64,000 nt of DNA, from the NCBI GenBank assembly GCA_965215195.1, contig CBDCDC010000002.1, forward strand, positions 224,001-288,000, written 5' to 3'. The position numbers were made by a program, and so were the translations under genes. Below are positions 1 to 64,000 of this stretch, in pieces. Position 1 is the first letter of the stretch, and each line of letters opens with the position of its first letter. Origin of the DNA: Candidatus Latescibacterota bacterium. Lineage in GTDB: Bacteria; Latescibacterota; UBA2968; UBA8231. The notes beneath the pieces are model-generated. The model was not told where the DNA came from. It saw only the letters and a list, made by a program, of their open reading frames with translations, and ran no database searches.

Positions 1-44
1 AAAACTGGCAGCGCTTTCTCGCGGACAGGGCCGCCCGGGCGTGA
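1..44 (+). CDS. 3' end of upstream gene, probably tryptophan synthase beta chain (partial)
   Basis: Frame from position 3 reads NWQRFLADRAARA* and ends in a GTGA overlap with the trpA start; identity inferred only from the usual trpB-trpA order. Confidence 0.4.
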   Translation, partial: NWQRFLADRAARA

Positions 45-817
45 ATCTGCAAGCCTATATCGCAGAGCGGCTCACCGAGCGCAAAGTTCTGCTGATGACG
101 CATCTGATCGCCGGCTTTCCCTCGCTGGAGGCCAACTGGCGGATGCTAAAGATCATGGCCGAGGTCGAGGTTGATTTGGTCGAATTGCAGATGCCCTTTA
201 GCGAGCCAATCGCCGACGGGCCGATTTTTGCGCGGGCGAACCAACAGGCCCTCGAAAGCGGCCTTACTCTCGACCAGTACTTCGACCTGATGCAGCGGGC
301 GAGCGCGGCGTTTCCCTTTCCGCATTTGATGATGGCCTACTACAACACCGCGTTCCGCTTGGGACACGGCCCGTTCTGCGGTCGCTTGGCAGCAAGCGGG
401 GCCTGCGGCTTTATCCTGCCCGACTTGCCGGTCGAAGAGTACGGCGACCTGTGGGCAGCAGGTGCGGAGTGCGAGCAAACGCCGATTTTGCTGATGACCC
501 CGACCAACACCGACCAGCGGCTGCACCAGATTGGTGCCCAAGCCCAAGGGTTTGTCTATGCGGTGGCGCGCAAGGGCGTAACCGGCCGCCAGACCGACTT
601 AGACGACGAACTCTATGGGTTTATCGCGCGCTGCCGCGAGGCGACCGATCTGCCGCTGGGGGTCGGCTTCGGCCTGCGCAGCCGGGAAGATTTGCGCCAG
701 CTACAAGGCCGGGCCGAAATCGGCATCGTCGGATCGGTGCTGTTGGAGGTTTGGGAACGGGAAGGGGAGACGGGCTACGCCGCCCTCTTGCGCGACTTGG
801 CCGCTGGCCGCGATTGA
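41..817 (+). CDS. trpA: Tryptophan synthase alpha chain
   Basis: ELQMPFSEPIADGP, ILPDLP, ARKGVTG and LGVGFG motifs; 258 aa. Confidence 0.95.
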   Translation: MNLQAYIAERLTERKVLLMTHLIAGFPSLEANWRMLKIMAEVEVDLVELQMPFSEPIADGPIFARANQQALESGLTLDQYFDLMQRASAAFPFPHLMMAYYNTAFRLGHGPFCGRLAASGACGFILPDLPVEEYGDLWAAGAECEQTPILLMTPTNTDQRLHQIGAQAQGFVYAVARKGVTGRQTDLDDELYGFIARCREATDLPLGVGFGLRSREDLRQLQGRAEIGIVGSVLLEVWEREGETGYAALLRDLAAGRD

Positions 818-848
818 AATGCTTGGGGGGTGGTTTGCACGGCCGCAG

Positions 849-1592
849 TCAGTCCATGTACAAACCCCCGTTGACGTCAATGGTCTCGCCGGTGATGTGC
901 CGCGCGTCGTCCGAAGCTAAGAAGAGCGCGCAGTTGGCTACGTCTTCGGGCTGGCCGGGGCAGCCGAGGGGGATAGAAGCCTTGAGCTGGTCGTGTTCCG
1001 GGGCAGCGGTCATGGCGGTGTCGATGACGCCGGGAGCAATGGCGTTGACGCGAATCTGGTGAGGGGCTAGGGCACGCGCTAGGCCAATGGTTAAGGTGAG
1101 GACGCCGGCTTTGGCGGCTGCATAGGGGGGGCCAGCGGCTAGGCCGCCCGTTTTGGCCGCTAGGGACGTCATGTTGATAATGACCCCCTCGCGGCGCGCC
1201 TTCATATGGGGGATGACCGCTTGAGCGCAGAGGAAGGGGCCTTTCATGTTGACATCGACGATGCGGTCCCAGTCTTCTTCGCTGCACGATTCAAAAGTGG
1301 TATAGACCAAATAGCCGGCGTTGTTGACAAGGATGTCGAGTTGGCCGAACTCGTCGAGCACTTGGGCGGTAGCGGCGCGGACAGCGGCCTTGGACGACAC
1401 GTCCATTGCCAATCCCAACGCGCCGATCTCGGCAGCCGTGGCGCGGGCGTCGTCCGGGTCGATATCGGCGATGGCCACGCGCGCACCTGCGCGGACAAAA
1501 CACTCGGCGATGGCCCGCCCAATGCCCCGGCCGGCCCCGGTGATCAACGCGGTCTTGTGCTGTAGTTTCCCCGTCATTGTGCATTTCTCCAT
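849..1592 (-). CDS. SDR family NAD(P)-dependent oxidoreductase (FabG-like); start may be 1577
   Basis: TGAGRGIG, NNAG, YAAAK, IRVNAIAPG and ITGETIDVNGG motifs. Confidence 0.93.
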   Translation of the reverse strand: MEKCTMTGKLQHKTALITGAGRGIGRAIAECFVRAGARVAIADIDPDDARATAAEIGALGLAMDVSSKAAVRAATAQVLDEFGQLDILVNNAGYLVYTTFESCSEEDWDRIVDVNMKGPFLCAQAVIPHMKARREGVIINMTSLAAKTGGLAAGPPYAAAKAGVLTLTIGLARALAPHQIRVNAIAPGVIDTAMTAAPEHDQLKASIPLGCPGQPEDVANCALFLASDDARHITGETIDVNGGLYMD

Positions 1593-1776
1593 TCGCTGTA
1601 CTAAGGGTCAAAAAATATACTATTTTGCGTGGCGGCCCAATGCACACGGGTGGTGGCTCGTGCTTGCTAAATTGGAAAAAATCTATAAGTATAAGGCCAC
1701 GAACGTTAGAGGGCGCGGCCCAAGGCGTTGAGCAATCCTTTTGTTAGGGCCTCTTAGGAATGGGGAGTTTTCAGTT

Positions 1777-3033
1777 ATGAGGAACGTCATTGGAGTCATC
1801 CTCGGGGGCGGGCAGGGTACGCGGCTCTTCCCGCTGACTCAGCTTCGCTCCAAGCCGGCCGTGCCGATTGGCGGTAAGTACCGCTTAATCGACATTCCCA
1901 TCAGCAATTGTCTGCATTCCGGGGTCAACCGCATCTTCGCCCTGACCCAATTCAATTCCGCTTCGCTCCACCGCCACATCAGCACGACGTATCGCTTTGA
2001 TTCCTTTTCCGATGGCTTTGTCGAGATCTTGGCTGCCGAGCAGACCCAAGACAGCGTCGCTTGGTACCAAGGAACGGCCGACGCCGTGCGCCGACAGCTC
2101 AGGCACTTGCTCTCGCGCCGCGCTGACCAAGTGCTAATCCTGTCGGGCGACCACCTCTATCGCATGGACTACCGCGCCTTTGTCGCCGAGCACCGAGCGC
2201 GAAGCGCGGACGTGTCGATTGCGGTCAAGCCGGTGACGCGGCAAGCTGCGCCGGCGCTGGGGATCGTGCAGGTCAATGCTCAAGGGCAGATCGTGGATTT
2301 TCGCGAGAAGCCGCAAGACGAGGCTGCGCTAGATGCTCTGCGGCTGCCGGCGGCCGACTCGGAGGCGTGCTATCTGGCCTCCATGGGCATCTACGTGTTT
2401 GAACCCCAGGTCTTGGTCAGCCTGCTGATGGGCAGCGACCAAGACGACTTCGGCAAGCACATCATCCCGAGCGCGATCCACAAGGTCGGGGTTTTTGCCC
2501 ACACCTTTGAAGGCTATTGGGAGGACATCGGGACCATTCGCTCTTTTTACGAGGCCAACTTGGCGCTGACCGATCGGCCGCCGCCGTTTGACTTTTATCG
2601 GGCCGACGCACCGATCTACACGCACGCGCGCTTCCTCGCCGGTACGCGGCTGGAGAATTGTCACATTGAGCGCGGGATCATCTGCGAAGGCTCTTCCATT
2701 CAGTCGGCCCGGATCGAGCGCTCGGTGATAGGAATTCGCTCGGTGATTGGCGCGAATTGCCGGATTGCCAATACCATCGTCATGGGCGCTGATTCGGAAG
2801 AATCGCCCGCCGATCGAGTGCGCAATGCCGCCCAAGGCACTCCAGATATAGGAATTGGCGCGAACTCCGCGATCACCGGGGCGATCATCGACAAAAATGC
2901 GCGCATCGGCGAGGGTGTTTGCATCACCAACAAGGACCGCGGCGTTGAAGCCGATGAGACAAACTACTACATCCGCGACGGGATCGTGGTCGTGCCCAAG
3001 GACGCGGTGATTCCGTCGGGCACTGTGGTGTAA
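1777..3033 (+). CDS. glgC: Glucose-1-phosphate adenylyltransferase
   Basis: [53 protein letters not shown] and YWEDIGT; ATG at 1777. Confidence 0.96.
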
Positions 3034-3047
3034 AGAAGTGCGCGGGC

Positions 3048-3095
3048 GTACAAAAAGAGGGACGGGTGCAAAACCCGTCCCTCTTTCTTTTGTAC
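3048..3095. terminator. Bidirectional rho-independent terminator
   Basis: Stem aaagagggacgggt / acccgtccctcttt with A- and T-rich flanks, between convergent genes. Confidence 0.85.
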
Positions 3096-3099
3096 TGGG

Positions 3100-3251
3100 C
3101 TTAGTACCCGACCCCTAAAGTAGGCGACCCTTACTTTGAGTACGCCTTTTCTGCGGTTTCCGCTGGGTGCGGGATCGCGGGCGTCCCGCCCTCGCCGAGG
3201 GCAAGATGCCCTCGATCCTTGGCCGGCTGAGGGCTGGTGTCGTGTAGTAAG
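3100..3251 (-). mobile_element. MITE family A, 152 bp
   Basis: Imperfect 16-bp TIRs (cttagtacccgacccc ... ggtgtcgtgtagtaag), flanking 8-bp direct repeat gtactggg; reverse complement of the copies at 8735 and 11241. Confidence 0.88.
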
Positions 3252-3267
3252 GTACTGGGAGAAAGCC

Positions 3268-4914
3268 CTATTTGAGCAAGGTCATCTTGCGGTGCAGCAC
3301 TTGGTCGCCAGCGCGGAGGCGGTAGAAGTACGTACCGGCGCTGAGGTCCGACGCATCGACGACGACCGAGTAGGTGCCGGCCATGCGCCATCCTTCTGAA
3401 AGCATCGCCACCTGTTGGCCGAGAGCATTGAAGAGGATCAGCTCGACGTGGCCAGCGGCCGGAATGGCGTAGGCAATGGTCGTGCTGGGGTTGAAGGGGT
3501 TGGGGTAGTTTTGATTCAGGGTGTAAGCATTGGGTACGGCCGCCGACACCGCGGACTCCTCGGCGACGAAGGTCGCTATCTCATTGGGCGAGATGCTGGC
3601 CGCTGCGAGAAAGGTCCAGCCCGAGGTCCACAATTCGCTGCCAAAGGCTCCGACATAGTCAACCTCGGTGTAGAAGCTGTCGTCGGGAATAGTGCCACCG
3701 CCGCCCCAAGCTGGGCTGCCTGTTTGCGGGCGCGGGTCCAGCCCCAAATTTTGGCTGCGGGAAATGCCGCTGAGCAGCGGGTCGACGATTTGGTTGCCAT
3801 TGGCGGCGAGGTGGTCGGCCGCGAACGGATCCGGGGCAATGGCGGCTAGATCGTCGCCGGCACCAAAGCCCCACCAGATGTTGTGAGCCAAGACGAGGTC
3901 GCCAGCTTCCAAGCGGGCGCGGCTGTCCTCACCGGACTCTAAATCCTCGATGTCAACGCCTTCGCCGGCAAAGTCGGTAAAGATGCTGTTGTGGTATTGG
4001 CCGCCAGCATTGTCGCGAATTTTGAGCACCACGTCGTTGTCGCCGTTGGTGGAAAAGGCCCCGGAGCCGATGTACGTGGCGTTGTAGATGACCGGAATGG
4101 CGTAGGGCGTACCGTCCTCGGGCGTGGTGCCGCCGTCGTGCTCACCCGCACGGTTGCCGGACTCGTCGCCTTGGATTGCGAACCAGAACTGGCCTTTGCC
4201 GCGGAAGCCTTCGTCGTAGTCAAAGGCGTCGTCGCCGTTGAAAGCCGAAACGAGGTACTTGGTGTTGACCGTGCCGCCAAACCACTCAAAGCCGTCGTCT
4301 TGGTTGTTGTACACCTCGACGTATTCGATGACCGTGCCGCTGCCCACGCCGCCCATGGTCAGGCCGTTGATCTCATTGCCCGCGCCAATGTCGGTGCCGC
4401 CGTGGCGGATGGACGCGTAGCGGAAGACGCCGGAGTTGTCGCCATCGTCGTCGCCGCCGTAGATGCCGCGCGGCTCGGTGGTGGGAATGCCCTCAATGGG
4501 GGTTTCGCCCGGCTGGGAGTTGAGGCTGGCGCGGCCGAGGATGATGACGCCGCCCCACAGGCCGCGGGCGTTGAGGGGCAGGTCGTTGGGGTTGCTGACG
4601 TCGTCGGCTTCAGCCGTGAAAATGATCGGCTTATCCGCAGTGCCAGCGGCAAAAATTTTGCCGCCGCGAGCCACGACGAGGGCGCTGGCGTTTTCGCCTT
4701 GTCCCGGCTTGCCCTTGACGACCGTGCCCGGCTGAATCGTCAGGGAGGAGCCCTCACCGACAAAAACTAGGCCGTTGAGTACGTACTCGTTGTCCGCGGT
4801 CCATTCCACATTGGCACCGGCCGGAATATCCGCGTCGGTGACGTCGATGGTGGCCGTCCAAGCGGCGGCCGGCAGCAGCGCGATGGCTGCCGCGAACATG
4901 GTCTTGCGAAGCAT
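3268..4914 (-). CDS. Secreted acidic beta-helix-like protein with T9SS type A-like/FlgD-like C-terminal domain
   Basis: Signal peptide; GLWGGVIILG, DDGDNSGVFRY, NEINGLT, DDGFEWFGG and DDAFDYDEG motifs; C-terminal LNQNYPNPFNPST...GTYFYRL...KMTLLK. Confidence 0.85.
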   Translation of the reverse strand: MLRKTMFAAAIALLPAAAWTATIDVTDADIPAGANVEWTADNEYVLNGLVFVGEGSSLTIQPGTVVKGKPGQGENASALVVARGGKIFAAGTADKPIIFTAEADDVSNPNDLPLNARGLWGGVIILGRASLNSQPGETPIEGIPTTEPRGIYGGDDDGDNSGVFRYASIRHGGTDIGAGNEINGLTMGGVGSGTVIEYVEVYNNQDDGFEWFGGTVNTKYLVSAFNGDDAFDYDEGFRGKGQFWFAIQGDESGNRAGEHDGGTTPEDGTPYAIPVIYNATYIGSGAFSTNGDNDVVLKIRDNAGGQYHNSIFTDFAGEGVDIEDLESGEDSRARLEAGDLVLAHNIWWGFGAGDDLAAIAPDPFAADHLAANGNQIVDPLLSGISRSQNLGLDPRPQTGSPAWGGGGTIPDDSFYTEVDYVGAFGSELWTSGWTFLAAASISPNEIATFVAEESAVSAAVPNAYTLNQNYPNPFNPSTTIAYAIPAAGHVELILFNALGQQVAMLSEGWRMAGTYSVVVDASDLSAGTYFYRLRAGDQVLHRKMTLLK

Positions 4915-4979
4915 TTTTGCCTCCTAATGAAGGGGGATTATGGGAACCACTCTGTCAGCAAGAGACAATACAGCGAGGT

Positions 4980-5030
4980 TGTAACAAGGCTGCGTCAGCT
5001 ATGTTAATAGTGTGTTACATAACTGACGTT
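4980..5030. promoter_or_regulatory. Pho-box-like direct repeats in the divergent promoter
   Basis: TG-starting hexamers at 11-bp period: tgtaac 4980, tgcgtc 4991, tgttaa 5002, tgttac 5013; read as GTAACA/TTAACA on the minus strand, matching the box upstream of the pst operon. Confidence 0.55.
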
Positions 5031-5077
5031 GCGCACCGTGCGTAACATCACCTTTATTTTGTAAAAGGAGGCAAACA

Positions 5078-6730
5078 ATGCCGTTATGGAAGCGGATAAA
5101 CGCCCTGCTGGTCGTCGTTTTAGGCGTAGTGGCCTGTTCCGATCCGCCGGTCGCGCCGGCACCGGCGGGTAAAGCCTTGGGGCAGGCCGAGGCCGATAGT
5201 ACGCAGTCGGACGCTGCGACCGACAGCCCCGCACCAGCCATCGTCTCGTTTGCCGACGCCAACTTGGAGCTTGCGGTGCGACGGACGCTGAACAAGCCCG
5301 AAGGCCCGCTGACCGCCGACGATCTGGCGTCCCTGACGAAGCTCGACGTAGAATGGCAAGACGTCTCAGGCATTGAGAGCTTGGCCGGCCTCGAACACGC
5401 GACAGCGCTGGACACGCTGAACCTGTGGGGCAACCAGATTGTGGATTTGAGTCCGTTGGCAGGGTTGACCCAGCTAACTTACCTCGACTTAGGGCACAAT
5501 CAGGTGGCGGATGTGGGTGCGTTGGCGGGCTTGACCAACTTGAAATGGCTGAGTCTGTGGGGCAACGCGGTGGCGAATTTAAGTCCGTTGGCAGGCTTGA
5601 CGAAGCTGACCTATCTGAACCTGTGGGGCAACCAGATTGAAGCGGTGAGTGCGTTGGCGGAGTTGACCAAGCTGACCTCGCTGAACTTGGGGCACAATCA
5701 GGTGGCGGATGTGCGGCCGTTGGATGATCTGACCCGGCTGGACTGGCTGGGCTTGGTGGACAATCCCATTCGCCAAGGGGACCTCGCCGAACAGATTCCC
5801 ACCTTGATAGAGCAGGACGTCACGGTCTCCGTCGTCCTGCCGAACCCACAACCACCCCCGGCCCCGGCAGCAGACCCGGCCCCGGCTCCACCCCCGGCCC
5901 CGGTAGTCGTCTCGTTCGCCGATGCCAACTTAGAGGATGCGGTGCGGGGGCAACTGGGTAAACCGGAAGGCGCACTTACATCCGCGGATCTGGCGTCCCT
6001 AACGACGCTTGGAGCAGCCAGGCTAAGCATTGAGAGCTTGGCCGGCCTCGAACACGCGACGGCACTAGTTGAGCTGGACCTGTCCGAAAACGCGGCTCTT
6101 GCGGATTTGAGTCCGTTGGCAGGCCTGACCAACTTGCAAAAGCTGTATCTGGCTTCCACGGCCATTGGGGATGCGGGTGTGGTTTCGTTGTCGGGCCTGA
6201 CCAACTTGGAATTGCTGCGTCTGAGTAGCACGGCCATTGGGGATGCGGGTGTGGTTTCGTTGTCGGGCCTGACCAACTTGCAAACGCTGTATCTGAGTAG
6301 CACGTCCATTGGGGATGCGGGGTTGGCTTCGTTGTCGAGCCTGACCAACTTGACATATCTGTATCTGAGTAGCACGTCCATTACGGATGCGGGGTTGGCT
6401 TCGTTGTCGAGCCTGACCAAGTTGCAAAGGCTGCGTCTGAGTAGCACGTCCATTACGGATGCGGGGTTGGCTTCGTTGTCAAGCCTGACCAACCTGACAT
6501 ATCTGCATCTGAATAACACGTCCATTGGGGATGCGGGGGTGGTTTCGTTGTCGAGCCTGACCAACCTGAAATGGCTGTATCTGAGTGACACGTCCATTAC
6601 GGATGTGAGTCCGTTGCTCAGCCTGACCAACTTGCAAAAGCTGTGGCTGCAAGGCACTACCCTCAGTGCCGCGTCAATCAACACACACATCCCCGCCCTT
6701 GAAACAGCAGGCGTTACGATCTACCGATAA
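5078..6730 (+). CDS. LRR lipoprotein, array copy 1 (internalin-like domain, Pro linker, variable LRR domain with 8 distal repeats)
   Basis: aaggagg RBS; lipobox-like VVAC; SFADANLE cap twice; 22-aa then 24-aa LRRs. Confidence 0.92.
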   Translation: MPLWKRINALLVVVLGVVACSDPPVAPAPAGKALGQAEADSTQSDAATDSPAPAIVSFADANLELAVRRTLNKPEGPLTADDLASLTKLDVEWQDVSGIESLAGLEHATALDTLNLWGNQIVDLSPLAGLTQLTYLDLGHNQVADVGALAGLTNLKWLSLWGNAVANLSPLAGLTKLTYLNLWGNQIEAVSALAELTKLTSLNLGHNQVADVRPLDDLTRLDWLGLVDNPIRQGDLAEQIPTLIEQDVTVSVVLPNPQPPPAPAADPAPAPPPAPVVVSFADANLEDAVRGQLGKPEGALTSADLASLTTLGAARLSIESLAGLEHATALVELDLSENAALADLSPLAGLTNLQKLYLASTAIGDAGVVSLSGLTNLELLRLSSTAIGDAGVVSLSGLTNLQTLYLSSTSIGDAGLASLSSLTNLTYLYLSSTSITDAGLASLSSLTKLQRLRLSSTSITDAGLASLSSLTNLTYLHLNNTSIGDAGVVSLSSLTNLKWLYLSDTSITDVSPLLSLTNLQKLWLQGTTLSAASINTHIPALETAGVTIYR

Positions 6731-6903
6731 TGAAAACCTTCATTCTTGTAGTAGGGGTGTTTCATGTCGCTGGACAATCCCGCTGAGAAGCCCATCGGGT
6801 GAGCGACGAACACAAATGGATGGTTCATATCGGTAAAAGGAATGGGCTCAATTTGACACCCCTGTTCTTGGTTCCTCAAACCTTTTATAGAAGGAGGCAA
6901 ACA

Positions 6904-8340
6904 ATGCTGTTATGGAAGCGAGCAAACGCCCTGCTAGTCGTCGTTTTAGGCGTGGTGGCCTGTTCCGATCCGCCGGTCGCGCCGGAGCCGGCGGGCAAAG
7001 CCCTCGGGCAGGCCGAGGCCGATAGCACGCCGTCGGACGCTGCAACCGACAGCCCCACGCCAGCCGTCGTCTCGTTTGCCGATGCCAACTTAGAGCGTGC
7101 GGTGCGGCGGACGCTGAACAAGCCCGAAGGCCCGCTGACCGCCGACGATCTGGCGTCCCTGACGAAGCTCGACGTAGAATGGCAAGACGTCTCAGGCATT
7201 GAGAGCTTGGCCGGCCTCGAACACGCGACAGCGCTGGACACGCTGAACCTGTGGGGCAACCAGATTGCGGATTTGAGTCCGTTGGCAGGCTTGACCAGCC
7301 TGACCCACCTGAACTTAGGGCACAATCAGGTGGCGGATGTGGGTGCGTTGGCGGGGTTGACCAATTTGAAATGGCTGAGTCTGTGGGGCAACGAAGTGGC
7401 GGACGTGAGTGCGTTGTCGGGGTTGACAAAGCTGACTTACCTGAGTCTGTGGGGCAACCAGATTGAAGCGGTGAGTGCGTTGGCGGGCTTGACGAAGCTG
7501 ACCTCGCTGGATTTGGGGCACAATCAGGTGGCGGATGTGCGGCCGTTGGATAGCCTGACCCGGCTGGACTGGCTGGGCTTGGTGGACAATCTCATTCGCC
7601 AACCGGACCTCGCCGAACAGGTGCCCACCTTGATAGAGCAGGACGTCAAGATTTCCGTCGTCCTGCCGAACCCGCAACCACCCCCGGCCCCGGCTCCACC
7701 CCCGACTCCGGCTCCACCCCCGGCCCCGGTAGTCGTCTCGTTCGCCGACGCCAACTTAGAGGGTGCGGTGCGGCAGGCGCTGGGTAAACCGGAAGGCGAA
7801 CTTACATCCGCGGATCTGGCGTCCCTAACGCGGCTTGACGCAGACGATCTAAACATTGAGAGCTTGGCCGGCCTCGAACACGCGACGGCACTGAGCTATC
7901 TGGCTCTGATTGGCAACCCGATTTCGGATGTGAGTCCGTTGGCGAGCCTGACCAAGTTGGAAGAGCTGGATCTGAATGGCACGTCCATTGGGGATGTGGG
8001 GGTGGCTTCGCTGTCGAGCCTGACCAACCTGACATTTCTGGATCTGGGTGGCACGTCCATTGGGGATGCGGGGGTGGCTGAGTTGACGAGCCTGACCAAG
8101 TTGGAAGAGCTGAATCTGCATAGCACGTCCATTGGGGATGCGGGGGTGGCTTCGCTGTCGAGCCTGACCAAGTTGGAAGATCTGGGTCTGAGTAACACGT
8201 CCATTACGGATGTGAGTCCGTTGCTCAGTCTGACCAACTTGCAATGGCTGTGGCTGAGGCGCGTTACCACCCTCAGTGCCGCGTCAATCAACACACACAT
8301 CCCCGCCCTTGAAGCAGCAGGCGTTACGGTCCAGCGATAA
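6904..8340 (+). CDS. LRR lipoprotein, array copy 2 (5 distal repeats)
   Basis: Paralog of copy 1; ATG at 6904 after aaggagg. Confidence 0.92.
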   Translation: MLLWKRANALLVVVLGVVACSDPPVAPEPAGKALGQAEADSTPSDAATDSPTPAVVSFADANLERAVRRTLNKPEGPLTADDLASLTKLDVEWQDVSGIESLAGLEHATALDTLNLWGNQIADLSPLAGLTSLTHLNLGHNQVADVGALAGLTNLKWLSLWGNEVADVSALSGLTKLTYLSLWGNQIEAVSALAGLTKLTSLDLGHNQVADVRPLDSLTRLDWLGLVDNLIRQPDLAEQVPTLIEQDVKISVVLPNPQPPPAPAPPPTPAPPPAPVVVSFADANLEGAVRQALGKPEGELTSADLASLTRLDADDLNIESLAGLEHATALSYLALIGNPISDVSPLASLTKLEELDLNGTSIGDVGVASLSSLTNLTFLDLGGTSIGDAGVAELTSLTKLEELNLHSTSIGDAGVASLSSLTKLEDLGLSNTSITDVSPLLSLTNLQWLWLRRVTTLSAASINTHIPALEAAGVTVQR

Positions 8341-8439
8341 TGAAAACCCTCATTCTTGTAGTAGGGGTGTTTCATGTCTGTGGACGATTCCGCTGAGAAG
8401 CCCATCGGGTGATCGACGAACACAAACGGATGGTTCATA

Positions 8440-8540
8440 TAGCAATCCTACCTCATTCACAAGGTGATCCGCAGGTGGACGCAGATAGGATGCCTAAGAC
8501 GATCCACCGCTCGAATCATTCAAATCATTCTGGATTGCTA
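8440..8540. mobile_element. MITE family C, 101 bp, IS630-like
   Basis: TIRs tagcaatcc / ggattgcta flanked by a TA duplication; empty site ggttcaTAtc present in sister spacers at ~6825 and ~17432. Confidence 0.85.
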
Positions 8541-8544
8541 TATC

Positions 8545-9340
8545 TGCAAAAAGAATGGGCTCAATAGACACCCCTCTTGCGGCGGCTGGGCGGGTCGGTG
8601 GGTCGGGGTCCTGTTGGCTTGGTCCGACGCGCCCCCCGCCGGTCCGTCCCCGCCGCCCGTGTAATCCACTACCGAGTAAGGGGTCGTGGGTCCCTTTTAA
8701 TTTTTTGGGACGTTTTGCCTTTTTATTTGGGGACCTTACTACACGACACCAGCCCTCAGCCTGCCAAGGATCGCGGGCATCTTGCCTTCGTCGAGGGCGG
8801 GACGCCCTCGATCCCGGACACCTCGGAAACAGCAGAAAATGCGTACTCAAAGTAAGTGTCGCCTACTTTAGGTGTCGTGTACTAAGGTCGGGGACTGAAA
8901 TTTTCAACCATCCCTTGATTTATATTCACGCTTACTTATGATTATTAAAGGCCGTGAGAGTTCGTATTTGTCTTTTACGCTCATCGTAAAGCGCGTGGTG
9001 TCCCGAATATCCTACTGATTCTCAACTTGTTAAAAAACATTAACGTACCCTCCTCCGCCCGCAAAATTTCTCTCGAGCGCGTAGCGCTCAATTCTCTACT
9101 GCTCAAGCACCGGCGATGGCTCCCACGCAGCCGTTTGGCGATCCGTCCCAACCCTCGCCGCCTGCTGCCCGTGCGGCCTTCGTCTGGCCGCCGTGACCGT
9201 CGTCTGCTATGGCGGCCGGTTCCTGCACCGGAACACCCGTATCCTAGTATGATCGAGATGTGATACAGGTGACCGTCGTCTGCCATGGCGGCCGGTTCCT
9301 GTTCCTGATTCCTCAAACCGTTTATAGAAGGAGACAAACA
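8545..9340 (+). repeat. Long intergenic module of the LRR array, copy a
   Basis: Homologous to 11051-11870 and 17643-18171; GC-rich hairpins plus an AT-rich core. Confidence 0.85.
8735..8886 (+). mobile_element. MITE family A, 152 bp
   Basis: TIRs cttactacacgacacc / ggtgtcgtgtactaag (15/16 match); degenerate 9-bp flanks tttggggac / gtcggggac; empty site at ~17822-17830. Confidence 0.88.
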
Positions 9341-10750
9341 ATGCTGTTATGGAAGCGAATAAACGCCCTGCTGGTCGTCGTTTTAGGCGTGGTGGCCTGT
9401 TCGGACCCGCCGGTGGCACCGACACCGGCGGGCAAAGCCCTCGGGCAGGCCGAGGCCGATAGTACGCAGTCGGACGCTGCAACCGACAGCCCCGCGCCAG
9501 CCGTCGTCTCGTTTGCCGATGCCAACTTGGAGCTTGCGGTGCGGCGGACGTTGAACAAACTCGAAGGCCGGCTGACCGCCGACGATCTGGCGTCCCTGAC
9601 GCGGCTCGACGTAGAGCGGCAAGACGTCTCAGGCGTTGAGAGCTTGGCCGGCCTCGAACACTGTACGGCACTGGACACGCTGAGTCTGTGGGGCAACCAG
9701 ATTGCGGATTTGAGTCCGTTGGCAGGCTTGACCCAGCTAAGCTATCTGAACCTCGGGAATAATCAGGTGGCGGATGTGGGTGCGTTGGCGGGGTTGACCA
9801 ACTTGCAGTGGCTGAGTCTGTGGGGCAACGAAGTGGCGGATCTGAGTCCGTTGGCAGGCTTAACCCAGCTAACTTACCTGAACCTGTGGGGCAATGCGAT
9901 TGAAGCGGTGAGTGCGTTGGCGGAGTTAACGAAGCTGACCTCGCTGGAGTTGGGGCACAACGCGGTGGTGGATGTGGGTCCGTTGGATGGTCTGACCCGG
10001 CTGGACTGGCTGGGCTTGTTGGACAATCCCATTCGCCAAGGGGACCTCGCCGAACAGGTGCCCACCTTGATAGAGCAGGGCGTCAAGATCTCCGTCGTTC
10101 TACCGAACCCACAATCACCGGCTCCACCCCCGGCCCCGGTAGTCGTCTCGTTCGCCGACGCCAATCTGGAGGATGCGGTGCGGCAGGCGCTGGGGCAACC
10201 GGAAGGCGAACTTACCTCCGCGGATCTGGCGTCCCTAACGCGGCTTGAAGCAAGCAATCTAAGCATTCAGAGCTTGGCCGGCCTCGAACACGCGACGGCA
10301 CTGATCTATCTGGAGCTGTCTGTCAACCGGATTTCGGATGTGAGTCCGTTGCTCAGCCTGACCAACTTGGAAACGCTGGATCTGGGTAGCACGGCCATTA
10401 CGGATGCGGGGGTGGCTTCGTTGACGCGCCTGACCAACTTGAAATCGCTGGATCTGGTTGACACGGACATTGGGGATGCGGGTGTGGCTTCGCTGTCGCG
10501 CCTGACCAACTTGGAAACGCTGATTCTGGCTTTCACGGACATTGGGGATGCGGGTGTGGCTTCGTTGACGCGCCTGACCAACTTGGAAACGCTGAGTCTG
10601 ACTTCCACGGACATTACGGATGTGAGTCCGTTGCTCAGCCTGACCAAGTTGACAGATCTGTATCTGAGGGACGTTACTACCCTCAGTGCCGCGTCAATCA
10701 ACACACACATCCCCGCCCTCAAAGCAGCAGGCGTTACGGTCACCCAATAA
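9341..10750 (+). CDS. LRR lipoprotein, array copy 3 (5 distal repeats)
   Basis: Paralog; ATG at 9341 after aaggag. Confidence 0.92.
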   Translation: MLLWKRINALLVVVLGVVACSDPPVAPTPAGKALGQAEADSTQSDAATDSPAPAVVSFADANLELAVRRTLNKLEGRLTADDLASLTRLDVERQDVSGVESLAGLEHCTALDTLSLWGNQIADLSPLAGLTQLSYLNLGNNQVADVGALAGLTNLQWLSLWGNEVADLSPLAGLTQLTYLNLWGNAIEAVSALAELTKLTSLELGHNAVVDVGPLDGLTRLDWLGLLDNPIRQGDLAEQVPTLIEQGVKISVVLPNPQSPAPPPAPVVVSFADANLEDAVRQALGQPEGELTSADLASLTRLEASNLSIQSLAGLEHATALIYLELSVNRISDVSPLLSLTNLETLDLGSTAITDAGVASLTRLTNLKSLDLVDTDIGDAGVASLSRLTNLETLILAFTDIGDAGVASLTRLTNLETLSLTSTDITDVSPLLSLTKLTDLYLRDVTTLSAASINTHIPALKAAGVTVTQ

Positions 10751-10822
10751 TGTCTTGTAGTAGAGGTGTTTCATGTCGCTGGACGAAGAAGCCCATCGGG
10801 TGATATACGAACACAATCTGTA

Positions 10823-11050
10823 ACTGATGTTCCGCATCCCCTGCCTTGGCAGGGGCAGGCTCTTATGCCGCGTCTGCTGCTTGCGGCCGCCGGTCGGGTG
10901 TCATTGCCGCGCTTGGCCGGACAAGCGGGCTTCGGCGTTGAGGGCCGTTGAAACGTGAAGTAGGCAGGACGGTAGGGCATAACGATCGTTATGCCCTACT
11001 TTGCTAGATGCGCAAGGAGCACCAACGCCTGAATGGCGCGTAACATCAGT
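10823..11050 (+). mobile_element. MITE family B, 228 bp
   Basis: TIRs actgatgttccgc / gcgtaacatcagt; 5-bp flanks ctgta / ctgca; absent at the homologous site near 8543. Confidence 0.8.
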
Positions 11051-11870
11051 CTGCAAAAAGAATGGTCTCAATATCCGTTCTCTTGCGGCGGCTGGGCGGG
11101 TCGGTGGGTCGGGGTCCTGTTGGCTTGGTCCGACGCGCCCCCCGCCGGTCCGTCCCCGCCGCCCGTGTAATCCACTACCGAGTAAGGGGTCGTGGGTCCC
11201 TTTTAATTTTTTGGGACGTTTTGCCTTTTTATTTGGGGACCTTACTACACGACACCAGCCCTCAGCCTGCCAAGGATCGAGGGCATCTTGCCCTCGTCGA
11301 GGGCGGGACGCCCTCGAGCCCGGACCCATCGGAAACCGCAGAAAAGGCGTACTCAAAGTAAGGGTCGCCTACTTTAGGGGTCGTGTACTAAGTGCGGGAA
11401 TTGAAATTTTCAACCATCCCTTGATTTATATTTACGCTTCCTTATAATTATTAAAGGCTGTGAGAGTTCGTATTTGTCTTTTAGGCTTATGGTAAAGCGC
11501 GTGGTATCTCGAATATCCTACCGATTCTCGACTTGTTAAAAGTGTCCCGAATATCCTATCGATTCTCGACTTGTTAAAAAACAGCCTCCCTCAAAATTTC
11601 TCTCGAGCGCGTAGCGCTCAATTCTCTACTGCTCAAGCACTGGCGACGGCTCCCAAGCGGCCGTTCGGCGAGTTGTCCCGCCCCTCGCCGCCTGCTGCCT
11701 GTGCGACCTTCGTCTGTACGCCGTGACCGTCGTCTGCCGTGGCGGCCGGTTCCTGCACCGGAACACCCGTATCTTGGTATGATCGACATGTGATACAGGT
11801 GACCGTCGTCTGCCGTGGCGGCCGGTTCCTGTTCCTGATTCCTCAGACCTTTTATAGAAGGAGACAAACA
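11051..11870 (+). repeat. Long intergenic module of the LRR array, copy b
   Basis: Near-identical to 8545-9340, including the MITE A insertion; extra ~38-bp tandem duplication at ~11504-11579. Confidence 0.85.
11241..11392 (+). mobile_element. MITE family A, 152 bp (co-duplicated with the spacer)
   Basis: Same TIRs and same insertion site as the 8735 copy. Confidence 0.87.
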
Positions 11871-13817
11871 ATGCCGTTATGGAAGCGAATAAACGCCCTG
11901 CTGGTCGTCCTCGTTTTAGGCGTGGTGGCCTGTTCGGACCCGCCGGTCGCGCCGGCACCGGCGGGCAAAGCCCTCGGGCAGGCCGAGGCCGATAGCACAC
12001 AGTCGGACGCTGCAACCGATAGCCCCGCGCTAGCCGTCGGCTCGTTTGCCGACGCCAACTTAGAGCTTGCGGTGCGGCGGACGTTGAACAAACTCGAAGG
12101 CCCGCTGACCGCCGACGATCTGGCGTCCCTGACGAAGCTTGACGTAGAATGGCAAGACGTTCAGGGCATTGAGAGCTTGGCCGGCCTCGAACACGCGACA
12201 GCACTGGACACGCTGAACCTGTGGGGCAACGCGGTGGCGGATTTGAGTCCGTTGGCAGGGTTGACCCAGTTGACCCACCTGAACTTGGGGGACAATCAGG
12301 TGGTGGATGTGGGTCCGTTGTCGGGGTTGACCAACTTGCAATGGCTGAGTCTGTGGGGCAACGAAGTGGCGGACGTGAATGCGTTGTCGGGGTTGACGAA
12401 GCTGACCTACCTGAACCTGTGGGGCAACGCGATTGAAGAGGTGAGTGCGTTGTCGGAGTTGACGAAGCTGACCTCGCTGAGCTTGGGGCACAACGCGGTG
12501 GTGGATGTAGGTCCGTTGGACGGCCTGACCCGGCTGGACTGGCTGGGCTTGGAGGGCAATCCCATCGGCCAACGGAACCGCGCCGAAATACCGAACCCAC
12601 AACCCCCGGCTCCGGGTTCACCCTCGGCTCCGGGTTCACCTCCGACGCCGGATACCCCCTCGACGCCGGATACCCCTCCGACGCCGGATACCCCCTCGGC
12701 TCCGGATACCCCCTCGGCTCCGGATCCACCATTGACTCCGGGTTCACCCCCGACTCCGGATCCACCTCCGACTCCGGATCCACCTCCGACTCCGGATCCA
12801 CCTCCGACTCCGGATCCACCTCCGACTCCGGATCCACCATTGACTCCGGATCCACCTCCGACTCCGGATCCACCTCCGACTCCGGATCCACCTCCGACTC
12901 CGGATCCACCACCGGACCCGGTAGTCGTCTCGTTCGCCGATGCCAACCTGGAGAGTTTGGTGCGGGGGCAACTGGGTAAACCGACAGGTGCGCTTACATC
13001 CGAGGATCTGGCGTCCCTAACGACGCTTGACGCAGACCGTGAATCCATTCAGAGCTTGGCCGGCCTCGAACACGCTACGGCACTGACTTGGCTGGACCTG
13101 ACTGAGAACTCGGCTCTTGCGGATGTGAGTCCGTTGTCGAGCCTGCCCAAATTGGGAAAGCTGTATCTAAGTGGCACGGCCGTTGGGGATGCGGGTGTGG
13201 CTTCGTTGTCGAGCCTGCCCAAACTGAAAGATCTGAGGCTGGCTTCCACGTCCATTACGGATGCGGGTATGAGCTCGTTGTCGAGCCTGACCAAATTGGA
13301 AACGCTGATTCTGAATAAAACGTCCATTACGGATGCGGGTGTGGCTTCGCTGTCGAGCCTGACCAGATTGAAAGATCTGAGGCTGGGTTCCACGTCCGTT
13401 ACGGATGCGGGTATGAGCTCGTTGTCGAGCCTGACCAAATTGGACGTGCTGTGGCTGGCTTCCACGTCCATTGGGGATGCGGGGTTGGCGTCGTTGACGA
13501 GCCTGACCAAAGTGAGATCGCTGTATCTGAGTAGCACGTCCGTTACGGATGCGGGGGTGGCTTCGTTGTTGAGCCTGACCAAATTGGAAGTGCTGAATCT
13601 GAGTGACACGTCCATTACGGATGCGGGTGTGGCTTCGTTGTCGAGCCTGACCAACTTGAAAGCGCTGTATCTGAAAAACACGTCCATTACGGATGTGAGT
13701 CCGTTGCTCAGCCTGACCAACTTGAAAGCGCTGTGGGTGACTGGCACTACCCTCAGTGCCGAGTCAATCAACGAACACATCCCCGCCCTTGAAGCAGCAG
13801 GCGTTACGGTTCACTGA
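11871..13817 (+). CDS. LRR lipoprotein, array copy 4 (long PTPDPP linker, 9 distal repeats)
   Basis: Paralog; ATG at 11871; first LRR domain lacks part of its C-cap. Confidence 0.92.
   Translation: MPLWKRINALLVVLVLGVVACSDPPVAPAPAGKALGQAEADSTQSDAATDSPALAVGSFADANLELAVRRTLNKLEGPLTADDLASLTKLDVEWQDVQGIESLAGLEHATALDTLNLWGNAVADLSPLAGLTQLTHLNLGDNQVVDVGPLSGLTNLQWLSLWGNEVADVNALSGLTKLTYLNLWGNAIEEVSALSELTKLTSLSLGHNAVVDVGPLDGLTRLDWLGLEGNPIGQRNRAEIPNPQPPAPGSPSAPGSPPTPDTPSTPDTPPTPDTPSAPDTPSAPDPPLTPGSPPTPDPPPTPDPPPTPDPPPTPDPPPTPDPPLTPDPPPTPDPPPTPDPPPTPDPPPDPVVVSFADANLESLVRGQLGKPTGALTSEDLASLTTLDADRESIQSLAGLEHATALTWLDLTENSALADVSPLSSLPKLGKLYLSGTAVGDAGVASLSSLPKLKDLRLASTSITDAGMSSLSSLTKLETLILNKTSITDAGVASLSSLTRLKDLRLGSTSVTDAGMSSLSSLTKLDVLWLASTSIGDAGLASLTSLTKVRSLYLSSTSVTDAGVASLLSLTKLEVLNLSDTSITDAGVASLSSLTNLKALYLKNTSITDVSPLLSLTNLKALWVTGTTLSAESINEHIPALEAAGVTVH
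12603..12920 (+). repeat. 18-bp coding tandem repeat (ccgactccggatccacct; PTPDPP), about 17 units
   Basis: Directly visible tandem repeat. Confidence 0.92.
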
Positions 13818-13962
13818 TAATGAAAACCCTTATTCTTGTAGTAGGGTGTTTCATGTCTGTGGACGATCTCGCTGAGAAGCCCATCGGGTGATATACGAAC
13901 ACAAATGGAACACCTAGCACCATTGGTTATTTAACCCTTTATTTAGTAGAAGGAGACAAACA

Positions 13963-15609
13963 ATGCTGTTATGGAAGCGAATAAACGCTCTGCTGGTCGT
14001 CCTCGTTTTAGGCGTGGTGGCCTGTTCGGACCCGCCGGTCGCGCCGGCACCGGCGGGCAAAGCCCTCGGGCAGGCCGAGGCCGATAGCACGCAGTCGGAC
14101 GCTGCAACCGGTAGCCCCGCGCTAGAAGTCGGCTCGTTTGCCGACGCCAACTTAGAGCTTGCGGTGCGGCGGACGCTGAACAAACTCGAAGGCCCGCTGA
14201 CCGCCGACGATCTGGCGTCCCTGACGAAGCTCGACGTAGAACGGCAAGACGTCTCAGGCATTGAGAGCTTGGCCGGCCTTGAACACGCGACGGCACTGGA
14301 CACGCTGAACCTGTGGGGCAACCAGATTGTGGATTTGAGTCCGTTGGCCGGGTTGACCAGTCTGACCTATCTGAACTTAGGGGACAATCAGGTGGTGGAT
14401 GTGGGTCCGTTGGCGGGCTTGACCAACTTGCAATGGCTGAGTCTGTGGGGCAACGAAGTGGCGGACGTGAGTGCGTTGGCAGGCTTAACCCAGCTAACTT
14501 ACCTGAACCTGTGGGGCAACCAGATTGAAGCGGTGAGTGCGTTGGCGGAGTTGACGGAGCTGACCTCGCTGAGCTTGGGGCACAATCAGGTGGCGGACGT
14601 GAGTCCGTTGGATAGCCTGACCCAACTCGACTGGTTGGGCTTGGTGGACAATCCCATTCGCGAACAGGACCTCGCCGAACAGGTGCCCACCTTGATAGAA
14701 CAGGCCGTCAAGGTCTCCGTCGTCCGACAGGCCCCGGTTTCACCCCCGGCCTCGGTAGCAGCCCCGGCTTCATCCCCGGACCCGGTAGTCGTCTCGTTCG
14801 CCGACGCCAATCTGGAGGGTGCGGTGCGGCAGGAGCTGGATAAACCGACAGGCGAACTTACATCCGCGGATCTGGCGTCCCTAACGCGGCTTAAAGCAAA
14901 CGGTCTAAGCATTCAGAGCTTGGCCGGCCTCGAACACGCGACGGCACTGAGCCATCTGGAGCTGCTTGCCAACCAGATTACGGATGTGAGTCCGTTGCTC
15001 AGCCTGACCAACTTGCAAACGCTGGAGCTGGGTGAAGCGGCCATTGGGAATGCGGGTGTGGCTTCGTTGTCGAGCCTGACCAGCCTGAAAAGGCTTAGTC
15101 TGAATAGCAGGTCCATTACGGATGCGGGTGTGGCTTCGTTGACGAGCCTGACCAACTTGAAAACGCTGAATCTGAGTTTAACGTCCATTGGGAATGCGGG
15201 GTTGGCTTCGTTGTCGGGCCTGACCAAGTTGGAAACGCTGGATCTGGGTAGCACGTACTTTACGGACGCGGGGTTGGCTTCGTTGACGAGCCTGACCAAC
15301 CTGAAAACGCTGTGGCTGAGTAGCACGGGCACTACGGATGCGGGTGTGGCTTCGTTGACGAGCCTGACCAAGTTGGAATTGCTGGGTCTGGGTAGAACGT
15401 CCATTACGGATGCGGGTGTGGCTTCGTTGACGAGCCTGACCAACCTGAAAACGCTGTATCTGAATAGCACGTCCATTACGGATGTGAGTCCGTTGCTCAG
15501 CCTGACCAAGTTGAAAACGCTGTGGCTGACTGGCACTAGCCTCAGTGCCGCGTCAATCAACACACACATCCCCGCCCTCAAAGCAAAAGGCGTTGCGGTC
15601 CAGCAATAG
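13963..15609 (+). CDS. LRR lipoprotein, array copy 5 (8 distal repeats)
   Basis: Paralog with RBS, lipobox-like motif and two LRR domains. Confidence 0.92.
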   Translation: MLLWKRINALLVVLVLGVVACSDPPVAPAPAGKALGQAEADSTQSDAATGSPALEVGSFADANLELAVRRTLNKLEGPLTADDLASLTKLDVERQDVSGIESLAGLEHATALDTLNLWGNQIVDLSPLAGLTSLTYLNLGDNQVVDVGPLAGLTNLQWLSLWGNEVADVSALAGLTQLTYLNLWGNQIEAVSALAELTELTSLSLGHNQVADVSPLDSLTQLDWLGLVDNPIREQDLAEQVPTLIEQAVKVSVVRQAPVSPPASVAAPASSPDPVVVSFADANLEGAVRQELDKPTGELTSADLASLTRLKANGLSIQSLAGLEHATALSHLELLANQITDVSPLLSLTNLQTLELGEAAIGNAGVASLSSLTSLKRLSLNSRSITDAGVASLTSLTNLKTLNLSLTSIGNAGLASLSGLTKLETLDLGSTYFTDAGLASLTSLTNLKTLWLSSTGTTDAGVASLTSLTKLELLGLGRTSITDAGVASLTSLTNLKTLYLNSTSITDVSPLLSLTKLKTLWLTGTSLSAASINTHIPALKAKGVAVQQ

Positions 15610-15626
15610 TTCTTGTAGTAGGGCTG

Positions 15627-15759
15627 CTTAGTACGCGACACCTAAAGTGGGTGCCACTTACTTTTGAGTACGCATTTTCTACTGTTTCCGATGGGTTCGG
15701 GATCGAGGGCGTCCCGCCCGCGATCCTTGGCAGGCTGAGGGCTGGTGTCGTGTAGTAAG
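15627..15759 (-). mobile_element. MITE family A, internally deleted copy, 133 bp
   Basis: TIRs cttagtacgcgacacc / ggtgtcgtgtagtaag; perfect 9-bp TSD gtagggctg (15618-15626, 15760-15768); sister 3' regions are empty. Confidence 0.92.
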
Positions 15760-15931
15760 GTAGGGCTGTTTCACGTCTGTGGACGATCCCGCTGAGAAGC
15801 CCATCGGGTGATCTACGAACACAATAGGTAGTAGCGATACGATTCTGTAAAAAGAATGGGCTCAATCGTCTGCCAAGGCGGTCGGTTCCTGTTCCTGATT
15901 CCTCAAACCTTTTGATAGAAGGAGACAAACA

Positions 15932-17344
15932 ATGCTGTTATGGAAGCGAATAAACGCCCTGCTGGTCGTCGTTTTAGGCATGGTGGCTTGTTCCGATCCG
16001 CCGGTGGCACCGGCGGGTAAAGCCCTCGGGCAGGCCGAGGCCGATAGTACGCAGTCGGACGCTGCAACCGATAGCCCTGCGCTAGAAGTCGGCTCGTTTG
16101 CCGACGCCAACTTAGAGCTTGCAGTGCGGCGGACGCTGAACAAACTCGAAGGCCCGCTGACCGCCGACGATCTGGCGTCCCTGACGAAGCTCGACGTAGA
16201 ACAGCAAGACGTCTCAGGCGTTGAGAGCTTGGCCGGCCTCGAACACGCGACGGCGCTGGACACGCTGAGTCTGTGGGGCAACCAGATTGCGGATTTGAGT
16301 CCGTTGGCAGGGTTGACTCAGCTAACTTACCTGAATCTGGGGAATAATCAGGTGGTGGATGTGGGTCCGTTGGCGGGGTTGACCAACTTGCAATGGCTGA
16401 GTCTGTGGGGCAACGAAGTGGCGGATTTAAGTCCGTTGGCAGGCTCGACGAAGCTGACCTACCTGAACCTGTGGGGCAACGCGGTGGCGGACGTGAGTGC
16501 ATTGTCGGAGTTGACGAAGCTGACCTCGCTGGACTTGGGGCACAATCAGGTGGCGGATGTGGGTCCGTTGGATGGTCTGACCCGGCTGGACTGGCTGGGC
16601 TTGTTGGACAATCCCATTCGCCAACGGGACCTCGCCGAACAGGTTCCCACCTTGCTAGAACAGGCCGTCAAGGTCTCCGTCGTCCGACAGGCCCCGGCTT
16701 CACCATCGGCCCCGGCTCCACCATCGGCCCCGGTAGTCGTCTCGTTCGTCGACGCCAATCTGGAGGGTGCGGTGCGGGGGCAACTGGGTAAACCGACAGG
16801 CGCGCTTACATCCGCGGATCTGGCGTCCCTAACGCGGCTTGAAGCAGTCGGTCTAAACATTCAGAGCTTGGCCGGCCTCGAATACGCGACGGCACTGAGC
16901 TATCTGGAGCTGCCTGTCAACCCGATTTCGGATGTGAGTCCGTTGGTGAGCCTGACCAACTTGGAAACGCTGGATCTGGGTAGCACGAAGATTACGGATG
17001 CGGGTGTGGCTTCGTTGGTGAGCCTGACCAACTTGAAATCGCTGGATCTGGTTGACACGGACATTACGGATGCGGGTGTGGCTTCGCTGTCGCGCCTGAC
17101 CAACTTGAAATCGCTGATTCTGGCTTTCACGGACATTACGGATGCGGGTGTGGCTTCGCTGTCGCGCCTGACCAACTTGGAAACGCTGTCGCTGACTTCC
17201 ACGTCCATTACGGATGTGAGTCCGTTGCTCAGCCTGACCAAGTTGAAAACGCTGTGGCTGAGGGACGTTACTACCCTCAGTGCCGCGTCAATCAACACAC
17301 ACATCCCCGCCCTTGAAGCAGCAGGCGTTAGGGTCGGCCGATAA
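15932..17344 (+). CDS. LRR lipoprotein, array copy 6 (5 distal repeats)
   Basis: Paralog; distal domain nearly identical to copy 3. Confidence 0.92.
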   Translation: MLLWKRINALLVVVLGMVACSDPPVAPAGKALGQAEADSTQSDAATDSPALEVGSFADANLELAVRRTLNKLEGPLTADDLASLTKLDVEQQDVSGVESLAGLEHATALDTLSLWGNQIADLSPLAGLTQLTYLNLGNNQVVDVGPLAGLTNLQWLSLWGNEVADLSPLAGSTKLTYLNLWGNAVADVSALSELTKLTSLDLGHNQVADVGPLDGLTRLDWLGLLDNPIRQRDLAEQVPTLLEQAVKVSVVRQAPASPSAPAPPSAPVVVSFVDANLEGAVRGQLGKPTGALTSADLASLTRLEAVGLNIQSLAGLEYATALSYLELPVNPISDVSPLVSLTNLETLDLGSTKITDAGVASLVSLTNLKSLDLVDTDITDAGVASLSRLTNLKSLILAFTDITDAGVASLSRLTNLETLSLTSTSITDVSPLLSLTKLKTLWLRDVTTLSAASINTHIPALEAAGVRVGR

Positions 17345-17443
17345 TGTCTTGTAGTAGGGTGTTTCATGTCGCTGGACGAAGAAGCCCATCGGGTGATCGA
17401 CGAACACAAATGGAACACCTAGCCCCATTGGTTCATATCTGTA

Positions 17444-17642
17444 ACTGATGTTCCGCATCCCCTGCCTTGGCAGGGGCAGGCTTGCTTGCTGCCGCCGGTC
17501 GGGTGTCATTGCCGCGCTTGGCCGGACAAGCGGGCTTCGACGTTGAGCTCCGCTGAAACGTGAAGTAGGCAGGACAGTAGGGCATAACGATCGTTATAGA
17601 CGCGCAAGGAGCACCAACGCCTGAATGGCGCGTAACATCAGT
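17444..17642 (+). mobile_element. MITE family B, 199 bp
   Basis: Same TIRs and site as the 10823 copy; flanks ctgta / cggta. Confidence 0.8.
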
Positions 17643-18171
17643 CGGTAAAAAGAATGGGCTCAATAGACACCCCTCTTGCGGCGGCTGAGCGAGTCGGTGG
17701 GTCGGGGGTCTGTTGGCTTGGTCCGACGCGCCGCCCGCCGCCGGTGTGATTTTCAAAGGGACCTACTACCGAATAAGGGTAGTGGGTCCCTTTGAATTTT
17801 TTGGGACGTTCTGCCTCTTTATCCGGGGACTGCAATTTCAAATATCCCTTGATTTGTTCACTCAGCGACCATAGAATACAAGGCCGTGAGATGTTGTGTT
17901 TGTCTTGCGCGTGATGCACCGAATACACCACCGATTCTCGACCTGCTAAGAATGTTATGTAAATCGTTAAAAACAGTAATTTACCCCCCTCCCCTCAAAA
18001 TTCTGCTCGTGCGCTCAATTCCCTACTGCTCAAGCACTGGCGACGGCTCCCAAGCGACCATTTGGCAAGCCGTCCCGACCCTCGCCGCCTGTTGCCCGTG
18101 CGGCATTCGTCTGTCATGGCGGCCGGTTCCTGCACCTGATTCCTCAAACCTTTTATAGAAGGAGGCAAACA
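17643..18171 (+). repeat. Long intergenic module of the LRR array, copy c (diverged, no MITE A)
   Basis: Homologous to copies a and b; intact long hairpin at 17752-17796. Confidence 0.8.
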
Positions 18172-19908
18172 ATGCCTTTATGGAAGCGAATAAACGCCCT
18201 GCTGGTCATCGTTTTAGGCGTGGTGGCCTGTTCGGATCCGCCGGTCGCGCCGGCGCCGGCGGGCAAAGCCCTCGGGCAGGCCGAGGCCGATAGTACGCCA
18301 TCGGACGCTGCAACCGGCAGCACCACGCCAGCCATCGTTTCGTTTGCCGATGCCAACTTGGAGCTTGCGGTGCGGCGGACGCTGAACAAACTCGAAGGCC
18401 CGCTGACCACCGACGATTTGGCGTCCCTGACGCGGCTTGACGTAGAACGGCAAGATGTTTCAGGCATTGAGAGCTTGGCCGGCCTTGAACATGCTACGGC
18501 GCTGGACACGCTGAATCTGTGGGGCAACCAGATTGTGGATTTGAGTCCGTTGGCAGGCCTGACCAGCCTGACCCACCTGAACTTAGGGAATAATCAGATT
18601 GTGGATGTGGGTCCGTTGGCGGGCTTGACCAACTTGCAATGGCTGAGTCTGTGGGGCAACCAGATTGTGGATTTGAGTCCGTTGGCAGGCCTGACGAAGC
18701 TGACCTACCTGAACTTAGGGCACAATCAGATTGTGGATGTGGGTCCATTGGCGGGGTTGACGAAGCTGATCTCGCTGGACTTGGGGCACAATCAGGTGGC
18801 GGATGTGCGGCCGTTGGCGGGGTTGACCCAGCTCGACTGGCTGGGCTTGGTGGGCAATCTCATTCGCCAACGGGACCTCGCCGAACAGGTGCCTACCTTG
18901 ATAGAAAAGGGCGTCAATATCTCCGTCGTCCTGTCGGCCTCGGCTTCACTACCGGCTCCGGCTCTACCCCCGGCTCCGGCTCCGCCACTGGATCCGCCTT
19001 CGGCTCCCGATCCGCCCTCGACTCCGGATCCGCCTTCGGCTCCCGATCCGCCTTCGACTCCGGATCCACCTTCGACTCCGGATCCACCTTCGACTCCGGA
19101 TCCACCCCCGCCACCGGATCCACCCCCGGACCCGGTAGTCGTCTCGTTCGCCGACGCCAACTTAGAGGGTGCGGTGCGGCAGGCACTGGGTAAACCGACA
19201 GGCGCGCTCACACCCGCGGATATGGCGTCCCTAACGTCGCTTACCGCAAGCAGTCTAAACATTGAGAGCTTGTCTGGCCTCGAACACGCTACGGCGCTGA
19301 CTGTGCTGGACCTGTCCGAAAACGCGGCTCTTGCGGATGTGAGTCCGTTGTCGAGCCTGAGCAAGTTGGAAACGCTGGATCTGAGTGGCACGTCGATTAC
19401 GGATGCGGGGTTGAGTTCGTTGACGAGCCTGACTAACCTGCAAACGTTGGATCTGGGTAGCACGTCGATTACGGATACGGGTGTGGGTTCGTTGTCGAGT
19501 CTGACTAACCTGCAAACGTTGGATCTGAGTGGCACGTCGATTGGGGATACGGGGGTGGGTTCGTTGTCGAGCCTGAGCAACCTGCAAACGTTGGATCTGA
19601 GTAGCACGTCGATTGGGGATACGGGGGTGGGTTCGTTGACGAGCCTGACTAACCTGCAAACGCTGGATCTGAGTAGCACGTCGATTACGGATACGGGTGT
19701 GGGTTCGTTGTCGAGCCTGAGCAACTTGCAAACGCTGGATCTGAGTAGCACGTCCATTGCGGATGTGAATCCGTTGCGCAGCCTAACCAAGTTGGAAACA
19801 CTGGATCTGACTGGCGTCACTACCCTCAGTAGCGCGTCAATCAACACACACATCCCCGCCCTCGAAGCAGCAGGCGTTGCGGTCACCCTAGATGAACACG
19901 CTCAGTAA
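18172..19908 (+). CDS. LRR lipoprotein, array copy 7 (7 homogeneous distal repeats)
   Basis: Paralog; distal repeats almost all LQTLDLSST. Confidence 0.92.
   Translation: MPLWKRINALLVIVLGVVACSDPPVAPAPAGKALGQAEADSTPSDAATGSTTPAIVSFADANLELAVRRTLNKLEGPLTTDDLASLTRLDVERQDVSGIESLAGLEHATALDTLNLWGNQIVDLSPLAGLTSLTHLNLGNNQIVDVGPLAGLTNLQWLSLWGNQIVDLSPLAGLTKLTYLNLGHNQIVDVGPLAGLTKLISLDLGHNQVADVRPLAGLTQLDWLGLVGNLIRQRDLAEQVPTLIEKGVNISVVLSASASLPAPALPPAPAPPLDPPSAPDPPSTPDPPSAPDPPSTPDPPSTPDPPSTPDPPPPPDPPPDPVVVSFADANLEGAVRQALGKPTGALTPADMASLTSLTASSLNIESLSGLEHATALTVLDLSENAALADVSPLSSLSKLETLDLSGTSITDAGLSSLTSLTNLQTLDLGSTSITDTGVGSLSSLTNLQTLDLSGTSIGDTGVGSLSSLSNLQTLDLSSTSIGDTGVGSLTSLTNLQTLDLSSTSITDTGVGSLSSLSNLQTLDLSSTSIADVNPLRSLTKLETLDLTGVTTLSSASINTHIPALEAAGVAVTLDEHAQ
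18952..19134 (+). repeat. 18-bp coding tandem repeat (PSTPDP/PSAPDP), about 10 units
   Basis: ccttcgactccggatcca-like units visible. Confidence 0.85.
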
Positions 19909-19939
19909 ACCCTCATTTCCGTTTGGTGCGCCGCACCAG

Positions 19940-19969
19940 CCCCTCGATCCGGTATGGAGGGTCGAGGGG
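19940..19969. terminator. Hairpin between the convergent LRR array and TonB receptor gene (possible terminator)
   Basis: cccctcgatcc / gggtcgagggg stem; no clear U tract. Confidence 0.4.
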
Positions 19970-20059
19970 ACAGGGTATAGCGGCGCGAGGCAGAGCCATT
20001 AGACATCCATTCGGGCAGCCGTAGCTGCCAGCCGCATTGCGGACATTGACGCACGGCCC

Positions 20060-20094
20060 TAGAGGCGGTCTGGCAACGTTCAGGCCGCCTCTAC
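20060..20094 (-). repeat. GTAG-type REP-like palindrome
   Basis: tagaggcggtctg...caggccgcctctac; minus strand starts GTAG followed by a hairpin. Confidence 0.5.
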
Positions 20095-20157
20095 AAATGC
20101 AAATCCCCACGAGAGCGCGCTCTGCCTGCGAAGGCAGGGGCTGCGTAACATCCCTAT

Positions 20158-23037
20158 TCAGCGGTTGTAACTGACCGAAATCGAGAACGAACGGCCCTTG
20201 CGGTACTGGCTGGAGATGTAGTCGTTGCCTTGGTAGCGGTAGGCCCTTGCAAAGGAGGAGTTGAGGAGGTTTTTGGCGCTCAGCTTGATTTTGTAGTCGT
20301 GCCACTGCTGGGAGATGGTGCAGTCGAGGGTGCCGCGCATTTCTTCAAATACATCTGGAGTGCCGCCGAGGCTGACTTCGGCCAAGCGGCGGCCGAAGAC
20401 GTTGTAGTAGATGCCGGCCGCCGTGCCGGTGGCGAAGTTGTCGTAGCTGAAGTCGAGGTTGAAGAGGAAGGGCGATTGGCCTTGCAGCGAGCGCTTACTG
20501 GCGGCCTGCGGGTTGAGGGCCCGGCGCAGCTTTAGCTCGGTGGAGTCGATGCTGACCTCGGAGCGGACCAGTGAGAGGTTGCCGCCGGCGTGGAAGTGCT
20601 CTAGCTGGGGTAGGAGGAATCCGAGGCCGTGCCGCGCCTCAAACTCAACCCCGGCCACTTGGGCGGCCTCGACGTTCTGGAACTGGACCTCGCCGTTGAC
20701 GGTGAGAATGACGCGCTCAATGGGGTTTTTGAAGTCCTTGTAGAACGCGCTGGCCGCGTACAGCTCGCCCGGGTTGCCAAAGTGCTCCCAGCGCAAGTCG
20801 TAGTTGTTGATCAGGGTGCGCTCTAGCGCGGCGTTGCCGATAAAGGTGAAGCCGCCGACAAAGCTGAACGAGGCAAATGGGGCCAGTTCGCGGAAGGTGG
20901 GGCGGGCGAGGGTGCGGCCGTAGGAAGCGCGCACGTTCGTGCCGGGGCCGAGCTCCCAGACGGCGTTGAGCGAGGGCAGCAGGTCGTTTTCCGCAAGCTG
21001 GCCGACGGCCTTGGTTGAGTCTTGGCTAGCCACGTTGATGCGCGTGGCTTCGAGTCGGGTGCCGGCGACGAGGCGCAGTGCGGTATTGATGGGCAATTCG
21101 AGCATGGCGTAGCCGGCGTAGATTTGCTGGTCGCCGTCGAAATTGCTCGAAAGCTGGGTGGCATCTTGGACGTAGGAGCCGAAGCGGTAGTGACCGCTGT
21201 CGTCGCTGATCAGCCCGACCTTTTCGGCGGCAAAAAAGGTGTCGGGCTGGCCGTCGTACCCGATGTCGTCTTGGTCAAATTCGTAGCGCCGCTCGCGGAA
21301 AGTGCGCGTTTTGTCCAGCACCAAGAAGCCGGTTTTGCAGTGGCTGTTGATGCCCTGCCACGTCAGATTGAGCTGAAGTTCGCGGTTGCGCTCGTCGAGG
21401 TCGCGGAAGTAGCGAGTGGGCAGCGGGTAGATGGAAGGCGAGATCGAATAATTCGTGACCGGGCCGCGAATGACTTTGTCGTTTTCGTCGCGCATCACCT
21501 CGCCGTTTTCGCGGCGCAGCGGGCGGATTTTGGTGACGTAGTTGTTGGTAAAAAATCGCAGGTCAGGCTCTTCTTGCGCCGAAGCAGAAGTAGAAGCCGA
21601 CCACTCGGCCCGCAGGTTGTGCAAGCTGCTAAAATGGTGTTTGCCGGCTAGTTGCAGCGATTGGATTTGACGCTCGGTGAACTGCAAAACGCGCGTCTCG
21701 TAAATGGCGTCCTCCTCGAGGTCGCGGGGGAATGCGCCGGCTAGGTAGCGGGCGACATCTTCGCTGTTGCGGTTGTACATGTTGGTGACCGACAGCTCGT
21801 GCGTGGGGGCCGGCTTGAGGGACAAGGTAACGAGGCTGCCCCAGGCGATTTCCTGCGACCCCCGGGTGTCGGCCAAGTTAAAATTATTGGTCAGGGTGCT
21901 GGCCTCCTTGCTGGTGAGCTGCCAGCGGGCCGAGGTGCCGCTGTCGTAAAAGGAGGTGCTGTTGCTGTAGATCAGGGTGCCGAGAAAGCCGAAGGGTTTG
22001 TCCAAGAGCGAGACTTGGTTGCCCAAGGCGACCGCATAGCTCTGGTTCAGGGGTGTGGTCGCAGTGGTGGGGGCCATGACCGCGGAGAACGACTTGGAGT
22101 ACTCGTCGAGTTGGAGGGCCTTTTCCTCGTCGTTGTACGCGGCCCCCACATCGGGGATTTGTACCTCGCCGGCGGCCAAGGCCGCGGGAATTTCTCGCGT
22201 CCCGTCATCGACCCCAATCCAATCGAGAGCTCCGCCCTCGTAGGTGAGGAATTGGTCGTTGAACGCACTCTGGGTATTGAACTTGGTCGAGGCCGAGACG
22301 GAAAGGGTGAAGTTATCCGGGAAGGCTTTGGTGCCGATGTTGACGGCGCCGCCGGTAAAGTCGCCGGGCTTGTCTGGGGTGAAGCTCTTGGTGGTGACGA
22401 TATTGTCCAAGAGAGAAGTGGGAAAGAGGTCCATGGGAACGGACCGCTTGTCGGGATCGGCGTTGGGAAGCGAGGAGCCGTTGAGCTGGACCGAGCTGTA
22501 GCGGTCGCCTAGACCGCGAATATAGACGTATTTGCCATCTACTACGGAGGCCCCGGTTACGTGGGACATGGCCTCGGCCGCGTCGCCGCTGCCGGCGCGT
22601 GCGATTTCCTCGGCACTGATGGCATCGCTCAGGGCCGGGGCCTTTTGGCGCTCCTTGAGTAGGGCCGCAGCGGTATTGCGCAGGGCCTTGGCCTCAACGA
22701 CGACCTCGTCGTCAAGTTCTAGGGCTTCGGGCATGAGGGTGATGACCAACTTGGCGACCTCGCCATCTTGCACCTCAACGCCGATGATCGACGCATTCTG
22801 ATAGCCGATCATCGAACTAGCCAGCACATAGGTCCCCAGCGGGACGTCAAAGAGCTGAAACCGACCCTCGACATCGCAGGTCGTGCCGATCTGAGTGCCT
22901 TCTAGAAAAACGATCGCACCCACGAGCGGGTCGCCGGTCTGGCGATCGAGGACCGCGCCGGAGACAGTGCCTTGGGCCCCAGCGGGACGGGCAACAGCCA
23001 AAAGGACGAGGCCGGCAATGGACAAGCAGCGCTTCAT
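20158..23037 (-). CDS. TonB-dependent receptor with N-terminal carboxypeptidase regulatory-like domain
   Basis: Start MKRCLSIAG after GGAGG; plug motifs YVYIRGLGDRYS, DLFPTSLLDNI and GDFTGGAV; barrel motifs ARPTFRELAPF and KNLLN. Confidence 0.93.
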   Translation of the reverse strand: MKRCLSIAGLVLLAVARPAGAQGTVSGAVLDRQTGDPLVGAIVFLEGTQIGTTCDVEGRFQLFDVPLGTYVLASSMIGYQNASIIGVEVQDGEVAKLVITLMPEALELDDEVVVEAKALRNTAAALLKERQKAPALSDAISAEEIARAGSGDAAEAMSHVTGASVVDGKYVYIRGLGDRYSSVQLNGSSLPNADPDKRSVPMDLFPTSLLDNIVTTKSFTPDKPGDFTGGAVNIGTKAFPDNFTLSVSASTKFNTQSAFNDQFLTYEGGALDWIGVDDGTREIPAALAAGEVQIPDVGAAYNDEEKALQLDEYSKSFSAVMAPTTATTPLNQSYAVALGNQVSLLDKPFGFLGTLIYSNSTSFYDSGTSARWQLTSKEASTLTNNFNLADTRGSQEIAWGSLVTLSLKPAPTHELSVTNMYNRNSEDVARYLAGAFPRDLEEDAIYETRVLQFTERQIQSLQLAGKHHFSSLHNLRAEWSASTSASAQEEPDLRFFTNNYVTKIRPLRRENGEVMRDENDKVIRGPVTNYSISPSIYPLPTRYFRDLDERNRELQLNLTWQGINSHCKTGFLVLDKTRTFRERRYEFDQDDIGYDGQPDTFFAAEKVGLISDDSGHYRFGSYVQDATQLSSNFDGDQQIYAGYAMLELPINTALRLVAGTRLEATRINVASQDSTKAVGQLAENDLLPSLNAVWELGPGTNVRASYGRTLARPTFRELAPFASFSFVGGFTFIGNAALERTLINNYDLRWEHFGNPGELYAASAFYKDFKNPIERVILTVNGEVQFQNVEAAQVAGVEFEARHGLGFLLPQLEHFHAGGNLSLVRSEVSIDSTELKLRRALNPQAASKRSLQGQSPFLFNLDFSYDNFATGTAAGIYYNVFGRRLAEVSLGGTPDVFEEMRGTLDCTISQQWHDYKIKLSAKNLLNSSFARAYRYQGNDYISSQYRKGRSFSISVSYNR

Positions 23038-23057
23038 GGATGGACAACCTCCCTTGG

Positions 23058-23180
23058 AAAGTACACGACCGTAGGGCCTTACCCTCGGATCGAGGGCATC
23101 TTGCCCTCGTCGAGGGCGGGACGCCCTCGATCCCGGACTCATCGCCCATCAACGACAAGTTATTGGTGTCGTGTAGTTAG
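23058..23180 (+). mobile_element. Degenerate MITE A-related element
   Basis: Internal doublet ggatcgagggcatcttgccctcgtcgagggcgggacgccctcgatccc; right end ggtgtcgtgtagttag; decayed left end aagtacacgacc; no TSD seen. Confidence 0.7.
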
Positions 23181-23285
23181 GGTAAAAGCAAAAATGATAG
23201 AGAGGCTGTGTTGAGAAGAGGTTACTGCAAAATTACAATCCGGTGCCAAGGGGTCTTGAAGGGGGTAGGTCCAGCATGGAAAACC

Positions 23286-23325
23286 GTAACCATTTCGTAA
23301 CAATAGTGTAACGATAGCGTCATAT
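23286..23325 (+). promoter_or_regulatory. Pho box (four direct repeats at 11-bp period)
   Basis: gtaacc 23286, gtaaca 23297, gtaacg 23308, gtcata 23319, upstream of the porin-pstSCAB-phoUBR operon. Confidence 0.75.
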
Positions 23326-23405
23326 TGCGAGCGCATTTATTTATTTGGGGAGCAAAAAGACACAAAAGCCGCAGAATTTCGCACCGTGCGAGGGAGAATT
23401 GTAAC

Positions 23406-24344
23406 ATGAAAAAAGTGACGCTGATCGCCGTGTTGCTTTTCTGCTTGGTCTCCGCAGCTCGAGCCGGGGAGGGCAAGATCAAGGGCGTTATGTTTGGCGA
23501 CTACTACTATGTATTGGCCCCTGACGAGGACTCCAAGCGCAATGCTTTCCAGTTCCGCCGTCTGTACTTCACATACCAGAAGGATATCGCCCCTGACTTT
23601 GCCATTCGCTTCCGCCTCGAAGCCAAGGACGCGGGGTTTGCCCAAGGCGCGAAGATGATCCCTTTCGTCAAGCACTCCTACTTGCAGTGGAAGAAGGCGC
23701 TATACTTGGGGCTTTCGGGGACGCCGACTTGGGCGGTTGCCGAAAAGGTCTGGGGCTACCGCTCGGTAGCCAAGACCGTGCTCGATTGGAATGGAATCGG
23801 CTCTTCGGCCGACTTGGGCGCGGCTCTCAAGGGCAAGGCCGACCGGCTGAGCTATCACCTGATGGTCGGCAACGGTCCCGGACAGAAGTCAGAGGACGAC
23901 CACGGCAAGAAGGTCTATGGTTCGTTGAGTTTTGAGGCGGCGGACGGATTGGTGTTGGAAGGCTATGCCGACTTTAATGCAAAGCCGGCGGGTCGCAACG
24001 AGCGGACCTTCAAGGGCTTTGTCGGCTGGCAGGGAGCAAAGGGCGCGGCCGGGCTGGAGGTCTTCTCGCGCACCAACGAGCGGGCCGGCACCAACGGCGA
24101 AGACGAGGTCATGGCCGGGGTCTCGGCCTTTGGTTCGCTGCCGCTAAGGGCTGCGCTCAAGGGCTTTGGCCGGCTCGACGGGGTCGCCCACCGCGCCGCG
24201 GATACCACTGATTGGCTCTTCATCGCCGGCCTTGACTACGCCGCCGCTCCAGCCGTCCACCTGATGCCCAATGTGATCGTTGAGTTGCCCGAGGGCCGCG
24301 ATTCCCATGTCGAGGGGCGGCTGACCTTTTTCTGCAAATTTTAA
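23406..24344 (+). CDS. Outer-membrane porin, probably phosphate-selective (OprO/P-like)
   Basis: Signal peptide, AFQFRRLYFTY, WGYRSVAKT, amphipathic beta-strands, terminal Phe; first gene of the pst operon. Confidence 0.75.
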   Translation: MKKVTLIAVLLFCLVSAARAGEGKIKGVMFGDYYYVLAPDEDSKRNAFQFRRLYFTYQKDIAPDFAIRFRLEAKDAGFAQGAKMIPFVKHSYLQWKKALYLGLSGTPTWAVAEKVWGYRSVAKTVLDWNGIGSSADLGAALKGKADRLSYHLMVGNGPGQKSEDDHGKKVYGSLSFEAADGLVLEGYADFNAKPAGRNERTFKGFVGWQGAKGAAGLEVFSRTNERAGTNGEDEVMAGVSAFGSLPLRAALKGFGRLDGVAHRAADTTDWLFIAGLDYAAAPAVHLMPNVIVELPEGRDSHVEGRLTFFCKF

Positions 24345-24352
24345 GGCGCGCT

Positions 24353-24392
24353 GTAACTCAGAGTTCATCCGCGAGACACGCGGATGTAACAC
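24353..24392 (+). promoter_or_regulatory. Possible Pho box upstream of pstS
   Basis: gtaact 24353 and gtaaca 24386 in 11-bp phase, with weaker units between. Confidence 0.45.
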
Positions 24393-24443
24393 AAATCCTG
24401 CAAATTGCAAAACGGCCATTGAAATGGCATGGGGAACGCAAAA

Positions 24444-25415
24444 ATGAAAAAAAAATGGATCGGGATGGTGCTGATGGGGTGGGTGTTCGCCGCTGGCGTC
24501 CACGCGCAGACCATCGCCGTAGATGAGCGGATCGCCCCCTACGAAAAGGTGCGCGGTCTGTCCGGCAATGCCAGCAGCATTGGCTCGGACACCATGAACA
24601 ACATGATGGCGCTGTGGCTGGAGGCTTTTCGCAAGTACTATCCCAACGTCAAGATCCAAATTGAGGGTAAGGGGTCGAGTACAGCACCGCCGGCCCTGAT
24701 CGAGGGCACGGCCCAGTTCGGGCCGATGTCGCGGCCCATGAAGTCGAGCGAGGAGGACAAATTCGACCGCACCTTCGGCTATAAGCCAACGCCCTTGCGG
24801 GCCGCGCTTGACGCGCTGGCGGTCTTTGTCAACAAGGACAACCCCATCGAGGGCCTGACCCTGCCGCAGGTCGATGCGATTTTTTCCAAGACCCGCCGCA
24901 GCGAGTTTCCCCAAGATATCGCCACTTGGGGCCCGTTGGGGTTAGAAGGGGATTGGGCCAAGGCCCGGATCAGCCTCTACGGCCGCAACTCGGCGTCGGG
25001 CACCTATGGCTTTTTCAAAAAGCAGGCCCTGTTCAAAGGCGACTATAAAGACGAAGTCAAAGAGCAGCCCGGGTCGGCGTCGGTCGTGCAGGGGATTACC
25101 GAGGACCGCTTTGCCATAGGCTACAGCGGCATTGGCTATCGGACCTCTGGCGTGCGCGTCGTGCCGTTGGCCAAGGCCGAGGGACAGGAGTTTAGGCAAG
25201 GCTCCATGGAAAACGTCCTCAACGGCTCCTATCCCCTTGGTCGCTTCCTATACATTTATATAAACAAGGCGCCCGGCCAAGCCATGGACCCGCTGGTGAG
25301 GGAATTCTGCGCGTTCATTTTTTCCAAAGAGGGTCAAGAAATTGTGGTCAAAGACGGCTATATGCCCGTGCCGTTTGAAGTGGCCCAAGCCGAATTGGCC
25401 AAATTGGATATCTAA
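24444..25415 (+). CDS. pstS: Phosphate ABC transporter substrate-binding protein
   Basis: GSDTM, EGKGSSTAPPAL, GPMSR, YGRNSASGTYGFFK, EQPGSASVV and YPLGRFLYIY. Confidence 0.95.
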   Translation: MKKKWIGMVLMGWVFAAGVHAQTIAVDERIAPYEKVRGLSGNASSIGSDTMNNMMALWLEAFRKYYPNVKIQIEGKGSSTAPPALIEGTAQFGPMSRPMKSSEEDKFDRTFGYKPTPLRAALDALAVFVNKDNPIEGLTLPQVDAIFSKTRRSEFPQDIATWGPLGLEGDWAKARISLYGRNSASGTYGFFKKQALFKGDYKDEVKEQPGSASVVQGITEDRFAIGYSGIGYRTSGVRVVPLAKAEGQEFRQGSMENVLNGSYPLGRFLYIYINKAPGQAMDPLVREFCAFIFSKEGQEIVVKDGYMPVPFEVAQAELAKLDI

Positions 25416-25427
25416 GAGCGCGAGCAC

Positions 25428-27632
25428 GTGACTCAAAAGCCATATAAGCGCGGGATCACGCGGCGGGCGCAAGCCCTTGACTGGCTGGGTGGGCGCTTCA
25501 TTTCCTTGGGCGGCATCGGCATTATTGCAGCCGTCTTGGGGATATTCGTCTTCGTCCTCGCCGAGGCTTGGCCCCTGTTTAGCGCCCCGGCGCTAAAAGC
25601 AGAAAAGGCGCACCAAGCGGCCGGCGCATTCGCCATTGGGCTCGATCCCTATTACCAGACCGCGTATGCGGTCGGCCCGCAAGGCGTGGATTTGTTGCGG
25701 TTGGACGATGGCCAAATCATCCGCCGCGAGCGGCCGGCCGAGTTGGCGGGCCGCGAGGTAACGGCCGCACAGCGTGCGCCAAACGACGTTTTGGCACTGG
25801 GCACGGACGATGGCCACCTGCTGGTGGCGCAGGTTCGCTTTCGGCTCGATTACAGCAGCGGTCAGCGGCAGGTGGTGCCGCAATTTGCGGCTGAGCGCCT
25901 CGTGGCGGTCGATCCAGCGGGCGAGCCGCTGGTGCAGGTGGCCTTTCGGGAAGGGGACGACGGCCGCTCGGCCGCGGCCGCGATTGCGGCGAGTGGCCGC
26001 TTGGTGGTGATGATAGCCGAGCAGCAGCAGGGCCTATTGGGGCCGGGCGAGCGCAAAGCCATGCACTACGAGCTAACGGCCGACTTCGACGGCAAGGCCA
26101 CGCAGGTGCTGCTCGACGGCCGCATTCGCCAAGTGCTCGTGGGCACAGACCAAGGGCAGGTATGCGAGTGGCGGCTGGGTCCAGTGGAGCAAGCGCCGGC
26201 GTTTGCCGGGTGCATGGCCGTCTCAGAGGCTGCGGTCTCGGCGCTGGCCTACGCGCTGGGCGAGATTTCGCTGGTCGTCGGCGACGCGGCCGGGCGCGTC
26301 AGCACTTGGTTTAAGGTCGAGGAAGCCGGGCAGCGCTCGTATCGCAAAATCCACGCCTTGGCCTCTCATGCGGCGGCCGTTACCCACATTGCCGCTTCCG
26401 TGCGCGACAAGCAGTTTCTCACGGCCGACGCCGACGGGGCGATAGCCCTGCACCACCTGACCTCCGAGCAGACGGCCTTGCAATGGCCGGGCCAATCCCC
26501 GGTGGCCGCGTTGGTCTTCGCGCCCAAGGTCGACGGGTTTTTGCTCCTCGGCCAAGATGGGTGGTTGCGGTGCTTTGCCCTAGACCACCCCCATCCCGAA
26601 ATCAGCGCGGCCGTGCTCTTCGGCCCCATCTGGTACGAGGGCTACCAAGGCCGCGAATACGTGTGGCAGTCCACCGGCGGCACGGACGAGTTTGAGCCGA
26701 AGCTCAGCTTGGTGCCGCTGATTTGGGGCACGGCCAAGGGCACCCTCTACGCCATGCTCTTTGCGCTGCCCTTGGCGATTTTAGCGGCCATTTACACGGC
26801 CGAATTTGCCGCGCCGCGGGTGCAGGGCTTGGTCAAGCCGTCCGTGGAGGTCATGGCCTCGTTGCCGAGCGTCATCTTGGGCTTTCTCGCCGGCTTGTGG
26901 CTGGCCCCCCTGCTCGAATCGCACTTGTTGGGGACCTTGCTGCTGCTGCCGACCGTGCCGGTCGTGGTCATGGCCGCGGCTTGGTTGTGGCAATACGCCC
27001 CGGCCGCTTGGGTGCGCGGGGTAGCGCGGGTGGGGGAGATGTACTTGCTCGGCGCGGCTACCCTGCTGGTCGCTTGCGCGGCGTACGCGCTGGGCCCGGC
27101 CTTTGAGGAACTGGCCTTTGACGGGCACTTCCTGCGCTGGCTGCGGCAAGACGCCGGCGTTGGCTACGACCAGCGCAACTGCTTGGTGGTGGGGTTTGCC
27201 ATGGGCTTTGCGGTCATTCCGCTGGTCTTTACGATATGCGAGGACGCGCTCTCCAGCGTGCCCGGGCACTTGCGCGCCGGCTCGCTGGCCTTGGGGGCCA
27301 CGCCTTGGCAGACGGCGATCAAGGTGGTGTTGCCCATGGCCCTGCCGGGCATTTTCTCGGCCGCCATGATCGGGCTCGGCCGCGCCATTGGGGAAACCAT
27401 GATCGTGCTGATGGCCACGGGCAATACCCCGATCATGGATTGGAACATCTTCAACGGTATGCGCACCATCTCGGCCAATATCGCGGTGGAGCTGCCCGAA
27501 GCGCCGCACCAAGGTACGCTCTACCGAGTGCTCTTCCTCAGCGGCCTGCTGCTGTTTGTGGCCACCTTCTGCATCAATTCGCTGGCCGAGGTCGTGCGCC
27601 AGCGCTTGCGGGACAAATACAATCGACTGTGA
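25428..27632 (+). CDS. pstC: Phosphate ABC permease with WD40-like periplasmic domain
   Basis: YVWQSTGGTDEFEPKLSLVPL, KPSVEVMASLPSV, EDALSSVP and GRAIGETMIVLMATGN. Confidence 0.93.
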   Translation: MTQKPYKRGITRRAQALDWLGGRFISLGGIGIIAAVLGIFVFVLAEAWPLFSAPALKAEKAHQAAGAFAIGLDPYYQTAYAVGPQGVDLLRLDDGQIIRRERPAELAGREVTAAQRAPNDVLALGTDDGHLLVAQVRFRLDYSSGQRQVVPQFAAERLVAVDPAGEPLVQVAFREGDDGRSAAAAIAASGRLVVMIAEQQQGLLGPGERKAMHYELTADFDGKATQVLLDGRIRQVLVGTDQGQVCEWRLGPVEQAPAFAGCMAVSEAAVSALAYALGEISLVVGDAAGRVSTWFKVEEAGQRSYRKIHALASHAAAVTHIAASVRDKQFLTADADGAIALHHLTSEQTALQWPGQSPVAALVFAPKVDGFLLLGQDGWLRCFALDHPHPEISAAVLFGPIWYEGYQGREYVWQSTGGTDEFEPKLSLVPLIWGTAKGTLYAMLFALPLAILAAIYTAEFAAPRVQGLVKPSVEVMASLPSVILGFLAGLWLAPLLESHLLGTLLLLPTVPVVVMAAAWLWQYAPAAWVRGVARVGEMYLLGAATLLVACAAYALGPAFEELAFDGHFLRWLRQDAGVGYDQRNCLVVGFAMGFAVIPLVFTICEDALSSVPGHLRAGSLALGATPWQTAIKVVLPMALPGIFSAAMIGLGRAIGETMIVLMATGNTPIMDWNIFNGMRTISANIAVELPEAPHQGTLYRVLFLSGLLLFVATFCINSLAEVVRQRLRDKYNRL

Positions 27633-29224
27633 TGGGCTTCTGGCGTCGGGGCGACCCTTTTATCTGGCTTACGGGCGGGGCATTGGCCCTGTGCTTGGCG
27701 ATGATCGCCGGCTTGGTGGGGATCATTGCCTATCACGGCACCGGCGTGTTCTGGCCGCAGGATTTGACCCTGTTGCGCCTCAAAGAGGGCCCGCCGATCA
27801 TGGGCAAACTAGTGGACCGCCAGCCCATTCCCGGGGCCGCCGGACGCTATCGAGTGCAGCTAAAGGTCGGCAACCGCGACGTGTATGGCCAAGACTTTCG
27901 CTGGGTGGATGAAGACGCGATTGCCGAGCGCGAAACGCCGCTTGAGGCCGTGGTCTTTGAGCGGGTTGAGTGGGGGGATATGCACGGCTTTATCGCGGCC
28001 TTGTACGAGGAGGAGCGGCTGCTGGCCAAAGGGGAGGGGGTCTGGGGGGCCTTGCAGGAGTTGATGGATCAGGCCGGCGAATTGGGCGAGCGCATCCGCG
28101 CCTTGGAGCGCGGAGCAATCAGCGAGTTCAACCACGAGATAGAGGACTTGCGCCGGCAAGAGCGGCGCTTGCAAGGCGAGCAAAACGACGCGCAACGCGC
28201 CGCCAACGAGGAGCGCCGCCAGGCCCTGTGGGCCGAGCACGAGGCCCTGTCCGGGCGCTTGGACGAGCTGCGGGCGCAGCAGGAGCGCTGGGCGGTGGAG
28301 GTTGTGCTGGCCGGAGGCGCAACGCGCCGCGTGGCCGTGGGGGCCATCGTCCGCGCCTATCGCCCCAATTTGATGGGCGTCGGGGCCAAGGTGCAGACCT
28401 ATCTGTCCAAGGGCTGGGAGTTCGTGGCGGGCGAGCCGCGTGAATCCAACACCGAGGGCGGCATATTCCCCGCGCTCTTTGGCACGGTGATGATGGTGGT
28501 GCTGATGAGCTTGGCGGCCGTGCCCTTTGGGATCCTCGCGGCGCTCTACCTGCGCGAGTACGCCCGGCAGGGCCTTTTGGTGCGCCTCGTGCGCATTGCG
28601 GTCAACAACTTGGCCGGCGTACCTTCCATTGTTTTTGGCATGTTTGGGCTGGGCTTCTTCGTGTACGGCATCGGCGGCAGCATTGACCAGCTCTTTTACG
28701 CGGATGCCCTGCCGACGCCCACCTATGGCACCGGCGGCATTCTCTGGGCTTCGCTGACCCTCGCCCTGCTGACGGTTCCAGTCGTCATCGTCGCCACCGA
28801 GGAGGGCTTGGCGGCCGTGCCGCGGGAGATGCGCGAAGGTGCGCTGGCTTTGGGGGCGACCAAATTTCAGATGATTTGGAGCGTGGTCCTGCCCAGCGCC
28901 CTGCCGGGCATTCTCACCGGGGTCATCTTGGCCACGGCGCGCGGGGCCGGCGAGGTTGCGCCGCTGATGATCACCGGCGTCGTCAAGCTGGCACCGGATT
29001 TACCGCTCGATGCGTTCGCGCCGTTTTTTCACCTAGAGCGCAAGTTTATGCACTTGGGCTTCCACATCTACGACGTGGGCTTCCAGTCGCCCAATGTGGA
29101 GGCGGCCCGGCCCATGGTGTACACCACGGCCCTGCTGCTGTTGGCCATTGTGTTGCTCTTGAATTTGACGGCGATTGTCGTCCGCAACAAACTGCGTAGG
29201 AAATACGCCATGTCGGCCTTTTAG
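27632..29224 (+). CDS. pstA: Phosphate ABC permease with coiled-coil periplasmic domain
   Basis: [35 protein letters not shown] and [10 protein letters not shown]; start overlaps the pstC stop. Confidence 0.93.
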
Positions 29225-29232
29225 GAGATGCA

Positions 29233-30000
29233 ATGAGCAAGCCTCCAGCCCCCATCGTCGAAGTGGAAAACCTGAACATGTTCTACGGCGCGACTCAGGC
29301 CCTGCACGACATTGACCTGCGCATTCCCGAGGGCGAGGTGACCGCGTTTATCGGGCCTTCGGGCTGCGGCAAATCAACGCTCTTGCGCTGCTTCAATCGC
29401 CTCAACGACCTGATCGAATCCGCGCACATTGAAGGCTCGGTGCGGGTCAGCGGCCGCGACATTTACGCGCCCAATTGCGATGTGATCGACTTGCGGCGGC
29501 GGGTGGGCATGGTGTTCCAAAAGTCCAATCCCTTCCCCAAGTCCATCTATGAGAACGTGGCCTATGGCCTGCGGATCGCCGGGGAAAACCGCCGCTGGGT
29601 ACTCGACGAAGCCGTGGAGAAGAGCTTGCGAGCGGCCGCGCTGTGGGACGAGGTCAAGGACCGGCTCAAGGACGGGGCTATGGGCCTGTCCGGCGGCCAG
29701 CAGCAGCGGCTGTGCATCGCGCGCACCCTCGCGGTTGAGCCGGAGGTGGTGCTGATGGACGAGCCTTGCTCGGCGCTGGACCCGATTGCCACCGCGCGGA
29801 TCGAGGAGACGATCACCGAGTTGAAGTCCGCTTACACCATCATCGTGGTCACGCACAATCTGCAACAGGCCGCGCGGATTTCCACGTATACGGCCTTTTA
29901 TTATCTAGGCGCCTTGATCGAATTCAGCCAGACCGCAGACATGTTCACCAATCCCCGCAGCAAACAGACCGAAGACTACGTAACCGGCCGCTTCGGCTGA
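29233..30000 (+). CDS. pstB: Phosphate ABC ATP-binding protein
   Basis: [40 protein letters not shown] and [10 protein letters not shown]. Confidence 0.97.
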
Positions 30001-30014
30001 GGTGGAAAGGCACC

Positions 30015-30704
30015 ATGGAGCGAAAACTTGACCACCAATTAGACGCGCTCAAACAGGACTTATTAAAGATGGGCGGGGCCGTTGAGGAGTCCATTGAGCA
30101 GGCCGTGTGCGCCCTCGTGGACCGCGACGACGCGCTGGTGCAGAAGGTGATCGCCAGCGGCAAGAAGATCGACGATTGGGAAATTGGCATTGAGGAGACT
30201 TGCCTGAAGATATTTGCCACCCAAGGGCCGATGGCCAGCGATTTGCGCCTGTTGGCCTGCACCCTGAAAATCAACGAAGATCTAGAGAGAATCAACGACC
30301 AAGCCGTCAACATTGCCCAGCGCGCCGAGGTGCTCAATAAGCTGCCGCTCCTCAAGCCGCTGATCGACATACCGCGGATGTCCGAATTGGCGCAGGGCAT
30401 GGTCAAGGACGCCCTCGATGCGTTCGTGCGCCGCGATGTGGAGCTGGCCCGCGCCGTGGGTCAGCGCGACGAAGAGCTCGACCTGTTGCGCGACCAGATT
30501 TTTCGCGAACTGCTCACCTACATGCACGCGCCGTCAATTGGGCCGGACACCATCGAGCGCGGTATCTACTTGATTTTAGTGTCGCGGCACCTCGAAAGGA
30601 TTGGCGATCACGCCTCCAACATCGCCGAGAACGTGGTATTCCTCGTGGAGGGGCGCATCGTGCGGCACCAAAAAGAAGAGTGGTGGGAGGAAAACGACTC
30701 GTGA
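30015..30704 (+). CDS. phoU: Phosphate signalling complex protein PhoU
   Basis: PMASDLR, DLERINDQAVNIA and RHLERIGDHASNIAE. Confidence 0.95.
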   Translation: MERKLDHQLDALKQDLLKMGGAVEESIEQAVCALVDRDDALVQKVIASGKKIDDWEIGIEETCLKIFATQGPMASDLRLLACTLKINEDLERINDQAVNIAQRAEVLNKLPLLKPLIDIPRMSELAQGMVKDALDAFVRRDVELARAVGQRDEELDLLRDQIFRELLTYMHAPSIGPDTIERGIYLILVSRHLERIGDHASNIAENVVFLVEGRIVRHQKEEWWEENDS

Positions 30705-31393
30705 GCGACAAAATTCTGGTTGTAGAAGACGAGCCCGACATCCTCGCCTTGGTCTCGTATCATCTAGAACAATCCGGTTTTGCGGTCGTGCCGGCCGAGG
30801 ACGAAGAGCAGGCCCTAAGCGTGCTGGAGCAGAATAGGATCGGCCTCGTGGTCTTGGATCTGATGCTGCCGGGCATCGGTGGCTTAGAAGTCTGCCGCCT
30901 CCTCAAGCAAAACCCCTGCACGAAGGACATACCCGTCTTGATGCTGACAGCGCGCGCCGCAGAGATTGACCGCATTGTCGGCTTGGAATTGGGGGCGGAC
31001 GATTACTTGGTCAAGCCCTTTTCCCCGCGCGAGCTGGTCTTGCGCATCCGCGCCATCTTGCGCCGCGTCGAGGGTTGTGGCAAAGCGGAAGCCGCGCAGA
31101 TCGTGGCTGGCCCCTTGGCCATTGATCCGGTGGGATGTCAGGTGCAGCTCGACCGCGACCCCATTGAGCTGACCGCGACCGAGTTCAAGCTCTTGACGAC
31201 CCTTGCACAGCGGCGCGGGCGGGTGCAGTCGCGGGAGGAGTTGCTCAAGGTGGTGTGGGGCTACGAGTACATTGGCTACCACCGCACGGTTGACACGCAC
31301 ATCCGTCGCCTGCGGGAAAAACTCGGGGCGGCCGCCGAGATGGTCGAAACCGTGCGCGGTATGGGCTATCGCTTTCGCCGGGAGGGGGGATAG
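30701..31393 (+). CDS. phoB: OmpR-family response regulator PhoB
   Basis: ILVVEDE, LDLMLPG, GADDYLVKPF, RTVDTHIRRLR and TVRGMGY; operon context. Confidence 0.9.
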   Translation: MSDKILVVEDEPDILALVSYHLEQSGFAVVPAEDEEQALSVLEQNRIGLVVLDLMLPGIGGLEVCRLLKQNPCTKDIPVLMLTARAAEIDRIVGLELGADDYLVKPFSPRELVLRIRAILRRVEGCGKAEAAQIVAGPLAIDPVGCQVQLDRDPIELTATEFKLLTTLAQRRGRVQSREELLKVVWGYEYIGYHRTVDTHIRRLREKLGAAAEMVETVRGMGYRFRREGG

Positions 31394-31394
31394 G

Positions 31395-32726
31395 GTGCGC
31401 CTCGGGTGGATGTTGCTTCTGAGCAACGCGCTCTTGGCTGTGCTCGCGTGGTGGAGCACTCACATCGCGCTCGCGCTCGTGCTGGCCGCGCTTTGGGCTG
31501 GGGGCCAAGTCTGGTTCTGGGGCCGGGCTGCCCGCCGGCAGGGCGAGCGCTTGCGCCAGCTCGACCAAGCAGCCCTCGACGATCCAGCTTGGGTGTTTCA
31601 TCCCGAGCTGGCGCAAGCCCTAGAGGACCTCGCGGATCGCAGGCAACAGCGCATCCATCGCCTAGAGAGCGAAAATAACCGCTTAGAGGTCATCCTCGAA
31701 AGCATTACCGAGGCCATCTTGGTCGTCGATTGCACTGGCCGGGTGGTGCTGGCCAACAAGGCGCTGGCCAACCTGTTCGGCTTAGATCCGCCGTTAGATG
31801 GGCTGTTGATCGCCGAGGTCGTGCGTTGCGCGGCCATCCAAGACGCGCTGACCGGGTGTTTGGCCGAAGGGCGGGGCCGAGCCATGGAGGTGGAGCTGAG
31901 CGGTGCCCTGCGGCTGAGCTCAGGTCGAAGCCCGGAGCGCCATTTGGACGTGCAGGTCGCGCCGGTCTTCGAAGGGAACGAGTGCATCGGCGCGGTGGTG
32001 GTCCTCTACGACATTACGCGCTTGCGCCAACTAGAGCGGATGCGTCGCGATTTTGTGGCCAACGTATCGCACGAATTGCGTACGCCGTTGACAGCCATTA
32101 AGGGCTATGCCGAAATTTTGTCTGACGGTGCGCTCGACGACCGGGCGACGGCGCGCCGCTTCACCGGCATCATCGAGAATCACGCCGATCGCCTGACCCA
32201 TTTGCTCGGCGACTTGCTCGACCTGTCGCGGCTGGAGTCCGATCAATTGGAGGCCGACATGGTCCCTTGCGCACTAAAGCCCTTGATCGATACGTCCATT
32301 GGCTCAGTCAGCCAAGCGGCCGCGCAAAAGCAAATCGCCATCCACTGCCACGTTCCGCCGTCTGTCAAGGTAATCTGCGACCCCAAATTGATCGAACAAG
32401 CCTTCATCAATCTGCTCGACAACGCCGTCAAGTACACGCCCGCGGGCGGGAAAGTCCGCGTTGGTACGCGGCCCGTAGAGGGCGCCGAGCGCTTGGCGAT
32501 TTACGTTGAAGACACCGGCATTGGCATTCCCTCCGAGGACTTGGGCCGGATTTTCGAGCGCTTCTACCGAGTTGACAAGGGGCGCTCGCGCGCCCTCGGT
32601 GGCACTGGACTCGGGTTGGCCATCGTGCGCCACATTGCCGAGGTCCACGGCGAGCAGGTGAGGGTGCAGAGCAAGTTAGGGGCGGGGACGACCTTCAGCT
32701 TTGAATTGCCGAGCCGCTTTGGCTAA
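31395..32726 (+). CDS. phoR: PAS-containing sensor histidine kinase PhoR
   Basis: RRDFVANVSHELRTPLT, NLLDNAVKY, FERFYRVDKGRSR and GGTGLGLAIV. Confidence 0.92.
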   Translation: MRLGWMLLLSNALLAVLAWWSTHIALALVLAALWAGGQVWFWGRAARRQGERLRQLDQAALDDPAWVFHPELAQALEDLADRRQQRIHRLESENNRLEVILESITEAILVVDCTGRVVLANKALANLFGLDPPLDGLLIAEVVRCAAIQDALTGCLAEGRGRAMEVELSGALRLSSGRSPERHLDVQVAPVFEGNECIGAVVVLYDITRLRQLERMRRDFVANVSHELRTPLTAIKGYAEILSDGALDDRATARRFTGIIENHADRLTHLLGDLLDLSRLESDQLEADMVPCALKPLIDTSIGSVSQAAAQKQIAIHCHVPPSVKVICDPKLIEQAFINLLDNAVKYTPAGGKVRVGTRPVEGAERLAIYVEDTGIGIPSEDLGRIFERFYRVDKGRSRALGGTGLGLAIVRHIAEVHGEQVRVQSKLGAGTTFSFELPSRFG

Positions 32727-33087
32727 GGCCGCGCTATGGTGCTGGGCGTTGGCGGCCTTAGTGGCTGGCTGCGCCGGCGAGGGCGACGAGGGCGCGGTGG
32801 CACAGGGCAAGGCCCTGTTTACCCGCAATGGGTGCGCGGTGTGCCACGGCCCGGATGGGCGCGGCGATGGCCAAGTAGCGGCGACGCTCAAGCCGCCCCC
32901 CCGCGATTTCCGCGATCCCGCAGCCTTCAAAAACGGCCACAGCAAGGCCGCCATCGCCCGCACGATTGAGAAGGGAATGCCCGGTACTTCCATGCCGGGC
33001 TATCGACATCTCTCGGCCGAAGAACGCGAGCAGATTGCCGCTTATATCCGCTCTTTGCTAAAGAAAGAACATGAAGACACGCCTTAG
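32701..33087 (+). CDS. c-type cytochrome lipoprotein (monoheme)
   Basis: Lipobox LVAGC; CAVCH; PPPRDF; GMPGTSMP. Confidence 0.85.
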   Translation: MNCRAALAKAALWCWALAALVAGCAGEGDEGAVAQGKALFTRNGCAVCHGPDGRGDGQVAATLKPPPRDFRDPAAFKNGHSKAAIARTIEKGMPGTSMPGYRHLSAEEREQIAAYIRSLLKKEHEDTP

Positions 33088-34165
33088 TTCGATACTCACA
33101 TTCGCGCTCGTCCTGTTGTTTTTTGCCGCTCCCAGCACCGTCCGTGCCCACAAGCTCAATACCAGTTACGCGAATTTGATCGCCGAGGACGCCGCGCTCA
33201 ACGTGCGCGTGCGCATGGACGATTTCGACCTTTTGAAAATTGGCATCGATCAAGACGGGGACGGCCAGTTGTTCTACGAAGAGATGGTGGCCGGCCTCGA
33301 CGACATATTCGCCTTTGTCGAAGGGCAGATGCGCCTGAAGGCCAATGGCCAGCCGCTCACCCTCGTGCGCGGTAGCGGGGACATAACCCCGGACAACAAG
33401 GGGAACATGTTTGCCAACCTGTACTTCAGCGCCGAGTTGGAGGATCCGGTTGGCGAGTTAGAGGTGTGGATCGGCTGGCCAGAGCACTTTGGGGACGCGC
33501 ACAAAAATTTGGCCAAAATCGCGTTGCCCGGGCAGCCGCTCGTCCAAGCCGTGTTTTCGGCGGAGTCGCCTCAGCAGACCTTTGCCGGGCAGAAATCGCT
33601 GTGGGAACACATATACGAGTTCACGGTCCTCGGGGTGGAGCACATTTTTCTCGGCTACGACCACGTCATGTTTTTGCTGGCGCTGATCGTGGTGGGCGGT
33701 CGGCTGCTCAGCTTGGTCAAGATCGTCACGGCCTTCACCATTGCCCACAGCATCACTCTCTGCTTGGCGGCCCTCGAAGTCGTCCGTCTGCCGAGCCAGT
33801 GGATTGAGGCGGGCATTGCCTTGAGCATCGTGTACGTGGCGGTGGAGAATTTCTGGCTCAAGCGCACGGATTACCGCTGGGTGATCACCTTTGCCTTTGG
33901 GCTGGTCCACGGGTTTGGCTTTGCCAATGTGCTGCGCGAGTTGGGGCTGCCCACGCGCGGGTTGGTCGCCTCGCTGTTTGCGTTCAACGCCGGCGTGGAA
34001 ATCGGCCAAGTAGCTATTGTCGCGCTCGTCTTTCCCTTGATCGCGTGGCTCGGCCGGCGGCCCTATCAGCGCACGGTCGTCTGGGTGGTGTCGGCCGTCA
34101 TTGGGCTTTTTGGGCTGGGCTGGTTTGTCGAGCGGGTCTTTGAGCTGGAATACATGCCGCTGTGA
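33071..34165 (+). CDS. HupE/UreJ family membrane protein with N-terminal periplasmic domain
   Basis: LGVEHIFLGYDH, TAFTIAHSITL, FGLVHGFGFA and FNAGVEIGQ. Confidence 0.92.
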   Translation: MKTRLSSILTFALVLLFFAAPSTVRAHKLNTSYANLIAEDAALNVRVRMDDFDLLKIGIDQDGDGQLFYEEMVAGLDDIFAFVEGQMRLKANGQPLTLVRGSGDITPDNKGNMFANLYFSAELEDPVGELEVWIGWPEHFGDAHKNLAKIALPGQPLVQAVFSAESPQQTFAGQKSLWEHIYEFTVLGVEHIFLGYDHVMFLLALIVVGGRLLSLVKIVTAFTIAHSITLCLAALEVVRLPSQWIEAGIALSIVYVAVENFWLKRTDYRWVITFAFGLVHGFGFANVLRELGLPTRGLVASLFAFNAGVEIGQVAIVALVFPLIAWLGRRPYQRTVVWVVSAVIGLFGLGWFVERVFELEYMPL

Positions 34166-34233
34166 GCGGGAGCGGCGATGGATAATTTCGCTACGGATCT
34201 GACCTTTTTCCCGCCGTTTGATTGAGCCGACCC

Positions 34234-35313
34234 CTAGTCCGCTAATTCGCTGCCTCGGCGGTTGGCCATGGAGCGCGGCGTCAGGTCGAAGAGGGTCTCG
34301 TGCCCGTGGAAGAAGCGGTCGAATTCATCGACCATGAGCGCGAAAAAGCGCGGGTAGCTCTGCTCGGTCACGCCGGCGATGTGGGGGGTGACAAAGACGT
34401 TTTCCAAGTGGAGAATCTCCTTGTCGCCGTAGGCATTGGCCTCGCCCACATCCGGGTCGAACACGTCTAGAGCGGCGGCGATATCGCCTCGCTTGAGCCG
34501 CCTCACCAGCGCATCCGAATCAACCACTTTACCCCGCGACACATTGACGAACACCGCGCCCGGCCGGATCAGGTCCAGCGCTCGTTGCCCAATCATGCGC
34601 TCGGTGCGCGGAGTGTGTGGAGCTAGGCAGACGATGGCGTCGCACTGAGACATCACGTTGTCCAACGAGGTTTTGAGGAAGCCGACCGCGTCTGCCATCT
34701 CCCGCGCCAGATAGGGATCGCACACCCACACTTCGGTTTGGAAGGGGCGCAAAAACTGGATGAGCCGCCGGCCAATGTGGCCGCAGCCGATCAGGCCGAC
34801 GCGCTTGCCAGTCAGATCGCCGTGGATAAAGCCAAAGTCGCTGTGTGGACGGGGGCGCACGTCGCCGGCGATGAGGCGGCGGAATTGGGCCCCGGCGTTG
34901 CGCAGGGCGATGATGATGAGCGCCAAGGCCCACTCGGCCACTGGATACGACGAGCCGTTGGTCGTATCGACCGTGCAGACGCCCCGCGCCCAAGCGGCCT
35001 CCACGTCGATGCGGCTGGCAAAGCGGTCGCCTTCTAGCTCGCCGATGATCTTTAGTGCGGGGGCTTGCTCCAAGATCGCGGCGTCGACCGTGGGGCAGCC
35101 GTGGCAGATCACTAGCCCGTCGCAACCACTCAGCCGCTCGCCCAGCACCCGGGCGATCTCGGGATCTGCGTTGGTGTCGTAGATGCCGCCGCCTTCGCAT
35201 TCAAACCAATCCCAGTCGGCGAAGACTTCGAGGCGTGCGAAATCGGTCGCGGCGAGGTACTGCTCGCGCACGTGCTTGTTGCAGGCAATGAGTATTTGGG
35301 GGCGTGAGTCCAT
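34234..35313 (-). CDS. D-isomer-specific 2-hydroxyacid dehydrogenase family protein
   Basis: VAEWAL, GLIGCGHIG, FVNVSRG, AALDVFDP and VTPHIAG. Confidence 0.9.
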   Translation of the reverse strand: MDSRPQILIACNKHVREQYLAATDFARLEVFADWDWFECEGGGIYDTNADPEIARVLGERLSGCDGLVICHGCPTVDAAILEQAPALKIIGELEGDRFASRIDVEAAWARGVCTVDTTNGSSYPVAEWALALIIIALRNAGAQFRRLIAGDVRPRPHSDFGFIHGDLTGKRVGLIGCGHIGRRLIQFLRPFQTEVWVCDPYLAREMADAVGFLKTSLDNVMSQCDAIVCLAPHTPRTERMIGQRALDLIRPGAVFVNVSRGKVVDSDALVRRLKRGDIAAALDVFDPDVGEANAYGDKEILHLENVFVTPHIAGVTEQSYPRFFALMVDEFDRFFHGHETLFDLTPRSMANRRGSELAD

Positions 35314-35380
35314 GGGGTTGTTTCCGGCTGATGGGTTTGGAAAGGTCCGCTTGCGGAAAGCAGGCGCACATTTAGCTAAA

Positions 35381-35572
35381 TTATCTGCCGATTTGCGGTA
35401 TAGAGAGTGCTTTGCAAATCTTCTTGGCGAGATGATTGGGGATCTCTACGTGACGAGGCACTGCTTCAACGGCACCAGTAGCAGGGTTGCACCATAGTGA
35501 GTGCGCCGACCCCTCTCGTTTGAGATAGCAGCCGTGCCGTCTGAGATGCCGCAGGACATCTCCTCTCTTCAC
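35381..35572 (-). CDS. hicA: HicA family toxin
   Basis: 63 aa basic protein: MKR...GC.LKREGSAHSLW.NP...VPRH.EI. Confidence 0.9.
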   Translation of the reverse strand: MKRGDVLRHLRRHGCYLKREGSAHSLWCNPATGAVEAVPRHVEIPNHLAKKICKALSIPQIGR

Positions 35573-35784
35573 CGGACAACCACAATATCTTGTTCGGCGT
35601 CATCGGGAAGACCGCGCAACGCATCTTCTAGACGATCGCGAAGGATGAGTTCGATCGCGCTCGCCAGACTTTCTCGAGCCTCCTGCTTGGTGCGACCTTG
35701 GCCGTTGGCCCCCGGTACTTCTGGACAATATGCGATGTGCCATTCGCCATCTCGTTCAAAAATTGCCGTGTAGGTATTGCTCAC
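35569..35784 (-). CDS. hicB: HicB family antitoxin (short, no DNA-binding domain)
   Basis: YTAIFE, AYCPEVPGANGQGRT.QEA.ESLASAI; 4-bp overlap with hicA. Confidence 0.9.
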   Translation of the reverse strand: MSNTYTAIFERDGEWHIAYCPEVPGANGQGRTKQEARESLASAIELILRDRLEDALRGLPDDAEQDIVVVR

Positions 35785-35988
35785 TGTTTGAACCTTTCGC
35801 GACGTCCCAATGCGCCGAGACGTGTAATAAGAATAAAAAGTTTAACGGCAGTGGGGCAAGTAAATTGCGGGCATCCCAACGCTCGCAGGCGGTCAGATAT
35901 CCCCGATTTATTCTTGTAAAATCACCGTTTAGTGGTGAATATACAAGGTTAGTCTATCTCCGACATTGAAAAGAGCATCGCGGCCGAA

Positions 35989-38652
35989 ATGAAGATGACT
36001 GAACGGCAGATCGCTCGCCCGCGCGCCGTGCGCCTCGCTGGTGCAGCCCTGCTGCTCGGTGGCTTGGCCTTCAATCCGCTGGCCCTCGCTCATTTTTCCC
36101 CGGGGCATCCGCTTGGCACTGAGGGTATCATCGCCCTGCAGATCGCCTTGATCTTTGGCGGCGGTTGGCTCGTTTGGCGATGCCCCCGGCTGCCGCTGGT
36201 TCCCATTGTGCTCGTCGCCCTCGCCTTTGGCGCACTTGCCGCCCTCGGGGGGTACGGTACGGCCCGCTCCCTGCAAAAGGTGCGGGAACGCAACCGGCTT
36301 TTGGCGACTATCGACCGCAGCGAAGCGGTGCAGCAGCACCTGAGCGGTGAAGCCCTGCCGCTCCTCGCCTTGGGGATGTACCAAGGCCAACTGCCCGCTG
36401 CGCCGGCGCGTGCGCTTTTTGATTCTATGGTCGCTGTCGCGGATGTGGCACAGGCCGCAGAGGCGACCGAAATCGTCCCGGCGTTGGGCATTAAGCGCCA
36501 GCGCTGGAGCATTGCACCGGCCGCGCAATTCCACCGCTCCGATATCCAGCTGTGGGGCCCGCTCTGGGCCGCGGTGCATTCTTGCGACTATGCGGCCTTC
36601 CACCTTGAGACTGGGCATTTCCTCGACGCGGAGGAGGCGATCTACCAAGCCCGCTTGCGCTTCAACGCCTTGGCGCAGACAAAAGACGGGGAGCGCACGC
36701 AAATTCGGGCTTGGCTGGCGCTCGAATGGCAGCGGCAGGAAGATGGCAGTTGGCGAATCCAGCGCTGGGAGACCGAATCGCTGGAGATGCTCACGCGGGC
36801 GCACGCGCTCTTTGCCGAAGTCCTCGACGAGGCGCTTCCGCGAGACGAGGACCGCGCCCGGGCCAGATTTTCGCGCCACACCGAACTGGTGCGCCAGTCG
36901 TTTTTCGACTCCGCGTTTGTCGCGCCGCACCGCTATTTTACCCGCCAGGCCTTTGACCGCCATCCCGGCATCAGCGTCGTGGATATCGACGCCGATGGGT
37001 ACGACGATCTGTACATTGCCGTGCGCCGAGGTCGGAACATGCTGTTGCGCAATGGCGGCGATGGCGCGTTCACCGAGTGTGCAGCCCGCTATGGCCTCGA
37101 TGTGGAGCACCACACTGCGGCGGCGCTCTTCGCCGACTTTGACAACGATGGCGACCCAGATGTCTTCCTCGGCCGTACGCTCGCGCCCAGTCTCTACTTG
37201 GTCAACGAGGACGGGCACTTTGCCCCCCGCGACTTAGGCGATGGCGTCTTGCCGTTCCTCGTGGCCTCGATCTCGGCGGCCGACTACGACCGCGATGGCC
37301 TGCTTGACGCGTACTTTTCCACGTATGCCGCGCGGATGTTGCTTGATGCGGTCACTACCGCGTCTGGCGCAGGTGCGCTGTTGGCCGACTTCCTGCCTGC
37401 GGACCGCGCCCGTGCGCTCTACGACCTGAGCCGCGCCCGCATCGGCCACCTCATCCACGACGCGCCCGGGCCGCCCAACGTGCTGCTGCGCAACCTCGGC
37501 AACGGCCGCTTCGCATCCACTGCGGCCGTGTGGCGCAACACCTTACAGGCGACTTGGGCCGACTACGACCGCGACGGCGACCCGGATCTCTACCTCGCCA
37601 ACGACTTTGCCGCCAATAGCTTGCTCCGCAATGACGGCCGTGCTCTCGTCGATGTCACCGCGGAGAGCGGGGCCGCAGACCCGGGCTTTGGCATGGGTGC
37701 GAGCTGGGCCGATTACGACGGGGATGGCCGCCAAGACCTGTACGTGACCAACATGCACAGCAGTGCTGGTCGCCGGATCACGGCAGCCGCCGGGCGGGCG
37801 GGCGCGGCGTTTGCCCCGTTGGCCCGGGGCAACTCCCTTTTGCGGAACGGCCGCGCGGGCTTCACCCTCGTTGCGGATTCGCCGGTGGAGGACGGCGGCT
37901 GGGGCTGGGGCGGCCAGTTTTTGGACTTTGACAACGATGGCGATCTCGACATCTACGCTCTGAGTGGGTATTACACCCCGCCGTCCGCAGTCGCTCTCCC
38001 CGAGGATACCTGAAGCCTGTTTTGGCGCACGGTCGTGCGCCATGGCCGGACCGATGGAGCGTACAACGTGGGTGCGCGGCTCGACGCTGGAGCCTCGCTC
38101 AGCGGCTACCAGCGCAACCGCCTCTTTCTCAATGTAGAAGGCCGCGACTTCATCGACGTGTCGGGCCTGTCGGCCGTGGATTCGCCGGCCGATGGCCGCG
38201 CCTTTGCCACCTTGGACTTCGACCGCGATGGTCGCCTCGACTTGGCTGTCGTCAATGCCAACGAGCCGCTCTGCGAGCTGTTTGCCAACCGCAGCCAAGC
38301 GGGCCACATCCTCGCGTTGCGCTTTGTGGGGGGCAATGACCGCGACGAGGTCTCGCACGAATGGAGTACACGCGATGGCTATGGAGTGCAAGTGGAAGTG
38401 GATGTCGGCGGGAGGACGCTGCTGCGCGAGCAGCGGGCTGGCGAGGGCTTCTCGGCCCAGAACAGCGCGACCCTGATCGTCGGCTTGGGGGCGCACCCAT
38501 GCGCGGATGCCGTGCGTGTGCGCTGGCCTTCGGGACGCACCCAGCGCGCAACCGACGTGGCGGCCGGTTCGCTGTTGACCGCGTACGAAAATCCTCGACA
38601 CTCGCCGACGGGTGGGGCGTTTGTGGTGGTGCCGTACCGCGATACGCCGTGA
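35989..38652 (+). CDS. Membrane-anchored FG-GAP repeat plus ASPIC/UnbV protein with in-frame TGA at 38011-38013 (candidate selenocysteine); otherwise two ORFs, 35989-38013 and 38035-38652
   Basis: Both ORFs are in the same frame, separated by one TGA (PEDT*SLFWRTVV); DxDxDGxxD repeats on both sides; ASPIC motifs AGEGFSAQN and VRWPSG; hairpin after the TGA. Confidence 0.75.
38014..38047 (+). other. Bacterial SECIS-like hairpin
   Basis: Stem tggcgcac (38023-38030) / gtgcgcca (38035-38042), loop ggtc starting with G after a 17-nt gap from the UGA; lower pairing gcc/ggc. Confidence 0.65.
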
Positions 38653-38680
38653 GGGAAAGGGGCCTGATTAGGAGGTAATT

Positions 38681-38989
38681 ATGTTCAAGGAATTAGACGC
38701 TATCGTGCTTACAACCGAAATTCCGTTCGCTCATATCTGGGATGTCCCACCCGGCAGCTTGCTGCTTGAAAACAGCAAACTAGGGAAAGGGCTGAAAGCC
38801 GGCGATGTCGGCACGATTGTGTATATACAGGGTAACGGAGAGGCATTCGAGGTGGAGTTTCTGGAATCCGATGGAAGCACGGTCGCTATTGCCACGGTCT
38901 TGCCATCACAGGCTCGCCTAGCCACTGAAGAGGACCGCGCCAACTTTCGCTTCGGGAAGAAGGCACCCGCACATATCTCTGCCTCATAG
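38681..38989 (+). CDS. DUF4926 domain protein
   Basis: GLKAGDVGTIV...AFEVEF...G.TVAIAT; aggagg RBS. Confidence 0.85.
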   Translation: MFKELDAIVLTTEIPFAHIWDVPPGSLLLENSKLGKGLKAGDVGTIVYIQGNGEAFEVEFLESDGSTVAIATVLPSQARLATEEDRANFRFGKKAPAHISAS

Positions 38990-39432
38990 ACAACAAGAAG
39001 CACCGCACGGCCGACCTGCTCAATGGGATTTTGGCAGGGCATGACGGCAAATCATTGGACATCGCCACCGCCTATTTCAACGTCCGCGGCTTCGCGCTGT
39101 TCCAAGAAGGCTTGCAAGGACTTGGTAGTTTTCGCCTGCTGCTCGGCGACGAACCCAAGGATGGCGAGTCAGTGGGGCTGCGTCCCCAAGCTGCGCTTCG
39201 GTTGATCCATGAACTGAACGACGCTCCCTTTGACGAAGCTACCCTCCGAGCCGTTGAAGACCTCATCGCCTTTTTGCGCCGCGACTTAGTAGAGGTGCGT
39301 GCCTATCAGCACGGATTCCTTCACGCCAAGACCTACCTCTTCTACGGCGACCTGCCCGTAGGCGGCGCCGATCGCTTTCAGCCTCTCGCGGCGATCGTCG
39401 GCTCCAGCAACTTTGGCGCAACCCGAGAGTAA
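38986..39432 (+). pseudogene. Truncated N-terminal PLD-like nuclease domain of an SNF2-type helicase
   Basis: IDNKKH...LDIATAYFN...FRLLLG...FLHAKTYLFY...AIVGSSNF then stop; no clear start and no helicase domain. Confidence 0.75.
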
Positions 39433-39499
39433 GAACGGTTTGGCAGGTGGACATAGGGAGCAACAGCCCTAGGCTCATCACAGCACACCCGCACGGAGG

Positions 39500-39739
39500 A
39501 TGAAGATGTTCAAAGAACATGAACGTATCGTACTTATAACCGATATTTTGGAGGAGGGGTTGGTAGCTGGCGATGTCGGCACGATTGTGCATATCCATCC
39601 AAGGGGAGAAGCCTTTGTGGTGGAGTTCATGACGCTTGACGGCAATACGATTGCCATTGCAACGGTGCTACCGTCGCAGGCCCGCCTAGTAACCGACCAA
39701 GATATTACCCACGCTCGCACGATGACGATGACAGATTGA
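39500..39739 (+). CDS. DUF4926 domain protein
   Basis: KEHERIVL..D...GLVAGDVGTIVH...AFVVEF.TLDG.TIAIAT. Confidence 0.88.
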   Translation: MKMFKEHERIVLITDILEEGLVAGDVGTIVHIHPRGEAFVVEFMTLDGNTIAIATVLPSQARLVTDQDITHARTMTMTD

Positions 39740-39942
39740 TCACTATCGGCGCAGCATTACTATGCAGCAGGATCCCCACATAGCAGCCGACCCCCAATGC
39801 AGGGCGATGAAAACCGCCAACGCCGCGCCAAAAACCGACATCAGTAAGTCCCTTTTTGGGGTGCATTAAGGCCGCAATTTACGCCGCCTAGAGGCTCTAC
39901 CAAGGTGGGGATCTCGGCGTCCTTTGCCCCATTTGTCGCCGG

Positions 39943-40266
39943 CTAATCGAGGTGAAAGATCTCTTCGAGCTCGATCAACACGTCAGCCGGGCTTCCCCCT
40001 GCCGGTATATCGACCAAGTCGCCGCAGGCTTCCCCCCAACGCTGGGTGGCCTCTTCCGCGAGAAAGCCATCGAGGGCCGTGGCAAAATCCGCCTCGGTCT
40101 CAAAGTAGCCGAAGACGAGTCCGTCTGCGTTTATAAAGAGCGAGTAGCGATGCCAGCCGTGGCGCGTGAGGGCCGCGCAGACATCGGGCCACACGTTGCG
40201 GTGAGCTTCCTTGTACTCGGCGATCCGATCCTTTTTGACCTGCATTTGAAAACCAACTCGTCGCAT
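39943..40266 (-). CDS. rhaM: L-rhamnose mutarotase family protein
   Basis: MRRVGF, EYKEAHRNVWP, YSLF, FGYFE and LEEIFHLD. Confidence 0.85.
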   Translation of the reverse strand: MRRVGFQMQVKKDRIAEYKEAHRNVWPDVCAALTRHGWHRYSLFINADGLVFGYFETEADFATALDGFLAEEATQRWGEACGDLVDIPAGGSPADVLIELEEIFHLD

Positions 40267-40279
40267 GGGCTCAAGCTCC

Positions 40280-40858
40280 TCACTCGGCCCATATATTGGC
40301 CAAGTCCAGCGCAAACTTAGGCAGCACCGGCTCGCCAGAAATCGCGCTCGTGCCGATCAGCACCTCCACTGGCTGTCCGCGCCGATACACTTCCACCCGG
40401 TATTCCGACGGATCGATCAACCAGCCCAATCGCGCTCCACACGCCGCGTACTCGCGCATCTTCTCCTGCACTGCATAGAGAGAGTCGCTCTCCGAGCGCA
40501 GCTCGACGACAAAGTCGGGACACAGCGGCAAAAAATGCCGGCGCTCCTCAGCGCTCAACCCTTCCAAGTGCCCCTTCTCCACCCAGGCCGCATCGGGCGA
40601 GCGCACGGTGCCGTTGGGCAGGCGGAAGCCGCCGGAAGAATCAAATAAAACCCCGGTCCCATCTCGCCTAGCCCATACCCCCAATTGCACAATAATCTCG
40701 GCATTGCGCCGACTGGTCTCTCCTCCGGTAGGCGGCATGATAACTATATCTCCCTCAGCGTTGCGCTCTAGACGCATGTCTGGATTGTTCTGGCAGAGGG
40801 CGTAGAAGTGCTCGTCATCCATATCGACCACGGCTTCCATGCGTAGTACCATTTCCAT
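40280..40858 (-). CDS. Uma2 family endonuclease
   Basis: IMPPTGGET, FDSSGGFRLPNG..RSPDAAW, PLCPDFVVELRS.SD, KMREY and LGWLIDP. Confidence 0.93.
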   Translation of the reverse strand: MEMVLRMEAVVDMDDEHFYALCQNNPDMRLERNAEGDIVIMPPTGGETSRRNAEIIVQLGVWARRDGTGVLFDSSGGFRLPNGTVRSPDAAWVEKGHLEGLSAEERRHFLPLCPDFVVELRSESDSLYAVQEKMREYAACGARLGWLIDPSEYRVEVYRRGQPVEVLIGTSAISGEPVLPKFALDLANIWAE

Positions 40859-40941
40859 CGTCGCGCTCCTTTTGGGGGCATAGAATCGCGCATTGTCAAT
40901 ATGTGCGCCGAATAGGGGACCTATCAACCCGTCGCATTGGC

Positions 40942-41484
40942 TCAAGCTCCTCGGAAGCTGTCCATGTCCGGCGCGATGGACTGCCCGCGCTCCAAGTCGA
41001 AGTCTATTTCCACGGAGTGCGCTTGGTAATTTTGGTCGCCGCGCGTGGTTTGGTACACGTCGTGGCCCTCGACGCAGATGGGCATGGTGTGCCACACCCC
41101 GAGGTGCAAGCAGACGCCCATGTCGCCGGCCGAGTAAAAAGCGCGCAGTTCCTCGGCTTGGATGTCGGCTTGGATCGCCCCGACGATAAACACGCTCGGC
41201 GAGTGCAAGCTGGGGTAAAACGACTGGCCAGCGTCCGTGTGAAAGGCAAAATGGGCGCGTTCTAGTCCCTCGGAGATGGGCACGCGCTGGGGGTGGGGCG
41301 CGTACCAGCCGGGGCCATCTTTGGGCTCGGGGCCGGGCGTGGCGAGGACCGGGTAGGCGTTGGTCGCATAACCGCCTTTGACCTTGTCCGGCTTGCGTTC
41401 CTCAAAGGTGCGAATGACGTGGCCGAAGGGAGCAAACGGCTCGGGCGCGAGCCGTTCGACTGGGATTTTCACGAGGTTCCACAT
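40942..41484 (-). CDS. Ureidoglycolate lyase-like cupin protein
   Basis: E.LAPEPFAPFGHVI, H...GQSF, LRAF and GVWHTMP. Confidence 0.75.
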   Translation of the reverse strand: MWNLVKIPVERLAPEPFAPFGHVIRTFEERKPDKVKGGYATNAYPVLATPGPEPKDGPGWYAPHPQRVPISEGLERAHFAFHTDAGQSFYPSLHSPSVFIVGAIQADIQAEELRAFYSAGDMGVCLHLGVWHTMPICVEGHDVYQTTRGDQNYQAHSVEIDFDLERGQSIAPDMDSFRGA

Positions 41485-41553
41485 GGCAATCTCCTTTGGA
41501 AGTGGTTCGTGTCCGGTGGCCAGCCCCGGTCCCAAGTTGGAGAGAACTGGCCA

Positions 41554-42798
41554 CTATTCAAGGCCCAAGGCGGCGTCTATCTCCGCTTGGTAGGCGTACG
41601 ATTGGCAGGATTCGACCGCGCTGAGCGACACCGGGCCGCCGGCGCACCACGACTCAAACACCGCGTAGAGCGCGGCCACGTCCTTAAGGCCGCAGCGACC
41701 ATCCACTTCGACCGTGCGCTGGCCGCGAATGGCTTCGGCCATTTCGTGCAGCTCGTACGCGATCAGTTTTAGATCGACGAGCGGGTCGCCGGCCGAGACT
41801 CCGCTCGGAAAGAGGTAGTGAGTCAGCGGGTCGAATGCCAGCCCCGCGCCCTCAGCAGACGCGAGGATGGCCTCTTGGCTTAGCGCCTCGGCTCCGTGCC
41901 GCTCAAGCGTTATGCGCCCTCCGCGCACACCAAAGCCGTCAATGCTGCCGTCGGGGCCCATGATTAGTTCGCGGTGCGCCCCCGCGTGGCCGGCGATCCC
42001 GACGAGCCAGTTCAGGGTCGCGCCGCTGGCCATTTTGAAAATTGCTTGGGTCATATCCTCGGCCGCAGCGGGTATGCGCTCTGGCATGGCCGCGAAGCGC
42101 TTTTTGTAGAATGCGTAGTCCATGGACATGGCCGCCGATTTTTGCCGCTCCGGTTCCACCAGCCGCGCATCGGCATAGACTTCGGCAATCTCGCCTAACT
42201 GGTAGCGGATCATGTGAGTAAAATGCACGGCCATGTCGAGGATAAAGCCGCCGAGTTCGCGGCGGTGTCGCCACGGGGAGATGAAAATGGAATTGCCCGC
42301 GCCCAGCGAATGGTACAACCCCATGTAGGGCGTGCCGATGGCACCGGTGTCGATTAGGTGGCGCACGATGCGGGCCGAAGGGTCGCGGCGGAAATTTTCG
42401 GCCACCGCGACAATGCGCTGATTGCGCGCGGCTGCGTCGAGGATCCGCTGGCAGGCCCGCACTGTGATGGCCAGCGGCTTTTCCACCAGCACGTGCAATC
42501 CCAAGTCGAGGGCTTCGCAGACGACGGTGTGATGCACCGCAGGATCCGTCACCACATCTACGCCCTCCAAGTCCGGCACCTGCTGTACCATCTCCTCCAT
42601 ATCGGTGCAGACCTCGGGGCGGGTCCCGAGGAGCCTTTCGGCTTCGGCCGCGGCCATTGCGGCGTTTTCCGCGCGGATGTCGCAGACCGCGCTCAGTTCG
42701 ACTGCGTCGAAGGGGGAGTCGGCTAGCTGCTTGAGGCCGTGTACATGGCGGGTGCCCATGCCGCCGCAGCCGACGAGGGCCAAGCGCACCTTGTCCAT
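41554..42798 (-). CDS. Gfo/Idh/MocA family oxidoreductase
   Basis: LVGCGGMG, HVLVEKPLA, AENFRRDP and LDMAVH. Confidence 0.93.
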   Translation of the reverse strand: MDKVRLALVGCGGMGTRHVHGLKQLADSPFDAVELSAVCDIRAENAAMAAAEAERLLGTRPEVCTDMEEMVQQVPDLEGVDVVTDPAVHHTVVCEALDLGLHVLVEKPLAITVRACQRILDAAARNQRIVAVAENFRRDPSARIVRHLIDTGAIGTPYMGLYHSLGAGNSIFISPWRHRRELGGFILDMAVHFTHMIRYQLGEIAEVYADARLVEPERQKSAAMSMDYAFYKKRFAAMPERIPAAAEDMTQAIFKMASGATLNWLVGIAGHAGAHRELIMGPDGSIDGFGVRGGRITLERHGAEALSQEAILASAEGAGLAFDPLTHYLFPSGVSAGDPLVDLKLIAYELHEMAEAIRGQRTVEVDGRCGLKDVAALYAVFESWCAGGPVSLSAVESCQSYAYQAEIDAALGLE

Positions 42799-42801
42799 TG
42801 G

Positions 42802-43320
42802 CTACTCCTGCCAGTTGGGGACGCGGCTCATGTCGGGCAGCAGGGCCAAGCCGCGGTCTTGGTCGAAGTGGACATCAACCGAGTGGTCGCGATAGTTCTG
42901 GTTGCCGCGCGCGGTTAGGTACACCTCCTCGCCGCGCAGGCACACCGGCATGGTGTGCCACACCTTTAGGTTCATGCAGATGCCGGTGCTGCCGTCCGAG
43001 TAAAAGGCGCGCAGATCCTCCGGCTCGATCATGGGCTGGACCGGAGCCACGAAAAAGACGGTTGGGCAGTGCCGGCTCGGATAGAAGGACTGCCCGGCAT
43101 CGTCGTGAAAGGCAAAGTGCGCCCGCAGCCGGCCCTCGGATAGGTCGAGCTGATCGGATGTGGGGTCTTTGACCTCGGCCCGCACGCTGTACGCACGCTC
43201 GATTAGCTCGCCTACCACGACCTCGGGTTTGGCCTCGTCAAAAGTGGAGATGACTTGCCCGAAAGGGGCAAAGGCCGAGGGAGTCAGCGGCTCTACGGGA
43301 ACCTTGAGAATTTTTAGCAC
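42802..43320 (-). CDS. Ureidoglycolate lyase-like cupin protein (paralog of 40942-41484)
   Basis: VEPLTPSAFAPFGQVI, RAHFAFHDDAGQSFYPS, LRAFYS and VWHTMP. Confidence 0.75.
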   Translation of the reverse strand: MLKILKVPVEPLTPSAFAPFGQVISTFDEAKPEVVVGELIERAYSVRAEVKDPTSDQLDLSEGRLRAHFAFHDDAGQSFYPSRHCPTVFFVAPVQPMIEPEDLRAFYSDGSTGICMNLKVWHTMPVCLRGEEVYLTARGNQNYRDHSVDVHFDQDRGLALLPDMSRVPNWQE

Positions 43321-43336
43321 GGCAACGCTCCTTTTG

Positions 43337-44854
43337 TCAGAAGGCCAGCAGCATCGGCCCCATTCGCTCTAGCAAGAGGGCCCGGTAGCGCTCGGCTTTG
43401 GCCACTTGCAGCCGTTCGAGCGAGTTAAAGTCGTCGGTGATGAGTTCGCCCTCAGCGGGCATGGGATATTCGTGCGCTGCGAGCCAGTCGGCTGCCGCGT
43501 CGAGGGAAATCGGCTGCTGCGACGCCAAGAACACAAAGTCGTTAAACGCTTCGCCCGGCAGCGAGACGAGGGCCAGTTGATGCGGATAGACCTCGCCCAG
43601 CGTCCGGTACACGGCCGCCGCGGCCGCGGCCTCTGGCCCCTCGGTAAAGCCGACGAAGTTCAAGGCCAAGAGCCCGTCGTCTTTGAGGAGCCGGTTGAGG
43701 TCGTCGAGCATTTCGACGCTCAGCAGGTGGCTGGGCACGGACCCGCCGGTAAAGCAGTCGTGGACGATGAAGTCGTATTGCTGGTCGAGGCGGCGGATTT
43801 CGTAGCGGGCGTCGCCGACCCGCAGCGTACCCGATGGCTCGTAGAGAAAGTATTGCTGCGCGGCTTTGGCCACCTCGGGGTCCAGCTCTAGGGCGTCCGT
43901 GGCAATGCCTTGGGCCGCAAACGCCATGGCAATGTAGCCTCCGCCGAGGCCGATCAGCAGTGCGTTGCGCCCCTGCGGGTGTAACTGGGGCAGGGCGGCG
44001 ATGATTTTTTGGTAGCTGAGCACTGGCCCGTGCGTGTCGAGCCGCAGCGCGCTGATGACCGAAGCGTCCGACAGCATCCACCGCACCCGGCGGGCGCGGT
44101 CATCGACGACCCGCACCCAGCCGTAGTGGCTTTCGGCTTGATGGACTAGGCGATAATCGCCGTATCCGGTCGGCCCCGCGCCGGTTTGCAGCCACAGCCC
44201 CGCGCCGGTCGCAATCGCCGCGGCTGCGACCGGCCCCAGCACTGCGTGCCCCCACCGCCGCTCGTACAGTGCCACGACGAGTGCCAACAGGATCAAGGCC
44301 GCGCTGACTCCGCAGAGAATCACCCGCGACCCAAGGGCCGGCAGCAAGAAAAAACCCAACAGCAAAGTGCCCGCCACGCTGCCGACCGTGCTGACCGCAA
44401 AGACCGAGCCGGCCGCCATGCCCACGCCCGCCCGCCGCCGCGCCGCCAGCTCAATCACCTGCGGCCCCACCATCCCGAGACAGGTCAGCGGCAGGGCGAA
44501 AAGGAGCAGGGCACTGGTAAAGGCCCCGGCGCGCAGCCCCAGATCATTGGTCCACAGCAAAACTGGGCGGCAGACAAGCGGAATCGCGGCCGTCGTCAGC
44601 CCGGCGAGTGCTATGGCGTGGGAAAGCCGAAAGCGCGTCTGCTTGTCGGCAACCAAGCCCCCGAGAAAATAGCCCAGTGCCAAGGCGATCAAAGCGACGG
44701 ATATGAGTGCCGACCACACGTAGAGACTGACCCCGTAAAAGGGGCCGATGACGCGCGTGCCCAACAGCTCTAGCATCATCACCGCGGCCCCGGAGATGGT
44801 GACGGTGCCGTAGAGCAGCAGCCGATCCGGGTGAGTTGTGCGTTCTTCAGTCAT
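43337..44854 (-). CDS. Fused MFS-like membrane domain / spermidine synthase-like SAM-dependent domain
   Basis: SGAAVMMLELLGTR...GVSLYVW, STVGSVAG, LIGLGGG, ELDPEV, GDAR and ITDDFN. Confidence 0.9.
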   Translation of the reverse strand: MTEERTTHPDRLLLYGTVTISGAAVMMLELLGTRVIGPFYGVSLYVWSALISVALIALALGYFLGGLVADKQTRFRLSHAIALAGLTTAAIPLVCRPVLLWTNDLGLRAGAFTSALLLFALPLTCLGMVGPQVIELAARRRAGVGMAAGSVFAVSTVGSVAGTLLLGFFLLPALGSRVILCGVSAALILLALVVALYERRWGHAVLGPVAAAAIATGAGLWLQTGAGPTGYGDYRLVHQAESHYGWVRVVDDRARRVRWMLSDASVISALRLDTHGPVLSYQKIIAALPQLHPQGRNALLIGLGGGYIAMAFAAQGIATDALELDPEVAKAAQQYFLYEPSGTLRVGDARYEIRRLDQQYDFIVHDCFTGGSVPSHLLSVEMLDDLNRLLKDDGLLALNFVGFTEGPEAAAAAAVYRTLGEVYPHQLALVSLPGEAFNDFVFLASQQPISLDAAADWLAAHEYPMPAEGELITDDFNSLERLQVAKAERYRALLLERMGPMLLAF

Positions 44855-46205
44855 GCTCGCTGTTTTCTTTGGCGGCTTGCGCGAGTTGTTCGTAGCGCTG
44901 CATAGCGGCGGTCGCCCGTGCGCCCCGCCCTTGGCTCTGGTAGAGACGCGCTAGGTGGAAATGGGCGTCCGCGTAGTCCGGCTCTAGGCGGAGTGCTTTG
45001 GCGAGGGCTTGGTGCGCCCGTTGCACGTCGCCGCCTAGCATGTAAGCCGCTCCGAGGTTGGTGTAGCCCTTGGCGTAGCGCGGGTTGAGCGACAAGGCGA
45101 TCTCGTAGTGTTCGATGGCCTCGGCGACGCGGCCCTGCCGCAACAATACATTGGCGAGGTTGTTGCGCGCACTTAGATCTTGGTCGTTGATGCGGAGTGC
45201 GGCCGCGTACTCGACGCCAGCCTCGGCGTAGCGACCCAAGCCGCCGTAGAGTACGCCGAGGTTGTAATGCGCGTTGGCGTCGTCGGGATAGAGGCTGAGG
45301 ATGTAGCGGAACCGCTCAATGTTGTCATACGCGGGTTGGATGCGCTGGAAGGTGGCCAATAGCTTCTCGCCCTGCTCTGCGTCTCCTTGGCGCGTCAAGA
45401 GGCTGCCGAGTCGGTGGTATGCCTCGGGATCAAAGGGGTCGAGGGCAATGGCGCGGGCAAAGAGCTGCTCGGCCTCGTGGGCGTGGCCCTGCTGGGCGCG
45501 CACTTGGCCAAGCCCGATGTACGGTGCTGCGTCGTCCGGGTGCAGGCCCATGGCCCGCGCGAAGTTGGCGGCCGCTGCTGAGAGCTGGCCCTGCTTGTGC
45601 TGGATTTGCCCCAGTCGGAGATAGGCGTCGCCGTATGCAGTGTCGATTTCCGCGGCGCGGGCGAACGCACGGCTGGCCGCGCCGTATTGCGCTTGGCGCT
45701 CGTATAGTACGCCGAGGTTGTAGTGAATGGCTGCATCGTCGGCGGCCCGCGCCTGCGCTTGCTGCAAGACCGCGACCGCTTCGGCGTAGCGGCTGTCGTC
45801 CGCGTAGGCAATGGCCAGCTTGCGGTAGAGATCGATGCGGTCGGGGGCGGTGGCGAGGCCCTCTTGGTAGGTGGTTGCCGCATCGGCGTTGCGCCGCTGC
45901 CGCACGTAAATGTCGCCCAAGAGGACATAGGCGTCGGTGTGGTCGGGGGCCAGCGCGACGGCCTGTTCGGCTAGCTGGGACGCCAGCCCCAAGCGCCCTT
46001 GGATCAAGTCGAGGCGGGCCAGCAGCAGGCGGGCCGCGAGGTGCTGGCTGTCTGCTGAGAGCACCTGCTTGCAGACTGCGACTGCTGCGGTGTACTCGCC
46101 GGCGGCAAGCAGGCGCTGGGCTTCGTCGAAGCGGTCGTTTGGTTCGCTTGGGTTGCCGCAGGCCGCGAGCAGTGCGGCCACCCAAATCCTAAACCTGAGA
46201 ATCAT
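44847..46205 (-). CDS. TPR repeat lipoprotein
   Basis: Lipobox LAAC; many TPR units (AHYNLGVLY, ARNNLANV, YTNLGAAY). Confidence 0.88.
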   Translation of the reverse strand: MILRFRIWVAALLAACGNPSEPNDRFDEAQRLLAAGEYTAAVAVCKQVLSADSQHLAARLLLARLDLIQGRLGLASQLAEQAVALAPDHTDAYVLLGDIYVRQRRNADAATTYQEGLATAPDRIDLYRKLAIAYADDSRYAEAVAVLQQAQARAADDAAIHYNLGVLYERQAQYGAASRAFARAAEIDTAYGDAYLRLGQIQHKQGQLSAAAANFARAMGLHPDDAAPYIGLGQVRAQQGHAHEAEQLFARAIALDPFDPEAYHRLGSLLTRQGDAEQGEKLLATFQRIQPAYDNIERFRYILSLYPDDANAHYNLGVLYGGLGRYAEAGVEYAAALRINDQDLSARNNLANVLLRQGRVAEAIEHYEIALSLNPRYAKGYTNLGAAYMLGGDVQRAHQALAKALRLEPDYADAHFHLARLYQSQGRGARATAAMQRYEQLAQAAKENSEHD

Positions 46206-47859
46206 ACATGGCCGCGAGGTGATCCCGGTAGATGGAGATGTTCGCGGTGTGCTTTTCGCGCAAGTGGCTGGTCAGCGCACCGTAGAGGCGGTTTTCCTCC
46301 TCTTTGGTCCACCAGTAGCGCACCTGTTTTTCCACCTCTTCGTAGGGCTTTGGTGCGGCGGCCGTTTTGTGCAGCACCTCGAACAGGGAGAAGCCGCCTT
46401 GGCGGTGCTCGGTTGCTGCAATTTCGATGGGGCCGGTCAGCACCCCTACTTCCGCCTCGAGGGCTGCGGTCAGCAACTCGCCGAAAGCCACCCGCTCAAA
46501 GGAGTGAATGTGGAAGGAACCTGCGGCGTGGCCTTGGCGGATGCTGTGCTGCGCCGCCAACTCGCCCATGTCGGCACCGGCCCGGATCTGTGCGGCGAGG
46601 GCCTCGGCTTCTGCGCGGGTGGCGACGAGGATTTCTCGCACCTCTAGGGTTTGGTCTTCCATAAAGCGGTGTGAATTGGCCTCGTAGTAGCGCCTGAGCG
46701 CGTCTTCGCTCAGATCGACGCGCGCTTGTACGCGGCGGGCGCGCAGCTCATCCACGAGCATGGCGCGCTTCTTGCGCTTTAGCCAATCGACGATCTGCGG
46801 CTCTTGGGCCAGCCCGCGGTGCTCGATCTCCAGTGGAAAAAGCACTTCGGGCACGAGATAGAGCCGGACGAATTCGTCTAGGCCGCTGCTGTCGGCGCGT
46901 ACGCGAGCGACTCGGCTCACCTTTGGATAGAGCGCGTTGAAGTCGGCTTGCGCGATTTGTCCGCCGTTATAGCGGCCGAGGACGCCGGCAGGGTCCATAT
47001 CGGCCACTGTGCCGGCCGCGACGTTTGCGGCGAGATTGACCACGGCGCGGGCGTCTAGATCGACCTCGTATGCCCGCATCAATTCGGCGACAAGGGCCCG
47101 GCGGCGCTCGCCGTGGGCGGCCAGCAGCGCACCTTGGGAAAAGACGAGGTAATAGCTAGCGGGTGCCGGGCGTTCGTCCAAGACCTTGTATAGGTCGTGG
47201 TAATCCCCGACCACAAACGGTGCGCTGACCTCGCCTTTGGCCAAGTCAAAGATGGCTTCGGCCACCTCTAGGGGGACCTCCAAGGCGTCGAGATTACCGC
47301 GCCCGAAGTAGGATTCCAACACGCCTTGGTGCCGCCCATCTTGGCGGTGGGTCAGGTGTGCGCCGGACAACTCCGCAAAGGGGGTGCCGCCCTCTAGCTG
47401 GCGCAACACCTGCGCGGCTTCGTCGGCCGTGGCCGAGCGAATGCGCGCCAACTTCAGGAGCCGATTCCACTTACTCTCGCTCCACTGCCGCTTTATTTCC
47501 TCCGGCGACAGGTCAATTTTGTCTTGGATTTCTAACTGGATGAATTCTTCAAAGAGCTTGTTCTCGCGCGCCTCGGCCCATTTTTCGGCAAAGCTCGAGT
47601 CGGCCGCGAGCGGCTGGGCCTCCAGCAGCAGCAGTTCCATGTCGATCATGGCTTGGAGGTATTCGTCGAGCGCCTCAATGCCTTCCTTCTCGGAGAGCAA
47701 GAGGGCGGGCATAGTGCCCTTAAAGCGCAGTACGTCCTCAAAGGTAATATCGACTTGGCCGACGCGGGCGACGACGCTTTTGTCAACTGGGGAGAAACTG
47801 CAAGCGGCAATGAGCGACAAACAGCCGATTGCGCGTATTGCCTTAGCTCTTGTCTGCAC
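46189..47859 (-). CDS. Parvulin/SurA-like peptidyl-prolyl isomerase lipoprotein with two PpiC-like domains; start uncertain (GTG 47859)
   Basis: IAAC lipobox; VVARVG...IT; REILVAT..EA..L...I..GADM.ELA..HS; GVLTGPIE. Confidence 0.78.
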   Translation of the reverse strand: MQTRAKAIRAIGCLSLIAACSFSPVDKSVVARVGQVDITFEDVLRFKGTMPALLLSEKEGIEALDEYLQAMIDMELLLLEAQPLAADSSFAEKWAEARENKLFEEFIQLEIQDKIDLSPEEIKRQWSESKWNRLLKLARIRSATADEAAQVLRQLEGGTPFAELSGAHLTHRQDGRHQGVLESYFGRGNLDALEVPLEVAEAIFDLAKGEVSAPFVVGDYHDLYKVLDERPAPASYYLVFSQGALLAAHGERRRALVAELMRAYEVDLDARAVVNLAANVAAGTVADMDPAGVLGRYNGGQIAQADFNALYPKVSRVARVRADSSGLDEFVRLYLVPEVLFPLEIEHRGLAQEPQIVDWLKRKKRAMLVDELRARRVQARVDLSEDALRRYYEANSHRFMEDQTLEVREILVATRAEAEALAAQIRAGADMGELAAQHSIRQGHAAGSFHIHSFERVAFGELLTAALEAEVGVLTGPIEIAATEHRQGGFSLFEVLHKTAAAPKPYEEVEKQVRYWWTKEEENRLYGALTSHLREKHTANISIYRDHLAAMYDSQV

Positions 47860-48595
47860 GCCGAGTCCGGGCGTAGTACACTTCGCGCTGGAAATCATAG
47901 GGGATATCCACGGTCTCCACAGGCGCGTCGCGGAAGTCGAATCTCAGCACCATATCGCGGACCCATAGCGTGAATTCCTCGACGTCGCGGTCGAGCGGGG
48001 GAAAGACCAAATACCCCTCTTGCTCTTGGCCGCTGAAGATCACGTCGTCGGCAAACAGGGTGCGCTGCAAGAGATCGCGCCGCGCCTTGAACCCCTTGCG
48101 CGCATTGCCGCCGTAGGCTTGGGCGTAGGGCCAATAGTACTCGGTCAGGGCGAGGAGAGTGAGCGCTTGGTAGCGACGCCCGTTGGGGGCGATCAATTCG
48201 ATGTTGGCTGGATTTAGGCGCACCTTGGGATAGGCGTAGTTTTTGACCTTGACTAAAAACACGGTAAACCGCGTCGGGGCCTCCGCTTCGCCGGGCGGCG
48301 TCCAGTCGCCATAGGTGTAGGGATTGGTCGCCACTGCGTAGGGGTTGGGCAGGATAAAGCCCGCAGGGGCCTCTGAGACGCCGGTGAATTGCCGGTTCAG
48401 GGCTGCGGACGACATGGGCAACATGGCTACCTCTAGGCGGTCTTTGACGAAAGTGATGCTGTGATCGTCGCCGACCAAGTAGTTGTCGTCCGCGATTTCT
48501 GCGGGCACGACCGGGCCGGTAAAGTGCCGATACCCGAACTTCAAGCCGCATCCGGCGAGCGCGATTAGCAGGAGCAAGCTACCCAATTTCTTCAT
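47843..48595 (-). CDS. Uncharacterised lipoprotein
   Basis: MKKLGSLLLLIALAGC lipobox; NPYTYGDW; FTVFLVKVKNYAYPKV. Confidence 0.8.
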   Translation of the reverse strand: MKKLGSLLLLIALAGCGLKFGYRHFTGPVVPAEIADDNYLVGDDHSITFVKDRLEVAMLPMSSAALNRQFTGVSEAPAGFILPNPYAVATNPYTYGDWTPPGEAEAPTRFTVFLVKVKNYAYPKVRLNPANIELIAPNGRRYQALTLLALTEYYWPYAQAYGGNARKGFKARRDLLQRTLFADDVIFSGQEQEGYLVFPPLDRDVEEFTLWVRDMVLRFDFRDAPVETVDIPYDFQREVYYARTRRADKS

Positions 48596-48614
48596 GGCTA
48601 CTCTCGCTTCTTTG

Positions 48615-48654
48615 TACAAGACGAGGAGGGGCGGCGGCCCCTCCTCTCTTTGTA
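48615..48654 (-). terminator. Intergenic GC hairpin (terminator/attenuator-like)
   Basis: gaggagggg / cccctcctc stem downstream of the CBM9-like gene. Confidence 0.55.
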
Positions 48655-48677
48655 GATAGCTGGTGTAGCAGCCTTGT

Positions 48678-49592
48678 TTAGTCGAGCTGGTTGTTCAAAT
48701 GGCTCTTGACTCGCCCCCAACTCGTGGCTTCGACGGCCGTGTCTTCCTCGGGTTCGTCGGCTTCCAGCAAGATGTAGTCGAGCATCTGGTCGCCCTTCTG
48801 GTCTTGGCCTGTGGAGCCGCCCAGCGGATAGAGCTGGTGCTTGGCCCCGGTCTCGCCGCCGTCGCCGTCGAGCGGACGTACGCCGATGTGGGTCACTTGG
48901 TCATTTTCAAATATGTGCCGAATCGCCTCGTCTTGCGTCACGCCGTGGATATCCCAAAAGGCGTTGCGGAACTCAAAGGTGTAGGAGACGTTGGTCGAGA
49001 AGTGCTCGGCATCCGGCGGATTGACGGTCCAAGCGATCTCAAAGATGTCGCCCGTAGGCTCGCCTTCAAACATGTCCGAGCTCCAGCCGATCGGCGGCAG
49101 GTCGATGTATTCGAGCAAGCTGTTGTACGCCACGGGCTGGCCCGGCAGCGGCTTGATGCGCAGGTGATAGCGCTGGGCGTTGAGGACCTGATCGACGTTT
49201 TCGCCCAAGAAGTCGCCGCCCGAATGGTCCGGGTCGAAGGTGATTTGGATGCAGTCGTCGTTCCACCAGCGCTTCTGGTCTTCTTCGATCAGGCGCAGAG
49301 TGTCGTCTTGAACGCGGATAAAGAAGTAGAAGCGATTGTCCGGCGGTTCGCTCCACGCCATCAGAATGCTGACGTCGTAGTCTTCCTTGGCGATGGTCTC
49401 GCCCCCGGCGGTGAACATGCCCTCGGTCGTGAGGATGAACTCCTCGTCCAGCCAGCCCCAATCGTCTTCGAGGCCGTCGATAGTCATGGCGCTGGGGTTG
49501 GGTACGCCTGGGATGAAGTACTCAGCGCCGACGTGCGCATTGGCCGGGCTGGCCAAGGCGCAAACGACAAAAAGAAAAAGGAACTTTTTCAT
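48678..49592 (-). CDS. Secreted CBM9/DOMON-like protein with C-terminal TAVEATSWGRVK motif
   Basis: Signal peptide; TIDGLEDDW; YFFIRVQDD; WWNDDCIQITFDPDHSGG. Confidence 0.75.
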   Translation of the reverse strand: MKKFLFLFVVCALASPANAHVGAEYFIPGVPNPSAMTIDGLEDDWGWLDEEFILTTEGMFTAGGETIAKEDYDVSILMAWSEPPDNRFYFFIRVQDDTLRLIEEDQKRWWNDDCIQITFDPDHSGGDFLGENVDQVLNAQRYHLRIKPLPGQPVAYNSLLEYIDLPPIGWSSDMFEGEPTGDIFEIAWTVNPPDAEHFSTNVSYTFEFRNAFWDIHGVTQDEAIRHIFENDQVTHIGVRPLDGDGGETGAKHQLYPLGGSTGQDQKGDQMLDYILLEADEPEEDTAVEATSWGRVKSHLNNQLD

Positions 49593-49702
49593 GCTTTCCC
49601 TCCGTGGGATTGGTGATGTAGCTACCGACGATTCATCTTATAGAAAGCCCTATACTACATTTTTTGCGGGTGCTTAGCAAGCGCAATTTTCGCCGTTCCC
49701 GC

Positions 49703-52333
49703 TTACTCTTGCCCAGTGCTGGCGAAGACGCGAATGAACCCCAGCGAGGTGTTGCGATCCTCGGCCGCGAAGTTTTGCTCCTCTAGCTGAAGGCCCGCAT
49801 TTAAGGTTAGTTGGTAGCCCAAATAGGCCGACGTATTGGAGAACAAAATCGAATAGACGCGGCTGGTAAAGTCCTCGGCAAAACCGACTTGTAGCTCGGC
49901 CGGCTGGTCGCGCAAGTTCTCAAACCAACTGAACTCTAGGCCGAGCGCGATCCAAGTCTGTTCGAGGATCGCGTAGCGCGAAATCAAGAACAGGGTTTCC
50001 TCTAGCTCGCGGATATTGGCCTGCGACCGATCGGTGGGAACCTCGCGCCTGAAGGTGCTCTTCCACTTGGGCCAGATGGTCAGGTCCGCGCCGATGGGAA
50101 TGGTGTAGTCGGCTTTGGTGATCAGCCCGAAAAACGAGCGGTCGCGCTTGTCGGCGGCCTGCTCGCCCCGCTGGTTGAAAAGCTCGTGTTTGACCTTGGC
50201 GGTCGCCCTGAAGTTGCGGATGCGGTTGTAGTTGGCCTGCAAATAAACGCTGTTGACGAAAGTGTCTTGGTTGTCGAGCGGATCGGTAAAATCCGTCCGG
50301 CCCGTTGGGTCGATCCACCGCAGGCGGTCTTCTGGGATGTTGTCCGCCACGAATTTGGCGTGCTCAAAGAGCGCGATCCGCAGGCCCGGGTAGTTCCAGC
50401 GCACGGTGAACAAACCGTAGTTGGCCTTGCTCTTGCGCGCCGAGCTTAGCTGGCGCTCGCTCAAGCGGCCGAGGGTTAGCTGGGCGTCCTCGCTGAGCAT
50501 CAGGCCGCCGTAGGCGTTGTAGCCGCGGTGGTCGCGGTCGTAGGGATAGTCGGGCTGGCGGTCGTCTTCAAAGCGGTCGATCAGGGTGTTGTTGTTCATG
50601 TCCATGCCGAAGAGAAAGGCCGGAGGATCGACCTCGTAGCGCAGAAAAGGCTCGTCGTAGTCGGGCCGCGAGTTGCGGTTTTGGTTGAAGTCGGAGACGA
50701 AGTCGTTGTTTTCGTCTAGCCCGGGGAACACTTCTAAGTCGGCACCCACCGACCCGCCCGAAGCGCCCACGCCGGTGCCGAATTGGCCGGCCCGCTGCCA
50801 GTCGGCAAAGCGGTCTTGGTCGTCGTTGTCATCGACGAACTCGAAGAGGTGGAAAATCTCGCTGCTATAGTCGATGCCGCCCAGCGAGTTGGCCATGAAC
50901 GCGGTCGTGCTGTAATCGGGGTCCATTGTGAACATCTCGCCGTAGGCAAACCACGGATAGGTGGTATAAGACGCGGTTATATAACCGGCCTCTCCCTTGT
51001 CTTCGGCGAGGGTGTGGTGCTCTAAGTTTTGGTTGGGGAAGCGCCGGAAGCGCCGGTTGCGCACGAACTCGGCGCGCAGGTCTAGCCCGCCGAGGCTCAG
51101 AATCTCGAAATCCACCCCGATTACATCGCTGCCGGTGGGCAGCCCGTACTCAAAGCGCAAAAACTGCTGGTTCGACCCGTCGGATATTTCGCCTTCGGCT
51201 TGCGCCACGGGCAAGAAGACCGGGTCGCCCAAGCGGTCGGTCTGCACGTTGGACGTGACGTCCACTCGGTAGTCGTTGGCCAGAATCAGCTCGAACTCGA
51301 TTTTGTGCGCCTCCTGATAGGTCGGCACCTTTTCGGTGGGCCGGAAGCTGTTGCGGATGTCGTAGATCAGTTCGATGTTGTCCACGCCCTTGGCCTCTAA
51401 GCTGCCGCCGGTGCGGATCCCGCCGCGCACGATCGGGGTGATTTCCGGGTGAATCTCGCCATCGATCAGCACTCGGTCGAAAAACAGCAGCGCACCCTCG
51501 TCGCTCGACTCGGGCGAATCGTCCGAGATGAGGATCGTCACGGTCTCGACGCTGCCCGTGTTCTGCGGCGTGGTCAAGACGCCCTTGAGCGAATTGTCGC
51601 CCATGTCGAGGGTGCTCCGCGCGTTGTGGGCGCTGACCCACGTCGCCCCCACCTTGGCGAAGTCGCCCACTTGGGCCACGCCCCGGCCGCCGAGCAGGCG
51701 GGTGGAATTTTCCACGAGGGCTGCGGCCTCGGACTGGGTGCCGGCCGGGTTGGCCGGCGAGCTGATGCGCGAGCCGAGGAACGTGAATGCGTACTTGTCG
51801 GAGAGGAAATCCCACTGGATGCCGTTGAAGGTCGGCTTGGAGAAGGTCAGTGGGGTCAGGGTGGTGCGGATGGCGTCGCCTACGGTCAGCGCGGTGTGAA
51901 ACTGGCCCTTGTGCGCAGACGAGATCACCACGCGGTCGAACCAACTGCTGTAGCGCGGGCTTTTGAAGATGCCGCTGCCTTGGCGCAGGGGATTGTTCTC
52001 GGTCCAGTCGTAAATCGTCCAGCCGCGGGCAATGTAGTTGCCGAAGGCATCGTAGTGGCGGTTCCCCTCTAGCTGTATATCGACGTAGCGCTCGTACTCG
52101 TCGCGGGCGTAGTTGCTGTACTCCCAGCCCCGCCAGCCGTATTCGTAGAAGAGGTTTTGCGGCAGGTAGAACTTGCGGCGATTGGGCGCTAGGGCACCGG
52201 GGTGGATTCGCACCCCGTAGATTCCTGGCTCGGCTATGGGCCGATAGCCGGTAGTCAACTGGGCTGAAGTGCTGTCCCAGCCTAGCGCCAGCAACGCGAG
52301 TGCTGCACACAATGCCGATCGAGACAAATACAT
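49703..52333 (-). CDS. Large exported protein with acidic Ca-binding-like loops and probable beta-barrel
   Basis: Signal peptide; DDNDDQD, DENNDFVSD and DMNNN loops; alternating beta-strands toward the C-terminus. Confidence 0.7.
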   Translation of the reverse strand: MYLSRSALCAALALLALGWDSTSAQLTTGYRPIAEPGIYGVRIHPGALAPNRRKFYLPQNLFYEYGWRGWEYSNYARDEYERYVDIQLEGNRHYDAFGNYIARGWTIYDWTENNPLRQGSGIFKSPRYSSWFDRVVISSAHKGQFHTALTVGDAIRTTLTPLTFSKPTFNGIQWDFLSDKYAFTFLGSRISSPANPAGTQSEAAALVENSTRLLGGRGVAQVGDFAKVGATWVSAHNARSTLDMGDNSLKGVLTTPQNTGSVETVTILISDDSPESSDEGALLFFDRVLIDGEIHPEITPIVRGGIRTGGSLEAKGVDNIELIYDIRNSFRPTEKVPTYQEAHKIEFELILANDYRVDVTSNVQTDRLGDPVFLPVAQAEGEISDGSNQQFLRFEYGLPTGSDVIGVDFEILSLGGLDLRAEFVRNRRFRRFPNQNLEHHTLAEDKGEAGYITASYTTYPWFAYGEMFTMDPDYSTTAFMANSLGGIDYSSEIFHLFEFVDDNDDQDRFADWQRAGQFGTGVGASGGSVGADLEVFPGLDENNDFVSDFNQNRNSRPDYDEPFLRYEVDPPAFLFGMDMNNNTLIDRFEDDRQPDYPYDRDHRGYNAYGGLMLSEDAQLTLGRLSERQLSSARKSKANYGLFTVRWNYPGLRIALFEHAKFVADNIPEDRLRWIDPTGRTDFTDPLDNQDTFVNSVYLQANYNRIRNFRATAKVKHELFNQRGEQAADKRDRSFFGLITKADYTIPIGADLTIWPKWKSTFRREVPTDRSQANIRELEETLFLISRYAILEQTWIALGLEFSWFENLRDQPAELQVGFAEDFTSRVYSILFSNTSAYLGYQLTLNAGLQLEEQNFAAEDRNTSLGFIRVFASTGQE

Positions 52334-52388
52334 GGGAATACCCCTCCCTCAAGAGGCTTGGCCGAATGGGCTAGGAACTAGCGGTTCG

Positions 52389-54683
52389 TTAGTACGCTAC
52401 GTTGATGACCCGCGTCAGATTCTGGACATCCGCCTGCGCGTCCACCTCAATTCGGCACACGTAAATCCCCGGGGGTACGCGCTGGCCTGCGTCGTCTTCG
52501 CCATTCCACGTATAGACGAGGAAGCCGTCGGTGCTGCGGCCGCCCGCCAACGAGCCGACCTGCCGCCCGTCGAGCGCATAGATAGCGACCGCTAGCGGGG
52601 CGTCGGCCTTTAATAATGCGAAGCGAATATAGGCTTGGTCGCCGATCCCGTCGCCGTTGGGCGTGAGGACCTTGGGCGAAATGGCGACTTTGTCGATCAG
52701 GCTCTCGGACGCGGGCACGGCGGGCAGAAATACCGTGGTGGCCGCCCGCCCGGCCGGATCGACCTGCTGCCAGAATTCCATTTCGTCGGTGTGGCCGACG
52801 AAGGCCGAAAAGAGATAGGGATTGGCGAATACGTTGACTTGCAGGTCGATTTCGACCTCTTGCCGCCGGACGACTTGCGGCAACTCCACTACCAGCGAAT
52901 CGGGCAATAGCACTAGGGAGACCGGCTCAACCTCGGTTCCGGCGACGCGGATGGCCACGCTCTCGGCGGCGGCCTGCGATGGCGTGTTGAGCCGCAGCCG
53001 GTTAAAGCCCTTGTCCCCGGATTTGAAGTCCGGCTGCAACGCGTACGTAAAATTTTCCGGCTCGCCCACTTGGGCCTCGTTTGGGGCGACTTGGCCGAGC
53101 GCACCGTTGAGGAACGAGTCCGTGTAGTTGAGCCGCAGCCCCTTTAGAGTGGGGGCCACCTCTGGGCTGTCCGATTTGAGCAGCACCCTGAACTGCACGT
53201 AGCGCCTCGGGCTGGGCGAGAGAAACTCTTGGCCGGAAAACAAGTACGTATTGCTCCAGCCGCTCCAATCCGCGCTCGGCCGAATGTAGGGCACGATGTC
53301 GCCCTTCCACCGTTTCTTTAGGGCGTTGTATTCGTCCTCGGTCACTTCGTGGCCCTTGCGGTGGTAGTACGTATTGCCCTCGTCGAGGCCGCTGCCCGAG
53401 CGCGTCTGCGCCAAAATTTGCGTTCCCAGGGGCAGATCGGCGTCCCATTCGAGGGTGCGAAAAACCTTGGGGCGGTCTTCTATCTTGAGGAAGTCCGAGC
53501 GCAATTCCACTTCGGCCACATAGCCGGTGGGCACGACGACGGCTTCGGCCATGGCGCCGCTGCTGCTGCCCCCGAAGATCATTTCGAGATGGCGCAGGGG
53601 CCGGTACGGGTGCATGAGATAGGTGATCGGCTCGGGATTGTTCCAATCGCTTGGCGCGGGGAAGTCGAAGAGTACGTCGAAGTCAATGTCGCCGGAGGGC
53701 TTGAGCTCGCCGGCCGAGCCCAGCAGCCGGTGGCGCAAGATGCGCGGCCGACCCCAAGTGGTGGTCTCCTGAAACGCTACGAAGATGACGCGGTTGATCC
53801 AAAAGACCGCGCCCAGATCCCAGCGCCACTGGGCGATGAACTGGCCGGTCTCGCTCCAGTTGAGCTCCTCCCAGAAGGTATTGACATCGCCGTCGATCAT
53901 CTTCGGAGCGCGCTCTTTGCCCTGATCGTCAATTATCCCGCCCCGCGCTGCGGTGCCTTGGGCGATGTTCTGTCCAAACGAGATGACCTCGACCTCTGCG
54001 AGGGCCGCGTCCGCGCTCTTGACGTCGGCTATGATGCGGATGTACTGGGTGGGAGCAAAGGCCGTGGAGGCCTCGGTGCCCTCGGCGGCTTGGCCAAAGC
54101 TCAGCACCCGTTTGGTGGCCTCGCCAAAGGCCACAGGATACGACAACAGGGTCTCTTCGTTGCGCTTGGTCGTGCCGCCGATGAGGTTGAAGAGGAAGAC
54201 ATCGTCGGTGATTGATTGGAACTTGCCGTCGGAGCCAAAGACCCGGAGTGCCCGCAGCGGGCGCGCCCCTTCCTCGTCGGGGAAGTGCAGGCGAATCTCC
54301 TTGACGGCCACCATCCGGCCCAAGTCAATTTCGAGCCACCAATCGCTAAGTTCGTCGTCTTGGCTGGGTTGCCAGTAGGTGGTGATGTCGTCGTCGATGA
54401 TCAAGTGGGCGTCGGCCGCGTTGGACCCGGCCTTCCACACCCCGCCGCGCTGCTCTTTGACCTTCTTTAGTTCGTGCGTGAACAGCGGGGAACTCGGCGC
54501 GGCGTTGAAGGGCTGCTCGAACCGAACCGGCTTGATCGACCCGTCCGCTCGCAGGTCGAGGGTGCCGACCGGGAAAATCCACGTCTCCCACTGGGCCTTG
54601 GTGTTTACTGCAAAGACCTCTTGAGAATGGGCAAAACCCGCCGGCAAAACCAGCGTCAGCAAACTAAGCCATAGTCGGTTCAC
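52389..54683 (-). CDS. Secreted protein with discoidin/F5-8-like modules and FlgD/CHU_C-type C-terminal domain (paralog 3)
   Basis: WWLEIDLG, IDGDVNTFW, WSGWS, SPSPRRYVQF and LTPNGDGIGD...WNGED...PGIY. Confidence 0.8.
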   Translation of the reverse strand: MNRLWLSLLTLVLPAGFAHSQEVFAVNTKAQWETWIFPVGTLDLRADGSIKPVRFEQPFNAAPSSPLFTHELKKVKEQRGGVWKAGSNAADAHLIIDDDITTYWQPSQDDELSDWWLEIDLGRMVAVKEIRLHFPDEEGARPLRALRVFGSDGKFQSITDDVFLFNLIGGTTKRNEETLLSYPVAFGEATKRVLSFGQAAEGTEASTAFAPTQYIRIIADVKSADAALAEVEVISFGQNIAQGTAARGGIIDDQGKERAPKMIDGDVNTFWEELNWSETGQFIAQWRWDLGAVFWINRVIFVAFQETTTWGRPRILRHRLLGSAGELKPSGDIDFDVLFDFPAPSDWNNPEPITYLMHPYRPLRHLEMIFGGSSSGAMAEAVVVPTGYVAEVELRSDFLKIEDRPKVFRTLEWDADLPLGTQILAQTRSGSGLDEGNTYYHRKGHEVTEDEYNALKKRWKGDIVPYIRPSADWSGWSNTYLFSGQEFLSPSPRRYVQFRVLLKSDSPEVAPTLKGLRLNYTDSFLNGALGQVAPNEAQVGEPENFTYALQPDFKSGDKGFNRLRLNTPSQAAAESVAIRVAGTEVEPVSLVLLPDSLVVELPQVVRRQEVEIDLQVNVFANPYLFSAFVGHTDEMEFWQQVDPAGRAATTVFLPAVPASESLIDKVAISPKVLTPNGDGIGDQAYIRFALLKADAPLAVAIYALDGRQVGSLAGGRSTDGFLVYTWNGEDDAGQRVPPGIYVCRIEVDAQADVQNLTRVINVAY

Positions 54684-54699
54684 GGCTACCGCTCCTTTC

Positions 54700-56661
54700 T
54701 CAATGCGCTACACCCATGCTGCTAGCGCGCACGAATGTCTCGCGTTCAGTGTGGACTTGGACCACGGCGAGGTACAGCCCCGGCCGGACGATCTGCCCTT
54801 GGCTGTCGCGCCCGTCCCAAGCCACGGCATAAGCACCGCTGGTGCTTTCGGCGTCGAGGACGGTATGCACTCGGCGACCAGCCAAATCGAAAATTTCAAC
54901 GGCGACTGCGACCGGCTTTACCAACTGCAACAGGCTGTAGATTAGCTCTACTTGGTCGTTGATGCCGTCCCCGTTGGGGGTGAAGACCGGGCTGCTCACC
55001 GCCAAGGAGGACACCAACTGGCTGGCCGAAGCGGCCGTCGTCAGCACCCGCAGAGCATTGGTCAGCACTTCCGGGTTGGCGTCTCCGGGCTGCACCCGCT
55101 GGGGTACGCCGCCATCCTCGGCCTGCGAGTCGAAGACCTCGGCCTCGACCGAGGTGCCTTGGACGAAAATCTGTGCATCGAACACGGCGCGCATTCGGTG
55201 AATGCCGATCTCTGGCCGCTGCGAGGGAAAGAAAATGGTCAGGCTACCCAACTCCGCCTGCACGCTATCGGGCGCGACCTCGACCCGGTCTTCTCCGGTG
55301 AAGAACTGCCGAAACACCGGCGTCGATTGGGGGGTGAGGATGCGCAGGGCGTCAAAGCCCGTGTCCGCCTCCTCGATTTGGGCCACGACATCGTAGGCAA
55401 AGGTCGTAAAGTCGCCGGCGGTCACAATGGGCACGTCGCCGGGGGGACGGGGGACGTCTAACTGGGAAATCTCGGCCACCAAGAGCTGGGCCACCGGCGG
55501 GATCGTGTGTTCGACGCGCAGGGATGTGAGCCGCAGGCCATCGAGGATCGCGCCGCTTTCGATCCGCACCTCAAACTGGAAGTAGCGCCTTGGGCTGGGT
55601 AGTTCAATGGGCTGGCCGGACTCGGTGAAGGGCGCCGACCACAGGCTCCAGTTGACTTGATCGTCGTCAATGGGACCGCGCACGCCCTCGTCGAGGGCCT
55701 TGTACTCGCTTTCGGTGACGACCTGCCGCTCGCGGGTAAAAAGGTCGGTGTACTCGTAATAGACCCGGGGATTGTCGTCTAGGCCGGTGCGCATCACCAC
55801 CGTCAAATCGGCGTCAGCGGTTGGCTCGACGACTAGCTCGTCGCCGCTTTGGCGCAGCTTTTCCAGCGTCCATTCCACGCGGCTGAAATTGGCCGGCTCT
55901 CCGAGGTCGATGATTTCCGAACGATAGGAGCCGGCCGGCGCAAACCCCGTGCCGAAGAGCTGGAATTCGGCCAGTTCAAACGGACTGGCCGAAGTGACTT
56001 CTAGTTCGATATAGCGGACGAATTGCAGGGGAAAGTCGATCTGCGCCGTGTTCTCGCGGGTGAAGTCAACGCGCTTGATGGGGGCGTAGATCGGCTCGTC
56101 CCGCTCGTTGAAGCTGGCACCGTCGTTGACCTTGAGCACAAAGCCGCGGATGTAGTCTTCGCTGAACGGCCTTCCCTCCGAGCTGAGGCCCTCCAAGCGC
56201 GGAAAAAACGCGATCCGATTGGCGGGAAAACGGGTTCCCAAGTCAAAGAAAAACTTGGTGCCGTCTTGGGCGATGCCAAAGCGCTTAAACGCGAGGTGGG
56301 TGGAGGTCGTGTCAATGCCATCGACGATCTCCAAGAGGGGACGCACGACCGCTATGTTGTCCCAGATCAGGGCTTGGGCGCGCTCCTCCACGTAGCCAGC
56401 GGGAAACCCATCGACCCAAGTCAGGCTCGGAATGACGTTGTCCTCAGAGGTAAAGGCCACGAGCTGGATGATGCTTGGCACGTTGAAACTCATCGCGGTG
56501 GAGCGCAGCTCGTGCTCCCGCCACGCGGCCCCTTCGTCCCCGCCTACCGTCCACTGGCGGACTTCCCCAGCCGTCGGTCGTGGAGCGAGGACCACAGCGA
56601 CTATACACAGCCCCGCAAGGCGAGAAATTGTCGTGCGCAAGCCCATTGGTTGGAAATCCAT
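54700..56661 (-). CDS. Secreted protein with FlgD/CHU_C-type C-terminal domain (paralog 2)
   Basis: FDLG, WSLWS, PSPRRYFQF and FTPNGDGIND...WDGRD...PGLY; start taken at 56661, just after the upstream stop. Confidence 0.8.
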   Translation of the reverse strand: MDFQPMGLRTTISRLAGLCIVAVVLAPRPTAGEVRQWTVGGDEGAAWREHELRSTAMSFNVPSIIQLVAFTSEDNVIPSLTWVDGFPAGYVEERAQALIWDNIAVVRPLLEIVDGIDTTSTHLAFKRFGIAQDGTKFFFDLGTRFPANRIAFFPRLEGLSSEGRPFSEDYIRGFVLKVNDGASFNERDEPIYAPIKRVDFTRENTAQIDFPLQFVRYIELEVTSASPFELAEFQLFGTGFAPAGSYRSEIIDLGEPANFSRVEWTLEKLRQSGDELVVEPTADADLTVVMRTGLDDNPRVYYEYTDLFTRERQVVTESEYKALDEGVRGPIDDDQVNWSLWSAPFTESGQPIELPSPRRYFQFEVRIESGAILDGLRLTSLRVEHTIPPVAQLLVAEISQLDVPRPPGDVPIVTAGDFTTFAYDVVAQIEEADTGFDALRILTPQSTPVFRQFFTGEDRVEVAPDSVQAELGSLTIFFPSQRPEIGIHRMRAVFDAQIFVQGTSVEAEVFDSQAEDGGVPQRVQPGDANPEVLTNALRVLTTAASASQLVSSLAVSSPVFTPNGDGINDQVELIYSLLQLVKPVAVAVEIFDLAGRRVHTVLDAESTSGAYAVAWDGRDSQGQIVRPGLYLAVVQVHTERETFVRASSMGVAH

Positions 56662-56663
56662 GC

Positions 56664-58724
56664 TTAGTACGCTACGGCCACCGCCCCGAAGCGCACCACC
56701 CGGCCTCGGTCGGTGTTGGCCCCAATGCGCGCTAGATACACGCCTGGCGCGACGAGCTGATTGGCTTTGTCGCGGCCGTCCCATTGCAGGGCGTGATGCC
56801 CGGCACCCTGTACCCCGCCCGACAGGCTCCTTACCCGCTGCCCGGCCAAAGTCAGCAGCTCGACATCCACTTCGACCGCATCGAGTACGCTGAACAAGGT
56901 GTATTCAATGGCCACTTGGTCGTTGATGGCATCGCCTTGGGGCGTGAAGACCGCGGGCGCGATCACCACTTCGGACAGCACGGATTCAAGAGAGCCTGAA
57001 CGGACTAGTACCCGCAGTTGGTCGGTGCCCAATTCGTCGCTGGCATTGCCGCCTTCAACGCCTTGGGGCAGGGAGTCGCCCTGCCGCGCAAAGACCTCGG
57101 CGCGTAGCTGGTCGGACGCGCCGTACACGGTCGTCTCCAACCGCAACCTAAGCTCGTCGCTGGTGGCCGGCCCGATCATCTGCGGCAAATAGACCGCCAA
57201 GTCGCTCCCTTCGTCGACGATGCTGTCCGGCACTGCGGCTGCCAGCGGGTCGCCCATCTCCAGCCCCAGCACCCGGCCCGCAGAAGGCAGGCCCAACCGC
57301 ACCGCGTCAAAGCCCTGCTGGCCGGCGTCGGAAAACTCGGCGCGCAAGTCGAGGACGAACTCGGTGCGTGCGCCCGCGGGCACTTGTGGCACTTTGCCGT
57401 CGGGGCGCAATTGGTCAACCGCAGCGACCTCGCCCACGATCCGGTCGGCCAGAAGCGGGGAGGTCTCGATGGCGAGCCAATCGAGGCGGGCGAACTCCCA
57501 CAAGGCTTCGGTCTCTAGCTGGATTTGTAGCTGAATATAGCGCCCCTTGGGCACGCGGGGCCGCTGCCCGGAAACCCGGATCGGCGGCGACCAGAAGCTC
57601 CAGTTGTTTACATCGTCGGCAATGACGCCCTGCCAGCCTACGGCCGGCGGATCCCACGGCCACACGCGCGGCTTGAGCTTGGCATAGACATCCTTTTCTA
57701 CTTCTACAGGCTGGGCCAAGTCGTTGTACGAGTGGTAGGCGGTGGGGCTGTCGTCCAACCCGGTTTTGATCTCGATGTTGACTCCGGCCTTGGCGTTGGG
57801 AGCTTCGACCCATTGCTCTCGGTCGCGCCGATAGGTACTCAAGCCGAAGTTCACCGCGCCGATATTGATCAGATCGCCCATGTCGATCACCTGCGATAAC
57901 CAACGCGCCCGGGGGACGAAACCGCGGCCGTAAACCTCTAGCTCGGCCAGCGCATAGCGCGTGAACTTGGGTGGGGCGTCTGGAAGCACCCGCATGCGGA
58001 AGAAGCGCAGGTACTGGAGCGGAAAGTCGATCGCGATAACAGCGTCGAAGTTTTGCTCCACCTTGGCCAACAGTTTATCCAGCGGCAGGTAGTAGTCCGT
58101 CTCCTGCGTACCGGCGACACCCGAGCGGAATTGCGGGGGTAGTTGGGTTTCGACGGCGACCTTGTCGTTGCTGGCCGTCAGTTCGTAGGCTTCGAATTTG
58201 TAGTTGGGTCGATACGGCTCTTGGAAGAAGGGGTCGTTGCCCTCGGGCGGCACCAACTTGAAGCGGTCGGCGGGAATTTGCATGCCCATATCGAGCGTGT
58301 AGAACTCGCCCCAGATGCCCCCTAGTCCGCCGCTGCCCTGAAAGTCGCGCCCCTCGTAAAAAGTGTTGAGATCTCCGTCGATAAATTCCATCGGGTTGGA
58401 GACGTGGCCGGGCCGGGAGACGTCGCCGATTGCCCGCCAGATGCGCGGCATCCCCTCTTGGTAGTTGATGTCGATAGGCTGCCGATAGCGCGTCCAGTGG
58501 CGCAACTGGGTCACCACATTGACGTCGGGCTTGAGTTCGAGTGGTTGGATCGCGCCCGGGGTCGTGGCGTTATCGACCATCAGGTTGACCAGCGTCTGCT
58601 CTTCCCAGTTGAGGCCATCGGCACCGCCGAGGCGGAACTGCGACACTTGCGCTCCAGCCGTGCAGACTTGCGCTACGGCCATGCACGCCGCTGCCAAAAA
58701 GAGCTTGGATTTCATACCAGCCAT
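56664..58724 (-). CDS. Secreted protein with FlgD/CHU_C-type C-terminal domain (paralog 1)
   Basis: Signal peptide; IDGDLNTF, LDMG, WSFWS, RYIQL and FTPQGDAIND...WDGRD...PGVY. Confidence 0.8.
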   Translation of the reverse strand: MAGMKSKLFLAAACMAVAQVCTAGAQVSQFRLGGADGLNWEEQTLVNLMVDNATTPGAIQPLELKPDVNVVTQLRHWTRYRQPIDINYQEGMPRIWRAIGDVSRPGHVSNPMEFIDGDLNTFYEGRDFQGSGGLGGIWGEFYTLDMGMQIPADRFKLVPPEGNDPFFQEPYRPNYKFEAYELTASNDKVAVETQLPPQFRSGVAGTQETDYYLPLDKLLAKVEQNFDAVIAIDFPLQYLRFFRMRVLPDAPPKFTRYALAELEVYGRGFVPRARWLSQVIDMGDLINIGAVNFGLSTYRRDREQWVEAPNAKAGVNIEIKTGLDDSPTAYHSYNDLAQPVEVEKDVYAKLKPRVWPWDPPAVGWQGVIADDVNNWSFWSPPIRVSGQRPRVPKGRYIQLQIQLETEALWEFARLDWLAIETSPLLADRIVGEVAAVDQLRPDGKVPQVPAGARTEFVLDLRAEFSDAGQQGFDAVRLGLPSAGRVLGLEMGDPLAAAVPDSIVDEGSDLAVYLPQMIGPATSDELRLRLETTVYGASDQLRAEVFARQGDSLPQGVEGGNASDELGTDQLRVLVRSGSLESVLSEVVIAPAVFTPQGDAINDQVAIEYTLFSVLDAVEVDVELLTLAGQRVRSLSGGVQGAGHHALQWDGRDKANQLVAPGVYLARIGANTDRGRVVRFGAVAVAY

Positions 58725-58789
58725 CTCCTAAAAACAGAAACATCGCACGGCGAATATAACGCAAAACAGCAGGTGCCTGTCAAATTAAT

Positions 58790-60739
58790 TCAACCCCAGA
58801 ATATCACGTTCCAAGTCATGCCAGTGAAGTGATCGACGATCAGATAGAAGCCGCCGGGCGTGAAGTAGCCGAGGATCATCCCCATGAAAAAAGGCCGCGT
58901 CTTCAGGTAGAGCCGCACGCCCCCGTATTTGAGCACGAGGACCTTGATTCCCCAAGCGATGAACATATTGAACCACAAGTGATCCATGATCCAGATCGGC
59001 CCGATCACGTAGCCCAGCGGATGCAGGGGCCACCAGACGTAGAGCCAGCGCGCGACCATCAATCCGGTCATAATCGCCGCGCCAATCCCCATGTTGATCC
59101 AGCCCCAGCCGTAGAAATCAGTCGGCGTGCGGAGGACCTTCTCCACATAGCTGTAGTTGCCGCCGCTCCAGATCCACAAGTTGATCGCTCCGTACTTGTG
59201 GCTGAGCAGCATCACCATCCACACGGCCGCGCCCACGGCCACGACCAGGGCCAGCACGATGATCCAAAAGAGCGGCCGGCGGTTGCGCCCCAATTCCTCG
59301 CCCAGCCGCAGACTGTTGGCGCAGGAGACCATGACGAAATTGCGCCCGGTGGTCCACAGGAAAGTAGTAGCCAGCACGACTAGGCCTTGGGTGCTGATGA
59401 CCGACGAACCCACCGCAGACACCAAAATCCCCGCTGGTACCACCGGCGGCGAGCCATCGGAAAGCCCGCCCTCGGCCACCACCCGCGAATAGCCAAAGAT
59501 GATGACGACGCCCAAGAAGAGAATGGCCAGCCCGAAGGTAGGCGGCAGCCCGGCCAACCACAGCCAACCCACTATCGTCAGACAAGAGGCCGTCAGCACG
59601 ATCAGGGCCGCACGGTAGGAGAGGATTTCGTCGCTGTCGTCAATGCTCGGGTCGCCTTTGAACGCCTTGCGCCACACGCCCTTTAGATGCTTGCGCGCCG
59701 TATAGATGCCGCCTAAAAAGAGCACGAGAATCGCGCCCATTGACTGGTAAGCCAAAAAGGGATCGCGTACTGCGTGGCCGGCCCCCCCGGTCTCGCTACT
59801 GACCACGCCCAGCATGCCAAAAATGCCGCGCACCGCAAAAGAGAGCAGGTTGAAAAACCACAGGCTAAAGGCGATATCGGTCTTGAGAAAGTAGAAGAAG
59901 CCGATGATGTTGAAGCGCAGGGCGACGTACAGGTCGGCCGTGCGGCGGAAAACCGGCACATCCATGCGTATTGGATCGACGTCTTGGGCGATGGGGATGA
60001 TCTCGGGAAAGTAGTTGTACAACCCGTGCAACGTGCCCCAGAGTGCGGGGATGGCAAAACCGGCCCACATGACGGGGTTTTTGAAAAAGGGGCTTAGCTT
60101 TTGGCTATCTTCGCCCTCCTCGGTCATGGCCAGCGGCACCTGCATCAGCGGGTAGATCAGCCGCTCGTGCTCAATCCACTGTTTGCGCAGGATCGCCATG
60201 AAGGAAATCATCATCAAGAAGAGGGCGCAGATAAAGGGCGTCCACACCCACATCACGCCGCGCCAGACTGCCCAAGGAATCGGTTCGCCCCGCCCACTGC
60301 CCTCGTAAAACTTGCGGGCGGTCTCCAAGTCGTGCACCATCAGCCAGTCCGGGATATAGGGATGGATCAGTTGCCGCCACTCGTTTTCGGCCGTGGCGTA
60401 GTAGAAGGGATAGCTAATGGCGCTGAGGAACTTGCCGACGAAGAGGGTCGGGATCGGCGAAGCCATGACCATCATAACATAGACGACCAGCAGTTCGCGG
60501 CGATTGAGTCCCAAGCGCGGGTGGACGAGCTTGAGCAGGGGATTGATAAAAAGGGTCACTAGGAAGAGGATGAACACCGCCCCAGGCATACTGGTGCCCA
60601 AGGCCATAAAGGAGCCGTGTAAATAGAGGGTGCCGTAGGCGGCCCCGGCCGACACGCTGAAGGCCCCGGCGCATCCGACCAGCACGGACTTGACGGTAAA
60701 AGCCGGTGCTCGGTCCGCTTTCTTGGGCGCTGTCAGCAT
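58790..60739 (-). CDS. Polytopic membrane protein, DUF6785/DUF6784-like (putative transporter)
   Basis: ELLVVYVM, W.VW, LRKQW..HERL.YPL, SLWFF, RVVAEGG, WWPLHPLGY, KYGG..LY...RPFF.G. Confidence 0.8.
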   Translation of the reverse strand: MLTAPKKADRAPAFTVKSVLVGCAGAFSVSAGAAYGTLYLHGSFMALGTSMPGAVFILFLVTLFINPLLKLVHPRLGLNRRELLVVYVMMVMASPIPTLFVGKFLSAISYPFYYATAENEWRQLIHPYIPDWLMVHDLETARKFYEGSGRGEPIPWAVWRGVMWVWTPFICALFLMMISFMAILRKQWIEHERLIYPLMQVPLAMTEEGEDSQKLSPFFKNPVMWAGFAIPALWGTLHGLYNYFPEIIPIAQDVDPIRMDVPVFRRTADLYVALRFNIIGFFYFLKTDIAFSLWFFNLLSFAVRGIFGMLGVVSSETGGAGHAVRDPFLAYQSMGAILVLFLGGIYTARKHLKGVWRKAFKGDPSIDDSDEILSYRAALIVLTASCLTIVGWLWLAGLPPTFGLAILFLGVVIIFGYSRVVAEGGLSDGSPPVVPAGILVSAVGSSVISTQGLVVLATTFLWTTGRNFVMVSCANSLRLGEELGRNRRPLFWIIVLALVVAVGAAVWMVMLLSHKYGAINLWIWSGGNYSYVEKVLRTPTDFYGWGWINMGIGAAIMTGLMVARWLYVWWPLHPLGYVIGPIWIMDHLWFNMFIAWGIKVLVLKYGGVRLYLKTRPFFMGMILGYFTPGGFYLIVDHFTGMTWNVIFWG

Positions 60740-60763
60740 CTAGCTATGCGTAGTGCGGGAGAA

Positions 60764-61579
60764 TCAGCCATAAAACTTGGCAACCAACTCGGCCGGCTTG
60801 CCCTGTACCGTCGCCGGCGCTAGGGCCTGTGCCCCGAAGACTATGGGAAAGGTTTGGCCGGTGTCGAGGGTGCGGGTCGCGGCGTCCATATAGGTTGCGC
60901 TGAAGGCGCGGCGGGCCGACGCAGTGGAGTTAGTCCCCGAGCGATGCAGCAGGAAATTGTGCAGCAGAATGGCCTCCCCGGCCTCGGCTTCCAAATTGAG
61001 CACCGCCTCCGGGGGCGCGTATTCGGGCTCTTGCTCGGCCGGGAGAAAGTGCCGCTCGTTGATGATGCCGTGCTTGTTGCTGCCCGGCGCGATCTGCATG
61101 CAGCCAGTGGCCACGGTCGCGTCGTCGAGTGCCGTCCACACGGTGACGATGGGATTGGTGTCAATGCCCCAGCCAATGCCCACGTCTTGGTGCCAGGGCA
61201 GTTCGCGGCGGAGTTCGGGCGGCTTGTTCATAAACATTGAGCGGAAGACCGAGACCTCCGCGCCGATGTAGCGGCGGGTAATTTGGTGGAAGAGGGGATG
61301 CTGGATATAGGCGAGGAAAAGCGGGTCCTGCTCCAAGTCGTCGATGCGCCGGTACGCGAGCGTCTGCATCTCGTTGCCCATGGTGCGGCGCACTTGGCCG
61401 CCTTCTTCGACGACCTGCAAGCGCATGTGCTCGTAGCGGACGCGGCCCAGCATGATGTCGTCGATGCGCTGCTGCAAGGCGGCCAATTCGTCCGCGCACA
61501 GGACGTTGCCCAGCCGCACGTAGCCTTGGGCGAAAAACTGCTCGTGGTGTGCATCGTCAAAGGTGGAAAGAGCTTGCAT
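60764..61579 (-). CDS. Phytanoyl-CoA dioxygenase (PhyH) family Fe(II)/2-oxoglutarate oxygenase
   Basis: F..QGY, MNKPP, WHQD, VWTALDDAT..TGC...PGS and HRSG.N...RRA. Confidence 0.92.
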   Translation of the reverse strand: MQALSTFDDAHHEQFFAQGYVRLGNVLCADELAALQQRIDDIMLGRVRYEHMRLQVVEEGGQVRRTMGNEMQTLAYRRIDDLEQDPLFLAYIQHPLFHQITRRYIGAEVSVFRSMFMNKPPELRRELPWHQDVGIGWGIDTNPIVTVWTALDDATVATGCMQIAPGSNKHGIINERHFLPAEQEPEYAPPEAVLNLEAEAGEAILLHNFLLHRSGTNSTASARRAFSATYMDAATRTLDTGQTFPIVFGAQALAPATVQGKPAELVAKFYG

Positions 61580-61646
61580 GATGCGGTCTCCTTTTTTTAG
61601 ACAGGGTATAATACAATCTCTAGGGTGCGCTCGTGCAATGCCGAGC

Positions 61647-63248
61647 TCAAGGCTCGTACACGGTCAGGACTTGGTCGGCCGCGACGTCTTGCAAGCGCTG
61701 CACAGTGCCGCTGGGCCAGCGGATTTCCACCTCGTCGACGCGGGTGCGGTCGCCCAATCCGAAAAAGGGGCGCAGCGCGCTTTGGCACATGTAGCTCGAT
61801 CCGGCGCGCACCACGTCCCACCGCACCCAGTCGCCCGCGGCCACGCGCACCGCGGCCCCGATTGAGTCCCCGACCAACCGCAAGCTCAAATAGCGCCGGG
61901 CATTGCCGCCGTCGTTGCGCAAGAGCGCGGCGGCTTGATTGTTGTTGGCTACTGCGATGTCGAGGTCGCCGTCGCTGTCGTAATCGCCCATGGCCGCGCC
62001 GCGGCTCACTTGCTGCAACCGCAGGCCTGGCCCCACCTGATTGCTCACGTCGGCAAAGTGCCCTTGGTCCTCGTTGCGGAAGAGTTGGTTTTGCTGGGCG
62101 TACGTCACCGCGTCGAACAGGTGGATGTTGTCGTCGAGGTGGCCGTTGGCCACGAACAGGTCGCGGTCGCCGTCGTTGTCGTAGTCGATGAAAAGGGTGC
62201 CCCACGCGAGGAACTGCAAGCTCGGAACGCCCAGCCCGGACTGAAAGGTCACGTCGGCGAAAAACCCGTTGCCGAGGTTGCGGTACAGGCTGTTGGTCTC
62301 CCATTGGTAGTTGGTGACGAAGAAGTCGAAGCGGCCGTCGCCGTCGTAGTCGCCCACGTCAACCCCCATGCCGGCCAGCGGCTTGCCGGCGTCGTTATAG
62401 GCCACCCCGGCCAAAGCGCCGATCTCGGCAAAGCGGCCGCCGTCGTTGCGGTAGAGCAAGTTGGGAGTGCGGTCGCCAGCCGCGTACAGGTCGAGATCGC
62501 CGTCGGCGTCGTAGTCGATGAAAAAGGCCCCTAATTCTTTGGCGGCATCCGGCAGCAATCCGGCTTCCTCGGTGACATCGGCAAAGGTGGCGTCGCCTTC
62601 GTTGCGATAAAAGACGTCGCGCTGGGCCTCAAAGGCCTCTGGGCCGCAGTACACCGCAATCCCGCCGGAGCGGATGCAAGGCTCGTGTATTTGCGGGCGG
62701 AACTTGGCGTAATTGGCCACAAAGAAGTCCAAGTCGCCGTCTAAATCGTAGTCGGCAAAGGCCGCGCCCGTACTCATGGCCGGGTTGACTAGGACTGGCC
62801 CGGCCACGCCGGCTTGGTCCGTGGCATCCGCGAATTGGCCGGTGCCCTCGTTGCGGTAGAGGATATTGGGTCCGTACGCGGTGAGGTACAAGTCCAAGTC
62901 GCCATCGGCGTCGTAGTCGGCCGCGGCACAGCCCAGCCCGTAGCCCGCATTGGCCACGCCGGCTGGGCCGGTGGCATCGGCGAACGGGCCGGTGCCCTCG
63001 TTGCGGTAGAGTGCGCCCGGCCCGGCGCTGTTGACGAAGTACAGGTCGAGCCACCCGTCGCCATTGTAGTCGAAAAAGGCCGCGCCCGAGCCCATGGTTT
63101 CCATTGGATACTTTTGCCCCTTGGCCCCATTCTGATGGCGAAAGGCGATCCCGGCCTCGGCTGCCACCTCCACAAACTGCACCTCGGCGCGGCCCAGCCC
63201 GGCCCACAGGCACCCGAGGGCGATCCCTAAGAAGGCGCACCGGGTCAC
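61647..63248 (-). CDS. CRTAC1-like FG-GAP repeat plus ASPIC/UnbV protein
   Basis: ETMGSGAAFFDYNGDG, AGMGV..GDYD.DG, ANGH, SRGAA.GDYD.DGD and IRWPSG; GTG start overlaps the upstream stop. Confidence 0.9.
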   Translation of the reverse strand: MTRCAFLGIALGCLWAGLGRAEVQFVEVAAEAGIAFRHQNGAKGQKYPMETMGSGAAFFDYNGDGWLDLYFVNSAGPGALYRNEGTGPFADATGPAGVANAGYGLGCAAADYDADGDLDLYLTAYGPNILYRNEGTGQFADATDQAGVAGPVLVNPAMSTGAAFADYDLDGDLDFFVANYAKFRPQIHEPCIRSGGIAVYCGPEAFEAQRDVFYRNEGDATFADVTEEAGLLPDAAKELGAFFIDYDADGDLDLYAAGDRTPNLLYRNDGGRFAEIGALAGVAYNDAGKPLAGMGVDVGDYDGDGRFDFFVTNYQWETNSLYRNLGNGFFADVTFQSGLGVPSLQFLAWGTLFIDYDNDGDRDLFVANGHLDDNIHLFDAVTYAQQNQLFRNEDQGHFADVSNQVGPGLRLQQVSRGAAMGDYDSDGDLDIAVANNNQAAALLRNDGGNARRYLSLRLVGDSIGAAVRVAAGDWVRWDVVRAGSSYMCQSALRPFFGLGDRTRVDEVEIRWPSGTVQRLQDVAADQVLTVYEP

Positions 63249-63496
63249 GTGCGCTCGGAGTCCGTGGCGGCTTCGCTGGCCCCGCGGCCGGCGACCATGT
63301 TGCGGATCATCTTGGCCACATCGCCAAAGCCCTTGTAGGCGACGGCGGCGACAATGCCGTAAAAGAGGATGCTGGCGGCGATAAAAATCGCTTGCCAGAC
63401 TTCTTGCCAAGGCATCAGTCTGAGTTCGACGTAAGCCGCGATGACGACGAGGATTAGGGCACTGCGTCCGATATCTTTCCAGCGTTGTGCTTCCAT
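63245..63496 (-). CDS. Small two-TM membrane protein (symporter accessory-like)
   Basis: Two hydrophobic segments; directly downstream of the symporter. Confidence 0.7.
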   Translation of the reverse strand: MEAQRWKDIGRSALILVVIAAYVELRLMPWQEVWQAIFIAASILFYGIVAAVAYKGFGDVAKMIRNMVAGRGASEAATDSERT

Positions 63497-63500
63497 TGCA

Positions 63501-64000
63501 CTACTCCATGTTGCTAAAGTCTAGAGGGCGCGGCGGGTGCGAGCGCTGGGTTATTGAGGCCACGACCAGCATGGCGAGCCCGCCCAAGGCGAGGCTGGTA
63601 AGCCCGACGAGGTTGGAGTTTTCGACCAACGGCAGCAAAAACTCGGGCACCCAGTCCTGATTTTCGGTCATAATTAGGAAGTTGAGCGGCACCAGCGCGC
63701 CCAATATCAGCGCACAGTACGCACCCGGGGTATTGGCCTTTTTCCAGTATAGCCCCAAGGCCACGGTGCCAACGCAGCCGGAGAAGTAGATGCTGCCGGT
63801 GACGTACATAAAGCGGAAGGCCGTTTCGGGAAGCTGGTAGAGCGCACCGAAAATGGCCAAGAAGGCCGCGAGGATGACCACGATGGCCCGGGTCCAGTAG
63901 ATCTCGCGCTCGCTCGACAGCCCGCCCCAAGTGCCGTCGGCCTCGCGCTCACCGCTCGACTTGGCGAGCATGGCCTTGATCGGCGAGACCACGTCGCGGA
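63501..64000 (-). CDS. Sodium:solute symporter family protein (C-terminal part; runs off the window)
   Basis: LGLYWKKAN..GA, TGSIY.SG, several TM helices and terminal LVVAS.TQ. Confidence 0.8.
   Translation of the reverse strand, partial: RDVVSPIKAMLAKSSGEREADGTWGGLSSEREIYWTRAIVVILAAFLAIFGALYQLPETAFRFMYVTGSIYFSGCVGTVALGLYWKKANTPGAYCALILGALVPLNFLIMTENQDWVPEFLLPLVENSNLVGLTSLALGGLAMLVVASITQRSHPPRPLDFSNME

Follow-up and report, generated by a model that had tools for sequence, protein, structure and literature searches.

Seven tandem genes for predicted two-module LRR lipoproteins with a diversified distal repeat module

LRR proteins are already known to evolve by duplication, change in repeat number and positive selection at their exposed residues, as in internalins, Leishmania PSA, the resistance genes of plants and receptors of vertebrates. 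Lamprey VLRs consist of 24-residue LRR modules that differ in number and vary at strand-motif positions 2, 3, 5, 7 and 8, and their diversity is somatic in origin, flanking cassettes being used to complete a germline gene that is itself incomplete. Leptospira LRR proteins such as LIC10831, LIC12759 and LIC11098 are described as lipoproteins and belong to a multigene family within a single genome. A Leptospira LRR protein is reported to bind cadherins in work cited by PMC13345303, and an excerpt of PMC3019230 gives 9-28 internalin genes per Listeria genome. The chromosome-12 family of Leishmania PSA is described, in an excerpt of PMC2584048, as a set of tandem, membrane-anchored LRR paralogs whose LRR number is altered by intra- and intergenic recombination, with positive selection confined to non-consensus, outward-facing LRR positions and with other subfamilies conserved.

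Here we describe seven mutually paralogous plus-strand ORFs that span positions 5078-19908 of the 64-kb stretch of DNA analysed (the window). Like the Listeria internalins (InlA, InlB, InlH/C2 and others), some of which lie in tandem clusters, these are multiple bacterial LRR paralogs with 22-residue LRRs and a helical N cap; a PDB sequence search with the proximal (N) module returned InlA (chains at E 4e-109 to 4e-65 over query residues 110-230), which was also the top Foldseek match; the Roco LRR domain and LRR proteins of Leptospira were among the other top Foldseek hits. Unlike internalins, the array proteins carry a putative lipobox and, by Pfam, neither an Ig-like inter-repeat domain nor an LPXTG, GW or WxL anchor, they end in an LRR C cap and add to the first LRR module another that belongs to a different class, and their organism is a diderm of the FCB group rather than a firmicute. 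Scores against the NCBIfam models internalin_A (182-208 bits vs a cut-off of 1600) and internalin_H (146-172 bits vs 1050) were below cut-off.

With Leishmania PSA, as far as the excerpt describes it, the array shares tandem paralogs with a membrane anchor (predicted, for the array), repeat-number change and selection at exposed LRR positions; PSA differs in coming from a eukaryotic parasite and in its other LRR signature, Cys-rich flanking domains, GPI or transmembrane anchor and lack of a second constant LRR module. With lamprey VLRs it shares 24-residue units in variable number whose variable residues (x) occupy motif positions 2, 3, 5, 7 and 8; unlike VLRs, the array genes are complete, have no cassettes in the window, inherit their x residues unchanged and lack Cys-knot LRRNT and LRRCT caps. 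The Leptospira proteins (Foldseek E ~1e-16, sequence identity 18-19%) have a single LRR module and, unlike the array, no constant/variable two-module plan. The repeat type of the distal (C) module is that of the GALA/RI-like 24-residue modules of PVC and FCB bacteria, which are mostly single large sensors or effectors, not tandem lipoprotein paralogs with an internalin-type module; judging by source names and Pfam lists, it recurs widely in Planctomycetota and Verrucomicrobiota, in fusions with BlaR1-type peptidases, Ser/Thr kinases or sigma factors.

Array layout and protein architecture

The original prediction of seven tandem paralogs with a shared lipoprotein-type signal and two capped LRR modules proved to be a real observation, and the reading frames of all seven genes are intact (Table 1). 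The duplication unit takes in conserved 5' and 3' flanks as well as long homologous spacers, and spacer length between array genes varies from 68 to 988 nt.

Table 1. Coordinates of array genes, Pro-rich linkers and spacer features in the window; gene starts were set at the ATG aligning with the g1 start.
Feature	Coordinates	Strand	Description
g1	5078..6730	+	550 aa; short Pro linker; 6 internal 24-aa repeats at 6125-6556
g2	6904..8340	+	478 aa; 3 internal 24-aa repeats at 7948-8163
g2/g3 spacer	8341..9340	+	homologous to g3/g4 and g6/g7 spacers
g2/g3 terminator-like hairpin	8678-8696
g2/g3 MITE-like insert	8733-8886		154 nt
g2/g3 promoter-like site	8915-8942
g3	9341..10750	+	469 aa; 3 internal repeats at 10358-10573
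g3/g4 spacer	10751..11870	+	90% identical to 8543-9340 over 822 nt
g3/g4 terminator-like element	11184-11202
g3/g4 MITE-like element	11239-11392
g3/g4 promoter-like element	11421-11448
g4	11871..13817	+	648 aa; 7 internal repeats at 13143-13646
g4 Pro-rich linker	12602-12914		long; ~17 copies of 18-nt unit
g5	13963..15609	+	548 aa; 6 internal repeats at 15004-15435
g6	15932..17344	+	470 aa; 3 internal repeats at 16952-17167
g6/g7 spacer	17345..18171	+	79% identical to 10751-11240
g6/g7 terminator-like element	17752-17796
g6/g7 promoter-like element	17849-17877
g7	18172..19908	+	578 aa; 5 internal repeats at 19357-19716
g7 Pro-rich linker	18941-19121		contains 18-nt repeats

The proteins share one order in 7 of 7 cases: a lipobox-type signal, a tether, a capped 22-residue LRR module, a Pro-rich linker and a capped 24-residue LRR module. 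A lipoprotein signal has a basic n-region and a hydrophobic core and ends in the lipobox [LVI][ASTVI][GAS]C. All seven N-termini read M(P/L)LWKR...(LLVV(L))VLG(V/M)VAC followed by SD, with the Cys at residue 20-21, and by eye all seven fit this pattern. The proteins are predicted to be exported and to carry a lipid anchor on Cys20, with a tether of ~35 residues that is predicted to be disordered.

The N module opens with the first SFADANLE cap and continues as 22-residue LRRs (66-nt period; Pfam LRR_4, E 1e-46 to 1e-61), and the C module opens with a second SF(A/V)DANLE cap and continues as 24-residue LRRs (72-nt period) whose repeat (..T.ITDAG...L..) is a Pfam LRR_6 match; the C-terminal cap is close to TTLSAASINTHIPALEAAGV in all seven. 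LRR_4, LRR_8, LRR_6 and LRR_1 were found in every protein, as befits LRR proteins, whose tandem LxxLxLxx(N/T/C) repeats of 20-30 residues build a beta-strand/helix solenoid. The AlphaFold model of g1 contains two solenoids (pLDDT 84.6 overall, >90 within both), with a strand every 22 residues in the N module and every 24 in the C module, and with residues 1-49 and 254-273 disordered. The best match of the C module in the PDB sequence search was the GALA protein 9j7j (E 4e-21), and on the basis of sequence similarity the distal solenoid is classed as GALA/RI-like and the proximal one as internalin-type.

Variation and selection in the distal repeats

The predicted distal repeat counts (8, 5, 5, 9, 8, 5 and 7) were reproduced when a first repeat, the internal '..TSIxDAGVASL..' repeats and a last '..TSITDVSPL' repeat were added together for each gene, the internal repeats alone numbering 6, 3, 3, 7, 6, 3 and 5, or 33 in all. 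The 72-nt arrays had TRF scores of 340-700, with the 33 copies in register, and this repeat pattern is far beyond chance. The x residues are positions 2, 3, 5, 7 and 8 of the LxxLxLxxT motif, corresponding to 5, 6, 8, 10 and 11 of the 24-residue unit, where entropy is 2.2-2.8 bits, whereas it nowhere exceeds 1.7 bits in the rest of the unit. All of the x strings quoted originally (QKLYLAS, ELLRLSS, TYLHLNN, KSLDLVD, ETLILAF, KDLRLAS, KRLSLNS) were found, and the statement that x differs in almost every repeat is borne out by 29 distinct five-residue signatures among the 33 repeats, but not by g7, whose five internal repeats are nearly equal at x (QTLDL[GS][SG]; variable-block identity 0.905), nor by g3 and g6, which have a distal pattern in common.

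In LRR proteins generally, motif positions 2, 3, 5, 7 and 8 line the concave face of the solenoid. The proposal that x lies on a ligand-binding concave face agrees with the AlphaFold model in so far as x6-L7-x8 forms the beta-strand of each 24-residue turn, the concavity itself being taken from textbook LRR geometry. Change in repeat number was also confirmed: blocks of 1-3 repeats have been duplicated, giving TRF periods of 144 and 216 and near-twin repeats (g4.2/g4.4, g2.1/g2.3, g1.4/g1.6). Identical variable blocks across genes are limited to ETLDLGS (g3/g5/g6) and KSLDLVD (g3/g6).

Over the 528 pairs formed by the 33 internal 72-nt repeats, pN and pS were 0.52 and 0.08 at x sites and 0.146 and 0.139 at the other 19 sites, a pairwise dN/dS of ~10 at x vs ~1 elsewhere in the unit. 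A GY codon model on a fixed tree put omega for x sites at its upper bound of 50 and omega for the scaffold at 1.18, with likelihood-ratio statistics against omega=1 (2dlnL) of 53.9 and ~0, respectively; these omega values may be inflated, since the repeats do not represent orthologous sites and a single tree does not allow for gene conversion. The data show that the five exposed residues per strand turn were replaced far faster than silent sites changed, and since dN/dS at x is above 1 by both tests, a check set in advance, the original claim stands in this respect.

The proximal half behaves differently. Omega among paralogs is 0.27 for the signal and tether, 0.22 for the N cap and 0.35 for the N-module LRRs (0.33 at their x sites, 0.38 at their scaffold), showing purifying selection on the signal, tether and first module, vs 1.06 for the second cap and 1.89 for the last repeat with the C cap. 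The division into constant and variable halves therefore holds (0.22-0.38 in the N half, 1.06-1.89 in the distal caps and ~10 at distal x). Calling the proximal domain near-invariant was too strong, the N-module LRRs of the paralogs being only 81.5-90.6% identical in nucleotides, though under purifying selection.

Relatives in other genomes

An ortholog of g2 from another assembly (P0001) is 94% identical in the N and 98% in the C module, with 0/30 differences at x and 16/278 residue differences in the N half, and an ortholog of g6 (P0006) is 98% identical in N and 95% in C, with 0/30 and 5/270. As judged from these protein alignments, the x residues of each paralog, once formed, are conserved in the closest orthologs, contrary to the expectation of hypervariability between populations. 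In the more distant relatives P0002 (of g2; x 3/30 vs N half 23/278) and P0008 (of g6; x 4/30 vs N half 28/267), x changes only at about the rate of other sites, so that ongoing selection is not demonstrated.

The g2 and g6 types also occur, with repeat numbers unchanged, on an independent 624-kb contig, and g3 has the same sequence as P0005 in the protein database, for which the record gives a contig of 4,862,218 nt. Because g1, g4, g5 and g7 were absent among the protein-database matches listed in both searches, independent support for the array from another assembly covers only the g2 and g6 types. At both matched Latescibacteria loci, in two genomes, the homolog is single-copy; the L001 homolog has the same two-module plan as the array. 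The plan is also modular, in that P0013 combines this N module (74% identity) with a Peptidase_M8 domain.

Origin of the array and possible roles

The locus is probably the product of a lineage-specific tandem expansion of one two-module LRR lipoprotein gene, whose distal module was diversified after duplication and then conserved. Under this scheme, tandem duplication of a single gene would have given the seven paralogs; duplication of 72-nt units, one to three at a time, altered the number of distal repeats. The sources of diversity would be duplication of the gene, unequal recombination within its repeats, some gene conversion from paralog to paralog, and positive selection, to the exclusion of programmed or somatic rearrangement. 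The seven genes may then encode an inherited set of fixed, differing binding specificities that share one chassis: the proximal module would contact something common to all seven, and the distal modules would bind differing ligands. More tentatively, they might constitute an inherited recognition repertoire in which the constant module docks all seven proteins to one partner or envelope site, while the diversified distal modules, on Pro-rich stalks of unequal length, recognise differing external targets (host, prey, phage or polymer), with module sets that differ by strain; the candidate targets named originally were host, phage or competitor.

The high dN/dS could instead be an artefact of concerted evolution, which we regard as rather unlikely: old 21-nt blocks would have evolved neutrally or under purifying selection while short-tract conversion reset the 51-nt scaffold, keeping dS small and inflating dN/dS at x. 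Such a process would account for identical scaffolds (0/51 differences) beside divergent x-codon bases in g1.1/g1.2 (9/15) and g6.2/g6.3 (5/15), pairs that agree equally with scaffold homogenisation and with selection. It would also fit the higher scaffold identity within genes (0.880) than between them (0.840), the drop in dS from 0.18-0.37 in the N half to 0.05-0.19 in the distal flanks, and the switching of nearest paralog along the gene between four aligned segments, over which the copies are 81.5-95.5% identical in nucleotides. If the blocks were old, however, silent positions inside them should have diverged too; yet the L7/L9 codons interleaved among x differ at only 0.049 per site, and x codons differ at 0.162 per site at position 3 vs 0.575 at positions 1-2 (scaffold, 0.113 and 0.176), an argument drawn from two Leu codons and five third positions. 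Nor is codon bias by itself a sufficient explanation, given that L4 and L22 switch between TTG and CTG (pS 0.46 and 0.39). A similarly low probability attaches to the idea that these are periplasm-facing or structural lipoproteins, serving as scaffolds or tethers, in which distal variation is tolerated surface drift without distinct specificities. The x positions are the least constrained in any LRR protein, only one acidic residue follows the predicted lipidated Cys, and the uniform g7 repeats imply that a member can work without being diversified; drift, however, yields omega up to 1 and not far above, the 0/30 x differences in both closest ortholog pairs argue for function, and long Pro-rich spacers of variable length suit outward display.

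We consider it very unlikely that a VLR-like system, as originally suggested, or another programmed one assembles or rewrites the distal modules within the lineage, whether it copies cassettes, recombines at specific sites or directs hypermutation to them as a diversity-generating retroelement does. Although 72-nt modular units with conserved junctions could guide copy-choice, and g6.3 (KSLILAF) resembles a mix of g6.2 (KS...) and g3.3 (..LILAF), the seven genes are complete, blastn and tblastn each gave 0 matches to LRR fragments or partial cassettes outside the seven ORFs in the 64 kb, only the two variable blocks named above are identical between genes, and x is identical in orthologs from another assembly. 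Targets of diversity-generating retroelements are marked by a nearby reverse transcriptase and template repeat and by adenine-specific differences. Reverse transcriptase, recombinase, invertase and deaminase domains were absent from the 30 larger flanking ORFs and two small intergenic ORFs scanned, and the 18 most variable nucleotides, with G5, A5, C4 and T4 as consensus bases, show no adenine bias. The likeness to VLRs is therefore limited to the variable concave-face positions. That a smaller family was wrongly expanded or mis-joined during assembly of this repeat-rich region is highly improbable: the repeats are long and similar, and four of the genes are missing among the database matches listed, but the copies are distinct, their spacers and linkers differ in length, every reading frame is intact, the g2 and g6 types keep their repeat numbers on the independent contig, and the contig of origin has a recorded length of 4.86 Mb.

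Read as a tandem expansion with a diversified distal module, the array offers a clear view of how the binding face diversifies in a family of bacterial LRR proteins beyond well-studied pathogens; the constant N module acts as a built-in control, and the silent sites of the young repeats are not saturated. As the principle is already established elsewhere, the array extends a known pattern and opens no new one. If the distal modules bind differing ligands, the locus would tell what an uncultured Latescibacteria-like organism must recognise and would offer a natural panel of small LRR binders that share a chassis; were the recognition-repertoire reading true, it would be a bacterial counterpart to multigene innate receptor families.

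Elsewhere in the window, T9SS-type sorting was considered: Pfam detected no sorting domain of the Por_Secre_tail, CHU_C or FlgD_ig type in the seven LRR proteins, and the neighbours at 3268-4914 and 52389-58724 bear T9SS-type C-terminal sorting domains.

Architecture of the array proteins

The array is real: seven paralogs, g1–g7, lie in tandem on the plus strand between a T9SS-cargo gene and a TonB-dependent receptor gene, with each start placed at the ATG that aligns with the start of g1 (see table). In all seven proteins, the signal ends ..VLG(V/M)VAC|SD, a putative lipobox by its pattern, and is followed by an Ala-, Asp-, Ser- and Thr-rich tether of ~35 residues. The proximal (N) module opens with a SFADANLE cap, continues with five to six 22-residue LRRs, and closes with ..NPIRQ.DLAEQ(V/I)PTLIEQ.V.VSVV; the closing stretch of g4 diverges after DLAE, where the proline-rich linker of that protein starts. 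This linker is short in five genes and is built from an 18-nt unit repeated ~17 times in g4 and ~7–10 times in g7. The distal module has a second cap, SF(A/V)DANLE, followed by 24-residue LRRs and the closing stretch ..TTLSAASINTHIPALEAAGV... With a cap, LRRs and a closing stretch in each half, the protein looks as if a single capped LRR module were present twice.

An AlphaFold model of g1, built from an alignment of 17 sequences (mean pLDDT 84.6), showed two confident solenoids, with residues 1–49 and 254–273 disordered. By sequence, the N module resembles Listeria InlA (E 4e-109), while the best match of the distal module among solved structures is a GALA-type LRR protein (E 4e-21); Foldseek matches included InlA, the Chlorobium Roco LRR domain and Leptospira LRR proteins. 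The seven proteins lack an Ig-like inter-repeat domain and show neither a cell-wall anchor nor a T9SS sorting domain. Against the models of named internalins, the array proteins fall far short of the cut-offs.

The tether also carries a D-S-T motif (..EADSTQSD..; window 5078–5250 and the equivalent stretch of g2–g7), which occurs three times in each homolog from two Latescibacteria chromosomes, L001 (9998–10400) and L002 (10001–10290), and presumably resembles the Bacteroidota O-glycosylation sequon D(S/T)(A/I/L/V/M/T).

Coordinates of the array genes and of features in their surroundings
Feature	Position	Strand	Remark
154-nt element, full copy	3100–3253	-	
T9SS-cargo gene	3268–4914	-	
g1	5078–6730	+	
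g2	6904–8340	+	
Intergenic ORF	8555–8941		
Terminator-like hairpin, T run	8678–8696		3' of g2; consensus match only
154-nt element, full copy	8733–8886	+	
Promoter-like site	8915–8942		upstream of g3; consensus match only
33-nt direct repeat	9193–9225 / 9269–9301		g3
g3	9341–10750	+	
Intergenic ORF	11001–11447		
Terminator-like hairpin, T run	11184–11202		3' of g3; consensus match only
154-nt element, full copy	11239–11392	+	
Promoter-like site	11421–11448		upstream of g4; consensus match only
33-nt direct repeat	11723–11755 / 11799–11831		g4
g4	11871–13817	+	
g5	13963–15609	+	
154-nt element, full copy	15627–15761	-	
g6	15932–17344	+	
Terminator-like hairpin, T run	17752–17796		3' of g6; consensus match only
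Promoter-like site	17849–17877		upstream of g7; consensus match only
g7	18172–19908	+	
TonB-dependent receptor gene	20158–23142	-	
Putative phosphate-uptake neighbourhood	20158–32726		
154-nt element, partial copy	23087–23144		
First permease ORF	25428–27632		
Three T9SS-cargo genes	52389–58724	-	
DUF6785/DUF6784 gene	58790–60739		

Variation and selection in the distal repeats

The predicted distal counts of 8, 5, 5, 9, 8, 5 and 7 were reproduced when first, internal and last repeats were all included; internal ..TSIxDAGVASL.. repeats number 6, 3, 3, 7, 6, 3 and 5 in g1–g7, 33 in total. Variation falls on five x sites, positions 5, 6, 8, 10 and 11 of the 24-residue unit (2, 3, 5, 7 and 8 of LxxLxLxxT), with an entropy of 2.2–2.8 bits and 6–10 residue types per site, and Leu at 1, 7, 9 and 22 together with Gly18 are invariant. 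The original prediction that the x residues differ in almost every repeat is borne out by 29 distinct signatures among the 33 internal repeats, but overstates the case for g7, whose five repeats are nearly alike at x, and for g3 and g6, which have blocks in common (ETLDLGS, KSLDLVD and (E/K)(T/S)LILAF).

Across all 528 repeat pairs, pN was 0.52 and pS 0.08 at the x sites, against 0.146 and 0.139 at the other 19 sites of the unit. Model-free per-site differences in the x codons reached 0.575 at positions 1–2 and 0.162 at third positions, compared with 0.176 and 0.113 in the repeat scaffold, while the two Leu codons that lie among the x codons gave 0.049. Under a Goldman-Yang codon model on a fixed tree, omega ran to its upper bound (50) at the x sites and was 1.18 at the scaffold; fixing omega at 1 gave a 2dlnL of 53.9 at the x sites and carried no cost at the scaffold. 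In comparisons between paralogs, the proximal half evolves as a normally constrained protein would, with omega of 0.27 in signal and tether, 0.22 in the N cap and 0.35 in the N-module LRRs, whose own x sites show no excess (0.33 versus 0.38 elsewhere). Omega is higher in the second cap (1.06) and in the last repeat plus C cap (1.89), which are under relaxed constraint or positive selection.

The evidence says that x variation exceeds ordinary LRR looseness, with one caveat, namely that gene conversion resetting the scaffold could inflate the x-site dN/dS ratio. Such conversion would fit two repeat pairs in which identical 51-nt scaffolds stand beside x codons that differ at 9 and at 5 of their 15 bases, as well as the higher scaffold similarity within genes than between genes and the switching of the nearest paralog along a gene. 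However, silent positions inside the variable block itself (the L7 and L9 codons and x third positions), few as these sites are, have diverged as little as the scaffold, which speaks against the ratio being produced by scaffold resetting.

Relatives and diversification of the array

The best relatives in our genome scan lie on L001 (55% identity) and L002 (45%), where the homolog is single-copy at each matched locus. The L001 protein has the two-module plan of the array with four '..AITDAGVASLSS..' repeats, and the distal module of L002 has 22–23-residue repeats only. Synteny with the window is loose only: a DUF6785 homolog adjoins the L001 LRR gene and lies 39 kb from the array in the window, and L002 gave no matches to the 25 window flank proteins tested.

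In the protein database, P0005 is g3 itself, recorded on a 4.86-Mb contig, while orthologs of g2 (P0001; N half 94% identical, distal half 98%) and g6 (P0006; 98% and 95%) sit on the same 624-kb contig of another assembly. Both orthologs are unchanged at x (0/30 differences each), with 16/278 and 5/270 differences in their N halves, and more distant relatives of g2 (P0002) and g6 (P0008) differ at 3/30 and 4/30 x sites, a rate about as in the rest of the protein. The distal modules of P0003, P0004, P0007 and P0035 have fewer repeats and reach no more than 80% identity with those of g1–g7. Assemblies therefore hold different members, each of them stable. The x residues beside the strand are shown to have undergone fast replacement, then conservation.

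The long-repeat genes g1, g4, g5 and g7 were absent from both protein-database listings, though expected near top rank, and a search with the g4 distal module found no ortholog above 69% identity; its matches are mostly large proteins labelled in their source records as M56/M48 peptidase or kinase fusions, the named ones coming from Planctomycetota and Verrucomicrobiota. Two further proteins show modules being recombined: P0013, from another assembly, joins the proximal module to a leishmanolysin-type Peptidase_M8 domain, and in P0009, an 836-residue paralog encoded on the contig of the window, ~270 extra residues separate the two LRR modules.

Within the array, the tandem duplication unit extends over conserved 5' and 3' flanks, joined in three cases by a homologous 0.8–1.0 kb spacer, and repeat number changes in steps of one, two or three 72-nt units. 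The proposed likeness to lamprey-type VLRs stands for the geometry of variation but fails for mechanism: the 64-kb window has no LRR fragments, remnants or cassettes beyond the seven ORFs, no reverse transcriptase, recombinase or invertase domains among the 30 larger flanking ORFs and two small intergenic ORFs scanned, and no DGR-type adenine bias at the most variable nucleotides. Nor do the long spacers hold convincing invertible-promoter inverted repeats, only MITE ends, one 14-nt palindrome and a terminator-like hairpin.

Functionally, the array comes closest to the Listeria internalin family and the Leishmania PSA genes of chromosome 12. The latter, in which recombination alters LRR number and positive selection acts on exposed non-consensus LRR positions (PMC2584048), are nearer in evolutionary pattern than the internalins. 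In the library searched, only one paper deals with LRR proteins of Latescibacteria, and it gives no more than their counts, as eukaryotic-like proteins in sponge-associated MAGs. The array proteins may be lipid-anchored and displayed outward on stalks of differing length; the proximal module may engage a partner common to all seven, and the distal modules ligands that differ between paralogs.

Spacers and neighbouring genes

Hairpins after g2, g3 and g6, together with promoter-like sites (TTGATT-16/17-TATAAT-like) ~300–430 nt upstream of g3, g4 and g7, suggest four predicted transcription units with long leaders, (g1,g2), (g3), (g4,g5,g6) and (g7); shuffled sequence contains more terminator-like sites than the real one. 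A 33-nt direct repeat (97–100% identical, 76 nt apart) closely precedes the start codons of g3 and g4.

A 154-nt element bounded by 19-nt terminal inverted repeats, which has the appearance of a mobile or structured element of MITE or REP type, has three full copies within array spacers and a fourth full and a partial copy outside the array. A scan of 1–26000 gave no Rfam match to it and no Rfam family at gathering score, and a tRNA scan found no tRNA genes in the window. The two intergenic ORFs, which have no Pfam domains and overlap this MITE-like insert, are unlikely to be genes.

The window also encodes several large secreted proteins with C-terminal domains of T9SS cargo (FlgD_ig, CHU_C or Por_Secre_tail), three of them in a row adjoining the DUF6785/DUF6784 gene. 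The TonB-dependent receptor gene is convergent with g7 and is followed by a 339-residue ORF without Pfam or NCBIfam family and, beyond it, by ORFs with PBP-like (PstS-type), permease and ABC ATPase domains and a response regulator/histidine kinase pair, which we read, from domain hits alone, as a putative phosphate-uptake neighbourhood. The first permease ORF has weak beta-propeller-like matches as well.

Follow-up and report, generated by a model that had tools for sequence, protein, structure and literature searches.

The gene located at 35989-38652 on the forward strand of the window (the whole stretch of 64,000 nucleotides that was analysed) encodes a CRTAC1-like protein composed of FG-GAP repeats and a UnbV_ASPIC domain, and its reading frame is interrupted once by a TGA. 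The features of this locus are the following:

35989-38652, forward strand: whole gene for a predicted membrane-anchored FG-GAP/ASPIC (CRTAC1-like) protein, with 887 sense codons (including the proposed Sec at codon 675) and a final TGA.
36034-36252, forward strand: three hydrophobic segments (residues 16-34, 47-65, and 68-88; Kyte-Doolittle scan).
36271-36963, forward strand: conserved N-terminal domain found throughout the subfamily (residues 95-325; tblastn matches aligned from about residue 100).
36967-38010, forward strand: FG-GAP repeats before the TGA, from residue 327 (Pfam FG-GAP_3 and FG-GAP; profile match to 9etn_A).
38005-38007, forward strand: Asp673 (U-2), invariant in 42 of 42 aligned homologs, Sec-bearing or not.
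38011-38013, forward strand: TGA within the frame, proposed to encode selenocysteine at codon 675 (all 24 orthologous sites that bear a stop, from 21 loci, have TGA).
38014-38022, forward strand: spacer codons Ser-Leu-Phe, the Ser being drawn from both codon families in relatives.
38016-38049, forward strand: extended stem-loop, with lower helices flanking the upper hairpin (MFE fold of -20.3 kcal/mol; the centroid is the MFE structure).
38023-38042, forward strand: SECIS-like upper hairpin TGGCGCAC-GGTC-GTGCGCCA, with an 8-bp stem and a GGUC loop at 38031-38034, encoding W-R-T-V-V-R-H.
38272-38274, forward strand: Cys762 (NEPLCELF), clade-specific (28 of 37 close C-terminal fragments have Cys, the wider family Phe or Leu).
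38377-38580, forward strand: UnbV_ASPIC domain (residues 797-864; Pfam E = 3.7e-15, 56 bits).

Translation of 35989-38652 (+) yields 888 positions with a single internal stop (codon 675, TGA 38011-38013, in the context ...PEDT*SLFWRTVV...) and the final TGA, which bears out the statement of a preliminary description of this DNA that one in-frame TGA interrupts a continuous frame of 887 amino acids. The protein obtained by read-through exceeds the Pfam cut-offs for all three domains of the FG-GAP / ASPIC-UnbV (CRTAC1-like) family, namely FG-GAP_3 (123.6 bits in six stretches), FG-GAP (75.2 bits), and UnbV_ASPIC (56 bits), and its profile matches the solved structure of CRTAC1 (9etn_A) with E = 3.2e-31. 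As the UnbV_ASPIC domain is encoded 3' of the TGA, it is present in the protein solely upon read-through. At the other end, the N-terminal hydrophobic segments are predicted to form a membrane anchor that would leave the remaining protein outside the cytoplasm, and the N-termini of relatives are signal-peptide-like or lipobox-like. No Pfam family and no PDB relative were found for the N-terminal domain of residues 95-325. The third-position GC content (GC3) is 0.78 in each half of the gene, before and after the TGA, and no other TGA in the window is preceded and followed by coding-like GC3, one antisense artefact excepted. The window also encodes a paralog (61647-63410 on the reverse strand) that is 30% identical to this protein and that the preliminary description had cited as an uninterrupted chain. 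It is indeed a single ORF of 587 amino acids, but it lacks the insertion that bears the TGA, and it is therefore uninformative about this column.

The stop is shared by a large number of relatives. In the close clade (relatives 59-100% identical, for which the stop codon is read as TGA from the window DNA alone), 73 of the 120 listed proteins terminate exactly at the TGA column, ending in ...D-T/S/A/L, and the same occurs in 107 of the 150 best cluster representatives at 50% identity. Orthologous DNA was analysed at 21 other loci from Planctomycetota, Verrucomicrobiota, Myxococcota, Acidobacteriota, and others (among the matches listed, the best is 51% identical to the window protein), and the codon is TGA in 24 out of 24 stops at the column. 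The preliminary description had proposed to search for a conserved TGA in homologs, and this codon has thus been found across phyla. At these 24 sites the same frame is open for 573-935 codons upstream and 207-628 downstream, that is, orthologs keep an in-frame UGA at one column with the frame continuing beyond it, the pattern by which a selenoprotein is recognized. The downstream half persists as an uninterrupted ORF in 158 clusters (several of them on contigs that also bear the upstream half), and that of the window is 45-50% identical to full-length homologs across 97-100% of the query region. The 24 genes with these internal stops end in TGA (12), TAG (7), or TAA (5), and the difference between internal TGA (25/25, window included) and terminal TGA (12/24) is significant (Fisher p = 2.9e-5).

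The codons around the TGA behave as translated ones. At position -2 of the 25 TGA sites, Asp is encoded by GAC in 13 and by GAT in 12, while codon +1 is AGT in 10, AGC in 9, TCG in 2, TCA in 1, and another codon in 3. Since the Ser that follows the TGA is drawn from both AGY and TCN codons, the +1 codon must be translated, and this mixture, together with the balance of Asp codons and with W679, which is invariant in 42 homologs, indicates that selection acts on the flanking codons through the protein they encode. According to the alignments, the putative Sec675 is borne by an insertion specific to the subfamily, with the motif D-x-U-S-x-(F/L/Y/W)-W-R-x-V-V. Homologs without Sec mostly hold N (35 HSPs), E, S, or A at the column, and also T, while Cys appears in just two of them, P0119 (YDTCSVLW) and P0147 (DYDLCNEYW), so that Cys homologs exist but are rare. 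Judged from these sequences, the presence of N, E, S, or A instead of Cys is atypical for a catalytic Sec, and the variability of the column in Sec-less homologs therefore makes this an atypical family. Variable residues at this position had been considered an argument against selenocysteine in the preliminary description; they were indeed found (N, E, S, A, or T, with Cys in two homologs), but they are outweighed by the conserved TGA. On the counts given above, Sec is the predominant predicted state at the column in this family, and probably also the ancestral one.

The bacterial SECIS (bSECIS) element has been defined by four rules (PMC13188914, legend of Fig. 2): an apical loop of 3-9 nt on an upper stem of 4-16 bp, a G within the first two positions of the loop, a distance of 16-37 nt from the UGA, and an MFE at or below -7.5 kcal/mol. 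The perfect 8-bp stem with a 4-nt loop beginning with G that had previously been noticed 17 nt after the TGA was confirmed at 38023-38042 (the TGA-to-loop spacing is 17 nt), as was its fit to the bacterial consensus, because the hairpin passes all four rules with -20.3 to -25.9 kcal/mol. The hairpin stands above chance expectation. Its 45-nt fold (-20.3 kcal/mol, z = -2.07) is equalled by 8 of 200 shuffles, and of the 1549 TGA trinucleotides in the window 100 are followed by a perfect-stem hairpin that obeys the SECIS rules and 11 by one of equal stability. The combination of a GGTC loop and a stem of at least 6 bp at 16-19 nt is unique to 38011-38013 among these 1549 TGA.

Sec-bearing and Sec-less orthologous sites have been compared by several measures. 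The bSECIS rules are passed in the MFE fold by 15 of 24 Sec sites versus 13 of 58 Sec-less sites (p = 8e-4), and by 16 of 24 Sec sites when perfect stems are used; the best perfect hairpin has a mean of -8.7 kcal/mol in the former and -5.5 kcal/mol in the latter (p = 2.8e-5), and 12 of the 24 Sec sites have a GGTC loop, as fdhF does. In a synonymous-recoding test, Fisher's combined p was 6e-8 for the Sec sites versus 0.076 for the Sec-less ones, with modest values per site (median 0.08) and sequences that are not independent of each other. In four stem pairs both partners have changed, a number that none of 500 shuffles reached. Other measures were less favorable. The plain MFE of 45 nt hardly separates Sec from Sec-less sites (-14.2 versus -12.3, p = 0.067), just 71% of the cells pair in a fixed-register alignment, and RNAalifold did not recover the stem from this alignment, proposing instead another helix of 4 bp (-1.1 kcal/mol) that lacks covariation. 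Moreover, some Sec-less relatives (L005-L007, L027, L029, and L057) have a hairpin in the corresponding position, and the stem may therefore partly follow from the W-R-x-V-V-R peptide. The window has no Rfam match at gathering thresholds, and hits around the site are at chance level. A covariance model (R1), run over 1.5 Mb, returned its training sites (for which the result is circular) and the partial site of L008, followed by Sec-less orthologous sites at 25 bits or less, and nothing else.

The window (64 kb) and the 79 other loci with their flanks yielded neither selA, selB, or selD genes nor a tRNA-Sec. In this same set of sequences aragorn detected 23 tRNAs, none of them tRNA-Sec, and the SelA, SelB, and SelD proteins of E. 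coli produced just two weak and unrelated matches. The flanks of the 21 Sec loci were also searched for another selenoprotein gene, and none was found: out of 116 raw candidates, 21 had at least 100 open codons on either side of the TGA, and in the 13 of these that were scanned with Pfam the domains were confined to one side of the TGA every time.

Relatives of the window protein provide the redox context. Long Sec forms hold a fused TlpA/ResA-like C-terminal domain in 14 out of 15 cases, which matches the structures of ResA, StoA, and TlpA with E values from 2e-12 to 5e-4. A WCxxC motif is present in 13 of the 15, and L037 shows instead SCDMC with an AhpC-TSA match. Short forms present a Cys at U+2 in 8 out of 9 cases, a residue that appears in none of the fused forms. 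These fused domains and Cys residues at U+2 point to redox chemistry, and the redox role guessed at in the preliminary description thereby gains independent support from the thioredoxin-like fusions and U-x-C motifs of relatives. The window protein itself has neither the fused domain nor a Cys at U+2 and ends 23 residues past the ASPIC domain, which places it outside the TlpA/ResA-like fusion subgroup, defined by a C-terminal thioredoxin-like domain with WCxxC. No gene for a thioredoxin-like partner was found among the ORFs of the window. Cys762 may be a candidate partner thiol for Sec675.

According to these data, the most probable interpretation (to which we assign a probability of about 0.82) is that the TGA at 38011-38013 is read as selenocysteine by means of a SelB-recruiting hairpin, giving rise to one 887-aa protein that would belong to a large multi-phylum family with a redox role. 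The TGA conserved across phyla, the frame open on both sides, and the hairpin within the bSECIS rules support the selenoprotein originally suspected, and it is from these patterns that we infer Sec insertion itself. The hairpin at 38023-38042, with its GGUC tetraloop 17 nt downstream, would recruit SelB with Sec-tRNA(Sec) as the ribosome reads the TGA, just as the fdhF element does in E. coli. The product would face the periplasm, with a three-helix membrane anchor, the N-terminal domain, an FG-GAP beta-propeller, and the ASPIC domain. In this protein, Sec675 would act as a redox-active or nucleophilic residue cycling with a thiol, which might be supplied by the fused TlpA/ResA-like WCxxC domain in the long forms, by the Cys at U+2 in the short forms of the planctomycete type, and by the clade-specific Cys762 or a separate reductant in the clade of the window.

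Other explanations have been weighed against selenocysteine insertion. The least improbable, although still unlikely, is a programmed read-through of the TGA without selenium, in which the hairpin would aid the insertion of a standard residue or slow termination, yielding both full-length and truncated proteins. A conserved TGA and hairpin are equally compatible with this possibility, the column tolerates N, E, S, A, T, and C in homologs, and the window and the 79 flanks lack any recognizable Sec machinery. However, the geometry of the hairpin and its GGUC loop are those of the E. coli fdhF SECIS and pass the bSECIS rules, the codon is exclusively TGA and never TAG or TAA, and the mutual exclusion of the U+2 Cys and the fused WCxxC suggests a chalcogen partner rather than an arbitrary residue. 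Slightly less probable still is a stably split gene, in which the TGA would end a propeller fragment of 674 amino acids, the ASPIC part would be re-initiated at a nearby GTG, and the two pieces would assemble. Every source annotates two proteins, and a GTG lies 8 codons past the TGA in nearly all sequences. Nevertheless, the first in-frame start after the TGA, which in the window is the GTG at 38035, is buried in the 3' arm of the hairpin. As the preliminary description had pointed out, the downstream ORF has no evident ribosome-binding site: no GGAGG-like run appears in the 25 nt preceding that start, and no promoter-like site was found between the two halves. Furthermore, all 25 internal stops are TGA, in contrast to the varied terminal stops, the codons between TGA and GTG vary synonymously but are conserved as protein (an invariant Trp, and Ser drawn from both its codon families), and the Sec-less relatives are single chains bearing the same local motif.

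Two further alternatives have negligible probability. Nothing except the presence of the stop codon speaks for a pseudogene, a recent nonsense mutation, or a sequencing error in the genome of the window. The comparative data refute this idea, also raised in the preliminary description, given that the same stop occurs in 73/120 relatives, 107/150 representatives, and 21 distant loci, and that the downstream half is intact, with coding-like GC3 (0.78) and 45-50% identity to full-length homologs. This comparison of sequences shows that the TGA at 38011-38013 did not arise through a sequencing error or a recent mutation. An altered genetic code, with TGA as a sense codon for Trp or Gly, is likewise refuted, as 12 of the 24 genes themselves terminate in TGA, the ORFs of the window close normally under table 11, and the carriers are spread over many phyla.

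Regarding known systems, the E. coli fdhF gene resembles this locus in having an in-frame TGA followed by an intra-coding stem-loop with a GGUC loop (at 18 nt in fdhF and 17 nt in the window), but it encodes a protein of an unrelated family and its stem has another sequence, SelB recruitment in the window being a proposal made from the sequence. With cartilage acidic protein 1 (CRTAC1, 9etn_A) the window protein shares the FG-GAP repeats and the C-terminal UnbV_ASPIC domain, and NCBI names the relatives 'CRTAC1 family protein'. It differs from CRTAC1 in its membrane anchor and extra N-terminal domain, as well as in the Sec-bearing insertion (D-x-U-S-x-x-W-R-x-V-V), which is unaligned to CRTAC1 and missing from the paralog in the window. 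The C-terminal domain of the long forms, with its WCxxC, resembles the periplasmic thiol-disulfide oxidoreductases TlpA, ResA, and StoA and the Trx-like N-terminal domain of Neisseria PilB (MsrA/B). In PilB, the fused Trx-like domain recycles the catalytic domain, and we propose that in the long forms the fused domain would recycle Sec following the same logic. In contrast to those proteins, the partner here would be a Sec-bearing loop of a beta-propeller, and the window protein is devoid of such a domain.

P0001 matched none of the families in NCBIfam, and Table 1 of PMC13188914, which compiles 119 prokaryotic selenoprotein families, has no FG-GAP, VCBS, ASPIC, or CRTAC1 entry. The family of the window protein is thus most likely, as far as its sequence indicates, a selenoprotein family absent from the catalogue of this 2026 review. 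The table lists the Thioredoxin-like selenoprotein Sec.2, the SO_0444 family transporter, and the TonB-dependent receptor FCYXU type. The catalogued U-x-C selenoproteins have their counterpart in the U-x-C motif of 8 of 9 short forms, and the window protein would be, like the FCYXU receptor, an envelope protein without a thioredoxin fold, but none of these U-x-C or envelope selenoproteins shows any sequence relationship to the family. Literature searches yielded nothing usable about the use of selenocysteine by Latescibacterota, Planctomycetota, or Verrucomicrobiota, and no paper was found tying CRTAC1-like proteins to selenium.

A broader and more tentative proposal, which we consider somewhat less probable than its negation, is that this subfamily of FG-GAP/ASPIC propellers consists of selenoenzymes located outside the cytoplasm. 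Their active-site Sec would lie in the loop D-x-U-S-x-x-W-R and be recycled by the U+2 Cys or by a membrane-fed, fused TlpA-like domain, and Sec would be the most frequent state of the column, inherited from the ancestor, in a family that extends over Planctomycetota, Verrucomicrobiota, Myxococcota, Acidobacteriota, and the Latescibacterota/Gemmatimonadota group. If so, the functionally enigmatic CRTAC1-like superfamily would have a catalytic redox root, and the family would have been missed by searches for Sec/Cys pairs because Sec, and not Cys, is ancestral and commonest in it. Such pairs are the standard strategy to search for selenoproteins (PMC13188914), and a blind spot of this strategy would be revealed, as Cys forms are rare here and most of the nearest cluster representatives are Sec forms. 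Sec insertion at the TGA, if true, would by itself add a large multi-phylum family of selenoproteins in lineages not discussed in the selenoprotein literature examined, change the estimates of bacterial selenium use, and provide a first clue to what bacterial ASPIC/CRTAC1-like propellers do, namely redox chemistry at one loop. It would also expose a systematic annotation error, since in every source seen the two halves are filed as separate proteins under names such as 'VCBS repeat', 'ASPIC/UnbV', 'CRTAC1 family', and 'thioredoxin'.

In agreement with the preliminary description, the FG-GAP/ASPIC gene is a single frame broken once, with a hairpin behind the break:

35989-38652, + strand: FG-GAP/ASPIC gene, a single frame of 887 sense codons with one internal break
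38011-38013, + strand: in-frame TGA at codon 675, in the context '...ALPEDT*SLFWRTVV...'
38023-38042, + strand: hairpin TGGCGCAC-GGTC-GTGCGCCA, whose loop begins 17 nt past the TGA

Composition is coding-like on both flanks of this TGA, the sole such TGA in the window apart from one antisense artefact, and GC3 is 0.78 upstream and downstream alike. The read-through protein (P0001) shows six FG-GAP_3 stretches, FG-GAP repeats and a UnbV_ASPIC domain (residues 797-864) in Pfam; this last domain lies downstream of the TGA, and its presence in the protein therefore depends on the TGA being decoded. Three hydrophobic segments are found at the N-terminus, and the conserved domain at residues 95-325 has no relative in Pfam or PDB. 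The most likely reading, judged from sequence comparison, is that codon 675 of this FG-GAP/ASPIC propeller, which presumably faces the periplasm, would be a site of SelB-dependent insertion of selenocysteine (Sec, or U).

A search with window residues 560-887 listed 120 relatives, of which 73 terminate exactly at the TGA column (59-100% identity over the covered part), their last residues being ...DT in 65, DS in 6, DA in 1 and DL in 1; none of these 73 is annotated as a single read-through chain. When 1.84 billion cluster representatives were searched exhaustively with HMMER, 41,362 matched; among the best 150 of these, 107 terminate at the column, 27 run through (only about 10 of them true local orthologs) and 16 are unclassifiable. 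At the DNA level, at least 79 loci were compared from a contig search (best identity 51% among the matches listed). In a tblastn of residues 631-730 against them, 82 HSPs span the column, and 24 of these, from 21 loci, hold a stop there, which is TGA in every case (24/24). Labels of these loci include Planctomycetota, Verrucomicrobiota, Myxococcota, Acidobacteriota, 'Deltaproteobacteria' and 'Gemmatimonadetes', among others. The Sec-site genes are open in the same frame for 573-935 codons upstream and 207-628 downstream, one of them (L008) ending at a contig edge. The conserved TGA, the frame open on both sides and the agreement with the bSECIS rules support the interpretation as a selenoprotein that had been put forward earlier.

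Some loci hold more than one copy. Three tandem Sec paralogs, each with TGA and U-S-C, lie on a planctomycete contig (L016, 4308-12142, + strand), and in the verrucomicrobial L049, a long fused form (8668-11604, + strand) stands beside a short U-S-C form around 12223 (- strand). The genes of L001 (9788-12787) and L002 (9701-12598), which are 88.7% identical in DNA, are labelled as Gemmatimonadetes and Gammaproteobacteria MAGs, respectively; one of these labels is probably wrong.

The codon after the TGA encodes Ser at 22 of 25 sites, window included (AGT 10, AGC 9, TCG 2, TCA 1), Asp at -2 is encoded by GAC at 13 and GAT at 12, and Trp679 is invariant in 42 homologs. This synonymous variation, together with the invariant Trp, indicates that the flanking codons are under selection as protein, and hence that translation traverses the TGA instead of restarting at a GTG eight codons further on. 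In 158 clusters the half after the TGA is predicted as a small protein of its own; several of these share contigs with the upstream half, and among them are 340-358-aa versions with AhpC/TSA or Redoxin domains. A stable split gene is very unlikely given the selection on the codons around the TGA. A pseudogene or a sequencing error is barely credible beside the recurrence of the stop. An altered genetic code is ruled out, as the Sec-site genes themselves terminate in TGA (12), TAG (7) or TAA (5), so that TGA is not reassigned; against this mixture, the internal stop is TGA at 25 of 25 sites (Fisher p = 2.9e-5). Read-through of the TGA independent of selenium, in which ribosomes would likewise traverse it, is unlikely. 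No tRNA-Sec, SelA, SelB or SelD was found within the 64-kb window or the flanks of the relatives' loci, and no second selenoprotein gene in the flanks of the Sec loci.

The bSECIS rules of a 2026 review comprise a loop of 3-9 nt with G within its first two positions, an upper stem of 4-16 bp, a distance of 16-37 nt from the UGA, and an MFE <= -7.5 kcal/mol (PMC13188914, Fig. 2 legend). The window hairpin, previously claimed to fit the SECIS consensus, satisfies all four. Its 45-nt fold reaches -20.3 kcal/mol (z = -2.07; 8 of 200 shuffles equally stable), and its GGTC loop is identical to that of Escherichia coli fdhF, where it lies 18 nt past the TGA instead of 17. Among the 1549 TGA trinucleotides of the window, that of codon 675 alone is followed by a stem of at least 6 bp closed by a GGTC loop at 16-19 nt.

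Across the family, hairpins within the rules appear in the unconstrained 60-nt fold at 15/24 Sec sites vs 13/58 orthologous non-Sec sites (p = 8e-4), and with perfect stems at 16/24 vs 10/58. The best hairpin averages -8.7 kcal/mol at Sec sites and -5.5 at non-Sec sites (p = 2.8e-5), whereas plain MFE separates them poorly (p = 0.067). Compared with 300 synonymous recodings of each site, Sec sites give a Fisher's combined p of 6e-8 and non-Sec sites one of 0.076, with modest single-site values (median 0.08) and rows that are related to one another. The stem is preserved by paired changes, some of which alter both residues of the peptide, in L011, L021, L022, L037 and L049b, and two-sided changes occur at four stem pairs, a number reached in 0 of 500 shuffles. 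In a fixed register, pairing is seen in only 71% of cells, and RNAalifold did not give the stem, proposing another weak 4-bp helix without covariation. Hairpins of 6-10 bp (e.g., TTTGGCGGC-AGGTG-GTCGCCAAA) are also present at the orthologous site of non-Sec relatives, namely verrucomicrobial Glu forms (L005-L007), acidobacterial Asn forms (including L027, L029 and L057) and the Asn form L069. Such hairpins may be what remains of a lost SECIS, or a side effect of encoding the W-R-x-V-V peptide.

In homologs without a stop, the column holds Asn in 35 HSPs (mostly Acidobacteriota), Glu in 6, Ser in 5, Ala in 4 and a few other residues, several of the remaining non-stop HSPs being spurious repeat matches. 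Cys is found there in two proteins, P0119 ('YDTCSVLWRHVV') and P0147 ('DYDLCNEYWRSVV'). A tree of 86 orthologous segments of 541 residues was made with FastTree from rows that reach at least 330 residues upstream and 190 downstream; 3 of 70 rows that lacked Asp at -2 and Trp at +3 to +6 were also removed. Sec forms lie on either side of its midpoint root, and the Glu, Ser, Cys and Ala/Ser/Asn clades branch from within them, which suggests that Sec would be ancestral and lost several times, a polarity that hinges on the midpoint rooting.

A redox role of Sec in the family is probable from its domain and cysteine context. Fifteen Sec forms extend more than 300 residues past the TGA, and 13 of them hold WCxxC; L037 shows SCDMC and an AhpC-TSA match, and in L065 neither WCxxC nor an equivalent was found. 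The fused domain matches the solved structures of ResA, StoA, TlpA, CcmG and the Trx-like domain of PilB. Cys at U+2 is found in 8/9 short Sec forms vs 0/14 fused forms (Fisher p = 6e-5), a contrast that reflects few independent events because, L072 aside, the short forms come mainly from a single planctomycete clade. The window protein departs from this pattern, being a short form with U-S-L; in its clade, 28 of 37 close fragments have Cys762, a position occupied by Phe or Leu across the wider family. Non-Sec forms hold Cys at columns 524 (window A524; 9/19 vs 0/23 Sec forms), 643 (Q643; 6/19 vs 0/23) and 794 (T794; 8/19 vs 1/23), and thiol chemistry may have been relocated elsewhere in the Glu forms.

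Full-text searches turned up no relevant paper joining selenoprotein or selenocysteine with FG-GAP, ASPIC or CRTAC1. Such a family has no entry among the 119 of Table 1 of PMC13188914, and P0001 matches no NCBIfam model. The words FG-GAP, VCBS, ASPIC, CRTAC and propeller have 0 occurrences in PMC13188914, deep-Sep (PMC12013277), the GOS paper (PMC2398784) and a 2022 review (PMC9312934), as well as in the main text of BSepDB (PMC13326102), whose families are tabulated in its Table S2. This large family is thus absent from the selenoprotein lists checked (PMC13188914 Table 1, NCBIfam and, for BSepDB, the main text). Cys homologs are abundant for nearly all selenoproteins, and searches rely on Sec/Cys pairs (PMC13188914), which would account for its having been overlooked.

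Named relatives of the window GlgC are Candidatus Latescibacteria/Latescibacterota MAGs at 70-80% identity and Gemmatimonadota at 68%. The neighbours of the Sec gene, which also include a 2-hydroxyacid dehydrogenase, are:

32701-33087: small cytochrome-c-like ORF, preceding the HupE/UreJ_2 gene
33071-34165, + strand: HupE/UreJ_2 membrane protein, nickel/cobalt-transporter-like
35384-35784, - strand: HicA-toxin-like ORF (63 aa) and overlapping UPF0150/HicB-like ORF (71 aa), directly upstream of the Sec gene
38681-38989 and 39500-39739, + strand: two small DUF4926 genes, just downstream of the Sec gene
39031-39432: PLD-like fragment between the two DUF4926 genes

No thioredoxin-like or sel gene was found among these window neighbours. 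The DUF4926 pair has a near-identical C-terminal stretch in common (...IAIATVLPSQARL...), and the PLD-like fragment looks like a truncated gene. Other loci of the window are:

3268-4914: Por_Secre_tail protein
5078-19908, + strand: seven tandem leucine-rich-repeat (LRR) genes, 470-692 aa
24429-32726, + strand: phosphate cluster with pstS, a fused 734-aa PstC/PstA-like permease, phoU and a PhoR/PnpS-like kinase
49703-54683 and 56664-60739, - strand: large proteins
61647-63410, - strand: second CRTAC1-like gene, without Sec insertion

In the second CRTAC1-like protein, another blade bears a C-x(10)-C loop (EPCIRSGGIAVYCGP), and the gene adjoins a PhyH-like dioxygenase (60764-61579) and the DUF6785/DUF6784 membrane protein (649 aa). 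The LRR genes form an expanded array of paralogs encoding eukaryote-like repeat proteins, whose matches to internalin-like and Xop LRR models are far under cut-offs. Within the phosphate cluster, 27633-29765 is without a confidently called gene. The large minus-strand proteins comprise one of 876 aa without family, that 649-aa DUF6785/DUF6784 membrane protein, and two of 764 and 686 aa with only F5/8-type-C and FlgD-Ig/T9SS C-terminal tails; these T9SS-tailed proteins and the Por_Secre_tail protein point to a type IX secretion lifestyle.
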